From an uncultured Actinomycetes bacterium (GTDB lineage: Bacteria > Actinomycetota > Thermoleophilia > Gaiellales > Gaiellaceae), in assembly GCA_963796405.1 (NCBI GenBank), contig CAWCLL010000002.1, forward strand, positions 32,510 to 96,509: a stretch of DNA of 64,000 bases, given 5' to 3'. Of this stretch, positions 1 through 64,000 are shown in pieces. The notes below the pieces were generated by a model. That model made no database searches and had not been told where the DNA came from. It saw only the letters and a program-made list of their open reading frames with translations. Each line of letters begins with the position of its first letter. Within the stretch, counting starts at the first letter, position 1. A program made the translations under genes and the position numbers.

Positions 1-824
1 CGTACAAGACGGGCCTCGGACCGTTCGCGCCGGAGGTGTACCGGGCGCCGTACCCGAACGCGTACCGCGGCCCCGACGCGGAGCGGGCACTGGCGTCGCT
101 CGAGCGGATGTTCGTGTCGCACGTCCCGAGCGAGCACGTCGCGGCCATCGTCTTCGAGCCCCAGCAGGGCGAGGGCGGGTTCCTGCCTGCGCCCGCCGAG
201 TTCGTCGAGGGGCTGCGCAGGATCTGCGACGAGCACGGGATCGTCCTCGTCGCGGACGAGGTGCAGACCGGCTTCGGCCGCACCGGCCGCATGTTCGCGA
301 TGGAGCACTTCGGGGTCGAGGCCGACCTGATGACGGTCGCGAAGTCGATTGCCGGAGGGCTTCCGCTCTCGGGCGTCGTGGGGCGCGCCGCGATCATGGA
401 CGGCGCCCACCGGGGAGCGATCGGAGGGACGTACATCGGCAACCCCGTCGCGCTGGCCGCGGCCGCCGCGGTGCTGGACGTCTTCGAGGAGGAGCAGCTC
501 GTCGAGCGGGCCGGCACGCTCGGCGACGTGCTCCGCTCGCGCATGCTCGAGTGGCAGGAGCGCTGGCCGCGGATCGGGGACGTCCGCGGCCTCGGCGCGA
601 TGCTCGCGATCGAGCTCGTTCACGATCCGGCGACGAAGGCGCCCGCCCCGGAGCTCGCCGAGGCGGTCATCGACGAGGCGCTCGGGCGCGGGCTCCTCCT
701 GCTCAAGGCGGGCGTCCACGGGAACTGCATCCGCGTGCTCTGCCCGCTGACGATCTCGGAGGCCGAGCTCGGCGAGGGGCTCGACGTCTGGGAGGAGGCG
801 CTCGCCTCCGTCCTCGGCGCCTGA
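1..824 (+). CDS. gabT: Class-III PLP aminotransferase, 4-aminobutyrate aminotransferase-like; 5' end lies outside the window
   Basis: ORF 36..824, with the frame open to the window start. Motifs EPQQGEGGF, LVADEVQTGFGRTG, TVAKSIAGGLPLSG and GGTYIGNP are typical of GabT-type enzymes. Confidence 0.85.
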   Translation, partial: YKTGLGPFAPEVYRAPYPNAYRGPDAERALASLERMFVSHVPSEHVAAIVFEPQQGEGGFLPAPAEFVEGLRRICDEHGIVLVADEVQTGFGRTGRMFAMEHFGVEADLMTVAKSIAGGLPLSGVVGRAAIMDGAHRGAIGGTYIGNPVALAAAAAVLDVFEEEQLVERAGTLGDVLRSRMLEWQERWPRIGDVRGLGAMLAIELVHDPATKAPAPELAEAVIDEALGRGLLLLKAGVHGNCIRVLCPLTISEAELGEGLDVWEEALASVLGA

Positions 825-842
825 GGGCAGGCTAGCCTCGCC

Positions 843-1876
843 CTAGAACAGGAGCTTCGACCGCCGCTCGTGGCGCTCGAGCGCGAGCTCGACGAGCCGG
901 TCGAGCAGCTCGGCGTAGGGGATCCCTGACGCCTCGAACAGCTTCGCGTACACGCTGGTGGCCGTGAAGCCCGGGATCGTGTTGATCTCGTTCACGACGA
1001 CTTCGCCGCTCGGCCGGACGAAGAGATCGACGCGCGCCATGCCCTCGCACTCGGTCGCGACGAAGGCTTCGACCGCGATCGTTCGCACTCGCTCGGTCTC
1101 CTCCGCGGAGATCCGCGCCGGGACGATGAGGTCCATGCCGCCCTCGTCGTACTTCGCCGAGTAGTCGTACCACTCGGCGTGCGCGTCGATCTCGCCGACG
1201 ACGGACGCGATCGGGTCGCGGTTGCCGAGGACGCCGCACTCGACCTCGACCCCGTCCAGCAGCTCTTCGATCAGCACCTTGTCGTCGTGGCGCCGGGCGA
1301 GTGCGACGGCGGCGTCGAGCTCCTCCTCGTCGTGCGCCTTCGAGATGCCGACCGAGGATCCGAGCCGCGCGGGCTTCACGAAGACGGGATACGGGAACGG
1401 GTGCTCCGGCGGGTCGCCGTCGCGGAGGGTCACGTTGCGCGCGACGGGAATCCCGCGATCCCGCAGCACGGCCTTGAAGAGGTCCTTGTCCATGCACAGG
1501 GCCGACGCCGCGACCCCCGCGCCGACGTAGGGGATGCCGGCGAGCTCGAGGAGGCCCTGCACCGTCCCGTCCTCGCCGAAGGGCCCGTGCAGGACCGGGA
1601 GCGCGACGTCGATCCGACTCAGAGCCTCCGCCGGAGCCGAGTCGGCCGACCACTGGAGGCGTTTCGACGCTGGTCCCGTCAGTGAGCTCCGGGCAGCGCT
1701 GAGGCTGTCCGAGGGTTGCCTAGCTGCCAGCGGCCGGTTCGCCCGATCTCGATCGTCGTCGCCTCGTAGCGGTCGGGGTCGAGGGCTTCGAGCACCGAGC
1801 GCGCCGACGCGACGGAGATGTCGTGCTCGCTCGAGCGCCCGCCCGCGATCACGGCGACGCGTATCCGCTGCGTCAC
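843..1876 (-). pseudogene. ddl: D-alanine--D-alanine ligase with one apparent frameshift near 1680-1730 (or an assembly indel)
   Basis: The N-terminus RIRVAVIAGGRSSEHDISVASARSVLEAL lies in the tail of ORF 1679..2983. The rest (SRIDVALPVLHGPFGEDGTVQGLLELAGIPYVG ... NEINTIPGFT) is in the frame of ORF 843..1562. The GTG start at 1876 overlaps the pknB stop as GTGA. Confidence 0.85.
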
Positions 1877-3782
1877 GGCGTCGTCGTGGTCTCCGTGATC
1901 GTCTCTTCGACGAAACGCCACACGAAGAGCGTCACGAGCGTGTTCGGCGCAGCCTGCACGGTGCCCGCCGGATCCTGGGAGCTCACGATCCCGTCCAGCG
2001 ACGGGTCGCTCGTGTCCTCGAGCGACTCGCGCACCCGGAAGCCGGCGTTCTCGAGAGTCGCCCTGGCGACGGTGACGTCCTGGCCCGTGACGTCGGGAAT
2101 CGCGGCGGTCGACGGGCCTCTGGAGACCGAGAGCGTCACCGTCGTCCCCTTCGAGCTCTCGGCGCCGCCGTTCGGGTCCTGGTCGACGACGATGCCCTTG
2201 GCGAGGTCGGACGCGACATCGGCTCGGTTGACGCTGAAGCCGGCGCTCTGGAGCTCGGACGAGGCCTGGTCGAAGGGCAAGCCGATGACATTGGGCACGC
2301 TGACCGGCCGCGGCCCGGTCGACACGTTGATCTGCACGCGCGTGCCCTCGATCACCACGGTGCCCGCGCTCGGCGACTGCTTGGTGACGGTCCCCGCCTC
2401 CCGGTCGGAGTTGACCTCGACCACCTGCGCGTCGAGACCGGCCTGGGTCAGCTCCGCCACGGCGCTGTCGCGGGTCTGGCCGACGACGCTCGGGATCTCG
2501 ACCTCGGGTTTGCCGGAGGACACGTCGATCTGGACGCGTGTCTCGTCCTCGACGCGCGTGCCCTCGGTCGGGTTCTGCGCGAAGACGAAACCCTCCTCCA
2601 CGTCGGAGTTGGGGACGCGCCGGACGCGCGGGACGAGGCCTTCGTCGGTGATGAGGTTGACCGCCTGCGCCTGCTGGAGCCCGACGACGAACGGGACGGC
2701 CACCGGCCTCGCGTCCTCGAGCTGGTTCGAGATCGTGTCCCAGAGCAGGAAGCCGATGATGAGCAGCGCCAGCGCCGCGCCTGCGCCCGCGAGCCACGGC
2801 CAGAGCGGGCGCCGTCGCGGGCGGGTCGGGTCGAAGTCCGTCGGCTCGGCCGCGGTCAGCCGCGGGCGGCGCGCCACAGGTCGCCGCGGTCGGCGCGTCG
2901 GTGCCGAGGACCATCGTCGCGGCCTCCGCCGTCTCCACCGGGACGTGGCCGCCGTGCGCGACGGTCTCGAGGTCGGCGTCCATCGCGGCCGACGTCTGGT
3001 AGCGCTCCTTGGGCTCCTTGGAGAGGGCGCGGAGGACGACGAGGTCGAGGTCCTCCGGAATCTCCGGACGGAGGTCGGACGGCGGCGCGCGGCGGCTCGG
3101 CGATGTGCTTCATCGCGATCTCGACGGGCGTCTCGCCCGAGAACGGCACCCGCGCCGTGAGCAGCTCGTAGAGGACGATGCCGGTCGAGTAGAGATCGGA
3201 CGACTGGTCGACCGGCGCGCCGCGCGCCTGCTCGGGCGAGAGGTACTGCGCCGTGCCGATGATCGCGCCCTCCTCCGTCATCTGGCTGGCGCCGGCGCGC
3301 GCGATGCCGAAGTCCGTGACCTTGACGACGCCCTCCGGGTCGACGATCACGTTGTGCGGCTTGATGTCCCGGTGGATGACGCCGTTTCGGTGCGCGTAGC
3401 GGAGCGCGGAGAGGATCTGGCGCGTGTACGCGATCGCGACCGGGATCGGGCACGGGCCGCGGCTCCGGATCAGCTCCTTGAGCGTGCGCCCCTCGACGCA
3501 CTCCATGACGATGAAGTACGAGCCGTCCGCTTCGCCGCGGTCGAAGATGGCGACGATGTTCGGGTGCGAGAGGCCGGCCGCGTGGGTCGCCTCCCGGCGG
3601 AAGCGCTCGACGAACTGCTCGTCGTTCGCGTATCGCTGGTGAAGGATCTTGATCGCGACGCGGCGCCCCAGCTCCTGGTCCTCTGCGAGGTAGACGTCGG
3701 CCATGCCGCCGCCGCCGAGCTTCCGCGTGATGCGGTAGCGCCCTGCGAAGAGCGTGCCGGTGAGTGTGTGCTGGGTCGCCAT
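1873..3782 (-). pseudogene. pknB: PASTA-domain Ser/Thr protein kinase, frame broken near 3085 and near 2870
   Basis: Kinase domain in ORF 2856..3782 (GGGGMADVYLA, HRDIKPHN, DFGIA, SPEQ). Linker (PSDLRPEIPEDLDLVVLRALSKEPKERYQ..MDADLETV) is in a third frame. TM segment plus four PASTA-like repeats are in ORF 1873..3501. Confidence 0.9.
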
Positions 3783-3810
3783 GTTTGCCTAGAGGTTAGG
3801 GATTCTCCCT

Positions 3811-5287
3811 TTACGGCAGGATTGCCTGCATGACCGCGCGCGCGATCGGCGCCGCCGTCGAGCCGCCGGTCCCGGATTGGTTCTGGAGGACGACCGCGAT
3901 CGCGAGCTCCGCGGGCGAGCTCTCGTCGCGGGAGGCGAAGGCGATGAACCACGTCGTGTTCGCGCCCGGGAATGCCCGTCTCGCCGGTCCCGGTCTTGCC
4001 GCCGACCGACCAGCCGGGGATCTGCGCGGCGGTGCCCGTGCCGCTCGAGACGCCGAGCCGCATCATCCCCGCGACCGCGTTCGCCGTGGAAGCGCTCACG
4101 GCCTGGCGGACGAGCGCAGGTCGCTGACGCAGGACGACGCTCCCCTTCGGGCTGACGATCCTGCTCACGACTTGAGGCTCATAGAGCTTTCCGCCCACAC
4201 CGATAGCGCCCGCGACCATCGCCATCTGCAGCGGGGTCACGAGCATCCGTTCCTGGCCGAACGCCATGCGGCCCGCGTCGACGTCCGGGTTCTGTCTCGG
4301 ATAGTAGAGACGGCCGTTGTCGTACAGCCCGCTCGGCCGCCGCTCGTCGGCCGGGCGTCTCGAGCGGCGGCAGCTCGTAGAACCCGAAGTTCCTCGCCGT
4401 GTCGAGGATGCGCTTCGCGCCGAGCGCCTTGCCGATGTTGCAGAACACGGAGTTGACGGAGTTCGCGAGGGCGCTCACGAGGTCGAGCTGCCCGAACGGG
4501 CTGCTCGTGTCGAAGTTGTTCACGCGCTTGCCGTAGACGATGCAGTAGCCCGGGTCGTCGAACGACGACGCGGGCGCTGAACTTGCGCGACTCGAGGGCG
4601 GCCGCGGCGGTGACGACCTTGAAGGTCGAGCCGGGCACGAAGAGCCCGGCGCTCGCGCGGTTGAGGAGCGGCGCCGGCGAGCGGCAGTTCCCGCCGATCT
4701 GCTCGATCTTGTCGAACTGGGTCTCCGCGAGGTTCGGGTCGAAGCTCGGGGACGAGGCCATGACCTTGACCTTTCCCGTTCGCGGGTCGAGCGCGACGAC
4801 CGCGCCGCACTGTCTTCCGAGCTGCTGCGAGCGCGACCTGCTGGGCGTCGAGGTCGAGCGTCGTGTGGACGTCGTTGCCCTTGACCGGCTTCCCGCGCAG
4901 CTCGTCCAGCGCCTTGTCCACGAGAGCGGAGAGGTTCGCCGTCGACGACGTGAGGTAGTCGTTGAGCGAGCGCTCGAGCCCGGTCCGCGACCGTCCGACC
5001 GTGTTGTAGCCGACGACATGGGCCGTGAGCGGGCCGCGCGGGTAGCGGCGGAAGTAGAGCGTCCTGCCGTCGACCTTGCGCGGCTTGTTGCGCGCGAGCT
5101 GGCGCCGCGGCTGCCCCGAGAGGATGAGCCCGCGGTCGATGGCGATCTCGGCCACGCGCTTGATCGCGTTGTCCTGGCGATCCGAGAGGCCGGCGGACGC
5201 CCACGTCGTCCAGTACGTCGTCATGACGACGAGCACGCCGACGAGGACGAGCGCGACATACGTGACGCGGACGATCTGCTTGTTCAC
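3811..5287 (-). pseudogene. pbpA: Penicillin-binding protein (class B transpeptidase, PbpA-like) with about four frame breaks near 4860, 4575, 4330 and 3950
   Basis: N-terminal TM and dimerisation part in the tail of ORF 4520..6928. STFK active-site region in ORF 4237..5019. SVN-region (ALANSVNSVF) in ORF 4179..5204. KTGT region in ORF 3470..4267. The C-terminus ANTTWFIAFASRD...AILP* is restored by removing one base at CCCGGG. The GTG start at 5287 overlaps the rodA stop. Confidence 0.85.
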
Positions 5288-6588
5288 GTCCGGCTCAGGG
5301 CATTCGCCCGGTTGGAGACGAGGAGGAGCAAGGCGAGGAGAACGAAGTTCGCGACGATGCTCGTTCCGCCGTACGAGACGAACGGGAGCGTGATCCCGGT
5401 CAACGGCACGATGCGGAGGATCCCGCCGACGATCACGAACGTCTGCAGCGCGAAGCCGAACGTCAGCCCGGCCGCGAGCAGCTTCGAGAACCCGTCCTGC
5501 GCACGGAGCGCGACCCGCATGCCGCGCGCGACGAAGACCATGTAGACGAGGAGGAGCGCGGCTGCGCCGATGAGCCCGAGCTCCTGCGTGATCGCGGAGA
5601 AGATGAAGTCCGTCCGGAGGGCCGGGATGAGCTCCGCGCCGTCCGGCGCAACGAAGATGCCCTCGCCGAGGCCGGTGCCGCCGTAGCCGCCGTTCCCGAT
5701 CGAGTACAGGCTCCTCACGAGCTGAAACGAGTCGCAGTCCTGCCGGAGCATCATCTCGCCGTTCTGGGCACAGAACTCGGGCTCGTCCGTCCAGGGGCTG
5801 AGCCAGATCGTCACGCGCGTCTGCACGCGGTCGATCGCGGTGTACAGGAACGCGGCGCCGCCGACGAAGAGCGCGAGCCCGGCGCCGACGTACAGCGCCT
5901 TGCCGGTCGCGACGTAGAGCATCGCGAGGAAGATCCCGAAGTTGAGGAGCGCGCTTCCGAGGTCGTTCGTCTGGACGATGACGAGCATCGCGGCGCCCCA
6001 GATCGCGAAGAGCGGCCCGAAGTCCTTGAGCCTCCCCTGCGCCAGCGCCTCGCGCTTCTCGCGCAGGTAGCCGGCGAGGAAGAGGATGAGGCAGATCTTC
6101 GCGAGCTCGCCGGGCTGGAACTGGAGCGGGCCGAGGTCCACCCACAGCCGCGCCTCGCCCACGCGCTCGCCGATGATCGGGAACGACGGGAGCACGAGCA
6201 GCACGACGGCGGCGACGCCGAACAGGTAGCGGTACGACTCGAGGACGCGGTAGTCGTGGCGGAGCACGATCAGGGTGCCCGCGAACGCGGCCACGCCGAT
6301 GAGCACCCACAGCGCCTGCCGGCCTCCCGTCGGATCGAGCCGGTAGTTCAGGACGAGGCCGAAGGCGGTGAGGACCGCGGCGAGCGGGAGCAGGGCGCCG
6401 TCCGCGTACGGGACCGTCCGGCGCACGACGATGTGCGCCGCGACGTACAGGGCGAGGAACAGGAGCCCGTACGTGAACACGCTCGGCGACACCTGCGACG
6501 AGCGGGCGATCGTCACGGTCGCGAGCGCGGTACCCGCGATCAGCGAGGCGACGACGAGCCCGAAGAGCTCCCGGTTGCGGGCGGTCAC
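5284..6588 (-). CDS. rodA: SEDS-family peptidoglycan polymerase (RodA/FtsW)
   Basis: Intact 434-aa polytopic ORF with FtsW/RodA-like sequence. Sits between pstP and pbpA as in the conserved actinobacterial cluster. Confidence 0.85.
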   Translation of the reverse strand: MTARNRELFGLVVASLIAGTALATVTIARSSQVSPSVFTYGLLFLALYVAAHIVVRRTVPYADGALLPLAAVLTAFGLVLNYRLDPTGGRQALWVLIGVAAFAGTLIVLRHDYRVLESYRYLFGVAAVVLLVLPSFPIIGERVGEARLWVDLGPLQFQPGELAKICLILFLAGYLREKREALAQGRLKDFGPLFAIWGAAMLVIVQTNDLGSALLNFGIFLAMLYVATGKALYVGAGLALFVGGAAFLYTAIDRVQTRVTIWLSPWTDEPEFCAQNGEMMLRQDCDSFQLVRSLYSIGNGGYGGTGLGEGIFVAPDGAELIPALRTDFIFSAITQELGLIGAAALLLVYMVFVARGMRVALRAQDGFSKLLAAGLTFGFALQTFVIVGGILRIVPLTGITLPFVSYGGTSIVANFVLLALLLLVSNRANALSRT

Positions 6589-7535
6589 CGTGCGGTCGCG
6601 AGGTAGAGAGCGACGACGCCGACCGCGAGGACGACGGCGATGAGCGCGAGCGCGCTCCAGCGGCCGCCCTTGCCGGCGCCGAATCGAGAGTGCGGCTGCG
6701 TGGGCTCCTCGTCGGTCTCCGGCTCGCCCGCGCCGTCGAGCGTCGTCTCGGTGCGGACGGCGGTGGTGGGAACGTCCTCGAGCGTGACGCCGTCCGGCGA
6801 GTCGGCCGCCTCGAGCAGCTCGAACAGCACGACGGTGATGTTGTCCTCGCCGCCGTGGTCGTTGGCCGCTGCCACGAGCGCCTCCGCGGCCCGTACGGGA
6901 TCGCGGCCCGCGGCCTCGATGGCTGCACCCATCTCGTCGTCTCCGACCATGACCGGCAGCCCGTCGGAGCAGATCAGGAACAGGTCGCCGTGCTCGGCCT
7001 GGACCGTGAAAGCGTCGACCTCGACGGAAGGCTCCGTCCCGAGGGCCCGCGTGATCGCGGAGCGCTGCGGGTGGCGCTCGGCCTCCTCCGGAGTCAGGAC
7101 GCCGCTCTGCACGAGCTCCGCGACGAGGGAGTGGTCGGTCGTGATCTGCTCGAGCCGGCCGTCACGCAAGAGATACGCGCGCGAGTCGCCGACGTGCCCG
7201 ATGCCGACGGTCCCGTTCGGGGCGTCGACGAGCGCGACGGTGACGGTCGTTCCCATGCCCGCGGTCGCCGGATCGTTGAGCGAGCGCTCCCAGATGCGCC
7301 GGTTGGCCTCGGTGATGAGCGCGACGACGCCCTCCTCGCCGTGCGTCTCGCTGCCCGCCTCCTCGAGTGCCGCGGCGGCGAGACCGGCCGCGACCTCGCC
7401 TCCGCGGGCGCCCCCCATGCCGTCGGCGACGGCGAAGAGCGGGGGCTCGCAGATGAACGCGTCCTCGTTCCGGAGCCGCCGCCGGCCCGGATCCGTGATG
7501 CCCGCCGCGCGTCCGATGCGCATCGCCGTCGTCAT
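6585..7535 (-). CDS. pstP: PP2C-family Ser/Thr phosphatase with C-terminal TM anchor
   Basis: MTTAMRIG...RNEDAF...AVADGMGG...GDSRAYL...SDGL...GGEDNITVV, followed by a TM helix. The ATG at 7535 overlaps the fhaB stop as ATGA. Confidence 0.9.
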
Positions 7536-8032
7536 GGCTCGAACCGGAGCTCGGTCTCGCCGATGCGGAGCACGTCGCCCGGCTTCAGCCGCTCCGCGGC
7601 GATCCGTCCGCCGTTGACGAAGGTCCCGTTCGTGGAGCCGAGGTCCTCGACCCAGACCCCGTCCGTCCGCGGGTCGATGCGCGCGTGCCGGGCGGACGCG
7701 AACTCGTCGTCGTGGAGCGGGATGCCGTTGTCGGCCTCTCTCCCGACGACGCTCGTCGACGTGAGCTCGATCTTGCTGCCCGCCTTCAGGTCGGGGCCTT
7801 CGAGGACGACGAAGCGCGCGGTCGCCTTCTCGTCCACGCCGTACTCGGCGCGCGCCCTCGCCGCCTCGGCCGCGCCCAGGATGATGCTCTCCTGCGGCGC
7901 CTCGCCGATGTCTCGCGTCGCCGAGCGCACGATGTAGAGGATGAAGGCGTAGAGGAGCACGAGGAAGGCGATCTTGAGTATCAGGAGCGTCTCGTCCGTC
8001 GCGAGCGCGAACTCCGGCGTCGGGATTGTCAC
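7532..8032 (-). CDS. fhaB: FHA-domain protein with N-terminal TM (FhaB/FipA-like)
   Basis: 166-aa ORF with the C-terminal FHA signature [17 protein letters not shown]...[12 protein letters not shown]. Confidence 0.85.
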
Positions 8033-8814
8033 GGAAGCGAGCGCCCGAAGCTGATCTCGGTCGAGCCCAGGGTGACCACGTCACCGTCCCGCAGGCGCTC
8101 GCGCTCGACCTGCTTCCCGTTGACGAGGGTTCCGTTGGTCGATCCGAGATCGACGATCCAGTACGTGGCGCCCTCCTGGCGGAGCTCGGCATGGCGGCGG
8201 GAGACGTTGAGGTCGGAGACGTGGATGTCGCAGGTTCGCGAGCGCCCGAGCACGACCCGCGGCGACGTGACCTCCTGCTTGCGGCCGGCGATCGTCAGGG
8301 TGACGATCTCCTGCTCGGCCGGGGCCGGCGGTGCGTCGTCGTCGGCTTCCGGAGCGGGAACGGGCGCGCGGTAGATCATCGTCTGCCCGGCGGGCTGGTC
8401 GAGCGGCAGCTCGGGGAGCGCCTCGCCCGACGGCACGTCGGCGTCCGCGGAGACGAGACGGGTCGCGATCCCGAACTCGCCGACGGCGAGGTCCGCGTCC
8501 GTGGTCACGAGCACGTCCGGCGCGGTGAGGAGCGCGTACCGCTCGCGGCGCGCGTGCTCGGCCAGGTACTCCTCGAGCTCGCCCACGAGCGACTCCTCGT
8601 ACCCCGCGAGCTGCTGCCGGTCGGGCGGGGAGAGATAGATCGTGTACTCGTTCGGCACGTACACGCGCGAGACGGAGACGGTGCGGTGGTCGTCCATCTC
8701 CTTCGCGAGCTTGCGCGCCAGCTCGATGGGCTGGACGTGCGTCCGGAACGCGCGGCCGAAGACGCCCTCGAACAAACCCTCGATCTTGGATTCGATCGTG
8801 CGAAACACGCTCAT
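8029..8814 (-). CDS. fhaA: DUF3662 + FHA-domain protein (FhaA-like)
   Basis: [24 protein letters not shown]-terminus. The C-terminal FHA domain is [20 protein letters not shown]...[12 protein letters not shown]. The ATG at 8812-8814 was confirmed by codon counting. Confidence 0.9.
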
Positions 8815-8839
8815 CGGTGGCTTCCCACCCGGGTTGAGT

Positions 8840-10458
8840 CTACCCGCGTGCTCCCGCCGCAACGGCGCCCGCAACGCCCCACGCAAGCGCGACGAGGAGC
8901 ACGGAGACGACCCCGGCTCCCGCTGCGACGACGCCCGCGAGCAGCACCGCTCCGACCGCGAGCACGCCGTAGCGCGAGCGGCGGCGGGCCAGCGGCAGGA
9001 TCGCGGCGGCTGCTCCGGCGACGGCGGCTGCCGCGGGCACGAGCGGTGCGCCGAGGAGCGCCCCGTAGAGGGCGGCGCCGACCTCGACCGGCGAGTCGAC
9101 CGGCGTGATCCGCAAGGGATCCGCGGGCTCGCCCGCGGGCGGAAGGCCTTCCTTCGCGACTCCGGCCGTGAGCGCCGCGGCGAGGACCGCGAGCGCAGCC
9201 TGCGCCGCGCGCCGTCGCGATGCCGCGTGCGGGCTGGACGACCAGCGGGACGAGCGCGAGGAGACCGACGGGCGCGAGGAGCGGTCCCGACACGAACAGC
9301 AGCCCGTAGCGCGCGTCGCGCCACGCCACGGCGAGCCACGCGAGCGCGAAGGCTCCGTAGAGGGCGGCGGCGCCCTGCGAGACGTTTCCGATGGGAAAGA
9401 CGGGCGCGGCGAGGGCGACCGCGAGCCCCAGGCGCGGATCGAACCAGGCCGCGAGCCCCGCGCCGAGGGCGATCGCGACGACGAGCGCCGCCGGCCAGAA
9501 GGGGAGCAGCGTCGCTCCTAGAGCGGCCGTCGATGACGGCCAGGCCGACTGGCAGAGCGCGCTTCGGCCACTCCGGGCGCGTCCGCGGGCGGGTACTGGG
9601 AGCGCCGCGCGGCCGGGCCGTCCTCTTGGCCGGAGCGGAGCGAAGGGCGGAACGGAGCTCCGAGGCGAACGCCGAGGCACGCGGGCGGTTGTCGGGATCG
9701 AGCGACAGCGCGCCGTCGACCGCCGCGAGCAGCCGGCGTGGCAGGTCCCGGCGCTCGCTGCCGAGAGGCGGGGCGCCCGCCTCGATGGCCGTGGCGACCT
9801 CCTGCAGCGGAAGCCCCCAGAAGGGATGCCGTCCCGCAAGCGCCTCCCAGACGACGACGCCGACCGACCAGACGTCGCTCTCCGCCTGAGCCTCGGCGCC
9901 TGCGAGCCGCTCGGGCGCGATGTACGCGAGCGTTCCGGGGACGTCTCCGACGTTCGTGAGCGTGTCGGCGCCGTCGAACTGCGCGAGGCCGAAGTCGAGC
10001 AGGCGGGTCGCGACCTCGTCCCGGTGCTCGAGCAGGATGTTCGACGGCTTGACGTCGCGGTGCACGATCCCCATGCGGTGCGCGTGGGCCAGCGCGTCCA
10101 GCACCTGGGCCGCGATCTCGACGGCGTCGGCGTCGCCGACCTCGTCCATCCGCATCGCCTCGCGCAGCGTGCGCCCGGCGACGTACTCGTACGCGATGTA
10201 GACGTGGCCGGAGTCGTGGCCGACGTCGTACGCGCGCACGCAGCGGTCGTGGCGCAGACGGCGCGCGGCGAGCGCCTCGCGCTCCGCGCGCGCGGCCGCC
10301 TTCCCTTCGCGCGTGATGATCTTCAGCGCGACGTCGAGCCCCGTCTGCTCGTCGCACGCGAGCCAGACCGAGCCGGAGCCCCCGCTTCCGAGCGGGCGGA
10401 CCGGCCGGTAGCGGCCGAGGACGAGCTCTCGGGTGGAGGGAATCGCGAGGGACGACAC
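8840..10458 (-). pseudogene. Ser/Thr protein kinase fused to a polytopic membrane C-terminal region; frame broken near 9600 and near 9225
   Basis: Kinase motifs GSGGSGSVWLA, HRDVKPSNILL, DFGLA and APERL in ORF 8029..10458. Hydrophobic helices continue in ORFs 8811..9839 and 8840..9115. Confidence 0.75.
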
Positions 10459-10547
10459 CGGTGCGGCCCTCTTGGCCCTTTCCGGCCGTTTCCCTCCTCT
10501 GTCGCTCCTGTGCCTCGTCTAGAGTGGCCGCAGGGACGGGTGGTCTG

Positions 10548-11696
10548 ATGACGACGCATGACGACGACATCCTCGATTTCGACTTCTTCGGCGAGGACGA
10601 GCCGCCGTCGTGGGAGGAGCCGGCCGAGCAGCCTCCCGGGCCGCCGCGCGGGCGGCCGCCCCGTGGGCCCCGGCAGCGTCTCCGCCCGCCCGGGAACCTC
10701 ACCCCGCTCCTGCGGCTGGTCGCGCTCATCGCGCTCGCGATCCTCATCGTGGTGCTGCTCGCCGTCTGGGTCGAAGGCTGTGCCTCGGATCGCAAGCGGG
10801 AGTCCTACACCGACTACACGACCGAGATCGGCGAGGTCGGCAATGCATCGGCCCGCCTCGGACAGCAGCTCGCGACGACCCTGACCACTCCGGCGCTCAA
10901 GCTCGAGGATCTCGACGCGAAGCTCGGCGGCTACGTGCAGACCGCCGAAGCCCAGGTCGAGCGCGCGGAGGGCATCAACGCGCCCGGGGCGCTGCACCGG
11001 GCCCACGAAGGTTCGGTCGAGGCGCTGATCTTCCGCGCGAACGGCCTGCAGGGGCTGAAGGTCGCGTTCCAGGAGACGGCTTCCGTCACCGATGCCACCG
11101 CGGCCGGCCGTCAGCTGTCGACGCAGATGTCGAGGCTGCTGGCCAGCGACGTCATCTGGGCAGACTCCTTCAAGGCACGCGCCGAGTCGGTCGCCGAGTC
11201 GGAGGAGGTCGTGGGCCTCGAGGTGCCCGCCTCCGAGTTCGTCACCGCGGACGAGGTCACGACGCCGGAAGCACTGGCCGCGATCTGGCAGCGGATCCAG
11301 GGCGCATCCGACGGCGGGACGCCCACCGGGCTCCACGGAAGCGGGATCTCCTACGTGAAGGTGCTTCCGAGCGAGCAGCTCCTGTCCGCGGACACGGAGA
11401 CGACGATCCAGGTGACCGAAGACCTCGCGTTCGAGGTCGGCGTCGAGGACACGGGCGACAGCCAGGAGGTCCGGATCAAGGTCACGCTGACGATCCCGAA
11501 GCAGCCCGACCCGATCGTGAAGACCGAGACGATCCCGCTCATCGACCCGGGCGAGACGATCCCGGTCACGTTCCAGATCGGCGCCCTCGTGCCGTTCGGC
11601 GAGCAGATCTCGGTGAAGGTGGACGTCGATCCCGTCGCGGGGGAGACGAACGCGGCCAACAACACGGCCGAGTACCCGGTCATCTTCTCGCTTTGA
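10548..11696 (+). CDS. Membrane-anchored hypothetical protein with a CARDB-like C-terminal domain
   Basis: ATG at 10548 inside ORF 10461..11696. Single TM (LLRLVALIALAILIVVLLAV). The C-terminus VDVDPVAGETNAANNTAEYPVIF resembles CARDB folds. Confidence 0.5.
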   Translation: MTTHDDDILDFDFFGEDEPPSWEEPAEQPPGPPRGRPPRGPRQRLRPPGNLTPLLRLVALIALAILIVVLLAVWVEGCASDRKRESYTDYTTEIGEVGNASARLGQQLATTLTTPALKLEDLDAKLGGYVQTAEAQVERAEGINAPGALHRAHEGSVEALIFRANGLQGLKVAFQETASVTDATAAGRQLSTQMSRLLASDVIWADSFKARAESVAESEEVVGLEVPASEFVTADEVTTPEALAAIWQRIQGASDGGTPTGLHGSGISYVKVLPSEQLLSADTETTIQVTEDLAFEVGVEDTGDSQEVRIKVTLTIPKQPDPIVKTETIPLIDPGETIPVTFQIGALVPFGEQISVKVDVDPVAGETNAANNTAEYPVIFSL

Positions 11697-12166
11697 CGGC
11701 CTCTCTCGCGGTGGCTCTGGCGGCCTGCGCGGCGGCGCTGCTGGCCCTCGTCGGAGTCGTCGTCCTGGCGAGGCGGCTCTCCAAGATCGAGGCCGGCCAG
11801 AGGGTCGTCCTCGCGAGCGGGCACCGCGACCTCCTCGAGTTCGCGGTCGCGCTCCAGGGCCGGATCGACGACCTCCACCGGGTCGTGGACGAGGTCGCGA
11901 CGGGGCTCTCCCGCGTCGACCGCCGCGTGGACGGCGCCGTGACGAACGTCGCGGTCGTGCGCTACGACGCGTACGAGGGGACCGGCGGGCAGCAGTCGGC
12001 CTCGGTCGCGCTGCTCGACGCGACCCGCACGGGCACCGTCGTCTCCGCGATCCAGGGTCGCGACTACGCGCGGATCTACGTCAAGGATCTCGACCGCGGA
12101 CGGTCGTCGGTCGCGCTGTCGCCCGAGGAGCAGGAGGCGGTCGAGCGGGCTATGGTCGCTAGGTAA
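11693..12166 (+). CDS. DUF4446-like small membrane protein (start uncertain, TTG at 11693)
   Basis: Tail of ORF 10610..12166. N-terminal TM, then VVRYDAYEGTGGQQSASVALLD..GTVVSAIQGRDYARIYVK. Confidence 0.5.
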   Translation: MTASLAVALAACAAALLALVGVVVLARRLSKIEAGQRVVLASGHRDLLEFAVALQGRIDDLHRVVDEVATGLSRVDRRVDGAVTNVAVVRYDAYEGTGGQQSASVALLDATRTGTVVSAIQGRDYARIYVKDLDRGRSSVALSPEEQEAVERAMVAR

Positions 12167-12250
12167 GCCGAGGGCGAGGCAGGCCTCAGCCCTACGACCC
12201 GATCCGAGGTATCACCCTCAGGGGCTGGCTGAGCCCGCCCCGCCTGCCGG

Positions 12251-12772
12251 CTACGCGGCCGCTGCGGTTTTCTCGAGCCCCGGGAGGTACGTGCGCCAGA
12301 CGTCCGGGATGTGCTCCGCGGTCAGGCGGATGAAGAGGACCGGCGTCGGTGGGCGCGGAGTCGTCCGCAGCGTCATGCTGATCTCCTCCAGCAGGCGGTC
12401 GCCCTTGCGGTGGTTGCACGGCGCGCACGAGGCGACGACGTTCTCCCACACCGACGTTCCGCCGCGCGACCGCGGCACGACGTGGTCGAGCGTGAGCCGG
12501 TTCGAGCCCGACCCGCAGTAGGCGCACTGCCAGCCGTCTCTCGCGAAGAGGACGCGCCTGGAGATCCTCCGCGTCACGCCTCTCGGCACGCGGACGTACG
12601 TCTTCAGGCGGATCACGTTCGGTCGTGCGAAGTTGGTGGTCGCCGACCGCATCGGCCGGTCGTGGTGCTCGAGGATCTCCGCCTTGCCCTTCCACACGAG
12701 CACGTGCGCGCGGCGTAGCGAGCAGACGTTCAGAGGCTCGTAGCTTGCGTTCAGGACGAGTACCCGCTCCAC
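12251..12772 (-). CDS. HNH endonuclease
   Basis: 173-aa ORF with CAYCG...LTLDHVVPRSRGG...NVVASCAPCNHRKG. Confidence 0.8.
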   Translation of the reverse strand: MERVLVLNASYEPLNVCSLRRAHVLVWKGKAEILEHHDRPMRSATTNFARPNVIRLKTYVRVPRGVTRRISRRVLFARDGWQCAYCGSGSNRLTLDHVVPRSRGGTSVWENVVASCAPCNHRKGDRLLEEISMTLRTTPRPPTPVLFIRLTAEHIPDVWRTYLPGLEKTAAAA

Positions 12773-12832
12773 CGCGCGCGCAGCGTAGCAGCCGATTTCC
12801 CCTGCACGGGCGCACCGCGAGGCAGCCTCCTA

Positions 12833-12861
12833 CGCATAACTCGCAGACTTTCTGCATAATA
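12833..12861 (+). promoter_or_regulatory. Candidate ARG boxes and leaderless promoter of argC
   Basis: AT-rich island in a GC-rich background. Half-sites CGCATAA (12833-12839) and TGCATAA (12853-12859) are 20 bp apart. CATAAT (12855-12860) ends 7 nt before the argC ATG, and there is no SD sequence. Confidence 0.45.
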
Positions 12862-12867
12862 CGCCCC

Positions 12868-13860
12868 ATGGCCACAGCAGCAGTCGTCGGCGCCTCGGGC
12901 TATGCGGGGCAGGAGACTCTCGACCGGGTGCTCTCGCACTCCGGCCTCGAGCTGTACGCGCTCGGGTCGGACACGCTCGCGGGGCAGCCCGCGAACGCGC
13001 TCGACCCGCGTCTCGGCCGCAACGGCTGGAGCCGGATCCCGCGCTTCATCACGAACGACGCCGCTCTCGAGAGCGGTGCCGACGTCGTCTTCCTGTGCCT
13101 GTCGCACGAGCAGGCGGCGTCCGCCGAGGCGCCGCAGCGGAGCGTCGTCGTCGACCTCTCCGGCGCGCACCGCTTCGTCGACCCGGCGGTCTACGACGGC
13201 TGGTACGGCTTCCGGCATCCGAAGCCGGAGCAGCTCGGATCGTGGTCGTACGGGCTCCCCGAGGTGAGCCCGCCGGCGGGGCGCCTGGTCGCGAACCCGG
13301 GCTGCTACGCGACCGCCGCTCTGCTCGCACTGTGGCCGATCCGCGAGGAGATCGAGGCGCAGGGTGTCGTCGTGGACGCGAAGTCGGGGACGACGGGAGC
13401 GGGCCGGTCGCTGACCGCGAGCTCGCACGCCGGCACCGTGCTCGAGAACGTCTCGCCGTACCGCGTCGGCGCCCACCAGCACGCGCCCGAGATCGCCTCG
13501 CTCCTCGGCTTCCCGGTCGCGTTCGTCCCGCACCTGCTCCCGATCCGCCGAGGCCTGATCGCCACGTGCTACGTGCGCTCGACCGGCGCCGATCTGCGGG
13601 CGCTGCTCGAGGAGCACTACGCGGAGAGCCATGTCGTCTCGGTGCTGCCCGAGGGCGTCGTTCCCGAGCTCGGCCGGGTCCAGCAGACCGACGGCGCCGA
13701 GATCGGCATCTTCGAGGACCGGCTCACCGGCTCGACCGTGATCGTCTGTGCGATCGACAACCTCGGCAAGGGTGCTGCCGGCCAGGCGATCCAGAACGTC
13801 AACCTGCTCTTCGGCTTCGCCGAGACCGCCGGGCTGCGGCTTTCCGGGGTGCTCGTCTGA
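12868..13860 (+). CDS. argC: N-acetyl-gamma-glutamyl-phosphate reductase
   Basis: MATAAVVGASGYAGQE...NPGCYATAALL...AKSGTTGAG...NLGKGAAGQAIQN. Confidence 0.9.
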   Translation: MATAAVVGASGYAGQETLDRVLSHSGLELYALGSDTLAGQPANALDPRLGRNGWSRIPRFITNDAALESGADVVFLCLSHEQAASAEAPQRSVVVDLSGAHRFVDPAVYDGWYGFRHPKPEQLGSWSYGLPEVSPPAGRLVANPGCYATAALLALWPIREEIEAQGVVVDAKSGTTGAGRSLTASSHAGTVLENVSPYRVGAHQHAPEIASLLGFPVAFVPHLLPIRRGLIATCYVRSTGADLRALLEEHYAESHVVSVLPEGVVPELGRVQQTDGAEIGIFEDRLTGSTVIVCAIDNLGKGAAGQAIQNVNLLFGFAETAGLRLSGVLV

Positions 13861-15023
13861 TGTCCGTGACCGCGGCGCAGGGTTTTCACGCCAGCGGCGT
13901 CTCGGCCGGCATCCGCAAGTCCTCTCCCGATCTCGCGCTCGTCCGGTCGGTGCCCCGCGCGGTCGGCGGGGCGGTGTGGACGACGAACCGCGTCCAGGCG
14001 GCGCCGGTCGAGGTCTCGCGCCGCCACCTCGAGCTGGCCGAGCCGCAGGCCGTCGTGATCAACTCCGGTATCGCGAACGCGGCGACGGGCGCGGCCGGGA
14101 TCGTGGACGCGCAGCTGACGGCCGCCGAGGTCGCACGCCACCTCGGGCTCGTGCCCGAGGAGGTCGTGGTGCTCTCGACGGGCGTGATCGGCGTTCCGCT
14201 CCCGATGGAGAAGGTGCTCGCCGGGGTCGAAGACGCCGCCGGGGCGCTCGACGCGGGCGGCAGTGCGGCGGCCGCGCAGGCGATCCTGACGACCGACAAC
14301 GGGCCGAAGCAGGCCGTCACCGCTGCCGAAGGCTTCACCGTCGGAGGGATGGCGAAAGGCGCGGGGATGATCCATCCGCGCCTGGCGACGATGCTCGCGG
14401 TCGTGACCACGGACTACCCGCTCGAGCCGGGCGAGCCGGTCGAGCTCCTGCGGACAGCCGTCGACGCGAGCTTCAACCGGATCTCGGTGGACGGCGAGTG
14501 CTCGACGAACGACGCGGTCGTGCTGCTCGCGAACGGCGCGAGCGGAATCGCTCGCGATTCGGTTAGGGACAGCGAGTTCGCCGCTGCGCTGAACGACGTG
14601 TGCGCGAGCCTCGCCCGCCAGATCGTCGAGGACGGCGAGGGCGCGACCGTGCTCCTCGAGATCCGGGTCGCCAGCGCGTCCTCGGAAGAGGAAGCGCTGG
14701 CGGTCGCGCGCAGGATCGCGACGTCGCCGCTCGTCAAGACGGCGGCGTTCGGGCGCGACCCGAACTGGGGCCGCGTGCTCGCCGCCGCCGGCTCCGCACC
14801 GTGGAACGGCGGCTTCGCGCGCCTCGATCCCGAGCGGCTGAGCGTCGCCTTCGACGGGACGAAGGTCTTCGAGCAGGGCGCGCCCACCGGCGCCACACCT
14901 GCACTCGGAGGAGCAGCCGTGGCGATCGATCTCGACCTCGGGCTCGGCGACGGATCCGCCGCCTACCTCGCGTCCGACCTCACGTACGATTACGTGAAAC
15001 TGAACGCGGAGTACACGACGTGA
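13860..15023 (+). CDS. argJ: Bifunctional ornithine acetyltransferase / N-acetylglutamate synthase
   Basis: GFHASGVSAGIRK...MAKGAGMIHPRLATMLAVVTTD...DGECSTND...DLTYDYVKLNAEYTT. The ATG overlaps the argC stop. Confidence 0.9.
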   Translation: MSVTAAQGFHASGVSAGIRKSSPDLALVRSVPRAVGGAVWTTNRVQAAPVEVSRRHLELAEPQAVVINSGIANAATGAAGIVDAQLTAAEVARHLGLVPEEVVVLSTGVIGVPLPMEKVLAGVEDAAGALDAGGSAAAAQAILTTDNGPKQAVTAAEGFTVGGMAKGAGMIHPRLATMLAVVTTDYPLEPGEPVELLRTAVDASFNRISVDGECSTNDAVVLLANGASGIARDSVRDSEFAAALNDVCASLARQIVEDGEGATVLLEIRVASASSEEEALAVARRIATSPLVKTAAFGRDPNWGRVLAAAGSAPWNGGFARLDPERLSVAFDGTKVFEQGAPTGATPALGGAAVAIDLDLGLGDGSAAYLASDLTYDYVKLNAEYTT

Positions 15024-15688
15024 GCCGGATCGTCGTCAAGGTCGGCGGGCGGGTCGCGGAAGTGTCGGCAGTCCACGTTCTCGAGCACGTGCAGGCAGGC
15101 AACGAGGTCGTGGTCGTCCACGGCGCCGGACCTCAGATCAGTGCCGAGCTTGCCCGCAGGGGGATCCGTGCCGAGTTCGTGAACGGCCGCCGCGTTACGA
15201 GTCCAGCGGCCGCCGCCGTTGTGCGAGAGTCGCTGGTCGCCGTCGGGGCCGAGCTTGCCGCCGCACTCGGCCCCGCGGCGCTTCCCCTCGTCGGCGACGA
15301 GATCGGCCTGCGAGCCCGCCCGCTGCCGGAGCTCGGGCTCGTCGGCGAGCCGCTCCCGATCTCTCCGCCTGCAGTCGAGCGGGCGCTCAACGAGGGCCGG
15401 ATCCCGGTCGTCTCGCCGATCGCCGAAGGTCCGCTGAACGTGAACGCCGACGAGGCCGCGAGCGCGCTCGCGATCGGGCTCGGCGCGGAGCGCATCGTCT
15501 TCCTGACGGATGTGCCGGGCGTCTACGTCGAGGGGGCGCTCGCAGAGCGCATCGAGGCCGTCCACGCGGACCGGTTGCTCGCCGAGGGCGCGTTCGAGGG
15601 CGGGATCGTGCCGAAGCTGCTGGCCGGCGTGCGCGCCGCGAAGCTCGGCCTCCGTGTCGAGATCGGCGTGACCGAGGTTCTTGCGTGA
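15020..15688 (+). CDS. argB: Acetylglutamate kinase (short form, GTG start)
   Basis: VSRIVVKVGG...VVVHGAGPQI...NVNADEAASALA. The GTG at 15020 overlaps the argJ stop. Confidence 0.8.
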   Translation: MSRIVVKVGGRVAEVSAVHVLEHVQAGNEVVVVHGAGPQISAELARRGIRAEFVNGRRVTSPAAAAVVRESLVAVGAELAAALGPAALPLVGDEIGLRARPLPELGLVGEPLPISPPAVERALNEGRIPVVSPIAEGPLNVNADEAASALAIGLGAERIVFLTDVPGVYVEGALAERIEAVHADRLLAEGAFEGGIVPKLLAGVRAAKLGLRVEIGVTEVLA

Positions 15689-16824
15689 GCGTTCCCGCGT
15701 CCGGGTTGGAGCGGCTGCTCCCGACGTATGCACGGGCCGACCTCGAGCTCGTCCGCGGCGAGGGCACGCGTGTCTGGGACGCCGACGGCCGCGCGTACCT
15801 CGACTTCGGAGGCGGGATCGCGGTCGTCGGCCTCGGCCACTGCCACCCGGCGCCGCTCGCGGCCGCGAACGCGCAGCTCGAGCGCCTCTGGCACGCGTCG
15901 AACCTCTACCGGACCGAGCCTGCGGAGAGGCTCGCGTCGCTTCTCTCCGAGCGCTTCGGCGGTGCGCAGGCGTTCTTCTGCAACTCCGGCGCGGAGGCGA
16001 TCGAGGCCGCGCTCAAGTACGCGCGCAAGGCGACCGGGAAGCCGGGGATCGTGGCGCTCGAGGGGTCGTTCCACGGTCGCACGCTCGGCGCGCTCTCGGC
16101 GACCGGGCAGCCCGGAAAGCGCGCGGCGTTCGAGCCGCTCGTCCCCGGCGTGAGCTTCGTGCCGCCGAACGACGTCGACGCCTTGGAGGAGGCAGTCGGT
16201 GACGACACGGCGCTCGTCCTCCTCGAGCCGATCCTCGGCGAGGGCGGAGTCGTCCCGCTCGATTCCGGCTTCGTCGCGGCCGCAGCCGACCTCGACGTCC
16301 TCCTCTGCTTCGACGAGATCCAGACAGGCGTCGGGCGCACGGGGTCGTTCTTCGCACACGAGCAGCTCGGCGTGGGCCCGGACCTCGTGACGATGGCGAA
16401 GGCGCTCGCGAACGGGCTGCCGATCGGGGCGCTGCTCGTGGCGGACGAGTCGGCGGGCGCCTTCGTCCCCGGCGACCACGGCTCGACGTTCGGCGGCAAC
16501 CCCGTCGTGTGCGCGGCCGCCTGTGCCGTCGTGGACGCGATCGACGAGGAGCTGCTCGCGAACGTCGTCGAGCAGGGAACCGCGCTTGCCGCCGGCCTCC
16601 GGGAGCTTCCCGGAGTGCTCGAGGTGCGCGGTTGGGGCCTCCTGCTCGGCGCTGTCGTCGAAGGCCCGGCCGGGACGGTCGTGGACGCGTGCCGCGACCG
16701 CGGCCTGCTCGTGCTCAGCGCGGGCGACGACGTGGTCCGGCTCGCGCCGCCGCTCGTCGTCGACGCGGAGGACGTTGCGGAAGCGTTGGGAATCCTCGCG
16801 GACGTGCTTGGAGCGTCTGCATAA
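15685..16824 (+). CDS. argD: Acetylornithine aminotransferase
   Basis: 379-aa class-III aminotransferase (NSGAEAIEAALK, FDEIQTGVGRTG, TFGGNP) sitting in the arg cluster. Confidence 0.9.
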   Translation: MSVPASGLERLLPTYARADLELVRGEGTRVWDADGRAYLDFGGGIAVVGLGHCHPAPLAAANAQLERLWHASNLYRTEPAERLASLLSERFGGAQAFFCNSGAEAIEAALKYARKATGKPGIVALEGSFHGRTLGALSATGQPGKRAAFEPLVPGVSFVPPNDVDALEEAVGDDTALVLLEPILGEGGVVPLDSGFVAAAADLDVLLCFDEIQTGVGRTGSFFAHEQLGVGPDLVTMAKALANGLPIGALLVADESAGAFVPGDHGSTFGGNPVVCAAACAVVDAIDEELLANVVEQGTALAAGLRELPGVLEVRGWGLLLGAVVEGPAGTVVDACRDRGLLVLSAGDDVVRLAPPLVVDAEDVAEALGILADVLGASA

Positions 16825-16845
16825 AGTGCTAGTTTTCTGCATTCT
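16816..16845 (+). promoter_or_regulatory. Candidate ARG boxes upstream of argR
   Basis: TGCATAA (16818-16824) and TGCATTC (16838-16844) are 20 bp apart. This is the same motif and spacing as upstream of argC. Confidence 0.4.
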
Positions 16846-17310
16846 ATGAACCGCCGCGAACGACAGTCCGCCATCCTCGAGCTCGTCCGCGACCGGGCGC
16901 TCTCGACGCAGGCCGAGGTCGCCGCCGCGCTGAAGGAGGCCGGGTTCGACGTCGTGCAGACGACCGTCTCGCGCGACATCGCCGACCTCGGCCTCGTCAA
17001 GGTGCGCGCGCCGAGCGGACGCCTCGTCTACGCGCCGCCCGGGACGACCGACACCGACCGCCTGCGGGCGCTCGCCGCCGCGATGCGCCGGTACGCGATC
17101 GGCATGGAGGCGGCCGGCAGCATGGTCGTCCTCACGACGCCGTCGGGCTACGCGAACGCGCTCGCGCAGGCGATCGACGAGGCGGGCCACCCGGGGATCG
17201 CGGGGACGCTCGCAGGCGACAACACGATCCTCGTGGTCGCGCGCGACGGCACTCCGGCCGCCGTTCTGCGCGAGGAGCTGGCCGGGCACGTACTGGAAGG
17301 AGCCGCATGA
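16846..17310 (+). CDS. argR: Arginine repressor
   Basis: 154-aa ORF. RQSAILELV...TQAEV...GFDVVQTTVSRDI, and a C-terminal GTLAGDNTILVV oligomerisation domain. Confidence 0.9.
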   Translation: MNRRERQSAILELVRDRALSTQAEVAAALKEAGFDVVQTTVSRDIADLGLVKVRAPSGRLVYAPPGTTDTDRLRALAAAMRRYAIGMEAAGSMVVLTTPSGYANALAQAIDEAGHPGIAGTLAGDNTILVVARDGTPAAVLREELAGHVLEGAA

Positions 17311-18515
17311 GCAAGACCGCCGTCGTCGCCTACTCGGGAGGGCTCGACACGAGCTGCATCCTCGCGTGGCTCAAGGAGGACTGGTACGGGTTCGACGAGG
17401 TGCTCGCCGTCCTCGTCGACGTCGGACAGGAGTTCGACCTCGAGGAGTCGATCGTGCGCGCGAACGCCGCGGGCGCCGACGACGTGCTTCTCGTCGACCG
17501 CAAGGACGCGTTCGCGGACGAGCAGTGCGCCCGGGCGATCGTCACGAACGCGCTCTACGAGGGCAAGTACCCGCTCGTCTCCGCGCTCTCGCGACCGGTC
17601 ATCGCGCAGGCCGTCGCCGAGATCGCGCTCGAGTCGGGCGCCGAGGCGGTCGTCCACGGCTGCACGGGCAAGGGGAACGACCAGCTCCGCTTCGAGCTCG
17701 CCTTCAAGGCGCACTACCCGGGAGTCAAGGTCATCGCCCCGCTCCGCGATCGCATCTGGACGCGCGACGAGGAGATCGAGTACGCGCTCGGCAAGGGCAT
17801 CCCGATCACGCACACGGCGGCGTCGCCGTACTCGATCGACGAGAACCTCTTCGGCCGCGCGATCGAGGCCGGCGTGCTCGAGGACCCGTGGAACGCGCCG
17901 CCGGAGGAGCCGTACGCGCTCACCTCCGATCCCGCCTCCGCGCCCGCGCCCGAGGAGATCGTCGTCGGCTTCGAGCGGGGAATCCCGGTCTCGCTCGACG
18001 GCGAGGAGCTTCCGCTCGCGGAGCTGATCGCCCGCGCGAACCGGCTCGCCGGCGCGTACGGGATCGGGCGGCTCGACATGATCGAGAACCGCGCGGTCGG
18101 CATCAAGAGCCGCGAGGTGTACGAGGCCCCGGGCGCGATCGCGCTCATCGCCGCGCACTCCGCGCTCGAGGACGTCGTCCTCACGAAGGACGAGGCACGC
18201 CTGAAGCGGCCGCTCGAGCAGCGCTGGACCGAGCTCGTGTACGAGGGACGCTGGTTCAGCCCCGCGCGCGAGGCGATCGACGCGTTCGTCGACTCGACGC
18301 AGCAGCTCGTCACCGGCGACGTGCGGCTGGAGCTGCGGCCGAACGCCGCCGTCGTGACCGGGCGGCGCTCCCCGCACCTCCTCTACTCGACCGAGCTCGC
18401 CTCGTACGGGACCGGGGAGACCTTCCCGCACGACGCGGCCGAGGGCTTCATCAAGATCTCCTCGCTCGAGACCGAGCTGCACGCGGCTCGCGCACGCGCC
18501 AGAATCGAGGCGTGA
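17307..18515 (+). CDS. argG: Argininosuccinate synthase
   Basis: 402-aa ORF with AYSGGLDTS, ALSRP, GCTGKGNDQLRFE and ENRAVGIKSREVYE. Confidence 0.95.
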   Translation: MSKTAVVAYSGGLDTSCILAWLKEDWYGFDEVLAVLVDVGQEFDLEESIVRANAAGADDVLLVDRKDAFADEQCARAIVTNALYEGKYPLVSALSRPVIAQAVAEIALESGAEAVVHGCTGKGNDQLRFELAFKAHYPGVKVIAPLRDRIWTRDEEIEYALGKGIPITHTAASPYSIDENLFGRAIEAGVLEDPWNAPPEEPYALTSDPASAPAPEEIVVGFERGIPVSLDGEELPLAELIARANRLAGAYGIGRLDMIENRAVGIKSREVYEAPGAIALIAAHSALEDVVLTKDEARLKRPLEQRWTELVYEGRWFSPAREAIDAFVDSTQQLVTGDVRLELRPNAAVVTGRRSPHLLYSTELASYGTGETFPHDAAEGFIKISSLETELHAARARARIEA

Positions 18516-19332
18516 CCACCTGGAAGGGGCGGGTCGAGGGGGCTCTCGACCCGGACGTGTGGGAGTTCCTGCGCGCGGACGACGCGGAGCTCCTGCCGTA
18601 CGACTGCGAGGCCTCGCGCGAGCACGCGGAGCGGTTGCACGCTGCCGGGCTCCTGACGGCGGAGGAGCTCGACGAGGTCGAGGGCCGCCTGGCCGAGATC
18701 GCGCACGATCCGGACGGCTATCTCGAGTCGGACGAGGACGTGCACAGCGCGATCGAGCGGCTGCTCGGCGACGTCGGGCGGAAGATCCACGCCGGCCGCT
18801 CGCGGAACGACCAGGTCGTCGCGGCGCTCGGCTGTACGTGCTCGACGCGTGCGCCGAGGCGCGGGAGGGGATCGACGCGCTCGCGCTCGTCTGCCTCTCC
18901 TTCGCCGAGTCCGAGGCCGAGACGGTCATGCCCGGCTACACGCATCTCCAGCGCGCGCAGCCGGTGACGCTCGGCCACCACCTGCTCGCGTGGGTGGAGA
19001 TGCTCGACCGCGACCGGACCCGCTTCGCGCTCGCCGCCGAGGCCGCGTCCGCGAGCCCGCTCGGCGCCGGGGCGCTGGCCGGCTCGACGCTCGACCTCCC
19101 GCCGCCGGCCGGCCAGATGCGGAACTCGATCGACGCCGTGGCCGACCGCGACTTCGCGCTCGACTACCTCTACGCCGCGGCCGTCCTCTTCACGCATCTC
19201 TCCCGGATCGGCGAGGAGATCGCGCTCTGGGCGACCTCCGAGTTCGGCTTCGTGCGGCTGCCCGAGAGCGCGTCGACGGGCTCGTCGATGATGCCGCAGA
19301 AGCTGAACCCCGACGTCGCCGAGCTCGTGCGT
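18512..19332 (+). pseudogene. argH: Argininosuccinate lyase, 5' fragment (one frame break near 18830; homology ends at 19332)
   Basis: VTTWKGRVEG...GRSRNDQV in ORF 17366..18967. Then YVLDAC...GYTHLQRAQP...SSMMPQKLNPDVAELVR in ORF 18559..20106. Confidence 0.9.
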
Positions 19333-19931
19333 ATTTCGGGTGAGCGAAGCGGCCTTCCTGGCCGGCTTCCTGGCCGCGCGGATGGAGCAGCAGCGCCCCG
19401 GTCGCGATGCGGTCGGTGTCGTCGCCGGTTACCCCATTCCGGCCGTCCAGGACTTCGTGATCGGCTTCCGCGCCGGCGCGCGACGCGCGTCGCGACTGGT
19501 CCGAGTCTTCGCGACTATTCGTACGACTTCCTCGATGCCTCGCGGTGCGGGGCTATCGCCCGGCGTCAGATCGCAACGGGGCGGGAGTCCTCTTCAACGT
19601 GGCGGGTGCCTGCGGATTGGGGACCTCGACGCGGCCCGGGATCGGGGCGCCTGGGGGATCGGCGTCGACGCGGACCAGTCCTTCCTCGGGCCGCACATCC
19701 TGACGAGCGTCCTCAAGGACTTCGAAGCCGCCTTCGTCGCGTTGTTCCGCCGGCTGAAGGCCGGCCGTCTTCCTGCCGGCACACGGTGCTGACCCAGGTC
19801 AAGGAGCCGTCGGTCTCGGCAAGATCAGCCGCCGGGTTCCCGGGCCGCTTCGCGCCGAGCTCGAGCGACTCGAGCGCCGGATCGCCAGCGGCGCGATCCA
19901 TGTCCCCGGCGCATTTCCGGATCCGCGATGA
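19333..19931 (+). pseudogene. BMP-family (PnrA/Med-like) substrate-binding lipoprotein, copy A. It is 5'-truncated and starts mid-gene at the argH junction, and it is frame-broken.
   Basis: SEAAFLAGFLAARMEQQRPGRDAVGVVAG...WGIGVDADQSFLGPHILTSVLK in ORF 19340..19792 and neighbouring frames. Confidence 0.7.
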
Positions 19932-20925
19932 CATCACGGGCGATCCTCGTTCTCGGCACGGCTCTCACGCTCCTCGCGCTGACGACTGCGGCCGCTCCGG
20001 CTGCGTCCGAGCAATCGCGCCCCCGAGTGGTGCTCGTCACGGAGGTCGGCTGCGGAGAGGCGTTCGAGCGCATCGTTTGCGGCGGGTTCCAGCGCGCTCT
20101 GCGTAGCACCGGGCTCACGGGACGAATCGTCACGCCCGCTCCGCGTCAGGATCGTGTGGAGACCCTCGAGCTGATCGCGAGTCAGCGCTACGACCTCGTG
20201 ACCGTCTTCGGATACGGCTACTACCAAGTGCTCGGTGAGGCCGCCCGACGCCAACGCGCGGCACGCTTCGCGCTGATGGACGCACGCGCGGAAGCGTGGC
20301 CGGGGTCCCACGCAACGTGCAGGGCGTCATCTTTCGGACGAGCGAGGCCGCGTTCTGGCGGGCTGGCTCGCTCGCGGATGGCGGGCAGCGGCCGGGGAAG
20401 GACGTCGTCGGAGTCGTCGGCGGCCTCGAGCTTCGCTCGGTGCAGGACTTCGTGGTCGCTTTCGAGCCGGCGCGCGTCGCGCCGGTGCGCGGGTCCTGAT
20501 CGGCTACTCGCACGACTTCGACGACCCGACGAAGTGCGCGGCGGTTGCCCGACGCCAGATCGCACAGGGGGCCGGGGCGGTGTACAACGTCGCAGGCGCC
20601 TGTGGGCTCGGCACGCTAGCTGCCGCGCGGAAGGCGGGATCTGGGGAATCGGCGTGGACGCCGATCAGTCCTTTCTCGGCCCGCACATCCTTACGAGCGT
20701 GCTCAAGCACTACGACGCCGGGTTCGTATCGCTGCTACGGCGTGTGAAGACCGGACGCATCCGAACCGGCGGCGACACCGTCCTCACGCTTCGTGAGGGC
20801 GCGGTCGGGCTGGGCAAGATCAGCCGCCGGGTACCCGCGCCGCTTCGAGCGGAGCTCGAACGGCTCGAGCGCCGGATCGCGAGCGGCGCGTTGCGGGTCC
20901 CGGGCGCGTATCGCGATCCCGATGA
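19928..20925 (+). pseudogene. BMP-family lipoprotein, copy B (full-length footprint with signal peptide, several frame breaks)
   Basis: MTSRAILVLGTALTLLALTTAAAPA...; NVQGVIFRTSEAAF in ORF 20296..20499; IWGIGVDADQSFLGPHILTSVLKHYD...GLGKISRRVPAPLRAELERLE. Confidence 0.7.
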
Positions 20926-21826
20926 CGACTCGGTCTCACGCACTCGCGCTAACCGTTCTCGGGGTAGCCCTCGCGCTCGTCGTGCTGGCGATCGTGATCG
21001 CGCCGTCGGCGTCCGGACAGCCCCGCGCCCGAGTCGTGCTCGTCACGGGGTTCTGCGACTCGGGGAACCTCATCTGCCGACCGTTCACGAGAGCCGTGCG
21101 CCGCTCCGGAGTCGGTGGCCGAATCGTCTCGCCCGACTCTCGCGAGGACCCTGATGCAACGCTGTCGTTGCTCGCCCGGCAGGGCTATGAGCCATCGCCG
21201 TGGACCCGTTCTGGGGCGAGACGCTCGCGCGCGTCGCGCCGAAGTTCCCGAAGCAGCGATTCGCGATCGTCGACGTCCCGCTCTCCTATCTCGGTCGTCC
21301 CCGGAACGTCCAGTCGATCATCGCCGGGTGCACGAGGCGTCCTATCTCGCAGGCTGGCTTGCCACGCGGATGGAACAGCGCCGACCGGGTCGGGACGTCG
21401 TCGGCGTCGTCGGCGGCGCGAGGGTTCCGCCTGTCGAAGACTCGTCGTCGGCTTCCGGGCCGGTGCCCGGGCGGCTTCGCCAAAGGTGCGCGTCCTCACG
21501 GGCTACGCGAACGACTTCGGGACCCGACGAGGTGCGAGGCAATCGCGCGCCGTCAGACGCACGCGGTGCGGGCGTCGTCCTCCACGTGGCGAATCGCTGC
21601 GGCTTGGGAGCGCTTCGGGCGGCGAAGCGCGCCGGCGTGTGGGGGATCGGCGTCGACTCGGACCAGTCCTCCCTCGGGCCGCACATCCTCACGAGCGTCG
21701 TGAAGAAGTACGACGCCGTCATGCTGACGCTGCTCCGGCAGGTGCGCGACGGCCGAATCCGTGCGGGCGTCACGACCGAGGTGTCGCTCCGCGGCAACGG
21801 CGCGGGCCTCGGTCGCATCAGTCCTG
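20922..21826 (+). pseudogene. BMP-family lipoprotein, copy C (signal peptide present, frame-broken, 3' end replaced by argH sequence)
   Basis: MTTRSHALALTVLGVALALVVLA...; HEASYLAGWLATRMEQRRPGRDVVGVVGG...VWGIGVDSDQSSLGPHILTSVVKKYD in ORF 21115..21942. Confidence 0.7.
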
Positions 21827-22530
21827 GCCGAGCTCGGGCGGGAAGGCGGGAACGGTGCTCGGGAGGCTCACGGGCCTGCTGGCGGACGCTGAAGCGACGG
21901 CTGCCGAAGGCGGCAGCGACCCGCTCGCGTGCGCGACCGTGACGGCTGCAGGAGCTCGTCCACAAGGGTACGCCGGACCGCGACGTCCAGGAGGAGGCGC
22001 GCGAAGGTCCAGGAGGAGGTCCAAGACCCGTCTTCGCCACCCGCCGCGACGTGCGGCTCGCTCTGCGTGCGCTGGGCGTGCTCGTGAGCGGGCTCGCGGT
22101 CGACCGCGACCGGCTCGCGAAGGCGGCGGCCGACCCGCTGCTCTTCGCGACCGACGCGGCCGAGGCGCTCGTCCGCAAGGGAACGCCGTTCCGCGACGCC
22201 CACGAGGAGGTCGCGGCGAAGGTCCGGGACGGAGCCTTCCGGAAGCCGCGTACGCCGCGTGAGTGCGGCCGGGCTGGTCGAGGCTCGCCGGTCGATCGCG
22301 ACCGGCTCGCGAAGGCGGCAGCCGACCCGCTGCTCTTCGCGACCGATGCGGCCGAGGCGCTCGTCCGCAAGGGAACGCCGTTCCGCGACGCCCACGAGGA
22401 GGTCGCGGCGAAGGTCCGGGACGGAGCCTTCCGGAAGCCGCGGACCGCGGCGAAGCGCCCGACGCCGGGCCCGGGCGGCATCCACGAGGCGCTCGCGGAG
22501 GCGCGGCGCCGCTTCGCCGACAACCTCTGA
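21827..22530 (+). pseudogene. argH: Argininosuccinate lyase, 3' fragment (frame-broken, contains an internal tandem duplication)
   Basis: GKAGTVLGRLTGLLA resumes exactly where the 5' fragment stopped. Then DRDVQEE...LAVDRDRLAKAAADPLLFATDAAEALVRKGTPFRDAHEEVAAKV. Confidence 0.85.
22099..22442 (+). repeat. Direct tandem duplication, 152-bp copies with a 192-bp period, inside the argH 3' fragment
   Basis: 22099-22250 and 22291-22442 are near-identical; I see 3 mismatches. The peptide VDRDRLAKAAADPLLFATDAAEALVRKGTPFRDAHEEVAAKVRDGAFRKP appears twice in ORF 22051..22530. Confidence 0.9.
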
Positions 22531-22552
22531 CGCCGCGTCACCTCGGCGCCCT

Positions 22553-22578
22553 GCGGCCGCGCGAAGCCGGCCGCCTTT
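22553..22578 (+). terminator. Possible terminator hairpin after argH
   Basis: GCGGCCG-N7-CGGCCGC followed by CTTT. Confidence 0.3.
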
Positions 22579-22590
22579 AGGTCCTTTGCT

Positions 22591-23727
22591 CTACCGCGCG
22601 ACCGGATCCGCACAGATGAGCAGCGCGTCCCGCACGCGGCGCTGGAAGTCGGCGATGAGCTGCTCGCTCTCGGCCATCAGCCGGCCCTGCGGCACCAGCC
22701 CCGAGTCGAGCCCGCGCTGCACCGACTCGACGAGCGCCGTGTCCTCCTCGGCGACCTGCGCGTCCCAGGCCATGAGCTCCTCGATCTCCGCAGCCGGCGC
22801 GCCGGGCTCGAAGAAGTAGTCGGTGACCTCGATCGTCCGCGCGGGGCCGTCGGGGAGCCACCGCTCGAGCGCGATGTTCGGGAGCCCGGGCGCGATGTTG
22901 ACCGTCGTCGCGGGGAAGAGGAAGTGGTACTGCGCCTGCGAGACGTCGGCGCGCGGCGTGTACGCCGCCTTCCCGTTGCCGGAGAGCGCCGATGCGCGCA
23001 CCGGCCCGACCTGGCTCGAGAACGTCGGGTGCACGCGCAGCCGGTACGAGTCCGGGCTCACGTCGACGACCTTGCTGAAGCCGGGGTGCGCGGTCGGGCA
23101 GTGGTAGCACTCGAGGAAGTTCTCGATCGCGACCTTCCAGTTCGACGCGACCGGCCACTCGTGGTGCGAGTGGAAGCGAAGCGCGTCGAGGTCGAGGCCG
23201 CTCTCGGCAACGAGCGCCGGCAGCTCGCCGAGCGTCTCCTCGAGCGGCTCGGCCGCGGGGTCGGGATTGGCGAAGACGAAGGGGCCCCAGACGCCCACCG
23301 AGACCGGGAGCAGCGAGAGGCCCGCTCGGGTCGAAGCCGGGCTCGCGCTCGGCGCGCGGCGCGCGGCGGAGCGACCCGTCGAGGTCGTACGTCCAGGCGT
23401 GGTACGGGCACTGGAGCGTCTCGCGGCAGCCCGGTGCCGTCGACGACGAGGTGGCCGCGATGGCGGCAGACGTTGACGAACCCGCGCAGCGTCCCGTCCT
23501 GGCCGCGGACGATCGCGACGGGCACGTGCCCGATCTGCGACGCGAAGAAGCTCCCGGGCTCGGAGACCCATTCCGCCGGCCCGGCGTACGTCCACGCCCG
23601 CGCGAACACCTGCTCCCGCTCGAGCGCGTACACGCCCGGGTCCGAGTACCAGCTCGCGGGAAGCGTCCAGCCCTCCTCGAGGGGCCGCTCGGGGGCGTCG
23701 ACCGCTGTGCGCCTTGATTCCTGACAC
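22591..23727 (-). pseudogene. Rieske [2Fe-2S] oxygenase alpha subunit (GbcA/Stc2-like N-compound monooxygenase family), frame broken at least twice
   Basis: CRHRGHLV in ORF 23058..23633. CPYHAWTYDLDG and the catalytic domain (NFLECYHCPTAHPGF) lie in the frame of ORF 22591..23727. Confidence 0.75.
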
Positions 23728-23736
23728 TACTGTCAG
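23721..23736. promoter_or_regulatory. Candidate TetR operator palindrome
   Basis: CTGACA-ctac-TGTCAG lies in the very short divergent spacer between the Rieske gene and the TetR gene. Confidence 0.35.
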
Positions 23737-23841
23737 TCAGGATACTCGGGCTCCCCCGAAAGGAACAACCTGCCGCCGCCCGAAGCCCCGACTCGCTCGA
23801 CCTCCAACCGCGTCGACGACATCCTCCGCGCAGCCTGCCGC

Positions 23842-24366
23842 GTGGTCGTGACGCAGGGCGCGCACGCGCTCCGCATCGGGAACGTCGCGCTCGAGGCCGG
23901 CGTGTCGCGCACGCTCGTCCACTACTACTTCACGACGCGGCAGGAGCTGCTGCGGGCGACCTTCGCGTACTCCGAGGACCGGCGCGTCGAGGCGCTCGAG
24001 GCGGAGCTCGCCGGGCTCGCGACCGGGCTCGAGCGCGCCGAGCGGGCGCTCGACCGGACGCTCGATCCCGCGCTCGAGGAGGTGCCCGCGCTCTGGAACG
24101 AGGTCTGGTCGAGCGTGCGGGACGACGACGACCTGCGGCCGCTCGTCCAGCAGGCCTATCGCGCGTGGGCCGAGCGCATCGTCGAGCTGCTCGAAGAGGG
24201 ACGCGCCGACGGCTCCGTGCCGCGCGCGGTCGATCCCGAGGCGGCCGGCTGGAGGCTCGCCGCCGCCGCCGACGGGCTCGACTCGATCCAGTACCTCGGC
24301 CTGCTCGACCGCGAAGCCGCGCTCGGGCTCCTCCGGTCGTGCGTCGACCGGGAGCTCAGCCCGTGA
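23842..24366 (+). CDS. TetR-family transcriptional regulator (true start probably upstream; the frame is open from 23725 but has no ATG/GTG/TTG)
   Basis: [29 protein letters not shown]. The upstream in-frame [13 protein letters not shown] also looks TetR-like. Confidence 0.8.
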
Positions 24367-25447
24367 ACGAGCGCTCGCAGGCCGTGACGCTCGACCGCCT
24401 CACCAAGCGCTTCGACGACGTCGCAGCCGTGGACGACGTCTCGCTCGAGGTGCGGAGCGGCGAGTTCTTCTCGCTCCTCGGCCCGTCCGGGTGCGGCAAG
24501 ACGACGAGCCTGCGCATGATCGCGGGCTTCGAGCGGCCCGACGCGGGGCGCATCCTCATCGGCGACGCCGACGTGACCGAGACGCCGCCGCACCGGCGGC
24601 CGGTGAACACGGTCTTCCAGAGCTACGCGCTCTTCCCGCACCTGACCGTGGAGGAGAACGTCGCGTTCGGGCTCCGGTTCACGAGCGTGCCGAAGGACGA
24701 GGGCCGCCGGCGGGTCGGCGAGATCCTCGAGGTCGTCTCGCTCGGCGGCTTCGAGCGGCGCCGTCCGCACCAGCTCTCGGGCGGACAGCAGCAGCGGGTG
24801 GCGCTCGCGCGGGCGCTCGTCCTCTCACCCTCGGTGCTCCTCCTCGACGAGCCGCTCGGGGCGCTCGACGCGAAGCTCCGGCGCGGCCTGCAGGTCGAGC
24901 TCAAGGGCCTCCAGCGCGACGTCGGGATCACCTTCCTGTACGTGACGCACGACCAGGAGGAGGCGCTGACCATGTCCGACCGGCTCGCGGTCATGCACGG
25001 CGGCCGGATCCAGCAGCTCGGGACGGCGCGCGAGGTCTACGAGGAGCCCGCGACCGCGTTCGTCGCGGACTTCCTCGGGGTCTCGAACCTCATGACCGGC
25101 ACGGCCGACGGCGCGGGGACGGTGACCGTCGACGGCGTCGCCGCTCGAGGCCCGCGCCGGGGACACGCGCGCCGCCGGCGAGGTGCGGGTCACGATCCGC
25201 CCCGAGCGCGTGGAGCTCGAGGCGGACGGTGTCGGCGGGGCCGAGCCGCCTGCGCTGCACCGTGCGCGAGCTCGTCTACCTCGGCTCGACGACGCAGGTC
25301 TTCGTCCTCACCGAGAGCGGGGCGTCGCTCCAGGCGCTCCTCGCGAACACCGGGCAGCCGCTTCCGTACGCGCGCGGCGACTCGGTCGTCGCGCACCTGC
25401 CGCCGGACGCGCTGCGCGCGCTGCCGGCGGAGGGCTCGGCCTCGTGA
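24363..25447 (+). pseudogene. potA: Spermidine/putrescine ABC importer ATPase, two frame breaks near 25145 and 25245
   Basis: [24 protein letters not shown] and [11 protein letters not shown] in ORF 24165..27287. The TOBE-like C-terminus is split over ORFs 25183.. and 24491..25447. The GTG start overlaps the TetR stop. Confidence 0.85.
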
Positions 25448-26773
25448 CCGACGTCGTCGTGCTCGGAGCCGGTCTCGCCGGTCTCGCGGCCGCGCGCGAT
25501 CTCGCCGCGGGCGGCGCCGACGTGCTGGTGCTCGAGGCACGCGAGCGGGTCGGCGGGCGCGTGGAGCAGGTCTCGGTGGACGGCGAGCGCCCGGTGCAGC
25601 TCGGCGGCGAGCTCGTCGGGCGCGCGCACACGGAGTACCTCGGCCTCGTCGAGGAGCTCGGGCTCACGCTGACGACGACGTACACCGCGGTCGAGGGCGC
25701 GACCACGTACGACCTCGTCGACGGCCTGCTCCGCTCCGAGGACGGGTTCCCGTTCGCGAGCGGGGAGGAGCGCGAGGACTTCGAGCGCGTCGAGCGGCTG
25801 TTCGGCGCGCTGGCCGCGACGGTCGACCCGGACGACCCGTGGTCGCATCCGGACGCGACCCGGCTGGACGACGCCTCCGTGGCGGGCTGGCTGCGCTCCG
25901 TGGACGCGCTGCCGTCGACCCTGCGGGCGATCGAGGCCGGTGCGCTCGCGCTCGCCGCGGGGTCGAGCGAGCGCACGTCGTTCCTGTCGGAGCTGCGCAA
26001 GGCCGCGGCCGTGGGCGACACGGGCTTCTACTCCTACGACCTCTGGGAGTCGCTCCAGGTCGCGGAGGGGAGCGCCGAGGTCGCGCTGCGCATGGGTGCG
26101 GAGCTCGGCGAGCGCGTTCGGCTCGGCGCGGTCGTCGCCGCGGTGGAGGTGAGCCCGCAGGGGTGTCGCGTCACGCTCGCGTCCGGCGAGGAGGTGCGCG
26201 CGGAGGCCGTCGTCTGCGCCCTCCCGGTCAGCGTCCTGCACGGGATCGACATCGAGGGCATCTCCGTCGCCCGGCTCGAGTCGCTGCGCGCGCAGCGCCA
26301 CGCACAGGCGGCCAAGGTGGTCACGACCTACGACCGTTCGGTCTGGGAGGACTTCGGCGCGAACGGGCTCTCCGAGGGCGAGCACCTGCTCACGTCGACG
26401 TGGCCGCAGCGGCCGGGAGTCCTCTCCGGGCTCGTCGCTCCGGAGCGGCTCGCCTGGCTCGTCGCGACGGCCGAGGAGGAGCGTGCGGAGGTGCTCCACG
26501 CACGAGCTCGCACGCATGTACGGGCCGGAGGCCGGAGTGCCGCAGCACACGTTCCTGCGGCTCTGGGGCGTCGACCCGTACACGCTCGGGTACGCGACGC
26601 ACTGGTGGCCGGGCGACGTCCTGCACGTCGGGCCGCTGCACGGGACGCACGACCCGCCGTTCTACGTCTGCGGCTCCGACCAGTGGGTCGCGGGCTACAT
26701 GGAGGGCGCGGTGCGGACCGGCCGCGCGGCCGCGCGCGCGGCGCTCGGACAGGAGTCGTGGGCGACCGTCTGA
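25444..26773 (+). pseudogene. Flavin-containing amine oxidase 1 (one frame break near 26490)
   Basis: [28 protein letters not shown] in ORF 25183..27018. The C-terminus [21 protein letters not shown] is in ORF 26483..26773. The GTG start overlaps the potA stop. Confidence 0.8.
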
Positions 26774-28157
26774 TCGAGGCGGACGTCGCCGTCGTCGGTG
26801 CCGGGCGCTGCTGGGCTCGCGGCGGCGTCGCGCCTCGTCGCCGAGGGTCGCGAGGTCGTCGTCCTCGAAGCGCGCGACCGCGTCGGCGGCCGGCTCTGGA
26901 ACACCGAGATCGGCGGCGAGGCGAACGAGCTCGGCGGCGAGTGGGTCGCGCCGTACCACGCGCGGCTGCACGAGCTCCTGTCCGAGCTCGGGATCGAGCT
27001 CTTTCCCGCCTACCGTGACGGCGACGACGTGTACGTCGACGAGGCGGGCCGCGCGCACCGGCACGCGGGCGGTGAGAGCGGGCTCTCGTACGCGTCCGAG
27101 CGCGCGCTCGAGGAGGCCGACGCGAAGCTCGACGCGCTCGCGAAGGAGCTCGACCCGGAGGCGCCGTGGGAGCACCCTCGCGCGCGCGAGCTCGACACGA
27201 TCACGTTCGACGAGTGGCTGCGCGCGGAGGTCCGCGACGAGGAGGCGCGCGAGAACCTCGCGTCCTATCTCGCGGACGGCTTCATGACGAAGCCCGCGCA
27301 CGCGTTCTCGCTGCTCCAGGGGCTGTGGGCGATCGCGGGAGCGGGCGGAACGTACGAGCTGTTCGCGGCGGAGCAGTGCCTCGCGTACCGCGTCGTCGGC
27401 GGGTCGCAGCTCATTCCGCTGAAGCTCGCGGAGCGGCTCGGGGAGCGCGTGCGTGCTCGAGGCGCCGGTGCGCGCGATTCGCCGGTCGGGCGAGGGCGTC
27501 GAGATCGACGCGGACTCCGTCACGGTGCGCGCTCGTGCCGCGATCGTCGCGATCCCGCCGAACCTCACCGGCGCGATCACGTTCGAGCCGGCGCTCCCGG
27601 CGTGGCGAATGCGGCTCCAGCAGGCGATCTCGCAGGGGAGCGTGACGAAGTACCTCGCGGTCTACGAGGAGCCGTTCTGGCGCGCGGACGGGCTCTCCGG
27701 CGAGGGCTTCGCGCCGTACCAGCTCGTCCGCGAGCTGTACGACAACTCGCCGCCCTCGGGCGCGGTCGGCGTCCTGTGCACGTTCCTTCCCGGCGAGCAG
27801 GCGGACGAGGTCGCGCGGCTGAGCGACGGCACGCGGCGCGCGGCCGTCCTCGACGGCATGGCGAGCTTCGTCGGGCACCGCGCGCTCGAGGCGACGGATT
27901 TCATCGAGACGGACTGGACCGCGGAGGAGTGGACGCGCGGCGCCTACGCCGCGACCTTCGGCATCGGCGGCCTCACCCGCTTCGGCCCCGACCTGCGCCG
28001 CCCCGTCGGCCCGATCCACTGGGCGTGCTCCGACATCGCCGGCCGCGGGCACATGCACGTGGAGGGCGCCGTCCGTGCTCGAGCTAGTCGCCGGCGGAGG
28101 CGGCTCTCGGCGCAGAAGCCGGCGTCGCGGAAGCTCGCGGCCGCGCTGCGGTTCTGA
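26758..28157 (+). pseudogene. Putrescine-oxidase-like flavin amine oxidase 2 (frame breaks near 26805 and 27450)
   Basis: [29 protein letters not shown]...[12 protein letters not shown]...YEEPFWRADGLSG...WTRGAYAATFGIGGL...PIHWACSDIA. By recall this closely resembles Rhodococcus PuO-type enzymes. Confidence 0.8.
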
Positions 28158-28179
28158 CGGGGAAGCGGCGGTGACCCTC

Positions 28180-29450
28180 GGAGCTAAGGGCAAGGGGATG
28201 GTGGCAGGCGACCTAGTAAACACCGCGTAACGGATACAGGCGCTGGCGGAGCTCGGGACCGTGCTCGTCGGAGAGACGACGCGCAGGGCGTCGGAGGCCT
28301 CGATCGGTTAGCGAGGCAGGCCGCCACGAGTTGAAGGGGCAGGGCGAGCCAGTGACGGTGTGGCAGGCGCTCGAGTCGACTGCGGGACGCGGGGGAGGCC
28401 TCAAGTCGGACACGCTCGAGCCACCGTTCGTCGGCCGCGAGCGACGAGCTCCGTCTCGCTGAAGGAGCTCTTCCATGCGAGCGCGGAGCGAGCACAAGGC
28501 GCACCTCGTCTCGATCGTCGGCATCGCGGGCATCGGGAAGTAGCGCCTTGCCTGGGAGTTCCAGAAGTAACTCGACGGGGTAGGCGCAAAAGACTCACTG
28601 GCATCGAGGGACGGTGACTCGCGTACGGAGAGGGCGTAGCGTTCTGGGCGCTGGCAGAGATGGTGAGGAATGCGGGCAGAGATCGCGGAGGGCGAGGAGG
28701 CCGAGATCTCGCCCGGGCGAAGCTCGGGCCACGCTCGAGCGCTACGTCGACGACGTCGGACGAGCGAGACGTGGATCGAGCCGAGGCTCGCGCAGCTGCT
28801 CGCGCTCGACGGAGGCGATGCGGGAACGAGCATCGGACCTCTTCGCGGGCTGGCGGCTACTTCTTCGAACGACTCGCATAGCACGATCTCGTCGTCCTCG
28901 TGTTCGAGGACATGCAGTGGGCGGACGCGCAGTTGCTCGAGTTCCTCGAGTACCTGCTCGACTGGGCGCGCAGTCACGCGCTTTTCGTAGTCGCGCTCGC
29001 GCGGCCGGAGCTCGGCGACGCGGCATCCGCAGTGGGCGAGACGGAACGCGGAACGCGACGACGCTCTCGCTCGAGCCGCTCCCGGCAGACGCAGGAGCGT
29101 AGAGGTCGTGAACGCCGGTGTACGGTTTGAGAGCCCTCGCGAGAAGTTTTGGGCGGTGAGCGCCGCCGCCGACTTCACTGGGAGCTGATGTACTTAGCCG
29201 ATGGCGATATAAGATAGAGGTTGGTGAGGTCAGGGAGATCTAGAGGAGGTCCGGACGGATGAGCGTCCAGGTGGGTAGGTCGGAACGAATATACAGGATC
29301 GTGGACGCACGATCGAGGCTGTTCCGCAGACGGACCAAGTGTGTTTCGCTACGGCTGGAGGCGATCGGGAGCGTAAGGGGTTTGCGGACGCGGGCCCGTT
29401 ACTAGAACGGCTCGGACGCGTCGGAGCTGAAGGTGCGAGTCGCCGCTGAG
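28180..29450 (+). pseudogene. Decayed relic of an adenylate/guanylate cyclase + STAND/AAA ATPase regulator
   Basis: GDLVNTA*RIQALAE (TAA at 28228), PPFVGRER, HLVSIVGIAGIGK*RLAWEFQK*LDG (TAG at 28541, TAA at 28568) and VLVFEDMQWADAQLLEFLEYLLDWARSHALFVVALARPEL. There are multiple frame changes. The tail from 29100 to 29450 is visibly more AT-rich. Confidence 0.75.
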
Positions 29451-29454
29451 CAGG

Positions 29455-30384
29455 CTAGCGACCCGCTTCCGCGAACTCCTCGACTCCGCTCCCCGTCTGG
29501 CCGCGCGTCGCGCGCACGGCTCGCCAGACGAGGAAGAGCACGAGCGCGATCACGATCGTGATCGCCAGCGTCAGCGTCGCGAGCGCGTTCAGCGCCGGCG
29601 TCGGCGCGGTGCGGCCGGTCGAGTAGATCCGCACGGGAACGGTGTCCGTGTTCGTCCCCGACGAGAGGAACTGGCTGATCACGAAGTCGTCCATCGAGAT
29701 CGCGAAGACGACGATCGCGCTCGCGACGATCGCCGGGACGAGCAGCGGCAGCAGCGCGAGCCGCACCGCCTGCAGTGCGGACGCGCCGAGGTCACGCGCG
29801 GCCTCCTCGTACTCGGGCCCGATCGATAACAGCCGCCCCCGCACGATGATGAGGACGAAGACGAGCGAGAACGTGATGTGCCCGATCGCCTGCGCCGGCG
29901 TGCCGAGCTCGACGAACTTCAGCAGGTGCGTGAAGACGAGGAGGAACGCGGTGCCCATGACGATCTCGGGCGTGACGAGGGTCGCGAGCGAGACTCCGCG
30001 AGCCGTGCCCGAGCCCCGTCCGCGCCAGCGCGTCAGCCCGATCGCGAGCGCGACCCCCAGCGGCACCGTGACGAGCACCGCGATCGCGGCCAGCCGCAGG
30101 CTCTGGAAGAGCGCCGCGCGCAGGTCGGGGTCGTTCCAGACGGAGAGATCGGGATCGTCGAAGTACCACCGCAGCGACCACCCCTGCGCAGTCGAGCGCG
30201 AGCGGCCCTCGTTGAACGAGAACCGGATCGCGATGAGGATCGGGACGATCGACCAGATCAGGTAGAGCACGGTGAAGAGGAGCAGGAAGCGCGGCTTGCC
30301 CCACGGGTTCGCCCACCACTCGCCGAAGCGGGTCCGCGTCCGTGCCCGAGGCACCGGCGGTGCGGCCTGCTCGAGCGTCGTCAT
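29455..30384 (-). CDS. potC: Spermidine/putrescine ABC permease
   Basis: Last 309 codons of ORF 29455..32547 (MTTLEQAAPP...), a polytopic protein with the EAA loop EYEEAARDLGAS. The ATG overlaps the potB stop as ATGA. Confidence 0.85.
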   Translation of the reverse strand: MTTLEQAAPPVPRARTRTRFGEWWANPWGKPRFLLLFTVLYLIWSIVPILIAIRFSFNEGRSRSTAQGWSLRWYFDDPDLSVWNDPDLRAALFQSLRLAAIAVLVTVPLGVALAIGLTRWRGRGSGTARGVSLATLVTPEIVMGTAFLLVFTHLLKFVELGTPAQAIGHITFSLVFVLIIVRGRLLSIGPEYEEAARDLGASALQAVRLALLPLLVPAIVASAIVVFAISMDDFVISQFLSSGTNTDTVPVRIYSTGRTAPTPALNALATLTLAITIVIALVLFLVWRAVRATRGQTGSGVEEFAEAGR

Positions 30385-31304
30385 GCGCCCATCCGCCGCT
30401 GCGCCCGCGCGGTCGCGAACAGGTAGTAGGCCATGAAGACCGTGAGGAACAGCATCAGGCAGACCACGAGCCCGGCCCCGACCGGGATCTGCTGGCCGCC
30501 GAGGACGTAGAGGTGGATCTGGTTGCCGATCATGCTCGTGGTCGGCGACTGCGAGAGCAGGTCGGTCGTGTAGTAGTCGCCGAACATCGGGAGCGCGATG
30601 ATCACGATGCTCGCGAGGATCGCCGGCTTCGAGAGCGGCAGCGTCACGAGCCGGAAGGTCTGGAACGGGCTCGCCCCGAGGTCGCGCGCCGCCTCGAGCA
30701 GGCTCCGGTCGACGCGGTCGAGGAAGGCGTAGAGCGGCAGGATCATGAACGGCACGTAGCCGTAGACGAGCCCGAGGATCACCGACGACGCCCGCCCGTC
30801 GAGCCAGTTCCGCGGCGCGTCGAGGATCCCGACCCACACGAGCACGTCGTTCACCCAGCCGTCGTCCTGGAGCAGGTTGATCCAGGCGAGCATCCGCATC
30901 AGGTAGCTGATGAAGAAGGGAGCTATGAGCCCGGCGAGGAGCAGCCCCTTCCAGCGGCCGCCGTAGCGCGCGACGTAGTACGCGACCGGGTACGCGATGA
31001 GGAGCGAGAGCGCGGTCGCGATGACGACGTACACGAGCGTCCGCAGGAAGACCGTCTGGAACGCGGCCCCGCTCGTGAACAGGCCGTCGAGGACGAACTC
31101 GAACGAGGCCGTGCTCCAGTAGAGCGGGTTCCACTCCGGCGTCGGGCTCAGGAAGAGCGGGTCGACCGTGCCGAACGCGACGGCGAGGATCGCGTACAGC
31201 GGCAGCAGGAAGAAGAGGCAGAGCCAGGCGACGCCGGGAAGCGCCAGCCCCGCCCAGACGGCGTTGCCCTTCGTGCCCGCTACGCGGGTCGCTCGGGCTC
31301 GGGG
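30381..31304 (-). CDS. potB: Spermidine/putrescine ABC permease (start codon not identifiable; frame is open from 31304)
   Basis: ORF 30381..31034 plus an in-frame upstream extension (GNAVWAGLALPGVAWLCLFFLLPLYAIL...). EAA loop LLEAARDLGASPFQTF. Confidence 0.75.
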   Translation of the reverse strand, partial: PRARATRVAGTKGNAVWAGLALPGVAWLCLFFLLPLYAILAVAFGTVDPLFLSPTPEWNPLYWSTASFEFVLDGLFTSGAAFQTVFLRTLVYVVIATALSLLIAYPVAYYVARYGGRWKGLLLAGLIAPFFISYLMRMLAWINLLQDDGWVNDVLVWVGILDAPRNWLDGRASSVILGLVYGYVPFMILPLYAFLDRVDRSLLEAARDLGASPFQTFRLVTLPLSKPAILASIVIIALPMFGDYYTTDLLSQSPTTSMIGNQIHLYVLGGQQIPVGAGLVVCLMLFLTVFMAYYLFATARAQRRMGA

Positions 31305-32547
31305 TCAGACACCCGCCTTGAACTCGGCCCAGGCGTTCTGCCACGCAACCTGGCCGTCCGGCGGACAACTCCGTCAGGAAGTAGCCGGTGTCGAAGTCGC
31401 TCTCGCGGACGATCGCGGTCTTCAGGTTCGTGGGGACGACGCCATCCTTGACCAGCCGGTCGGGATCGAGCTCGGTCAGCGGCGGCTGGTAGCCGACGAA
31501 GTTCGCGAAGTTGTCGTACCCGTGCTTCACGTCGAGGAGGTAGTTGATGAAGTGATGCGCGAGGACGGGGTTCTTCGCCGACTTCGGGATCGCCATCAGG
31601 TCGTTGCCGATCGTCCCCTTGCCGTCCTCCGGGAACCAGAAGCCGAGCGCTTCGGGCCCCAGTCCCTCGGGCAGGTACCACTGCGCCGAGATCGCGCTCC
31701 CCGACCAGGTCTGGTGCACCCACGCTCGGCCCTCAGGGAGGTTCGTGTAGTCGTCGGTCGAGAGCTTCACGTTGACCGCGGGGATCAGCGACTTGAGCTC
31801 CTCCTTCGCATGCTCGATGTGCGCGGGGTCCTCCGTGTTGATGTCCTCGATCCCGTTCTTCAGGAGCATGTGCCCGGCCGCGTCGCGGCTGTCGTCGAGG
31901 AGGTACGTCTTGCCGCGGTTCGCCTCGTCCCAGTAGATCTCGTACGGGTTGTCGAGGTCGAGCGGGGTCGTCTGCAGCTTGTCCGTGCGATACCCGATGC
32001 CCGTCGTCCACATCAGGTACGGAGCCGTGTACAGCGAGCCCTTGTCGTACCACGGGTCCTGCACCGAGGGCCAGGCGTTGGCGAGGTTCGGCAGGTAGTC
32101 GTGGTTCAGCGGCTGGAGGACCTTGCCCACGACCAGGCGGCCGAGGCGGTCCGGCACCGGGATGAAGACGTCGTAGTCGACGGCGCCGGACGAGATCTTC
32201 GAGATCGCCTCGTCCATCGTGACGAAGTACGTCTCCTCGACCTTGACGCCGTACTCCTTCGCGAAGTCCTTCTTGATCCGCGGCCACAGGTAGCCGTTCC
32301 AGTTGTAGATCCGGAGCGTGCCGCTCTCGGGCTCGAGGCCGGACGCGATCGCCGGGTTGTCGTCGAAGAGCTGCCACGTGACCGGGTTGTCCGGGCGCGC
32401 GAGCGTGAGCTCGGCGGTCTCGCCGTTCGAGCCGCCGCCGCAGGCCGAGAGCAGCGTCCCCATGCTCGACAGCGCGAGCGCACCCGCAGCGGACCTCCCG
32501 AGGAACTCCCGCCTCCCGTAACGCGACTCTCGCGGATGCAACGTCAT
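31305..32547 (-). pseudogene. potD: Polyamine-binding periplasmic lipoprotein (one frame break near 31355)
   Basis: Tat/lipobox N-terminus RREFLGRSAAGALALSSMGTLLSACGG and a PotD/PotF-like body. Removing one base at GCCGGAC gives ...LSADGQVAWQNAWAEFKAGV*. Confidence 0.85.
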
Positions 32548-32584
32548 CGCCTCTCGGCGAGTGAACCAGAGTCGGCGAGCGCGG

Positions 32585-34573
32585 TCAATCGGAGACGACG
32601 ATCAGCGCGTCGACCGCGAGCGTGCCGTCCGGGCCGGTGACGAGCGGGTTGACGTCGATCGCCTCGATCTCCGGGTGGGCGAGCGCGAGGTCTCCGACGG
32701 CGACCAGCGTGCGCGCGATGACGTCGTCCGGGTCGTCGAGACCGGCTTCGGCGACGAGCTCCCGGGCGTCTTCGAGGCCGATCGGCGCGACCGAGAGGAC
32801 GACGCTGTCCAGCTGCTCGACCTCAGCGCCGCCCCGCCCGACGGCGAGCACCGGGCCGAAGTCCGGGTCGCGAGTCATCCCGCAGAGGGCCTCGGCGCCG
32901 GCGGCGACCTGCTTCGCCACGAGCACGGGCCCGCCCAGGCGGCGCGCGGCCGCTAAGGCCGCCTCCGGCGTCGCGACGTCGAGGACGACGCCGCCTTCCC
33001 GGCTCTTGTGCGCGGGCCCGTCGAGCTTCACGACGACGGGCGGGCCGAGCTCGTATGCGGCCGCCTCCGCCTCGCCCGGATACACCGCGCGACGACGCGG
33101 GGCGAACGGCACGCCGTAGCGTTCGAGCGCGAGCGCCGACTCGTGCTCCGGCACCACGCCCGGCTCGAGCAGGTCGCGCACGCTCGGGCCTCTCGCGGTC
33201 TCGGGCGGAGGCCGCCACGGGCGGAGGCCGATCACGTGCGCGAGCGCGCGCATCGAGTTGCGCGGGCCGCGGAGGAGCGGGAGGTCGAGCTCGCGCGCGA
33301 GCTCCTGGAAGCGGGGCGGCGGGTCGGCGCTGTGCACGGTCGTCGCGGCGGCGAAGAGGTCGTGCTCGCGCGGCGAGCCGGGCGAGCGCGCGCAAGGTGA
33401 GCTCGCACCACTCCTCGTTCGTCTCGTCGCGGAACTGGGAGAGGTCGGCCTGCCCGAGGAGGACGTCGAACGCGCCGGACTCGGCCATGAGCTCGAGCGA
33501 GCGCGGGTAGACGACGCTCTCGTCCGCGACCGCCCAGGCGTCGAGCGGGTTCCCCGGCGCGAGGTAGTTCGGGAACTCGGCCTGTGAGGCGCGTCGCGAG
33601 GTCCTCCGGCAGCGGCTCGAACGGGATGCCCGCCGCGTCGGCCTGGTCGGCGAGCAGCGCGCCCTCGCCGCCGGACTCCGAGATCGCCGCGATCCGGCGC
33701 CCGCGCGGGCGGCGGTTCCGGCCCAGGATCTCGAGCGTCTCCACGAGCTCGTGGAAGTCCTCGACCTCGATCGCGCCGTAGCGGCGCAGCACCGCCGAGA
33801 ACGCGCGGCCGGAGCCGACGAGCGCGCCCGTGTGCGTGAGCGCCGCGCGGGCGCCGGCCTCGGAGCGGCCGACCTTCAGGCACGCGACCGGCTTTCCCGC
33901 CTCCGCGCACTCCCGGAGCGCCTCGACGAACGCGTGCCGGCCGGCGGACCGTCTCGAGGAAGAGCCCGACGGCGCGCGTCCCCTCGTCCTCGGCGAAGAA
34001 CGAGAGGTAGTCGGCCGCGTCCGTGACCGCCTCCGCTCCCGAGGACACGATGCAGCGGAAGCCGACCCGGCCGCCGAGCGAGAGGAACGCGTCCGCGATC
34101 GAGCCCGACTGGCAGAGGACGGCGACGTGGCCCGGGGCAGTCGTCGTGGGGGCGCGGCCGATCCAGGCCGCCGGCCCGTCCGGCGCGAACGTGCCCATGC
34201 AGTTCGGGCCGAGGAGCGCCGCGCCGAGCTCGCGCGCACGGGCGGCGAGCCGCTCGGTCGTCGGGGCGGCCGCGACGCCGGCTTCGGCCCCGACGCCCGG
34301 GACGACGAACGCGCGCACGCCTGCCGCCGCCGCCTCCTCGAACGCGTCCTCGACGCGGATGTGGTTCACGAGCAGGAATGCGGCCTCCGGCTGCTCGGGG
34401 AGCTCCGCGAAGCTCGGGTAGCAGCGAAGGCCCGCGACCTCGTCGCGGTTCGGGTTCACGCCCCACGCGCGGACGCCGCTGCGGACGACGGTCTCGACGG
34501 CGTCGACGTTCCGCGGGGAGGCGCCGACGACGGCGAGCGAGCGGGGGAAGAGGAGCGCACGCACGTCGGACAC
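32585..34573 (-). pseudogene. ADP-forming acetyl/acyl-CoA synthetase (CoA-binding + ATP-grasp), at least three frame breaks near 33945, 33581 and 33375
   Basis: SLAVVGAS...GPNCMG...QSGS N-terminal half. ATP-grasp C-terminal half VVKLDGPAHKSREGGV...EIEAIDVNPL. Pieces lie in ORFs 32585..36310, 33232..34239 and 32823..33488. Confidence 0.8.
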
Positions 34574-34603
34574 GGGCGCGCATTCTCTCCGTAGAGTCGA
34601 GCG

Positions 34604-35014
34604 GTGGCGCACGAGAAGCAGGTCGAGATCCGCTGGCGCGACGTCGACGCGTACCTGCACGTGAACAACGCCGTCTACGCGACGTACCTCGAGGAGTGCC
34701 GCGACGAGTGGGTCGAGCGCGCGCTCGGCGACGCCGGCGATCCCTGGGACTTCGTGCTCGCGCGCGTGGCGATCGACTTCCGGCGCGAGCTCCGGCTCGA
34801 GGACGAGGAGGTCGTCGTCTCGTGCCGGCTCGAGCGCATGGGCAACTCGAGCTTCACGCTGCGCGAGGAGGTCCGCACGCGCGACGGTGAGCTCTCCGCC
34901 GAGTCCGAGGCCGTCCTCGTCGCCCGCGACCGTGATACCGGCCGCTCGCGTCCGCTGACCGAGGCCGAGCGCGCGGCCTTCGAAGGCGCCGACTCCGGAG
35001 TAGGCTCCCGCGCG
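34604..35014 (+). CDS. Hotdog-fold acyl-CoA thioesterase (4HBT/YbgC-like), read through in frame into the next gene
   Basis: First 137 codons of ORF 34604..36181: VEIRWRDVDAYLHVNNAVYATYLEE... Confidence 0.7.
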
Positions 35015-36181
35015 ATGGTCGTCCCCGAGCTGCCCTCGGACATCCGCGCGCTCAAGGAGGCCGTCGGCGCGTTCGTCGAGGCCGAGGTCTACCCGCTCGA
35101 GGAGCGCATCGCCGCCCGCGGCTCGATCGACTGGGGCGAGGTGGACGAGCTGCGGAGGAAGGCGCGCGCGGCCGGGTTCTCGATGCTGAACATGCCGGCG
35201 GAGGTCGGCGGCCGCGACCTCTCGATGCTCGGCCAGGTCGCGCTCGAGGAGGAGTCGGGGAAGGCGACGAACGGGCTCGGCTTCGCCGTCGTCGACCGCG
35301 GCCCGCGCGAGCTGTACGAGATTGCGACCCCGGAGCAGAACGAGCGCTACGTCATGCCCGTGCTGCGCGGCGAGTACCGCGAGGCGTGGGCGCTCACCGA
35401 GCCTGGCGCAGGGTCGGATCTCTCCGGGCTGCAGGCGACGGCCGTGCGCGACGGCGACGAGTGGGTGCTGAACGGCGAGAAGTGGTTCGTGACGAGCGAG
35501 GGGCCGCCGGGCGTCTACATCGTGCTCGCGGTTGCGGAGGGCGAGCAGACGCTCTTCCTCGTCGATCCGGACGCGCCCGGGCTCGAGATCCGGCGCACGC
35601 CGGGCTTCCTCCACGATCCGTACCTCGATCACCACCCGGAGATCGTCTTCTCGGACTGCCGCGTGCCGGAGGCGAACCGCGTGCCCGCGAGCGGCGACGA
35701 GGGCGCGAAGGAGTGGATCCTCGTCGAGCGGCTCTTCATCGCGGCGCGCTGCTGCGGCGCGGCGCTGCGGCTCGTCGACCTGACCGCGGACTGGGCGCAG
35801 GAGCGCGAGGCGTTCGGCTCGCCGATCGCCGAGTACCAGGGCATCTCGTTCCCGCTCGCCGACTCGCTCACCGAGCTGCACGCGGCGCGGCTCCTGACGT
35901 ACCACGCGGCGCACGCGTTCGACACGCTCGCGGACCGGCGAGTCGTGCACGGGAAGGTCTCGATGGCGAAGCTCTACGCATCGGAGATGGCGGGCCGCGT
36001 GGCGGACCGGGCCGTGCAGGCGCTCGGCGGCCGCGGGTACATGACCGAGAGCCCGGCCGCGCGCTTCTTCCGCGAGCTCCGCGTCGACCGCATCTGGGAG
36101 GGCACGAGCGAGATCCAGCGCTCGATCCTCTCCCGCGGCGTCTTCAAGCGCGGCGCCGCCCCGTACCTCGGCTGGGAGTGA
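35015..36181 (+). CDS. Acyl-CoA dehydrogenase
   Basis: From MVVPELPSDIRALKEAV... with ALTEPGAGSD, GEKWFVTS, and C-terminal RIWEGTSEIQR. Confidence 0.85.
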   Translation: MVVPELPSDIRALKEAVGAFVEAEVYPLEERIAARGSIDWGEVDELRRKARAAGFSMLNMPAEVGGRDLSMLGQVALEEESGKATNGLGFAVVDRGPRELYEIATPEQNERYVMPVLRGEYREAWALTEPGAGSDLSGLQATAVRDGDEWVLNGEKWFVTSEGPPGVYIVLAVAEGEQTLFLVDPDAPGLEIRRTPGFLHDPYLDHHPEIVFSDCRVPEANRVPASGDEGAKEWILVERLFIAARCCGAALRLVDLTADWAQEREAFGSPIAEYQGISFPLADSLTELHAARLLTYHAAHAFDTLADRRVVHGKVSMAKLYASEMAGRVADRAVQALGGRGYMTESPAARFFRELRVDRIWEGTSEIQRSILSRGVFKRGAAPYLGWE

Positions 36182-36186
36182 CGCGG

Positions 36187-36268
36187 CTGGGGTCAGCTTC
36201 AGCTTGACCCCGGTCGAGGTTCTCGCCGTGCAACCCAAGATCGAGGTCAGGCTGAAGCCTGACCCCAG
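36187..36268. repeat. Pair of related palindromic hairpins in inverted orientation (REP-like element or terminator)
   Basis: GGGGTCA..TGACCCC (36189-36211) and GGTCAGGC-tgaa-GCCTGACC (36245-36264). The outer arms CTGGGGTCAG and CTGACCCCAG are reverse complements. Confidence 0.5.
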
Positions 36269-36328
36269 CGTGTGACACCGGAGCGCTCGGCGGCGTAACG
36301 CAGGCGACACCGAACCCGGAGGTACTCC

Positions 36329-37019
36329 ATGAAACGCCTGCTCCTCGCCGTCGCCGCCCTCTTCTCCCTCGTCGCCCTCGCCGGCGCCGTCGGCCTGCCC
36401 GACCTCGCCGGTGCTCAGGACGCTCCCGAGGCGACCGACTCGATCACGGTGAGCGGGCTGGGCACGGTCAAGTCCGTCCCCGACGAGGCGCAGATGTCGT
36501 TCGGCGTCGAGACGCGCGGCGCGACCGCCAAGGCCGCCGTCGCCGCGAACGCCGACGCGATGCGCCGGATCGTCAACGCCCTGCGCCAGGCGGGTGGCCG
36601 CGAGCTTGCGACCGAGTGGGTCAGCGTCTACCCGATCTCGAACGGCGAGAACGGCGCGATCACCGAGTACTCCGCCTCGAACAGCGTCTCCGCCGTGTCC
36701 GACACCGCGGGCGCCGCCGGGCTGATCGACGCCGCCACGGGCGCCGGGGCGAACCAGGTCTCCGGCCCCGGCCTGAGCTCGAGCAACACCGAGGCGCTCT
36801 ACCGCCAGGCGCTGGCGAAGGCGGTCGACGAGGCGCGGGCGCGCGCTCAGGTGCTCGCGAAGGCCGCCGGCCGCTCGCTCGGCGAGATCACCTCGATCGT
36901 CGAGGGCTCCGCCATCCTCGCCGGAGCCGTACTACGCCGAGCGCGCCGCGCTCGACCGTGCAACGCCGATCGTCCCCGGCACGCAGGAGACGACCGCGAC
37001 GATCAGCGTCACCTTCTAG
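36329..37019 (+). pseudogene. SIMPL/DUF541 secreted protein (one frame break near 36920)
   Basis: Signal peptide MKRLLLAVAALFSLVALAGA. ITVSGLGTVKSVPDEAQMSFGV. The C-terminus PEPYYAERAALDRATPIVPGTQETTATISVTF* is in a shifted frame. Confidence 0.7.
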
Positions 37020-37113
37020 CTCCGCTAGCCGAGACGCGGGGATCGGGCCTTCGGGCTCGATCCCCTCCGCGCGGAGGTCGACGTTCCGCGACGGGCGTGC
37101 GAGGCTTCCGCGC

Positions 37114-38665
37114 ATGGCCGAGCAGGGGGTCGTGACGATCATGCACGCGGACGTCGAGGGCTCGACGGAGCTCACGACGCGGCTGGGCGACGAGGTCGGC
37201 CGGCAGACCCTCGAGGGGACGAAGCGGATCGTCCGCGAGCGGGCGGAGACGTTCGGCGGACGTCAGATCGACGCCGTCGGCGACGCGATGATGTTCACGT
37301 TCACGTCCACGCGGCAGGCGATCGCCGGCGCGATCGCCGTGCAGCAGGCACTTGCAGCGGAGGAGCGCGAACGGCCCGAAGGGACGTTGAGGGTCCGGCT
37401 CGGTCTGAACGTCGGTGAAGTGCTCGAGCGGGACGGACACCCATTCGGCGCCGCTGTCAACGCGGGCGCACGCGTGATGTCGAAGGCGTCGGGCGGCCAG
37501 ATCTTCGCCTCGGAGATGGTCGTGCGCCTGGCGGGGACGATGCCCGGCATCTCCTTCCGCGACCGCGGCCGGCACTCGTTCAAGGGATTCGACGAGCGCT
37601 GGCGGCTGTACGAGGTGGAGTGGGAGCGGCCCGCTCCGCCGCCGCGGCCTTCCCGCCGGCGGCTGCGCGAGACCGTAGCGCCGCCCCGCCGGCTCGGCAT
37701 CGCCTTCGCCACGGCGGCCGCCCTCGCTGCCGCCGCGGTCGTCGCTGCGCTCCTCCTGCGTCCGGGACGACGCCACGCCGATCGCCGTGACTGCGAATTC
37801 GGTCGCGGTCGTGAACCCCGCGACGAATCGCGTCGAGGACGCCGTCGAGGGCGTGATCCGGCCCGGCCCGGTGGCGTGGGGCGCGGGCTCCATCTGGGTT
37901 GGCAGCCTCGAAGACCGGACGCTGGTGCGCATCGACCCGGACACGAAGCAGATCCTCAAGACGATCCCACTCCCTGGAACGCCCGACGGGATCGCTGCGG
38001 GCGATGATGCCGTCTGGGTCGTCCACGGCCGTCTGGGAACCCTGACGCGCGTCGATCCCACCTTCGATCGCGGCACGGTCGTCGAGACCGTCACTCTCGC
38101 AGGCAGGTCGATCACCTACGCAACGGGCGGCGTCGCGGTCGAGCCGCGAGCCGTATGGGCGGTCTACGGGGACGCGACGCTGGCTCGGCTCGATCCCGCG
38201 ACGAACCGGCGGAGCGGATCCGTCCTCGTCGGGGTCGGCCCGACCTCGGTCGTCGTGGCCTTCGACTCGGTGTGGGTCTCGAACTCCGGCGAGTCGAGCG
38301 TCGAGCGCTTCAGCCCCGCGACCTTCCAGGAAGGCCCGGTCGACGAGCTCACCGTGGGCGGATCACCAACGGGCCTGACGGCTGGCGAGGGCGCGATCTG
38401 GGTCGCGAGCCCGGACAGCGACCTCGTCACGAGGATCGACCCGAGCCGCGTTGCAACATCGGCGCTCCCCATTGCGGTCGGCGGCCGCCCGACCGCGACC
38501 GCTGTCGGAGCAGGCGCGGTCTGGGTGGCGGAGAGCGGCGGCCTCACGCTATCCCGCATCGATCCGGCGACGAACGAGGTGACCGAGACGATCCCGATCG
38601 GGAACCCGCCGTCGGGGATTGCGGTCGGCGCGGGGCTCGTCTGGGTAGGGGTTCAGGCCCCGTAG
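37114..38665 (+). pseudogene. Class III adenylate/guanylate cyclase + TM + beta-propeller repeat sensor (one frame break near 37780)
   Basis: VTIMHADVEGSTELT...AVGDAMMFTF...GLNVGEV...GAAVNAGARV. Then repeats of the type VWV..S..L.RIDPATN in ORF 37787..38665. Confidence 0.8.
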
Positions 38666-38670
38666 GACGT

Positions 38671-40310
38671 CTATTCGTCCAAGCAGACCGTCGTGAGATC
38701 GAGGATCGGCCGAAGGGTGATGCACCCGACGCGATCGGACACGAGCGTCGCCTCGCCGATGACGCTGAGCGCCGCGAGCGGCGCGGCGTCCCGCGCGAGG
38801 CGGACGTCGAGCGTCCCGTACGCCTGGGCGCGCTGGCGGCTTTGGAGTTGGCGCGCAGCCTGCTTCATCTCACGGCGGTACACGCTCGAGTTGAAGCGCG
38901 TCACCGTCGGGCCGTCGATCGTCGGCACCTGGAGCAGCAGGTTGATGTAGGCGAACGGATCGGCCACGCCCGGCGCCCAGAGCATGAGCGCGATGTCCCA
39001 CGGCTCACCCCGCGCCGCGAGCCTGTCGAAGTAGGCCGCGCTGGCGATGTGGAGAGGCACCGGCCGCACCTCCACGTCGAGGCCGATCTTCGCCAGCTGC
39101 TGCTTCACGAGCTGCGCGGTCTGCATCGGCAGCGGGAAGTCCGGCGCGTAGAACACCGCTTTGGCTCCCCCCAGGCGCCCGCGCGCGAGCGTTCTCGCGC
39201 GCTGCAAGTCGGGCCCCCGGAGCGGATAGATCGTGGCGTCCCTGAATCCGGGCACCACGAACGGCAGGTACTGGTCGGTGGGCTGGCTCACGATCCCGAC
39301 CGCCGGCGGTCGCCTGCAGCGCCTGACGGTCGAGCGCGAAGTTGATCGCCCTGCGGAGCCCGGGGTTCTTCCGGAAGAGCGGACGCGAGGAGTTGAAAGC
39401 GAGCATTCGTATGGTCAGTCCGGGCTTGACGAAGAACCTCGTCCTGTTGACACCGTGCTTCTCCACGAGGCCGAGCGAGGGATCCATGAAGACGCCCGCG
39501 ATCGTGTGGCCCCAGTCGGCCTCGTTGCGGTCGATGCGCCGGAGCATCTCGGTGGGTGAGGGGGCGCGGAGGTCGACGTCGAAGCCGTCGAGGTGGCGCT
39601 GCCGCTTCCCGCCGTAGAAGGGGTTCCTCCGGATCACGACACGCTCGCCGGGGCGGTACTCGACTGCGTAGTAGGGGCCCGCCGAGTCGAACGCGCCGAC
39701 GCCCTCCGGAGTGGAGGGGAGGCCGGGCGGCACCGCGCAGAAGAACGGCAGCGTCGTCCGCTTGACGAAGTCCGGGGCCGGGCTCGTGAACCGCACGACG
39801 AGCGTGTTCCCGCGCGCCACGACGCCCTTCGCCGTCTTCTTCCGGCCCGCCAGCACGTCGGCTGCGCCGACGATGTCCTGCGTGAACATCGCACCGGGCG
39901 AGCGGACACCGGGCGCCAGGGTGCGGTTGATCGCGTGCGCGAACGCGTTCGCCCGGACCGGCGACCCGTCGCTGAAGCGGAATCCCTTCCGCAGGCGGAA
40001 CGTGAACCGCCTGAAGTCGTCGCGCGATCCTCGGGTAGCCGACCGCGACCTCGGGCACGACCTCGAACGCTTTCGGTGGCCGCCGGTCGGGGTAGGTCAT
40101 GAGTCGCGCGCACATCGTGTCGAGCAGCGCCCACCCTGGCGGCGTGTAGGACAGCGCCGGGTCGATGTAGTCGAGGCCCGATTGGGGCGCGAGGCTGATG
40201 CGGAAGATGCCTCCGGACTGCCCGCCCGACGTCGAGCCGGCCTGGACAAAGACTCCGCCTGCGACGAGCAACGCGAGCAGCGATACGGGTAATCGGCGAC
40301 CCCGCCCCAT
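38671..40310 (-). pseudogene. ABC transporter substrate-binding protein, family 5 (peptide/nickel type), frame breaks near 40020 and 39290
   Basis: Signal peptide and GGIFRISLAPQSGLDYIDPALSY in ORF 39288..40310. The middle part is in ORF 39005..39889 and the C-terminal part in ORF 38671..39291. Confidence 0.75.
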
Positions 40311-40422
40311 GGTCTGCCTCCTTCTCCTCGGATCCGCCCGCGCAGATTAGTGCTTTCTGTCTCGACATACCAGACGCGCCGAGAGCCGCCCGCTCTTCCC
40401 ACGGACGGGAGATCATGCACGC

Positions 40423-41529
40423 GTGTCCGCCTCTCCCGAACGCGCGGTTCGCGTCTCGACGCTCGAGCTCTTCTTCGATCTCGTCTTCGTCTTCACGATC
40501 ACGCAGCTGACCGGCGTGCTCGTCGACGGCGGCGACGCGGCGTCCGTGGCGCAGGTCGTCGTCATGTTCCTGCTGATCTGGTGGATGTACGACGCCTACG
40601 CCTGGCTCACGAACGCGATCGCGACCGACCGCGTCCGCTTCCGTCTGCTCCTGCTCGGCGGGATGGGCGGCTTCCTCGTCATCGCGCTCGCAGTTCCCGA
40701 GGCGTTCGAGGGAAGCGGGCTGGCGTTCGCCCTGCCCGTACATCGCCGTCGTGTTCCTGCACGCGGGCATGTACGCGAAGGGGACCTCGATGTCGGAGGT
40801 CGCCGCGATCCTCCGGATCGTGCCGTTCAACATCGCCGCGGTCGCGCTCGTGCTCCTCGGCGGCGCGCTCGGGGGCGACGCGCAGTGGGCGATCTGGACC
40901 GCCACGGCGCTTCTGCTCTGGGTGACGCCTTGGCTCAGGGGCGTCGAGGGCTTCGTCGTCACTCCCGCCCACTTCGTCGAGCGGCACGGGCTCGTCGTCA
41001 TCGTCGCGCTCGGGGAGTCCGTCGTCGTCATCGGCGTCGGTGCCGCCGGCCTGGCGCTCGACCTCAGCCTCGCGCTCGTCGCGCTCCTCTCGCTCGCGCT
41101 CAGCGCGTCGCTGTGGTGGCTGTACTTCTCGGACGAGGGCGCGGTCGAGCAGGCGCTGAACGACGCGCCGCCCGAGCGGCGCCCGCGGATGGCGCTGGTC
41201 GGGTACGGGTACTGGCACTTCGGGCTCCTCCTCGGCGTCATCGCCGTCGCCGCCGGCCTGAAGAAGGCGGTCGGTGCGCCCGCGGACGAGCTCGACGTGT
41301 GGATCGCGTGCGAGCTGGCCGTGGGCGTGGCGCTCTTCGTCGCCTGCGACGTCGGGTTCCGGCGTGCGCTCGGGATCCCGCGGGGCGGGGCCCGGCTGGT
41401 CGCCGCGGCGGTCGCGCTCGCGACGATCCCGCTCGGCACCGAGCTCGACGGGAAGACGCAGATCGCGGCGCTCGCCGCGATCGTCGTGCGCGCGCTGCTC
41501 GTCGAAGGCCGGAGGGGCCGAGCCCGTGA
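40423..41529 (+). pseudogene. LtrA (low temperature requirement A) family membrane protein (frame break near 40740; end uncertain)
   Basis: VSTLELFFDLVFVFTITQL...WWMYDAYAWLTN in ORF 40423..41529. It continues FLHAGMYAKG...HFVERHGLVVIVALGESVV in ORF 40751..41833. Confidence 0.7.
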
Positions 41530-41555
41530 GCCCGGCCCCGTCGCGTCCGGTGGAG

Positions 41556-43007
41556 CTAGCAGTCGTAGTAGAGGGCGAACTCGGCCGGATGCGGCCGCAG
41601 GCGCACAGCGTCGATCTCGTTCTCGCGCTTCCACGCGATCCAGGTCTCGACGAGCTCCTTCGAGAACACGTCGCCGGCGAGCAGGAACTCGTGGTCGGCC
41701 TCGAGCGCGTCGAGCGCCTCGGCGAGCGAGCCCGGAACCTGCGGCACGTCGCCGTCGGCGTCCTCGAAGAGGTCGTAGTCGGCCGGCGCGCCCGGGTCGA
41801 GACCGCGCTCGATCCCGTCGAGGCCCGCCATGAGCATCGCCGAGAACGCGAGGTACGGGTTCGCCGCCGAGTCGGGCGGCCGGAACTCGATCCGCTTCGC
41901 CTTCGCCGACTCCGAGTACATCGGGATGCGGATGCACGCCGAGCGGTTCCGCTGCGAGTAGACGAGGTTGACCGGCGCCTCGAAGCCCGGGACGAGCCGC
42001 CGGTACGAGTTCGTCGTCGGCGCGCAGAAGGCGAGCAGCGCCGGCGCGTGCGCGAGCAGGCCGCCGACGTACGCGCGCCCGAGCTGCGAGAGCCCCGCGT
42101 AGCCCGACTTGTCGGCCATCAGCGGCGTCCCCTGCTTCCAGAGCGACTGATGCGTGTGCATCCCGGAGCCGTTGTCGCCGTAGATCGGCTTCGGCATGAA
42201 GGTGACGCTCTTCCCGTGCGCGCGGGCGACGTTCTTGACGACGTACTTGTAGGTCATGACCTGATCGGCCATGCGCGTGAGCGAGGTGAAGCGGAGGTCG
42301 ATCTCGCACTGGCCGCCGGAGGCGACCTCGTGGTGGTGGAACTCGCACGGGATCCCGATCCGCTCGAGCGTCAGCACCATCTCGGTGCGGAGGTCGTGGA
42401 GCGTGTCCGACGGCGCCGCCGGGAAGTAGCCCTCCTTCGGCCGCGCGGTGTAGCCGAGGCCCGGCTTGCCGGAGTTCCAGTACCCCTCGGCCGAGTCGAC
42501 GGAGTAGTGCGCGCGGTTCGGGCCTGAGTCGTAGTGCACCTCGTCGAAGACGAAGAACTCGCACTCGGGGCCGAAGTACGCGGTGTCGGCGATCCCGCTC
42601 GCGCGCAGGTGCTCCTCGGCCCGGCGGGCGACGCCGCGCGGGTCCTTCAGGTACGGCTCGCGCGTGATCGGGTCGGCGATCTCGCAGACGAGCGACAGCG
42701 TCGGCGCCTCGGTCGCGGGGTCGAGGATCGCGGAGGAGGGGTCGGGCATGAGCAGCATGTCCGAGTCCTGGATCGCCTGCCAGCCGCGGATCGACGAGCC
42801 GTCGAAGCCGAGCCCGTCGTCGAACGCGCTCTCGTCGAAGGCCCTGATCGGCAGCGAGACGTGCTGCCACGTCCCGAGCAGGTCGCAGAACTTCAGGTCG
42901 ACCATCGCCGCGCGCGTCTCCGTCGCCCAGTCGAGCGCGTCGCGCGCGTCCGGCAGCGTCTCGCCGCCGTTTCGCAGGTAGTGCAGCCTCTCCTCGATCT
43001 CGGACAT
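41556..43007 (-). CDS. glnA: Glutamine synthetase type I
   Basis: [10 protein letters not shown]...[13 protein letters not shown]...[10 protein letters not shown]...[14 protein letters not shown]...[16 protein letters not shown]...[16 protein letters not shown] at 43007 is preceded by GGAGG. Confidence 0.9.
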
Positions 43008-43035
43008 CCGTCCCGCCTCCTCTCGCTCGGACCAA

Positions 43036-43083
43036 CAAAAAGACCCCGGGTCTCCAGAGAGTCCCGAGGCCACGTCGCCTCGG
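43036..43083 (-). promoter_or_regulatory. Two hairpins plus a T-run in the glnA1 5' leader (possible attenuator)
   Basis: Reading the minus strand: CCGAGGC-gacgtg-GCCTCGG, then GGAGACC-cgg-GGTCTTT followed by TTGTTGG. The element lies about 30 nt upstream of the SD sequence. Confidence 0.35.
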
Positions 43084-43291
43084 CCGAGCCTTCCGCGGCC
43101 CGACCTGCGCTCACCTTAGCCAGCGCCGCGGACGGAGGCAAGCGTGCCGCCGAGGCTGCTGGTACGGTGTCCGAGTTCTGCTCGCAGCCGCGAGCGAAGT
43201 CGCCGAGGGAGGTCGCGCATGGACGAGATCGACGCAAACGCGATCCCAAGTGACGGGCCCGGCCCGGTTCTCGGCGCGCAAGATCCTTAGG

Positions 43292-43320
43292 TTGACCGCG
43301 TCCGGTCGCGTGGCTATCCT
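43292..43320 (+). promoter_or_regulatory. Sigma-70-like promoter candidate for the ABC-2 exporter operon
   Basis: TTGACC (43292-43297), a 17-nt spacer, then TATCCT (43315-43320), about 115 nt upstream of the ATG at 43435. Confidence 0.4.
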
Positions 43321-43434
43321 CCGCGACTTGATGCTGCTCCGCCGTAGCTGAGTCACCGGTTGTCGAGGCCCTTCTCACGGGCCCGGCAGTTGCTTGCACG
43401 TCTCTCGCTACGCAGTTCTTCGAAGGAGCAGCAC

Positions 43435-44359
43435 ATGACGGAGATTCAAGAGGCAGTACCGATGGAGGGCGTCCGCGACGTTTCGTCGCCACCTGCCATC
43501 GCCGTGCGCGAGCTCGGCAAGGTGTTCACGCGCCGCGATCGCAAGAGCAAGCGGCGCTTCGGCAAGCCGAGGCGTACCCGGGTCGCCCTCGACGGAGTCA
43601 CGTTCACGCTCGAGCGGGGCGAGACGGTCGCGATCCTGGGCCAGAACGGCTCCGGGAAGTCGACGCTCGTTCGCCTCCTGTCCACGTTGCTCTTGCCTGA
43701 TGGCGGCGAGGCCGAGATCTTCGGGCACGACGTCGTAGTCCGAGCACCGCGCGGTGCGCCGGCTCGTCAACCGCGTGTCGGTCGAGGCGTCGTTCTTCAA
43801 GAAGATGTCGGCGGCCGAGAACCTGAGCTACGCGGCGCGCTACTACGGCATGACCTCGGGGCAGACGCGCGACAAGATCCCGGCGATCCTGACGCGCGTC
43901 GGGTTCCCGTCCGACCGGCGCGACGAGTCGATGGAGAACCTCTCGCGCGGGATGCAGCAGAAGGTCGCGCTCGCGCGGGCGCTGCTCACCTCGCCGGTCG
44001 TGCTCCTGCTCGACGAGCCGACGACCGGGCTCGACCCGCGCTCGAAGCTCGAGGTGCAGGACTTCATCCGCGAGATCCGCAGCTCGCACGACTCGACGAT
44101 CCTCCTCTGCACGCACGACCTCGCGGAGGCCGAGGCGCTGGCGGAGCGGGTCGGGATCCTCGACCGCGGCCGCCTGCTCTGCCTCGAGCCGGCGGACCAG
44201 ATCAAGCGGCGCTACGGGGCGTCCACGCTCGAGGAGGCCTTCTTCGCGGCCACCGGGCGGGAGTTCGAGGCCGAAGGGACGAGGACGAGGACGACGGGAG
44301 GTGTGCTGATGCGTAGGCTCGACAGCATCCAGGAGCGAAGCGCTGGCTTCCGCGCATGA
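43435..44359 (+). pseudogene. ABC-2-type exporter ATPase (one frame break near 43745)
   Basis: GQNGSGKST in ORF 43360..44316. LSRGMQQKVALARAL and LLLDEPTTGLD in ORF 43754..44359. GAAGGAG SD before the ATG. Confidence 0.85.
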
Positions 44360-45194
44360 GAGCCATGTACGCGACGATGCGTGCGGAGCTCGTCGGGGCG
44401 GGCGGCGTGGTCGAGCGCAACGCCTACCTGACGAAGCGCTACATCTGGTGGGACCTCGCGTGGTTCGCGTGGACGGTCGCGAACACGCTCACGATCGTCT
44501 TCATCGCCAAGGGCATCGAGGCGTCCGGCGGCTCGCTCGACGTGAACGAGACGATGACGACGCTGCTCATCGGCGCCGTCGTGTGGGCGTACCTCGGGAT
44601 CCTCTTCATGTTCCTCATGGAGACGGTCGCGTGGGAGCGGTGGGAGGGGACGATCGAGTACACGTTCATGGCTCCGCTCTCGCGCGCGATGCACCTCGCG
44701 GGTCAGGGCCTGTTCGCGATCCTCTACGGGCTCGTGCGGGCGGCGTTCCTGTTCGTCGTGTGCGCGTTCGTGTTCTTCGATCTCTCGATGCCGAACGCGA
44801 ACTACTTCGCGGCGTTCGTCGTCCTGCTCGTCGCCTCGGTCTCGTTCATCGGGATCGGGATGATGATGTCGGTGCTCCCGCTGATCTCGCCCGAGAAGGG
44901 GACACAGCTCGGGTTCGTCGCGCAGGGAACGCTGCTCGTGGTCTCCGGCGTCTACTACCCGGTCGAGGTGCTGCCCGAGTGGATGCAGGCGATCGCGACG
45001 CTGTCGCCGGCGACGTACGCGCTCGACGGGATCAGAGAGGCGATCATGGAGGGCCAGGGCCTGACGCGCGATGTGGGACGAGATCTGGCCGCTGCATCGT
45101 CATCGGCGTCGTCTCGATCCCGGTCGGCCTCTGGACCTTCAGCCGCGGCGAGCAGTACGCGAAGAAGCACGGGAAGCTGAAGAGGTCCGGATGA
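44356..45194 (+). pseudogene. ABC-2 family permease (two frame breaks in 45060-45100)
   Basis: Polytopic ORF 44356..45180. The C-terminal helix VIGVVSIPVGLWTFSRGEQYAKKHGKLKRSG* is in ORF 44448..45194. Confidence 0.75.
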
Positions 45195-46175
45195 CGGAGC
45201 CGGCGGTCCACGTCGCCGACCTCCGCAAGTTCTTCGACGTCCCCGAGCGGGACGCCGGCCTGCAGCGCGGCCACGAAGAGCCTCGTCCGCCGGAAGACGC
45301 GCGAGGTGAAGGCGGTCGACGGGATCTCGTTCGACATCGCGCCGGGCGAGATCGTCGGCTTCCTCGGCCCGAACGGCGCCGGCAAGACGACGACGCTGAA
45401 GATGCTGTCCGGGCTGCTCTACGTCACGAGCGGCGAGGCGCGCGTGCTCGGCCACGTCCCCTCGAAGCGCGAGCGCGAGTTCCTGCGGCGGATCGCGCTC
45501 GTCATGGGGAACCGGAACCAGCTCCAGTGGGACCTGCCCGCGCTCGACTCCTTCGAGCTCAACCGCTCGATCTACCAGATCCCGCGCGAGGACTTCCTCT
45601 CGATGCGCGACGAGCTGATCGAGCTGCTCGAGATCGGCGACCTCGTGCAGAAGCCCGTCCGGAACCTCTCGCTCGGCGAGCGCATGAAGGTCGAGATCGT
45701 CGGGTCGCTCCTGCACCGGCCGCAGGTGCTCTTCCTCGACGAGCCGACGATCGGGCTCGACGTCACGATGCAGAAGCGGATCCGCGAGTTCATCGCCGCG
45801 TACCGGCAGCGCCACGAGGCGACGGTGATGCTGACGAGCCACTACATGGCCGACGTCGAGGCGCTCTGCGAGCGCGTCATCGTCATCCACCACGGGAGGA
45901 TCCTCTTCGACGGCGACCTCGCCGCGCTCTCGAACACGGTCGCCGCCTGGAAGACGATCGTGGTCGCGCTCGAGGACGGCGCCGGCGACCTCTCGGCGTA
46001 CGGGGAGGTGATCCACCGCGACGGCGACCTCGTCACGCTCCGCATCCCGAAGGCCGACACCGCGCGCGTGACCGCCCGCCTGCTCGCCGAGCAGGAGGTG
46101 CTCGACCTGAACGTCGAGGACCCGCCGATCGAGGACGTGATCGAGCTCGTGTTCGCGCAGGAAGCGGGCGCTTGA
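45191..46175 (+). pseudogene. ABC transporter ATPase, second module (one frame break near 45265)
   Basis: MTEPAVHVADLRKFF, then GPNGAGKTTT, LSLGERMKVEIVGSL and LFLDEPTIGLD in ORF 45306..46175. Confidence 0.85.
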
Positions 46176-46242
46176 GCACGATTCCCGCCGCTGCGAGGAG
46201 CCAGGCCGCCTCCGCTCGCTCGTCGACTTCTACCTGACGGCG

Positions 46243-47014
46243 ATGCGGACGGAGATGCAGGCGCAGTTCCAGTACCGGGCCGCGACCTACATGTACCTCT
46301 TCGGGATGGTGGCCGAGCCGGTCATCTACCTCGTCGTCTGGACGACGATCGCGGACCAGTCGGGAGGAACGGCCGGCGGGCTCACGTCCGGCGAGTTCGC
46401 GGCCTACTACATCGTCTGGACGCTCGTCCGGACGATGAACATCGTCTTCACGCCGTACGGCTGGGAGTGGCGGATCCGCGAAGGGCAGCTCTCCGGCGCA
46501 GCTCCTGCGCCCGCTCCATCCCATCCACTACGACATCGCCCAGTTCGCCGGCGGGAAGATCCCGTGGCTCTTCTACTACCTCCCGATCGCGGTCGTGCTC
46601 ACGCTCGTCTTCGACCCGACCTTCGGCGTGCGTCCGGTCGAGATCGCGGTCTTCGCCGTTGCGATCTGGGGCGCGTACCTGATCCGGACGTTCAACCAGT
46701 CGGCGCTCGGGCTCGTCTGCTTCTGGACGACGCGCGTCGGGGCGCTCTTCTCGTTCTACATCCTGCTCGAGCTCCTGCTCTCCGGACGGCTCGTCCCGCT
46801 CACGCTCATGCCCGACTGGGCGCAGACCCTCGCCTGGCTCCTGCCCTTCCGGTGGACGTTCTACTTCCCGATCGAGGCGCTCGTCGGCGATCTCTCGAAC
46901 GCGCAGCTGCTCGGCGGGCTCGCGATGCAGGTCTTCTGGACGCTCGTCGGGATCGCCATCTTCTCGCTCGTCTGGCGGTACGCGGTCCGGCGCTACACGG
47001 CGGTGGGGAACTGA
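46243..47014 (+). pseudogene. ABC-2 family permease (DUF990-like), one frame break near 46490; start may lie upstream
   Basis: N-terminal part in ORF 46243..47019. C-terminal part in ORF 46595..47014 (LPFRWTFYFPIEALVG). Confidence 0.65.
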
Positions 47015-47015
47015 G

Positions 47016-47804
47016 ATGACCACGCTCCGCGTCGCGCTGCTCCATCTCCGCGTCGGGCTGATGAACGACCTCCAGTACCGGGTCAACTTCGCGCTCCAGA
47101 TCCTCCAGTCCGTCATGGCCGTCACGGTCGGGCTCGTCGTCTTCCAGCTCGTCTTCTCCCACACGACCGAGCTCAACGGGTGGACGCACTCGGAGCTCCT
47201 CGCGATCCTCGGCGTCCAGGCCGTGATGGCCGGCGTCATCCACTCCGTGATCCAGCCGAACATGATGCGGCTGACCGAGGAGGTGCGCGAGGGGAAGCTC
47301 GACCACGCGCTGACGAAGCCCGTCGACGCGCAGATGCTCGTCAGCGTGCGCGAGGTCCAGCTCTGGCAGGCCGTGGACATCGTCACGGGCGCCGTGATCA
47401 TCGCGGTCGCGCTCGCGAAGCTCGGCGGCGACCTGGGCGTCCTCGACGCGCTCGGGTTCGCGGTCGCGCTCGCGCTCGGCGCGGTCCTCCTCTACTGCTT
47501 CTGGCTCGTCCTCGCGACCGGCTCGTTCTGGGTGATCCGGATGTGGTTCCTGCCCGAGCTCTTCGAGGGGATCTTCCAGACCGGCCGCTTGCCGGTCGGC
47601 ATCTACCCGGACTGGCTGCGCTTCTGGATCACGTTCCTCGTGCCGATCGCGTTCGCGATCACGGTCCCGGCCGAGGCGGTCACGTCGCGGCTCGACGTGC
47701 AGACGCTCGCGTTCGCGGCGCTGTTCACGGTCGTCGGCCTTCGCGCTCTCGCGCTGGTTCTGGCGCTTCGGCCTCACGCGAACTACACCGGCGCCTCGGC
47801 GTAG
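47016..47804 (+). CDS. ABC-2 family permease (DUF990-like)
   Basis: Intact 262-aa polytopic ORF immediately after its paralogous partner. Confidence 0.7.
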   Translation: MTTLRVALLHLRVGLMNDLQYRVNFALQILQSVMAVTVGLVVFQLVFSHTTELNGWTHSELLAILGVQAVMAGVIHSVIQPNMMRLTEEVREGKLDHALTKPVDAQMLVSVREVQLWQAVDIVTGAVIIAVALAKLGGDLGVLDALGFAVALALGAVLLYCFWLVLATGSFWVIRMWFLPELFEGIFQTGRLPVGIYPDWLRFWITFLVPIAFAITVPAEAVTSRLDVQTLAFAALFTVVGLRALALVLALRPHANYTGASA

Positions 47805-47847
47805 TCGTCGTTGCTAGAGTGCCGCGGTCTTTGGGGCGACGTTGCCT

Positions 47848-47875
47848 CGGGCGGCTCGTCCGTCCGGGGCTTTTT
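47848..47875 (+). terminator. Hairpin plus T5 run between the exporter operon and glnA2
   Basis: CGGGCGG-ctcgt-CCGTCCG, then GGGCTTTTT. Confidence 0.4.
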
Positions 47876-47895
47876 CCATTTCAAGGAGGAGTTTC

Positions 47896-49321
47896 ATGGC
47901 ACGACCGAGGACGCAGACGCCCAGGAAGGGCTCGCGGAGCACGATGGTGAAGAGCAAGGATCGCGCGACCTCGTCGCTGGCGGCCCGGCGCGCGGTGCTG
48001 AAGCGGATCAGGGACGAGAGCGTCGAGCACGTCCTCTTCTGGTTCACCGATCTCGAAGGGCACCTGAAGTCCTTCGCGATCACGCCGTCCGAGATGCAGG
48101 AGGCGCTGAACGACGGGATGGGCTTCGACGGCTCGTCGATCACGGGCTTCAACGCGATCGAGGAGTCGGACATGGTCGCGATCCCCGACCCGGCGAGCTT
48201 CCAGCTCATGCCGCGGCCGCTCGACGAGCACGGCCAGGCGATCGGGGCGAAGGTCGCGCGGATGATCTGCGACGTCGTCACGCCCGACGGCGAGCCGTAC
48301 GAGGGCGACCCGCGCTACGCGCTGCGCAGCGCGCTCGAGCGCATGAAGAGCATGGGCTTCGACGCCTTCAACGTCGGGCCCGAGCTCGAGTACTTCGTGT
48401 TCGAGGACGACAAGGGCACGGAGACGATCGACGAGGGCGGCTACTTCGCGATGACCGCGCTGGACGCCGCGACCGAGATGCGGAACGACACGATCGCCGC
48501 GCTCGAGTCGGTCGGGATCCCGATCGAGTACCACCACCACGAGGTCGGCCCCTCGCAGCACGAGATCGACATGCGCTACGCGGACGCGCTCTCGATGGCC
48601 GACCACACGATGACCTACCGCCTGATCGTCAAGGAGGTCGCCGCCTGGCACGGCTACTACGCGACCTTCATGCCGAAGCCGCTCTTCGGCGAGAACGGCT
48701 CGGGGATGCACACGCACATGTCGCTCTTCAAGGGCGGGCGGAACCAGTTCTTCGACCGGCGCGACGAGTACCACCTCTCGAAGAACGCGAAGGCCTTCAT
48801 CGCCGGGCTGCTCGTGCACGCGCGCGAGATGTCGCGCGGTGCTCGCGCAGTGGGTGAACTCGTACAAGCGCCTCGTGCCGGGGTACGAGGCCCCGGTCTA
48901 CGTCGCCTGGTCGCAGCGGAACCGCTCCGCCCTGATCAGGATCCCGCTCTACAAGCCGGGCTCCGAGCAGGCGACGCGTGCCGAGATCCGCTGCCCGGAC
49001 CCCGCCTGCAACCCGTACCTCGCGTTCGCGGCGCTCCTCCACGCCGGGCTCGACGGCATCGAGCAGGGCTACGAGCTACCCGACCCGATGGAGCGGAACC
49101 TGTACCGGCTGTCGGCGCGGGAACGGCGCGAGCAGGGGATCACCGCGCTTCCGGAGTCGCTCGGCGAGGCGATCGACGAGCTCGGCGAGTCCGACCTCAT
49201 GCGCCGCGCGCTCGGCGAGCACATCTTCCCGCGCTACGTCGAGCTCAAGCGCCAGGAGTGGGACGAGTACCGCGTCCAGGTCACCGAGTGGGAGAAGGAG
49301 AAGTACCTGGCCGCGCTGTGA
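47896..49321 (+). pseudogene. glnA: Glutamine synthetase paralog (GlnA2-like), one frame break near 48835
   Basis: AAGGAGGA SD. FWFTDLEGHLKSF, GFDGSSITGF, HHHEVGPSQHEIDMRY and [14 protein letters not shown]. Then WVNSYKRLVPGYEAP...RIP in ORF 48839..49321. Confidence 0.85.
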
Positions 49322-49344
49322 GCTCCACCGGTCGAGAACGACCA

Positions 49345-49368
49345 CGGGCTCCTCAAAACGGGAGCCCG
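49345..49368 (+). terminator. Stem-loop after glnA2
   Basis: CGGGCTCC-N8-GGAGCCCG, an 8-bp perfect stem with no U-run. Confidence 0.4.
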
Positions 49369-49548
49369 CGATCGGCCGTCAGATACAAGGCTCGGCACTC
49401 GCCTGGGGCCGTGCCTTGCAGCGTGCATCATCCGGGATTTCGCGGGCCGCTGCAAGGGTTCCTCGTTGCGTCCGTTCGACCGATCCTCCCCTTGCGCCGG
49501 CTCGTAGGGGCGAGGCTTGCCTCGCCCTCGTCCTAGTGCCGGCGCGCT

Positions 49549-50010
49549 CTAGTCGGGCTTGCCGGCCATCGCCCACGCCGCAATGACGAAGCCGGCAAGC
49601 AGCACGAGGGAGAGGACCAGCGTCGCCTTGAGCAGCCCCTGGCCGCCACCGCCGGGAAGGCGGCGGACGCCGATGCCGCCGGTGATCAGCGCTGCGACGA
49701 ACAGCACCGCACCTCCCTCGGCCACGATGAAGCCGATCGTCGTCCACGCCGAGTCGATGGGGCTCTCGTCGAGCCCTTCCTTCGAGTAGATCCAATGGGC
49801 AGCCGCCCACATGAGCACGTAACTCGGCAGGCCTACCACCAGCAGCGTCCAGTAGCCGAGCCGCAGCATCCGTGCGTCGCCCCGGGCGAACCCGAGCGAC
49901 GCCGCCGCGGTGAGCGTCGCCCCCACGAGCACCGTCGCGCCGAGGACGTGCAGGAAGAGCGGGAAGTTCCAGTCGTCCGGGCGGATCGATGGCGAGCCAG
50001 CGCCGGTCAT
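49549..50010 (-). CDS. Integral membrane protein, function unknown
   Basis: 153-aa, four-helix C-terminal part of ORF 49549..50472 starting MTGAGSPSIRPDDWNFPLFLHVLGA. The ATG overlaps the upstream stop. Confidence 0.5.
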   Translation of the reverse strand: MTGAGSPSIRPDDWNFPLFLHVLGATVLVGATLTAAASLGFARGDARMLRLGYWTLLVVGLPSYVLMWAAAHWIYSKEGLDESPIDSAWTTIGFIVAEGGAVLFVAALITGGIGVRRLPGGGGQGLLKATLVLSLVLLAGFVIAAWAMAGKPD

Positions 50011-50486
50011 GCGCCCGGCTTCCAGATCATCACGACGAGGAGCGCCAGCAAGATGAGCGACGAGACGGCGTGCAGAACGACCCCGCGCTGCGTCCGGTTG
50101 AGCGCGAGGAGCTCGGCGTTCGGCCCGGTCTGGCCCGCCGACGACAGCTCGCGGGCCTTCAGCAGCGGCTTCATGTACTCGGCCCCGGTGCGCGAGCCGA
50201 CGGCGGCGGCCGCGAACCAGAGGACGATCGCCGCGATGATCCAGCCGTCCCACAGGTCGTAGCCGCCGTACGAGAGCGCGAGGAAGATCCCGAGCAGCAG
50301 CGTTCCGCCGGCTCCGACTCCGACCGCGATGTTCCCGATCTTCGCGACCGGCTCCATGCGCAGCGTCGCGTCGGGCGTGTCGACGTTCCGCCCGGCGACG
50401 ATGAGCACCCAGAAGAGCACGATTCCGCCGACGAATGCGAAAGCGCTCAGAACGTGCAGCGCGAGGGCCCACTCGTCCAGGCTCAC
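50007..50486 (-). CDS. Integral membrane protein (DUF2269-like), GTG start
   Basis: ORF 50007..50525, with a likely start at VSLDEWALALHVLSAFAFVGG. Confidence 0.5.
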   Translation of the reverse strand: MSLDEWALALHVLSAFAFVGGIVLFWVLIVAGRNVDTPDATLRMEPVAKIGNIAVGVGAGGTLLLGIFLALSYGGYDLWDGWIIAAIVLWFAAAAVGSRTGAEYMKPLLKARELSSAGQTGPNAELLALNRTQRGVVLHAVSSLILLALLVVMIWKPGA

Positions 50487-50524
50487 GCAGCGATCCTTAC
50501 ACACGGGCCGCAGCCGCCGCGACA

Positions 50525-51949
50525 ATGAGCCGCGTGGACTCGACCGCTCGCCATCTGCGCCTGCTCACCGACACGATCGCCGCGGTCAACTCCTCGCTCG
50601 ACCTCCAGGAGGTGCTCGAGCTCGTCGCCCGCAACGTCGCGGACGCGCTCGGCACGGACGCCTGCTTCGTCTACCTCTACGACGAACGGGCGAGCGAGCT
50701 CGTCCTGCGCGCGACGCACGGCAGCCGGGTCGAGGAGATGACGCGGACGCCGCGCATGCGTCCCGGCGAGGGCATCACGGGCGTCGCCGCCGCCGAGCGC
50801 GCGCCGGTGATGATCCCGTCGCAGGCGCACCTCGACCCGCGCTTCAAGCTCTTCCCGAACCTCCCCGAGGACGAGTACGAGTCGATCCTCGCCGTGCCGA
50901 TCCTCGCGCGGGACACGCTCGAGGGCGCGCTCAACGTCCGCACGCGCGAGCCGCGCGAGTTCACCGAGGCCGAGATCGAGCTCCTCGTCGCGATCGCGTC
51001 GCAGGTGGCGCAGACGATCGAGCACGCGAAGCTCTACGCGGCCGCCCAGCGCCGCGTCGTCGAGCTCGAGGCGCTCGCGCGCATCTCGGAGGCGGTCTCG
51101 GAGTCGCTGTACCTCGAGGAGTCGCTCGAGGCGATCGTGAAGACGACGATGGAGTCGCTCCACGCGACCGGCGCCGCGCTCGTGCTCGAGGACGGCAAGA
51201 TCGCATGGCCGGAGGGACGGCCGGGGGCCTACGCCGAGCGGATGCCGCTGCGCTGGAAGCGCCGCCAGATCGGCGAGCTCGTCTGCGACCGCGACACGCC
51301 GTTCTCGGACGACGATCGCGCGCTGCTCGAGGCCATCGCCCACCACGCGGCGGTCGCGCTCGAGCACGGCCGCGCGGTCATGCGCGGCGTCCTCGCGCAA
51401 GAGATCCACCACCGCGTCAAGAACAACCTCCAGTCCGTCGCGTCGCTCCTGCGCGTGCAGGCGCGGGCGGAGAACGTCGATCCGCGGAAGGCGCTCTCCG
51501 ACTCGGTCAACCGGATCCTCGCGATCGCGGCGGTGCACGAGGTGCTGACCGAGCACCGCGAGGACGACGTCGACCTCGGCGAGCTCGTCGACCGGCTGCG
51601 CGCGATGCTCGTCCAGGGTCTCGTCTCAGGGAAGGAGGTGACCGCCGAGCTCGCACCCGTCTCTCTGGCGGGACAGCAGGCAACAGCGCTCGCGCTCGTC
51701 TTCACCGAGCTCTTCCAGAACGCGCTCCAGCACGGCGGCGGCCACGTCTCGATCGCGCTCGCCCAGCGAAAGGGACACGGGAACGGCGAGGTCGTGCTCA
51801 CGATCGCCGACGACGGAGGGGGGATCCAGGGCGAGGGCTCGGGAACCGGGCTCTCGATCGTGCGCGCGCTCGTCCGGGACGAGCTCGGCGGCGAGATCGA
51901 CCTCGTGAACGACGGCGGCCTGCGCGCCGAGGTGGTGTTCCCCGCGTGA
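50525..51949 (+). CDS. pdtaS: GAF/PAS-type sensor histidine kinase with HisKA_2 H-box (PdtaS-like)
   Basis: GAF region (VYLYDE...LVLRATHG...GEGITG...ILAVPI). H-box EIHHRVKNNLQSVASLL. ATPase part FTELFQNALQHG...DDGGG. Confidence 0.8.
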   Translation: MSRVDSTARHLRLLTDTIAAVNSSLDLQEVLELVARNVADALGTDACFVYLYDERASELVLRATHGSRVEEMTRTPRMRPGEGITGVAAAERAPVMIPSQAHLDPRFKLFPNLPEDEYESILAVPILARDTLEGALNVRTREPREFTEAEIELLVAIASQVAQTIEHAKLYAAAQRRVVELEALARISEAVSESLYLEESLEAIVKTTMESLHATGAALVLEDGKIAWPEGRPGAYAERMPLRWKRRQIGELVCDRDTPFSDDDRALLEAIAHHAAVALEHGRAVMRGVLAQEIHHRVKNNLQSVASLLRVQARAENVDPRKALSDSVNRILAIAAVHEVLTEHREDDVDLGELVDRLRAMLVQGLVSGKEVTAELAPVSLAGQQATALALVFTELFQNALQHGGGHVSIALAQRKGHGNGEVVLTIADDGGGIQGEGSGTGLSIVRALVRDELGGEIDLVNDGGLRAEVVFPA

Positions 51950-52517
51950 CGCGCGTGCTCGTGGCCGAGGACGAGACGATCATCCGCCTCGACCTCAAAG
52001 GGCATGCTCGAGAGCGCCGGCTTCGAGGTCTGCGCGGAGGCGCGCGACGGTGAGGAGGCGGTCGAGCTCGCGCGCGAGACGGAGCCCGACGTCGCGCTCC
52101 TCGACGTGAAGATGCCGCGGCTCGACGGGATCGAGGCGGCGAGGCGGATCCTCGACGAGCGGCCGATCCCGATCGTGATGGTGACCGCGTACGGGGAACG
52201 AGAGATCGTCGCGCGTGCGGTCGAGGCGGGCGTCTTCGGCTACCTCGTGAAGCCGTTCCGCGAGACCGATCTCCTGCCCGCGATCGAGACTGCGCGGGCG
52301 CGCCACGAGGAGCTCAGCGCCCTGCGCGAGGAGGCCGCGTCGCTCGCGGATGCGCTCGACGCGCGCAAGAAGATCGAGCGCGCGAAGGGGATCCTCATGG
52401 ACCGGGAGGGGCTCACCGAGCAGGAGGCTTTCGCGCGGCTTCGCAAGGCGAGCCAGATCTCCGGGCGGCCGCTGAAGATCGTCGCGGAGGCGCTGATCGC
52501 GACGCTCGGAGGCCTGA
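51946..52517 (+). pseudogene. pdtaR: Response regulator with ANTAR RNA-binding output (PdtaR-like). One frame break at about 52001, and the 3' end is uncertain.
   Basis: VTRVLVAEDETIIRLDLKG then MLESAGFEV...LLDVKMPRLDG...GYLVKPF. ANTAR part KKIERAKGILMDREGLTEQEAFARLRKASQISGRPLKIVAEALI. Confidence 0.8.
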
Positions 52518-52529
52518 CCCGCGCCAGCT

Positions 52530-53556
52530 TCAGGTGGCGAGCAGGCGCTCGTCCTCGCGGCGGCGGTAGAAACGCCGGCCGAGCCACGCCGCGAGCGCGA
52601 CCAGCGCGAACGGCGCCGCCACGATCGCGATCGCGAGCGCGACCACGCCTTCCCAGACGAGGACGTTCAGCGCTTCGTCGAGCGTCCGCTCGAGCCGTGA
52701 CGGCACCGCGACCGCGCCTGCGTCCGGCGTCGTGACCGTGAGCTGCACGGTCGCCATCCGCGCTTCCGCGTTCGTCGCGGAGATCCCGCCTCGGAGCTGG
52801 CGGAGCTCGGCCTGGAGCGCCCGCAAGCGGTTCTGGAGCTGCGCGCGCCGCACGGGATCGAGCGAGTCCGACTCGAGCTGCGCCCGGACGGTCGCGATCT
52901 GCGCCTCGACGGCGCGCTTCCGGGCCTGGAGCTGGTCGAGCGACTGCTGGAGGTCGTCGATCCGGATCTGCTGCGTCACGATCCGCCCGAGCGCCGAGAG
53001 CTGCACGATCGCCTCCTGCACGCGCCCGACCGGGACGCGCACCGTCAGCGCGGCGTTCCCCTCCTCGCCGGTCACGACCGACGCGCTGACGACGTGGCCG
53101 CCGAGCCGGCGGGTAAGGTCGAGCGCCTCCTGGGCCGCGCGGGAGACCTCCTCGGAGTTCGCGACCTCGACCGTGAGCGTCGCGCTGACACGCTGCGCGC
53201 GGCCCGCGGTCGGGCCGATCGCGCTGCGGTCGAGGGCCGAGGGAGCCGCCGTCTTCGACCCCGGGCGTGGCCTCGGGCACGACCGTCTCCCCGAGGTTGT
53301 CCTGGGTCTGGCGAAAGGCCTCGGTCGTGCCGTCCGAGCGGGAGAGCCCGACGGCGCCGGCGCTCACGAGCGCGAGCGCGACGACCGCCGGCACGGCGAC
53401 GAGCGCGACCCGGCGCACGGGGAGCTGAAAGCGCGCCCAGACCGGTACTCGCGAGGGCTGCTCGCGGGCGATCTCCCGGACGCGCGCGCGGAGCGCGACC
53501 GGTGCGGAGGGGCGGGCTGCCCGGAGCTCGTTGATCAGGTCAGGCGACGACGTCAT
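52530..53556 (-). pseudogene. Membrane protein with DUF4349-like domain, probable anti-sigma partner (one frame break near 53230)
   Basis: N-terminus plus TM in ORF 52240..53556. Coiled-coil/DUF4349-like part and C-terminal TM in ORF 52530..53075. Confidence 0.6.
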
Positions 53557-54082
53557 GGTCTCTCATCCTCTCTTCGAGCTTCGCGAGCGCGCGATGGAGT
53601 CGCGTGGAGACGGCGGTGGGGGTGATTCCGAGCAGGCGCGCGACCTCGTCGCCCTCGAGGTCGAGGACGATCCGGAGCGCGACGACCTCGCGCTCTCCCG
53701 CGGTCAGCGCCGCGAGCGCTTCCTCGAGCTCTGCCGAGAAGCCCTCGCCGAAGGCCGGCTCGCGTCCCTCGCGGGGCTCGCCGGCCTCGGCGCGCTCCTC
53801 GCGGCGGCGGCGTCGCTGATCGGCCCGGAACCAGTCGAGCGCGGTCGAGCGGGCGATCGCGAGGAGCCACGCGCGCGCGGTCCCGCGCCCGGGGTCGAAG
53901 CGGCGCCACTTGCGCAGCGCGGTCTCGAAGGTCTCGCTCGTCAGGTCTTCTGCGAGCGCCCAGTTCTTGGTCATGTACAGCAGGTAGCCGTAGACGTCGT
54001 CCAGGAGCTCCTCCGCGACGGCGGCGAAGGAGGGCGCGACGGCGTGGCCGGTCCGGGGCGCGTCGAGGGTCACGGCATGCAC
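53540..54082 (-). CDS. ECF (sigma-70 family) RNA polymerase sigma factor
   Basis: 180-aa ORF. Region 2: DVYGYLLYMTKNWALAEDLTSETF. Region 4: EREVVALRIVLDLEGDEVARLLGITPTAVSTRLHRA. Confidence 0.85.
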   Translation of the reverse strand: MHAVTLDAPRTGHAVAPSFAAVAEELLDDVYGYLLYMTKNWALAEDLTSETFETALRKWRRFDPGRGTARAWLLAIARSTALDWFRADQRRRRREERAEAGEPREGREPAFGEGFSAELEEALAALTAGEREVVALRIVLDLEGDEVARLLGITPTAVSTRLHRALAKLEERMRDHDVVA

Positions 54083-54121
54083 GCTCCTACTACGCCGCCG
54101 CGGCGCACGATGTCACCGGGA

Positions 54122-56010
54122 TCAGGGCGACGAAGAGCGGGCATCGTCGAACAGCGCCTCCCAGCGTTCGAGGAGCTTCTGGAGCTCGTCGCGCCCGGCG
54201 CGGTGCGCGGCGAGGACGTCCATGTTCGCCCAGTCGTCGGCGAGCTTCCCTTCCAGCTCCGAGACGCGAGCCTCGACGGCCGCGATCTCCGCCTCGAGCA
54301 ACTCGAGCTCGGAGGGCTCTTTGCTCTTCGGGGGAGCCTTGCGCGGCGCCTTGGCGACCGGCGGCCGCGCATCCTCGATCGGCGGCTTCGGCGCAGCTGC
54401 GGCCTCTCTTGTCGGCCCAGCCGCCGTCGTACGAGCGCAGCGTGCGCTCCTCCACCGCGACGATCCGGTCGGGCACGGCGTCGAGGAGCGCGCGGTCGTG
54501 CGAGACGATGAGCACCGTCCCGGGGAACGCCTCGAGCGCGGCCTCGAGCGCCTCGCGGCTCTCCAGGTCGAGGTGGTTCGTCGGCTCGTCGAGGACGAGG
54601 AAGTTCGCGCCCGACGCGACGAGGAGCGCGAGCGAGAGACGACGTCGCTCGCCGCCCGAGAGGGCCGTCACGGCGCGCTCGTGGGTGTCCCAGCCGGAGA
54701 AGAGGAAGCGGCCGAGCAGCGACTGGGCCTGCGGTCGCGTCAGCCCCGTGGCCGCGACGGCGGCATCGAGGACCGACCCCTTCGTCGGAAGCTCCTGCGT
54801 GTGCTGCGAGAAGTACGCGGGGACGACACCGTGACCGAGCTCCGCCTTGCCGCCGTCCAGCGGCCGCTGTCCGAGCAGCGCCTCGAGCAGCGTCGTCTTC
54901 CCCGACCCGTTGGGGCCGACGAGCGCCACCTTCTCGCCGCGCTCGACGACGAGCTCCGCGCTCTCGAGCAGCCTCTTGTCGCCGGCGGACAGCACGATCC
55001 CGTCCCCTTCGACGACGATCCGGCCCGGTCCGCGGCGGCGAGAGGAAGTCGAAGCCGAGCGTGCGCCGCTTCGTCGTTAGCGAGGCGAGCTCCTCGCGCG
55101 CGGCGCCTCGCTCCTGCTCGAGCCGGCCGATCTGCGTCAGCTTCGCCTGGGCCTGCTTGGCCTTCGACTTCTTGTACCGGAAGCGCGCGACGAAACGCTC
55201 GAGCCGGACGATGTCCTCGGAGACGCGATCCGCGGTCTTCTCGGCCGCCGCCGCCCGCGCCGCCTTCTCGCGCCGCCAGGCGTGCCAGGGCCCGGCGAAG
55301 TAGTGGACGCCGCCGGGGGCGAGGTCGAGCACCGCCGTCGTGACGGCCTCGAGGAACCAGCGGTCGTGCGCGACGAGGACGACCGCCGCATTGAGCGTCG
55401 CGAGCTCGTCCTCGAGCCACTCGAGGTTCTCGACGTCGAGGTGGTTCGTCGGCTCGTCGAGCAGCAGCAGGTCGGGGTCGACCGCGAGCGCGCGCGCAAG
55501 GGAGGCGCGGGTCAGCTCGCCGCCGGAGAAGGTCGACAGCTGCCGGTCGAGGTCCTCGTCGCGGAAGCCGAGGCCGCGCAGCGTCCTCGCGGCTCGCTCG
55601 CGCCAACCCCAGCCGCCCGCGTGCTCGAGCTTCCCCTGCGCGTCCGCGTAGCGACGCAGGGTTCGCTCGTCGTGCGCGCCGTCGGCCATCTCGCGCTCGA
55701 GCCGCCCGAGCTCCTCCTCGAGCGCGAGCAGGTCCTTCGCTCCCGAGACGGCGTACTCGCGCAGCGTGAGGTCGAGCTCGCGCGGCGGGCGCTGGTCGTG
55801 GAGCGCGACGCGCGTGCCCTTGGCGAACGCCAGCTCGCCGCCCTGGAGCGAGACCTCGCCCGCGATCGCGCGGAGCAGCGTCGTCTTGCCGGCCCCGTTC
55901 GCGCCCGCGAGCGACAGGCGGTCGCGCTTTCCGACCGCGAACGACACCCCCTCGAAGAGGGGGTCGCCGGAGAACTCCTTGCGCAAGCTGGATGCGATCA
56001 GAACGGACAT
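54122..56010 (-). pseudogene. ABC-F family ATPase (two NBDs, no TM), frame breaks near 55040 and 54420
   Basis: NBD1 GANGAGKTTLL/LSGGELTRASLARAL in ORF 54070..56244. NBD2 GPNGSGKTTLL/LSGGERRRLSLA in ORF 54090..54995. The coiled-coil tail ...ELQKLLERWEALFDD is in a third frame. Confidence 0.85.
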
Positions 56011-56179
56011 TTCACCTGCGTTTTCTGACGTCTGTTGACCACAGGCTTGCGGCCGACCGACGAGTTGACGCGTTCGGGGGAGGAACACGTTACGGGTGGA
56101 GCGAACGATGCACGAACGCGGGGAGCCTGACTGCGGCTCTCGTAATCGAGATCGGGCAACAAAGGAGGCACCACAAATC

Positions 56180-56278
56180 ATGCATCGCTTCCTCACCCTG
56201 GCGGTTTCCGTGGGCCTGTTCGCAACTCTCGCCGTCGGCCTCACGGCCGCGAGCGGCCCGGGGAGACCTGGGCGCTGA
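56180..56278 (+). CDS. Small ORF (32 codons) with a signal-peptide-like sequence and a strong SD
   Basis: AAAGGAGG, 9 nt, then ATG. MHRFLTLAVSVGLFATLAVGLTAASGPGRPGR. A +2 shift would give ...TWALTAYAICATAP*. Confidence 0.3.
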   Translation: MHRFLTLAVSVGLFATLAVGLTAASGPGRPGR

Positions 56279-56313
56279 CCGCGTACGCGATCTGCGCGAC
56301 GGCTCCGTAGGCG

Positions 56314-58173
56314 CTAGCGCGTAGCTCCGGCTGACGGGACGCCCACGAGCGAGCGAGCGGCGGCGGCGATGTGCTCGGCATCGATCCCCGCTGCGGCGAG
56401 CAGCTCCTCGGGCGTCCCGGAGCCGGGCATTCCCCGGACCGCCAGCAGCGCGACGCGCGGCCGCTCGTCCGCGTCTGCGAACGCGGCCAGCACGGCCTCG
56501 CCGAGCCCTCCCTCCGGCCAGTGGTCCTCGACGGTGACGAGCCTGCCCTGCGTCGCCTCGGCCGCGGCGTGCAGCGTCGCCGTGTCGAGCGGCTTGATCG
56601 AGTAGAGATCGATCACGCGCGCCGCGATGCCCTCGCGCGCGAGCGCGTCCGCCGCGTCGAGCGCCTCGAACACGGTGATGCCGGCGGCGACGATCGCGAC
56701 GTCGTCGTCATCCGAGGAGCGCAGCACGCGGCTGCCCCCGATCTCGAAGTCCTCGTCGGGGCCGTACAGCACGCGCGTCGCGGGCCGCAGGGTCCGGAGG
56801 TACGAGATGCCCTCGGTGTCGGCGAGCGCCGTCACGAGCCTCGCCGTCTGGTTGCCGTCGCACGGGTGCAGGACGACGCTTCCGTGGATCGCGCGGAACG
56901 CCGCGATGTCCTCGAGCCCCATCTGCGACGGGCCGTCCTCTCCGATCGAGACCCCGGCGTGCGAGCCGCAGAGGACGAGCCGCGCGCGGCTCACTGCCGC
57001 CATGCGGGCGAAGTCGTACGCGCGCGTGAAGAAGGCCGCGAACGTCGACGCGAACGGCTTCCAGCCGACGATCTGGAGGCCGACCGCCGCGGCCAGCATC
57101 TGCTGCTCGGCGATGTACATCTCGAAGTACCGGTCCGGGTGCTCCTGCGCGAAGATCTCGGCGAAGGTCGAGTTCGACACCTCGCCGTCGAGGACGACGA
57201 TGTCGCCGCGCGCGGTGCCGAGCGCTGCGAGCGCCTCGCCGTACGCCTTGCGCGTCGCGACCTCGCTTCCCATCTCGTACGCGGGAAGCTCGAGCTCACC
57301 GGTCGCGAACCGGTACGGATCGCCGGGCTCCGGCTTCGCGACCTCGATGCGGATGTCGCGGAGGCCGCCGAGCTCCTCGATCGCGGTCTCCGGCTCCTCG
57401 ATCGGCTTCCCGTGCAGCCCGTTCTTGTCCGCGACCGCCGCGACGCCGTGCCCCTTCTCCGTGCGCGCGATGACGGCGGTGGGCTGGCCGGACGTCTCGA
57501 GCGCCTCGGCGAACGCGCTGTCGATCGCCTCGACGTCGTGCCCGTCGACGACGATCGCGTGCCAGCCGAACGCGCGAGCGCGGTCGACGTAGGTCTTCGT
57601 GTCCCAGCCGACCATCGTCTCGCCGCGCTGGCCGAGCCGGTTCACGTCGAGGATCGCGGTCAGGTTGTCGAGCGAGTAGTGCGCGGCGTGCTCGAACGCC
57701 TCCCAGATCGAGCCCTCGGCGAGCTCGCTGTCCCCGCACAGCACCCAGGTGCGGGCGGGCAGCCGGTCGAGGTACTTCGCCGCGAGCGCGGTCCCGACTC
57801 CGATCGGCAGGCCCTGCCCGAGCGACCCCGTCGCGACGTCGACCCAGGGCAGGACCGGGGTCGGATGCCCTTCGAGGCGGCTTCCGTGCTTCCGGTACGT
57901 GAGCAGCTCCTCGTCGGAGACGACTCCCGCTGCCTTGTAGATCGCGTACAGGAGCGTCGACGCATGTCCCTTGGAGAAGATCAGTCGGTCATTAGCTGCG
58001 CTCTTCGGGGTGTCGAAGTCGTAGCGCAGGTACCCGTCGACGAGCACTGCCATGAGGTCGGCGGCGGACATCGCGGAGGTCGGGTGCCCCGACTTCGCCG
58101 CCGCAGCCATCCGCACCGAATCGACCCGAAGCTGCTGTCCGAGCTCCTTCCGCCGGGCGGCCGCTTCCCCCAT
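56314..58173 (-). CDS. tkt: Transketolase
   Basis: Intact 619-aa ORF with SGHPTSAMSAADL, GSLGQGL and GEDGPSQMG. Confidence 0.95.
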   Translation of the reverse strand: MGEAAARRKELGQQLRVDSVRMAAAAKSGHPTSAMSAADLMAVLVDGYLRYDFDTPKSAANDRLIFSKGHASTLLYAIYKAAGVVSDEELLTYRKHGSRLEGHPTPVLPWVDVATGSLGQGLPIGVGTALAAKYLDRLPARTWVLCGDSELAEGSIWEAFEHAAHYSLDNLTAILDVNRLGQRGETMVGWDTKTYVDRARAFGWHAIVVDGHDVEAIDSAFAEALETSGQPTAVIARTEKGHGVAAVADKNGLHGKPIEEPETAIEELGGLRDIRIEVAKPEPGDPYRFATGELELPAYEMGSEVATRKAYGEALAALGTARGDIVVLDGEVSNSTFAEIFAQEHPDRYFEMYIAEQQMLAAAVGLQIVGWKPFASTFAAFFTRAYDFARMAAVSRARLVLCGSHAGVSIGEDGPSQMGLEDIAAFRAIHGSVVLHPCDGNQTARLVTALADTEGISYLRTLRPATRVLYGPDEDFEIGGSRVLRSSDDDDVAIVAAGITVFEALDAADALAREGIAARVIDLYSIKPLDTATLHAAAEATQGRLVTVEDHWPEGGLGEAVLAAFADADERPRVALLAVRGMPGSGTPEELLAAAGIDAEHIAAAARSLVGVPSAGATR

Positions 58174-58224
58174 GCGGCCATCCTACGTGGGCGCCTACGG
58201 GCTCCCGCGCGCTACGGTAGGCAC

Positions 58225-59325
58225 ATGGCGCGAAGCCGCCTCCACGAGCTCTCGGCCCACGGCGTCAGCGTGTGGATGGACTCGCTCTCGCGCGAGATGC
58301 TCGAGACGGGAGAGCTCGCGCGGCTGATCGAGGAGGACGCGGTCGTCGGCGTCACCTCGAACCCGACGATCTTCGAGAAGGCCCTTTCGACGGGCGGCTG
58401 GTACGACGACCAGCTGCGCGACGTGCTCGAGCGGCACGACGACACGAAGGAGGTCTTCATCGAGCTCGCCGTCCGGGACGTCCAGCAGGCCTGCGATCTT
58501 CTGCGCCCCGCCTGGGAGCGCACGCAGGGGATCGACGGCCGCGTCTCGATCGAGGTCGATCCCGACCTCGCCTACGACCGCGATGCCTCGTTCGACGAGG
58601 CGATCCGGCTCCACGAGCTCGTCGACCGGGCGAACGCCTACGTGAAGATCCCGGGCACCGAGCCGGGGCTCGGCGCGATCGAGGACTGCATCGCCGCCGG
58701 CCGCTCGATCAACGTGACGCTCATCTTCTCCCTCGACCGCCACGCCGCGGTCGTCGAGGCGTACATCCGCGGCCTCGAGCGTCTCGCCGCGGACGGTGGC
58801 GATCTCTCGCAGGCGATCTCCGTCGCGAGCTTCTTCGTCTCGCGCGTCGACACCGAAGCCGACCGGCGCCTGGAGGAGCTGGGGCGCACCGACCTCCAGG
58901 GCAAGCTCGCGGTCGCGAACGCGAAGCTCGCCTACCAGCACTACCTCACGACCTTTGCCGGCGAGCGCTGGGAGCGGCTGGCTGCGGCGGGAGCTCGCCC
59001 GCAGCGGTGCCTGTGGGCCTCGACCTCGACGAAGAACCCCGCGTACCGCGACGTCCTCTACGTCGAGGAGCTCATCGGTCCGGACACGGTGAACACGATG
59101 CCGGCCGAGACGATCGTGGCGTTCCAGGATCACGGCGAGGTGCGGGACACGCTCATGGAGGGGATCGGCGAGGCGACCCAGCTCTTCGACGACCTCGCGG
59201 CGGCCGGCGTCGACTACGACGACGTCGTCGAGACGCTCGAGCGGGAGGGCGTCGAGAAGTTCTCGGACTCGTTCCGGCAGCTCCTCGCCGGGATCGACGA
59301 GCGCCGGGCGGCGCTCGTCTCCTGA
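58225..59325 (+). CDS. tal: Transaldolase (long actinobacterial type)
   Basis: Last 366 codons of ORF 56371..59325: GVSVWMDSLSRE...VTSNPTIFEKA...YVKIPGT...NVTLIFS. Confidence 0.9.
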   Translation: MARSRLHELSAHGVSVWMDSLSREMLETGELARLIEEDAVVGVTSNPTIFEKALSTGGWYDDQLRDVLERHDDTKEVFIELAVRDVQQACDLLRPAWERTQGIDGRVSIEVDPDLAYDRDASFDEAIRLHELVDRANAYVKIPGTEPGLGAIEDCIAAGRSINVTLIFSLDRHAAVVEAYIRGLERLAADGGDLSQAISVASFFVSRVDTEADRRLEELGRTDLQGKLAVANAKLAYQHYLTTFAGERWERLAAAGARPQRCLWASTSTKNPAYRDVLYVEELIGPDTVNTMPAETIVAFQDHGEVRDTLMEGIGEATQLFDDLAAAGVDYDDVVETLEREGVEKFSDSFRQLLAGIDERRAALVS

Positions 59326-59341
59326 TCCTCGAGCCGTAGCC

Positions 59342-59725
59342 CTACCTCCAGGTCGCCCGGGCGGTGCAGACCTCGCCGGACGGGCTGACTGCGCGCCCGC
59401 GGATGACCTCGGCTCCGGCGCCGTTCCGCGCGAGCGCTCTCGCCTCGAACGAGCCGCTCGGCGGCCGCGTCGTCCGGGCGAGGCGGGCGAAGCGGTTGCC
59501 GTTCCGGCTGAGCGAGACCGTCCAGCGCACGCCGTTGCGGTTCTGGTCGACCTCGAACTCGACCTCGATCCGGCCGTTCTCCTCGCTCAGCTTGAGCTTC
59601 GACGTGGTCGCCCCCGTGCACTTCCCGGCGACGCGCACGTCGCCGTCCTTCGCGTTCGCCGTCGGTGCGAGCAGGACGGCTGCGAAGGCCACGAGCGCCG
59701 CGCACACGAGTGTGGTTCGTTTCAT
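59342..59725 (-). CDS. Secreted hypothetical protein
   Basis: 127-aa ORF with the signal peptide MKRTTLVCAALVAFAAVLLAPTANA. No family recognised. Confidence 0.5.
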   Translation of the reverse strand: MKRTTLVCAALVAFAAVLLAPTANAKDGDVRVAGKCTGATTSKLKLSEENGRIEVEFEVDQNRNGVRWTVSLSRNGNRFARLARTTRPPSGSFEARALARNGAGAEVIRGRAVSPSGEVCTARATWR

Positions 59726-59838
59726 CGCTTCTCTCCTCTCAGGGTCGCTCGCTTCCTTCTACCCGGGAGCGGCGCCGGGATCGCGAGGCGCTGCCGAATC
59801 CTTGCCCGCACCTGACCGAACCTTGGAGTGGCACAAGA

Positions 59839-59859
59839 CATATGTAATTTGCATATACT
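59839..59859. promoter_or_regulatory. AT-rich imperfect palindrome, candidate PadR operator or promoter
   Basis: ACATATGTAATTTGCATATAC (ATATG-N7-CATAT) lies between divergent genes, immediately upstream of the PadR gene. Confidence 0.4.
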
Positions 59860-59865
59860 GCTCCC

Positions 59866-60261
59866 GTGCACCGCCGGAGACACCGCCTCCGCTCCCGCAA
59901 CCGCCGCCGGCTCCCGGACGGGAGCTGGGAGGTGCGCGCCAGGGTGGAGCGTCTCGGCGAGCCCGCGCTGCTGCTCCTCCTCGACGCCGGCCCGACGCAC
60001 GGGTACGAGCTCCTCGAACGGCTCCCGCCACTCATCGGCGAGGACCGCGTCGACGTGGGGAACGTGTACCGCGCGCTGCGCGGGCTCGAGGAGGAAGGCC
60101 TCGTCGTCTCGGAGTGGCAGGCCGAGCTGCCGGGACCGGCGAAGCGCACGTACACGCTGACCGCCGACGGCTCGGCCGTCCTCACTGCATGGCGTGAGTC
60201 ACTTGCCCGGCTCCACGAGAGCCTGTCTCCGTTTCTCGACGACTCTCAGGAAGGGAGGTGA
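59866..60261 (+). CDS. PadR-family transcriptional regulator
   Basis: LLLLLDAGPTHGYEL...GNVYRALRGLEEEGLV...KRTYTLTADG. Confidence 0.85.
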   Translation: MHRRRHRLRSRNRRRLPDGSWEVRARVERLGEPALLLLLDAGPTHGYELLERLPPLIGEDRVDVGNVYRALRGLEEEGLVVSEWQAELPGPAKRTYTLTADGSAVLTAWRESLARLHESLSPFLDDSQEGR

Positions 60262-60264
60262 CCT

Positions 60265-60450
60265 ATGTGCCATGAACGCAGACATCGCCGAAAGCGGACC
60301 GGACGCGCTCCGAACCGAGAGCAGCTCCTGCAGGCGCTCGAGGAGCGCCAGAGGGATCTCGAGCAGGAGATCGCGGACCTCCACGACGTCATCAAGCGGC
60401 TCCGCGACGAGGGCGTGACCCCGTCGCCCGAGCCGGCGCCGTCGATCTAG
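60265..60450 (+). CDS. Small basic/coiled-coil protein co-transcribed with PadR
   Basis: 61-aa ORF. His/Arg-rich N-terminus (CHERRHRRKR), then the heptad-like LLQALEERQRDLEQEIADLHDVIKRLRDEG. Confidence 0.4.
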   Translation: MCHERRHRRKRTGRAPNREQLLQALEERQRDLEQEIADLHDVIKRLRDEGVTPSPEPAPSI

Positions 60451-60453
60451 CTC

Positions 60454-61188
60454 CTAGCCCGCGGCGAGCGCGGCGAGCAGCTCGTCGTGGAGGAGCCCGT
60501 TCGAGGAGACGGCGCTGCGGCCGTCGATCCGCGAGACCCCGGCGAGGTCCGAGAAGCGCCCGCCGGCCTCCTCGACGATCACCTGCACGGCGGCGAGGTC
60601 CCACTCCTTGACGCCGACCGCGTCCACGGCGCCGTCGACGGCTCCCTCGGCCACGAGCATGTGCGCCCAGAAGTCGCCGAAGCCGCGCGCGTGCCAGGCG
60701 CGGCCGGCGAGCGTCGGAATGGGGTTCTCGTAGGCGAAGCTCACGACCGCGTCCTCGACTCGGGAGACCGACGACACGCCGATCCGGTCGCCGTTCGCGA
60801 AGGCCCCGCGTCCCTGCTCGGCCCACCATCTCCGTCCCAGCGCCGGCGCCGACACGACGCCCATCTTCATCACGCCCGACTCCTCGACCGCAACGAGCGT
60901 CGCCCACACCGGGATGCCGCGCGCGTAGTTGCGGGTGCCGTCGATGGGGTCGACGATCCAGCGCCGCTCGCCGTGGCCGGTCGTTCCCTCCTCCTCGCCG
61001 AGGACGGCGTCGTCCGGCCGCGCGTCGGCCAGGATGGCCCGGATCTCGGCCTCGACCGCCCGGTCGGCCTCGGTCACCGGCGTCAGGTCCGCCTTGGTCT
61101 CGAACGCGAGGCCCGGCTTGAAGCGGCCGAGCGAGATCGCGTCCGCCGTGTCGGCGAGCCGCAATCCGAGCTCGAGGTCGGTGGTCAC
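60454..61188 (-). CDS. Inositol monophosphatase family protein (possibly histidinol-phosphatase HisN-type)
   Basis: From the GTG at 61188: VTEADRAVE...LGEE...WIVDPIDGTRNY...WDLAA. Confidence 0.75.
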   Translation of the reverse strand: MTTDLELGLRLADTADAISLGRFKPGLAFETKADLTPVTEADRAVEAEIRAILADARPDDAVLGEEEGTTGHGERRWIVDPIDGTRNYARGIPVWATLVAVEESGVMKMGVVSAPALGRRWWAEQGRGAFANGDRIGVSSVSRVEDAVVSFAYENPIPTLAGRAWHARGFGDFWAHMLVAEGAVDGAVDAVGVKEWDLAAVQVIVEEAGGRFSDLAGVSRIDGRSAVSSNGLLHDELLAALAAG

Positions 61189-61307
61189 TAGTCGAGCTGG
61201 ATGTAGAGCAGCGCCACGAGCACCGTGCCCAGGAACAACAGCCAGAAGAGGCCGAAGAGCGCCCAGCCGAAGCGGTTGCTCCTGCTCGCGAGGTCGTCGT
61301 CCGTCAC
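61188..61307 (-). CDS. 39-codon single-TM ORF translationally coupled to ctaB
   Basis: VTDDDLASRSNRFGWALFGLFWLLFLGTVLVALLYIQLD. The GTG overlaps the ctaB stop as GTGA. Confidence 0.35.
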   Translation of the reverse strand: MTDDDLASRSNRFGWALFGLFWLLFLGTVLVALLYIQLD

Positions 61308-62486
61308 GTGAGCAGGGGGTCGACGGCCGCGGCCGCAAAGAGGAGAGCGAGGTAGAGCAGCGAGTAGTGGAAGAGGAGCTGCGCGCGTGCGCGCGAGAGG
61401 TCGCGGCGCAGGAGCCATGCGAGCGCGAGCAGCACGGCTCCGAGCCCGACGGCCGCGACCGTGTACACGGGCCCGAGCCAGAGCCCGACGACGACCGTGA
61501 ACGCGACCAGGCCGATCGAGTAGAGCAGGATCTGCCGCGCCGTCTCGCGATCCCCCCGAACGACCGGAAGCATCGGGATCCCCGCGGCCGCGTACGCGTT
61601 CTTGATCATCAGCGCGAGCGCCCAGAAGTGCGGAGGCGTCCAGAGGAACACGATGAGGAAGAGCCAGAGCGCGGGCAGCGCGAGGCTGCCGGTGGCCGCC
61701 GCGTAGCCGACGAGCGGCGGGACCGCGCCGGCAGCGCCGCCGATGACGATGTTCTGCGGCGTCGAGCGCTTGAGCCACCGCGTGTACACGACGACGTAGA
61801 ACGCGTTGCCGACGAGCGCGAGCAGCGCCGTGAGGACGTTCACGGTCGACGCGAGCAGCGCGAACGAGAGCGCCGAGAGGACGATCCCGAACTCGAGCGC
61901 CTGGGCGACCGAGACCCGGCCCGACGCGACGGGACGCCCGCGCGTCCGCGCGCCCATGAGCCGGTCGATGTCGCGGTCGAGCACGTGGTTGAGCGCCGAG
62001 GCGCCGCCGCACGCGAGCGCGAGCCCGACCATGGTCAAGCACGAAGAGGTCGAGCGCCGGCACGCCCTGCGCGCCGACGAACATCCCGCCCGCGCCCGTG
62101 ACGAGCAGCAGCGACATGATCCGGGGCTTCGTCAGCGTCAGGTAGTCGCGGGCCGAGGCGAGCGGCGTCGCGTGGCCGCGGAAGACGGAGACGACCACGA
62201 CGAGGGAAGCGCCGAGCGCGACCGCGGCCGCTCCCACGTGCAGCGCGACCGCCCACGCCGCGCTCGAGCTCCAGGCGACGACGCCGCCGAGCGCGACCGC
62301 GGCCAGCAGCAATCCGAGGGCGAGGAGCGCGCGCCCGAAGAGGTGCGGGTACGCGTAGCGCGTGATGATCACGACGGCGACGAGGAACGGCAGCGCGATC
62401 GCGGCGATCCCCCAGTGCGTCGTGCCGAGCTCGAGGACCGCGCTCGCGACGATCAGCGAGACCGCGAGCGCGGCGGCGACGGTCAT
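61304..62486 (-). pseudogene. ctaB: Protoheme IX farnesyltransferase with a ~110-aa four-helix N-terminal extension (one frame break near 62040)
   Basis: ARDYLTLTKPRIMSLLL in ORF 61188..63992. It continues NHVLDRDIDRLMGARTRGRPVASG...WTPPHFWALA in ORF 61304..62038. Confidence 0.85.
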
Positions 62487-62517
62487 CAGCCGCAGCAGCA
62501 GCCCCGTCGCCGGGCGG

Positions 62518-64000
62518 TCAGAAGAGCGATCGCATTCCACGTTCTTCACGCAGCCTCCGTCTGAGATCGTAGAGCGGCCTGCGCGCTCGTGACGTAGGGG
62601 ACCTCGTCGAAGTTGTGCGCCGGCGGCGGCGAGGTCGTGTACCACTCGAGCGTGTCCGCCTGCCACGGGTCGTTGCCCACGCGCGGCCCGCGTCGCGCCT
62701 TCACGCACGTTCCAGAAGAAGAACAGGAACCCGACGCCCATGACCCACGAGCCGATCGTCGAGGTGAGGTTCAGGGCCTCCCACCCCTCGTTCCTGTACG
62801 TGTAGATCCTCCGCGGCATCCCCTCCAGCCCGAGGAAGTGCTGCGGGAAGAACGTGACGTTGAAGCCGACGAACATGAACCAGAAGTGCCACTTCCCGAG
62901 GGTCTCGCCGAGCATGCGCCCGAACATCTTCGGCCACCAGTAGTAGAGCCCGGCGAAGATCCCGAACACGACGCCGCCGAGGATCGTGTAGTGGAAGTGG
63001 GCGACGACGAAGTACGTGTCGTGCACCTGCCAGTCGATCGGGAACGCCGCCAGGTAGATCCCGGAGAGCCCGCCGACGACGAAGATCGAGATGAAGCCGA
63101 GCGCGAACAGCATCGGCGTGTCGAGGCTCAGGTTCCCGCGCCAGAGGGTCGCGAGCCAGTTGAAGATCTTCACGCCCGTCGGGACGGCGATGACCATCGA
63201 CGCGACCATGAAGAAGATGTTCAGCGAGTTCGGCATCCCCACCGTGAACAGGTGGTGCGCCCAGACGAGCATCGAGAAGAAGCCGATCGCGACGGTCGAG
63301 AACGCGACCGCCTTGTAGCCGAAGATCGGCTTCCGCGCGAAGACCGGCAGCACCTCCGAGACGATCCCCATGGCCGGCAGCACCATCACGTACACCTCGG
63401 GGTGGCCGAAGAACCAGAACGCGTGCTGGTAGAGCACGGGCGAGCCGCCCTCCGAGGCGGTGAAGAAGTTCGTCTGCACGTCGATGCCCGCGAACGAGAT
63501 GCCGCGGTCGAGCAGGAGCAGCGTCAGCCCCGCGGAGAGCACCGGGAGCACGGCCAGCAGCAGCCACGAGAAGACGTAGATCGACCAGACGAAGAGCGGC
63601 ATGCGCGTCCACGTCATCCCGCGCGCACGCAGGTTGTGGATCGTCACGAGGAAGTTGATCGCGCCCACGAGCGACGAGACCGAGAGGATGTGGAGCGAGA
63701 GGATCCAGAGGTCCTGGCCGTTCCCGGGCGCCGTGGTCGAGAGCGGCGGATACCCGGTCCAGCCCGACTTCGCCGCGCCTCCGTCTGCGAAGAAGGAGAG
63801 CATGAGGACGACGCCGCCGAGGGCGAAGAGCCAGTAGGAGAGCGCGTTCAGGCGCGGGAACGCGACGTCGCGCGCGCCGATCATCAGCGGCACGAGGTAG
63901 TTCCCGAAGCCGGCCAGGATCGGGACGACGACGAGGAAGACCATCGCCGTGCCGTGGATGGTGACGAGCTCGTTGTAGCGGTCGGCGCCCACGACGCCGC
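62518..64000 (-). pseudogene. ctaD: Cytochrome c oxidase subunit I. The N-terminus lies outside the window, there is a frame break near 62660, and the stop is at 62518 or 62546.
   Basis: HGTAMVFLVVVP...WFFGHPEVYV...AHHLFTVGM...VAHFHYTILGG. Then DPWQADTLEWYTTSPPPAHNFDEVPYV is in a shifted frame. Confidence 0.9.

What the first reader, a model, noticed from the sequence alone, without database searches (positions are those of the whole stretch)
18512..22530. argH is split by a 2.5 kb block copied from a lipoprotein gene array, with microhomology at both junctions and no mobile-element genes
Argininosuccinate lyase homology runs from 18512 to ...SSMMPQKLNPDVAELVR and stops at 19332. It resumes at about 21841 with the next expected residues, GKAGTVLGRLTGLLA. 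The intervening ~2509 bp is not an IS or prophage.

The insert is about 2.5 units of a tandem BMP/PnrA-like lipoprotein gene array. It starts in the middle of a gene, at the position equivalent to ...IFRTSEAAF of copy B. It ends near the 3' end of copy C.

A 14-bp direct repeat flanks the block: GCCGAGCTCGTGCG (19318-19331) and GCCGAGCTCGGGCG (21827-21840). The same motif occurs natively near the 3' end of BMP copy A (GCCGAGCTCGAGCG, 19854-19867, coding RAELER). The right junction therefore looks like recombination through this microhomology. The left junction shares GCGT with the corresponding site of copy B.

I see no inverted repeats, transposase or integrase. This pattern fits template switching or illegitimate recombination (MMBIR/NHEJ-like) rather than transposition. 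The upstream genes argCJBD-argR-argG are perfectly intact, so the last step of arginine synthesis appears to be specifically destroyed at this locus.
Basis: partly seen in the sequence, partly recalled or inferred. Interest (0 to 1): 0.75.

Follow-up and report, generated by a model that had tools for sequence, protein, structure and literature searches.

The report
BMP gene block inside argH
The arginine gene argH in this Gaiellaceae contig really is interrupted by 2.5 kb copied from a neighbouring-type transporter gene array. That block has single-read sequence quality in an error-prone long-read assembly, so it is probably a rare or single-molecule rearrangement and not proof that the organism has lost arginine synthesis.

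Summary
argH runs 18512-19332 and resumes at about 21837-22532. Between the two parts lie 2.5 units of a BMP/PnrA substrate-binding-protein gene array, flanked by a 13/14 direct repeat. There is no transposase or inverted repeat.

- In 74 of 74 Gaiellaceae relatives argH is contiguous at exactly this codon.
- I found the donor. An ENA metagenome contig (L081) carries the same array at 98.8% identity. There it starts 66 nt after the argH stop codon, and its copy C has the 10-mer GCCGAGCTCG at the right junction site.
- Of the 30 differences from L081, 17 are single bases missing in the window. These cause all the frameshifts in the BMP copies.
- This indel density is 15-17 times that of the flanks, which themselves carry scattered 1-nt indels typical of Nanopore MAGs.
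- The resumed argH part also holds a mosaic "stutter" patch and a 192-bp tandem duplication.

Best reading: a microhomology-mediated, double-template-switch type rearranged molecule from a minority genotype, taken up as assembly backbone and left unpolished. A fixed loss of argH, and therefore auxotrophy, is not shown. A technical artefact is not excluded. Interest is low to moderate.

The parts
12868..18515 (+). argC-argJ-argB-argD-argR-argG, intact. argC runs about 12868-13860, argJ to 15023, argB to 15688, argD 15685-16824, argR 16846-17310 and argG 17307-18515.
   Evidence: Each gene gives a single-frame tblastn match to the ORFs of relative L005. No unpaired frameshift indel against 11 relatives between 12868 and 18512.
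18512..19332 (+). argH 5' part, codons 1-274. A 1-nt deletion frameshift at 18828/18829 (CTC[C]GG) splits it into two frames.
   Evidence: Pfam Lyase_1 E 8e-50. The deletion is seen against 11 of 11 relatives. About 95% amino-acid identity to L003.
19318..19331 (+). Left copy of the 14-nt direct repeat GCCGAGCTCGTGCG, which is native argH sequence (codons AELVR).
19328..19340 (+). Left junction. argH ends at ...GTGCG, and block homology to L081 starts at TTCGGGTGAGCG (L081:499-503). Possible microhomology is GCG(T)/GTGCG, and 3 donor bases are missing in the first 8 nt.
   Evidence: Pairwise alignment with L081. L081 sequence.
19333..19925 (+). BMP copy A': the 3' 60% of a BMP/PnrA-type substrate-binding protein gene, starting at ...VSEAAFLAG. 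It has 5 single-base deletions relative to L081.
   Evidence: Pfam Bmp E 3e-24. It matches the L081 gene 508-1104, which is one open frame there.
19928..20920 (+). BMP copy B: full length with a signal peptide. It is broken by 6 single-base deletions and 1 insertion relative to L081.
   Evidence: Pfam Bmp E 1e-35. P0001/L081 match at 94% amino-acid identity.
20919..21826 (+). BMP copy C': starts at its own ATG and lacks about the last 27 codons. It has 6 single-base deletions relative to L081 (one at 20920, on the copy B/C overlap), where it is an intact 330-aa ORF.
   Evidence: Pfam Bmp E 7e-30. L081:2101-3093.
21827..21840 (+). Right copy of the direct repeat, GCCGAGCTCGGGCG. The first 10 nt are shared by donor copy C (L081:3031-3040) and argH, so this is the microhomology joint. 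20 donor nt are missing just upstream (21825-21826).
21837..21885 (+). argH resumes (GKAGTVLGRLTGLLA), with a 2-nt deletion and a 1-nt insertion relative to orthologues.
21885..22030 (+). Scrambled patch of 146 nt where orthologues have 54 nt (TLKGLPLAYDRDLQEDKT). Runs of 9-13 nt match alternately native argH and the downstream 192-nt unit, and the patch is about 80% similar to that unit.
   Evidence: (130 of 163 unit bases matched; random window segments give mean 102, sd 8, max 117).
22030..22532 (+). Remainder of argH to the stop codon, in one frame. It contains a 192-bp tandem duplication (22097-22253 and 22289-22445; 3 transitions differ) with a stutter-like junction at 22258-22295.
   Evidence: TRF score 674, 97% matches. 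Also. It is the only large tandem repeat in the 64 kb. Orthologues have a single copy.

Best explanation
**What it is.** The contig carries a rearranged allele of argH. A 2.5-kb stretch (the 3' part of BMP gene A, all of B, most of C) has been copied into codon 274/275 of argH.

**The donor.** It is a BMP-family substrate-binding-protein gene array. In a closely related co-occurring lineage, represented by ENA contig L081, this array sits directly downstream of argH, 0.9-3.4 kb from the insertion point.

**The junctions.** The left one has 3-5 nt of microhomology. The right one has 10 nt (GCCGAGCTCG), followed by 4 re-copied argH bases. This is what two successive template switches of a growing DNA strand would produce: forward into the array, then back into argH. 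Equivalently, it is a microhomology-mediated duplication plus deletion.

**Inferred, not shown.** This allele belongs to one or very few sequenced molecules of a minority genotype. A long-read metagenome assembler used such a read as backbone. The majority reads, which lack the insertion, could polish the flanks but not the block. As a result:
- the block stays at raw-read accuracy (17 dropped bases in 2.5 kb);
- the adjoining argH 3' part became a hybrid or stuttered consensus.

The frameshifts in the BMP copies and in argH are sequencing errors, not decay. The organism as a population most likely has an intact argH.
For: **Shown**
- The block (window 19335-21824) equals L081:503-3008 at 98.8% identity. 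There are 12 substitutions, 17 bases missing in the window and 1 extra. 11 of the 17 are outside homopolymers. The L081 reading frames are open at all these sites.
- At the flank rate (about 10 unpaired frameshift indels in 25 kb) about 1 indel is expected in the block. 18 are seen (P = 6e-17).
- L081:1-33 encodes DARRRFADNL*, the argH C-terminus, and copy A starts 66 nt later.
- The L081 argH end differs from the window's at 8 of 33 nt, so the block and the flanks come from different lineages.
- Donor copy C carries GCCGAGCTCG at the junction site.
- argH is contiguous in 74 of 74 relatives, with no BMP gene in 80 loci. 9 relatives, all MFD Nanopore MAGs, have frameshifts in argH.
- MFD MAGs are Nanopore R10.4.1 data assembled with metaFlye and polished with one Medaka round (PMC12313526).
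- The argH N part is as conserved as ArgG (95% vs 93-95% amino-acid identity), so there is no sign of long decay.
- All structural anomalies in the 64 kb cluster in 3.2 kb: the insertion, junction deletions, the mosaic patch and the only large tandem duplication.
Against: - No reads are available, so read support is inferred only from local consensus quality.
- I could not show that the window comes from a Nanopore assembly. This is inferred from its relatives, from L081 and from the indel pattern.
- The 500 nt of argH after 22030, including the tandem duplication, are in frame and look well polished. That is not obviously expected if the duplication were on a single read only.
- Indels in the flanks are mostly insertions while those in the block are deletions. 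I explain this as polished versus unpolished sequence, but that is not proven.
- A precise A-B-A structure could also be fixed in a low-abundance strain.
Confidence: 0.5

Rival explanations
1. Fixed, genuine gene disruption. The sequenced strain really carries the BMP block in argH, made by the same microhomology-mediated mechanism. It therefore lacks argininosuccinate lyase and is an arginine auxotroph, unless a second argH exists elsewhere. The poor block quality would only reflect low coverage of this strain, or reads of the repeated block being assigned to the other copy during polishing.
For: - The A-B-A structure returns exactly to argH with a 14-nt repeat, which is hard to obtain technically.
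- There is no second argH in the 64 kb.
- The region downstream of argH is variable among Gaiellaceae (L082, L085, L005).
- A second lineage-specific 1.4-kb insert of gene fragments lies at 28076-29470, so this lineage may tolerate such events.
Against: - The block has 17 times more indels than the flanks, spread evenly across it. Reads of 5-10 kb spanning a fixed 2.5-kb insertion would have polished it as well as the flanks.
- The argH N part shows no relaxed constraint.
- argC to argG are perfectly kept. In a fixed auxotroph they would be useless, so at most the event is very recent.
- The block is about 99% identical to a lineage whose argH end differs by 24% from the window's.
Confidence: 0.2
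2. Purely technical artefact. No such molecule existed in a cell. The structure arose in vitro (polymerase template switching during library repair or amplification) or in the assembler. The assembler route would involve the graph around argH, where two lineages with different genes downstream of argH were collapsed, with mis-joined edges and hybrid consensus.
For: - L081 begins 33 nt before the argH stop. That is where a branch edge would start if two lineages were collapsed through argH.
- The 21885-22030 patch interleaves 9-13-nt pieces of two templates. The duplication junction shows 6-7-nt stutters. Both look more like consensus artefacts than mutations.
- The 192-bp duplication lies close to that presumed graph node.
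- The block is of raw-read quality.
Against: - Random ligation or in-silico read chimeras do not return to the same gene 14 nt from where they left.
- Assemblers do not join sequences through 10-nt matches.
- Both junctions lie inside genes and are absent from both parental arrangements, so at least one read must contain them.
- The MFD protocol as described uses no amplification. This is only indirect evidence, because the window's source is not known.
Confidence: 0.27
3. Insertion of a mobile element (IS, transposon, integrative element or prophage remnant) that carries BMP genes as cargo.
For: A 13/14 direct repeat flanks the block, as a target-site duplication would.
Against: - The whole block is accounted for by 2.5 BMP genes that are colinear with the L081 array. 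It starts and ends inside genes.
- There is no transposase or integrase and there are no terminal inverted repeats.
- The repeat is explained by a 10-mer native to both partners.
Confidence: 0.01

Closest known systems
Microhomology-mediated template switching (FoSTeS/MMBIR-type templated insertions; short-homology illegitimate recombination in bacteria)
   Same: - An insertion copied from a nearby donor in direct orientation.
- Microhomology at both joints (10 nt and 3-5 nt).
- A few target bases are re-copied.
- Extra small duplications sit next to the event.
- No recombinase or transposase is involved.

   Different: - Nothing here shows replication or a broken fork.
- The donor is adjacent only in a sister lineage (L081), not in the window's own flanks.
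- The event may exist in only one molecule.
Structural errors or minority alleles frozen into long-read metagenome assemblies (metaFlye plus Medaka Nanopore MAGs such as the MFD catalogue, PMC12313526)
   Same: - Scattered 1-nt indels in the flanks and in relatives.
- A block at raw-read accuracy.
- Hybrid, stuttered consensus next to a structural-variant breakpoint.
- A short sister contig (L081) that begins at the point where two lineages diverge.
   Different: The precise A-B-A junctions with microhomology are not a typical assembler or read-chimera product.
Homology-facilitated illegitimate recombination of foreign DNA (one homologous anchor plus one microhomology joint)
   Same: The block is about 99% identical to another lineage in which it lies next to the homologous gene argH. 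That gene could serve as the anchor.
   Different: Both ends here are illegitimate joints. The donor's own argH 3' part and the 5' part of copy A are not included, which the anchor model would predict.

Membership tests
Argininosuccinate lyase (argH, TIGR00838 / Pfam Lyase_1 + ASL_C2) | Full-length match above the curated cut-off | tested here: met
   The two halves were joined, and the frameshift and scrambled patch were repaired using orthologues as a guide. The result scores 388 bits against a cut-off of 279.5. Lyase_1 and ASL_C2 are found on the separate halves.
Argininosuccinate lyase (argH, TIGR00838 / Pfam Lyase_1 + ASL_C2) | One uninterrupted reading frame, as in orthologues (410-411 aa) | tested here: not met
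   The frame is interrupted at codon 274/275 by 2.5 kb, by a frameshift at 18828, and by further shifts and a duplication in the 3' part. It is contiguous in 74 of 74 relatives.
BMP/PnrA-like ABC transporter substrate-binding protein (PF02608) | Pfam Bmp domain above the gathering score | tested here: met
   The three frame-repaired units score 86-123 bits against a cut-off of 24.1. The donor genes in L081 are annotated Bmp.
Insertion sequence / transposon | Transposase or integrase gene inside the element | tested here: not met
   The block is colinear with three BMP genes of L081 and has no room for another gene.
Insertion sequence / transposon | Terminal inverted repeats at the block ends | tested here: not met
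   No inverted-repeat pair joins 19333 to 21826.
Insertion sequence / transposon | Target-site duplication not present in the element itself | tested here: not met
   10 of the 14 repeated bases are native to donor copy C (L081:3031-3040).
Microhomology-mediated templated insertion (MMBIR/FoSTeS-like) | Microhomology at both breakpoints | tested here: met
   Right joint: 10 nt, GCCGAGCTCG. Left joint: GCG(T)/GTGCG, 3-5 nt and weaker.
Microhomology-mediated templated insertion (MMBIR/FoSTeS-like) | Donor template nearby on the same chromosome, with the copy retained at the donor site | tested here: inconclusive
   The donor lies 0.9-3.4 kb downstream of the site in the L081 lineage. In the window argH is followed by a Rieske oxygenase gene, and no second BMP copy exists in 64 kb.
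Microhomology-mediated templated insertion (MMBIR/FoSTeS-like) | Arises in vivo during replication or repair | not testable with these tools
   This needs reads, PCR or culture.
Long-read assembly minority allele or artefact | Local collapse of consensus accuracy confined to the variant segment | tested here: met
   18 indels in 2.49 kb against about 1 expected from the flank rate.
Long-read assembly minority allele or artefact | Few reads support the junctions and most reads support the uninterrupted allele | not testable with these tools
   No reads are available. The window's own record was not retrievable: the exact ArgG look-up was negative, and the best ArgH hit was 91%.

The most novel reading that the evidence does not exclude
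A genuine in-vivo double template switch in an uncultured soil actinobacterium (Gaiellaceae). A replicating strand left argH, copied 2.5 kb of the BMP transporter gene array lying just downstream, and re-entered argH through a 10-nt microhomology. It left further small templated duplications in the argH 3' part. This would be a natural bacterial example of MMBIR-like complex rearrangement, caught at single-molecule or low-frequency level by long-read metagenomics.
Probability: 0.35. Interest if true: 0.45.

Novelty: new member of a known kind. Interest (0 to 1): 0.22.

Why it matters
- **If the allele is real.** It is a tidy natural example of microhomology-mediated templated insertion in bacteria, with the donor identified to the base. 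It would also show that long-read metagenomes can expose such rare events.
- **Practical lesson.** A MAG-based metabolic call of 'arginine auxotroph, argH pseudogene' for this organism would probably be wrong. Blocks of raw-read accuracy inside otherwise polished long-read contigs are a usable warning sign for minority or artefactual structural variants.

Tried and rejected
- **Looking up the window's own record.** The exact ArgG look-up found nothing. No protein in the 5.8-billion collection carries the argH|BMP junction. P0131 looked like a junction-spanning hit (65% coverage), but it is only a frameshifted ordinary ArgH on contig L084.
- **JGI metagenome scans.** The scans for the left junction and for a 45-mer of copy C both returned 0 hits, which is uninformative.
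- **'The native place of the array is between the amine oxidase and permease genes'.** This holds for the JGI relative L082. It does not hold for L005 or L084, which have nothing there, nor for L081, where the array follows argH. I rejected it as the window's ancestral state.
- **'The BMP copies are old pseudogenes'.** The frameshifts are window-specific single-base omissions relative to a 99% identical intact array, and indels outnumber substitutions 18 to 12.
- **'The scrambled patch is an old diverged third repeat'.** Its differences are dominated by small indels and it interleaves two templates. The union-coverage test was only weakly significant (139 of 165 bases against 124 ± 7 in controls).
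- **Other dead ends.** L085 (P0159) was checked as a possible donor lineage, but no BMP gene follows its argH. One search aligned unrelated snippets and gave nothing.


Full report
**1. What is there**

The window is a 72% G+C stretch from a member of the Gaiellaceae (Thermoleophilia). ArgG is 93-95% identical to several MAGs of that family, many of them 'MFD' MAGs.

- The arg cluster argC-J-B-D-R-G (12868-18515) is intact, with each gene in one frame.
- argH starts at 18512. A 1-nt deletion at 18828/9 (CTC[C]GG) shifts its frame, and all 11 compared relatives have the extra base.
- Homology then continues to 19332 (...SSMMPQKLNPDVAELVR; Pfam Lyase_1 39-304 of 312, E 8e-50).
- The next residues expected from orthologues (GKAGT.LGRL.GLLA) appear at 21841.
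- In between lie 2.5 units, with a period of about 995 nt, of a BMP/PnrA-type substrate-binding-protein gene (PF02608). They are A' from ...VSEAAFLAG to its stop (19333-19925), B (19928-20920), and C' without its last ~27 codons (20919-21826).
- The 14-nt direct repeat is present (19318-19331 and 21827-21840, 13 of 14 identical). No inverted repeats bracket the block.
- No other BMP or argH copy exists in the 64 kb.

**2. Comparison with relatives**

A genome scan with ArgG returned 80 loci from as many species.

- In all 74 loci that extend far enough, the two argH parts are adjacent: the C part starts at the base after the N part, in the same frame.
- None of the 80 has a BMP gene within the fetched flanks.
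- Orthologues are 410-411 aa.
- Nine relatives show frameshifts inside argH, and all nine are MFD MAGs. These MAGs are Nanopore R10.4.1 data assembled with metaFlye and polished with one round of Medaka (PMC12313526).

**3. The donor**

A protein search with repaired copy B found one very close hit, P0001, at 94% identity; the next best was 69%. It lies on ENA metagenome contig ERZ25039541:contig_123948 (L081, 6040 nt), which carries three BMP genes followed by a SARP-type regulator on the other strand.

- Window 19335-21824 equals L081:503-3008 at 98.8% identity.
- A base-by-base comparison gives 12 substitutions, 17 bases missing in the window and 1 extra base.
- The missing bases are spread evenly, about one per 150 nt. 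11 of the 17 are outside homopolymers.
- Each falls where L081 has an open BMP frame: copy A is open from L081:508, and copy C is an intact 330-aa ORF.

So the roughly 15 frameshifts in the window's BMP copies are window-specific single-base omissions, not gene decay. Indels outnumbering substitutions 18 to 12 is not what evolution produces.

**4. Where the donor sits**

- L081:1-33 encodes DARRRFADNL followed by a stop, which is the C-terminus of ArgH. Copy A starts 66 nt later.
- In that lineage the array therefore directly follows argH. The segment copied into the window's argH would lie 0.9-3.4 kb downstream of the insertion point.
- The L081 argH end differs from the window's at 8 of 33 nt, whereas the block is about 99% identical. 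The block and the window's flanks therefore stem from different lineages.
- The flanks of L081 (the 5' part of copy A, the end of copy C, the regulator) are nowhere in the window.
- After argH the window continues with a Rieske oxygenase gene, TetR, an ABC ATPase and two amine oxidases, as in L005 and L084.
- In another relative (L082) a four-gene BMP array with the same regulator lies 6.6 kb downstream of argH. In L085 other genes follow argH. The region downstream of argH is thus variable in this family.

**5. The junctions**

- *Right junction.* L081 reads ...GGTCGCATCAG TCCGAAGGTTCCTGCTTCTCTCCGC GCCGAGCTCG ACCAGG. The window reads ...GGTCGCATCAG TCCTG GCCGAGCTCG GGCG GGAAGG, which continues as argH.
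  - The 10-mer GCCGAGCTCG is native to both partners (L081:3031-3040 and argH 19318-19327).
  - After it, four argH bases (TGCG, here GGCG) are present a second time.
  - 20 donor bases just upstream are missing, and 2 argH bases just downstream are missing.
  - The 10-mer is common: 15 hits in 64 kb against 3.1 expected, and 4 hits in L081. The coincidence is therefore moderate, which I estimate at roughly 1-3%.
- *Left junction.* argH ...GAGCTCGTGCG is followed by TATTTCGGGTGAGCG, where L081 has GTGCGAGGCGTCATCCTTCGGGTGAGCG. That gives 3-5 nt of possible microhomology, and 3 donor bases are missing in the first 8 nt.
- Both joints lie inside genes and exist in neither parental arrangement.
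- The structure is what two template switches would give: forward into the array, then back into argH. It is not what transposition gives, because there is no transposase and no terminal repeats, and the 'target duplication' is mostly donor-encoded.

**6. The resumed argH is abnormal**

- From 21885 to 22030 there are 146 nt where orthologues have 54 nt (TLKGLPLAYDRDLQEDKT).
- This patch is about 80% similar to the 192-nt unit further down: 130 of 163 unit bases matched, against a mean of 102 (sd 8, max 117) for random window segments.
- At finer scale it alternates 9-13-nt runs matching native argH with runs matching that unit. It also contains local re-duplications such as GTCCAGGAGGAGG appearing twice.
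- From 22030 the sequence is clean and in frame to the stop at 22532.
- That clean stretch contains a 192-bp tandem duplication (22097-22253 and 22289-22445). The copies differ by 3 transitions. The junction between copies is stuttered.
- It is the only large tandem repeat in the 64 kb.

**7. Sequence quality**

- Outside the block the window carries about 10 unpaired frameshift indels in roughly 25 kb of sequence alignable to relatives.
  - Their positions are kinase 9214 and 9531, argH 18828, Rieske 23320 and 23429, ABC ATPase 25139 and following, and amine oxidases 26498 and 27451. Most are 1-nt insertions.
- Such damage to many conserved genes, seen also in the MFD relatives, points to a long-read assembly with residual indels.
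- At that rate one indel is expected in the block. Eighteen are seen (P = 6e-17).
- The block was therefore corrected by far fewer reads than its flanks.
- A 2.5-kb insertion is easily spanned by long reads. A fixed insertion at flank depth should have been polished equally well.
- The simplest inference is that most reads covering this locus lack the insertion.

**8. Explanation**

- *Best reading (0.5).* A rearranged molecule, produced by microhomology-mediated template switching, was used as assembly backbone and left unpolished. It most simply arose in an L081-type genome, where the donor is adjacent. The flanks were polished to the dominant lineage, and the argH 3' part became a hybrid consensus.
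- *Rival: fixed disruption giving real auxotrophy (0.2).*
- *Rival: purely technical product (0.27).*
- *Rival: mobile element (0.01).*
- *Shown:* the structure, the donor, the junction sequences, the error distribution and the intactness of argH in relatives.
- *Inferred:* the sequencing platform, the read support and an in-vivo origin.

**9. Novelty and score**

- Microhomology-mediated illegitimate recombination and templated insertions are known, and so are minority alleles frozen into long-read MAGs. This is at most a new, well-documented instance.
- The organism-level claim that arginine synthesis is lost is not supported.
- Interest is 0.22. If the in-vivo double template switch were confirmed by reads, it would merit about 0.45.

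Noticed in passing
window 9214, 9531, 23320, 23429, 25139-25314, 26498, 27451: Single-base frameshift indels, mostly insertions relative to 4-9 relatives. They break a Ser/Thr kinase, a Rieske oxygenase, an ABC ATPase (PotA-like) and two amine oxidase genes. They probably reflect long-read consensus errors rather than pseudogenes.
   Followed up: partly
window 28076-29470: A 1.4-kb stretch absent from relatives L005 and L084, where the amine oxidase and permease genes are 40-80 nt apart. It has lower G+C (66.6%) and no clean reading frame. It holds fragments resembling the end of an adenylate cyclase domain and an AAA_16-type regulator (…FEDMQWADAQLLEFLEYLL…). In L082 the equivalent position holds the BMP array plus a SARP-type regulator.
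   Followed up: partly
L082:8985-13098 (JGI 3300037506 Ga0394880_0003577), with L081 and L085: The gene content downstream of argH varies among Gaiellaceae. In L082 there are OYE and GCV_T genes, then a 4-gene BMP array with a SARP-type regulator 6.6 kb away. In L081 the BMP array directly follows argH. In L085 HTH and MMPL genes follow argH.
   Followed up: partly
window 12251-12772 (-): A 173-aa HNH-endonuclease ORF just upstream of argC gives a partial match to the IscB HNH region (NF040563, 66 bits, below the cut-off of 175). An HNH gene is also present at this place in relative L085.
   Followed up: no
window 41807-42827 and 48103-49064: Four colinear inverted-repeat segments of 89-109 nt at 72-79% identity, about 5-7 kb apart. 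They are probably two diverged paralogous genes in opposite orientation.
   Followed up: no
whole window: The 10-mer GCCGAGCTCG (codons for AEL) occurs 15 times where 3.1 are expected from shuffles. Microhomology arguments based on it need this background.
   Followed up: yes
L084 (ENA ERZ25039541 contig_153147) 2358-8936: A related arg locus from the same ENA assembly as L081 is heavily fragmented by frameshifts: argC 258 aa, argJ 303 aa, argB 130 aa, and argG split into 204 + 159 aa. This shows the indel load of that assembly.
   Followed up: partly
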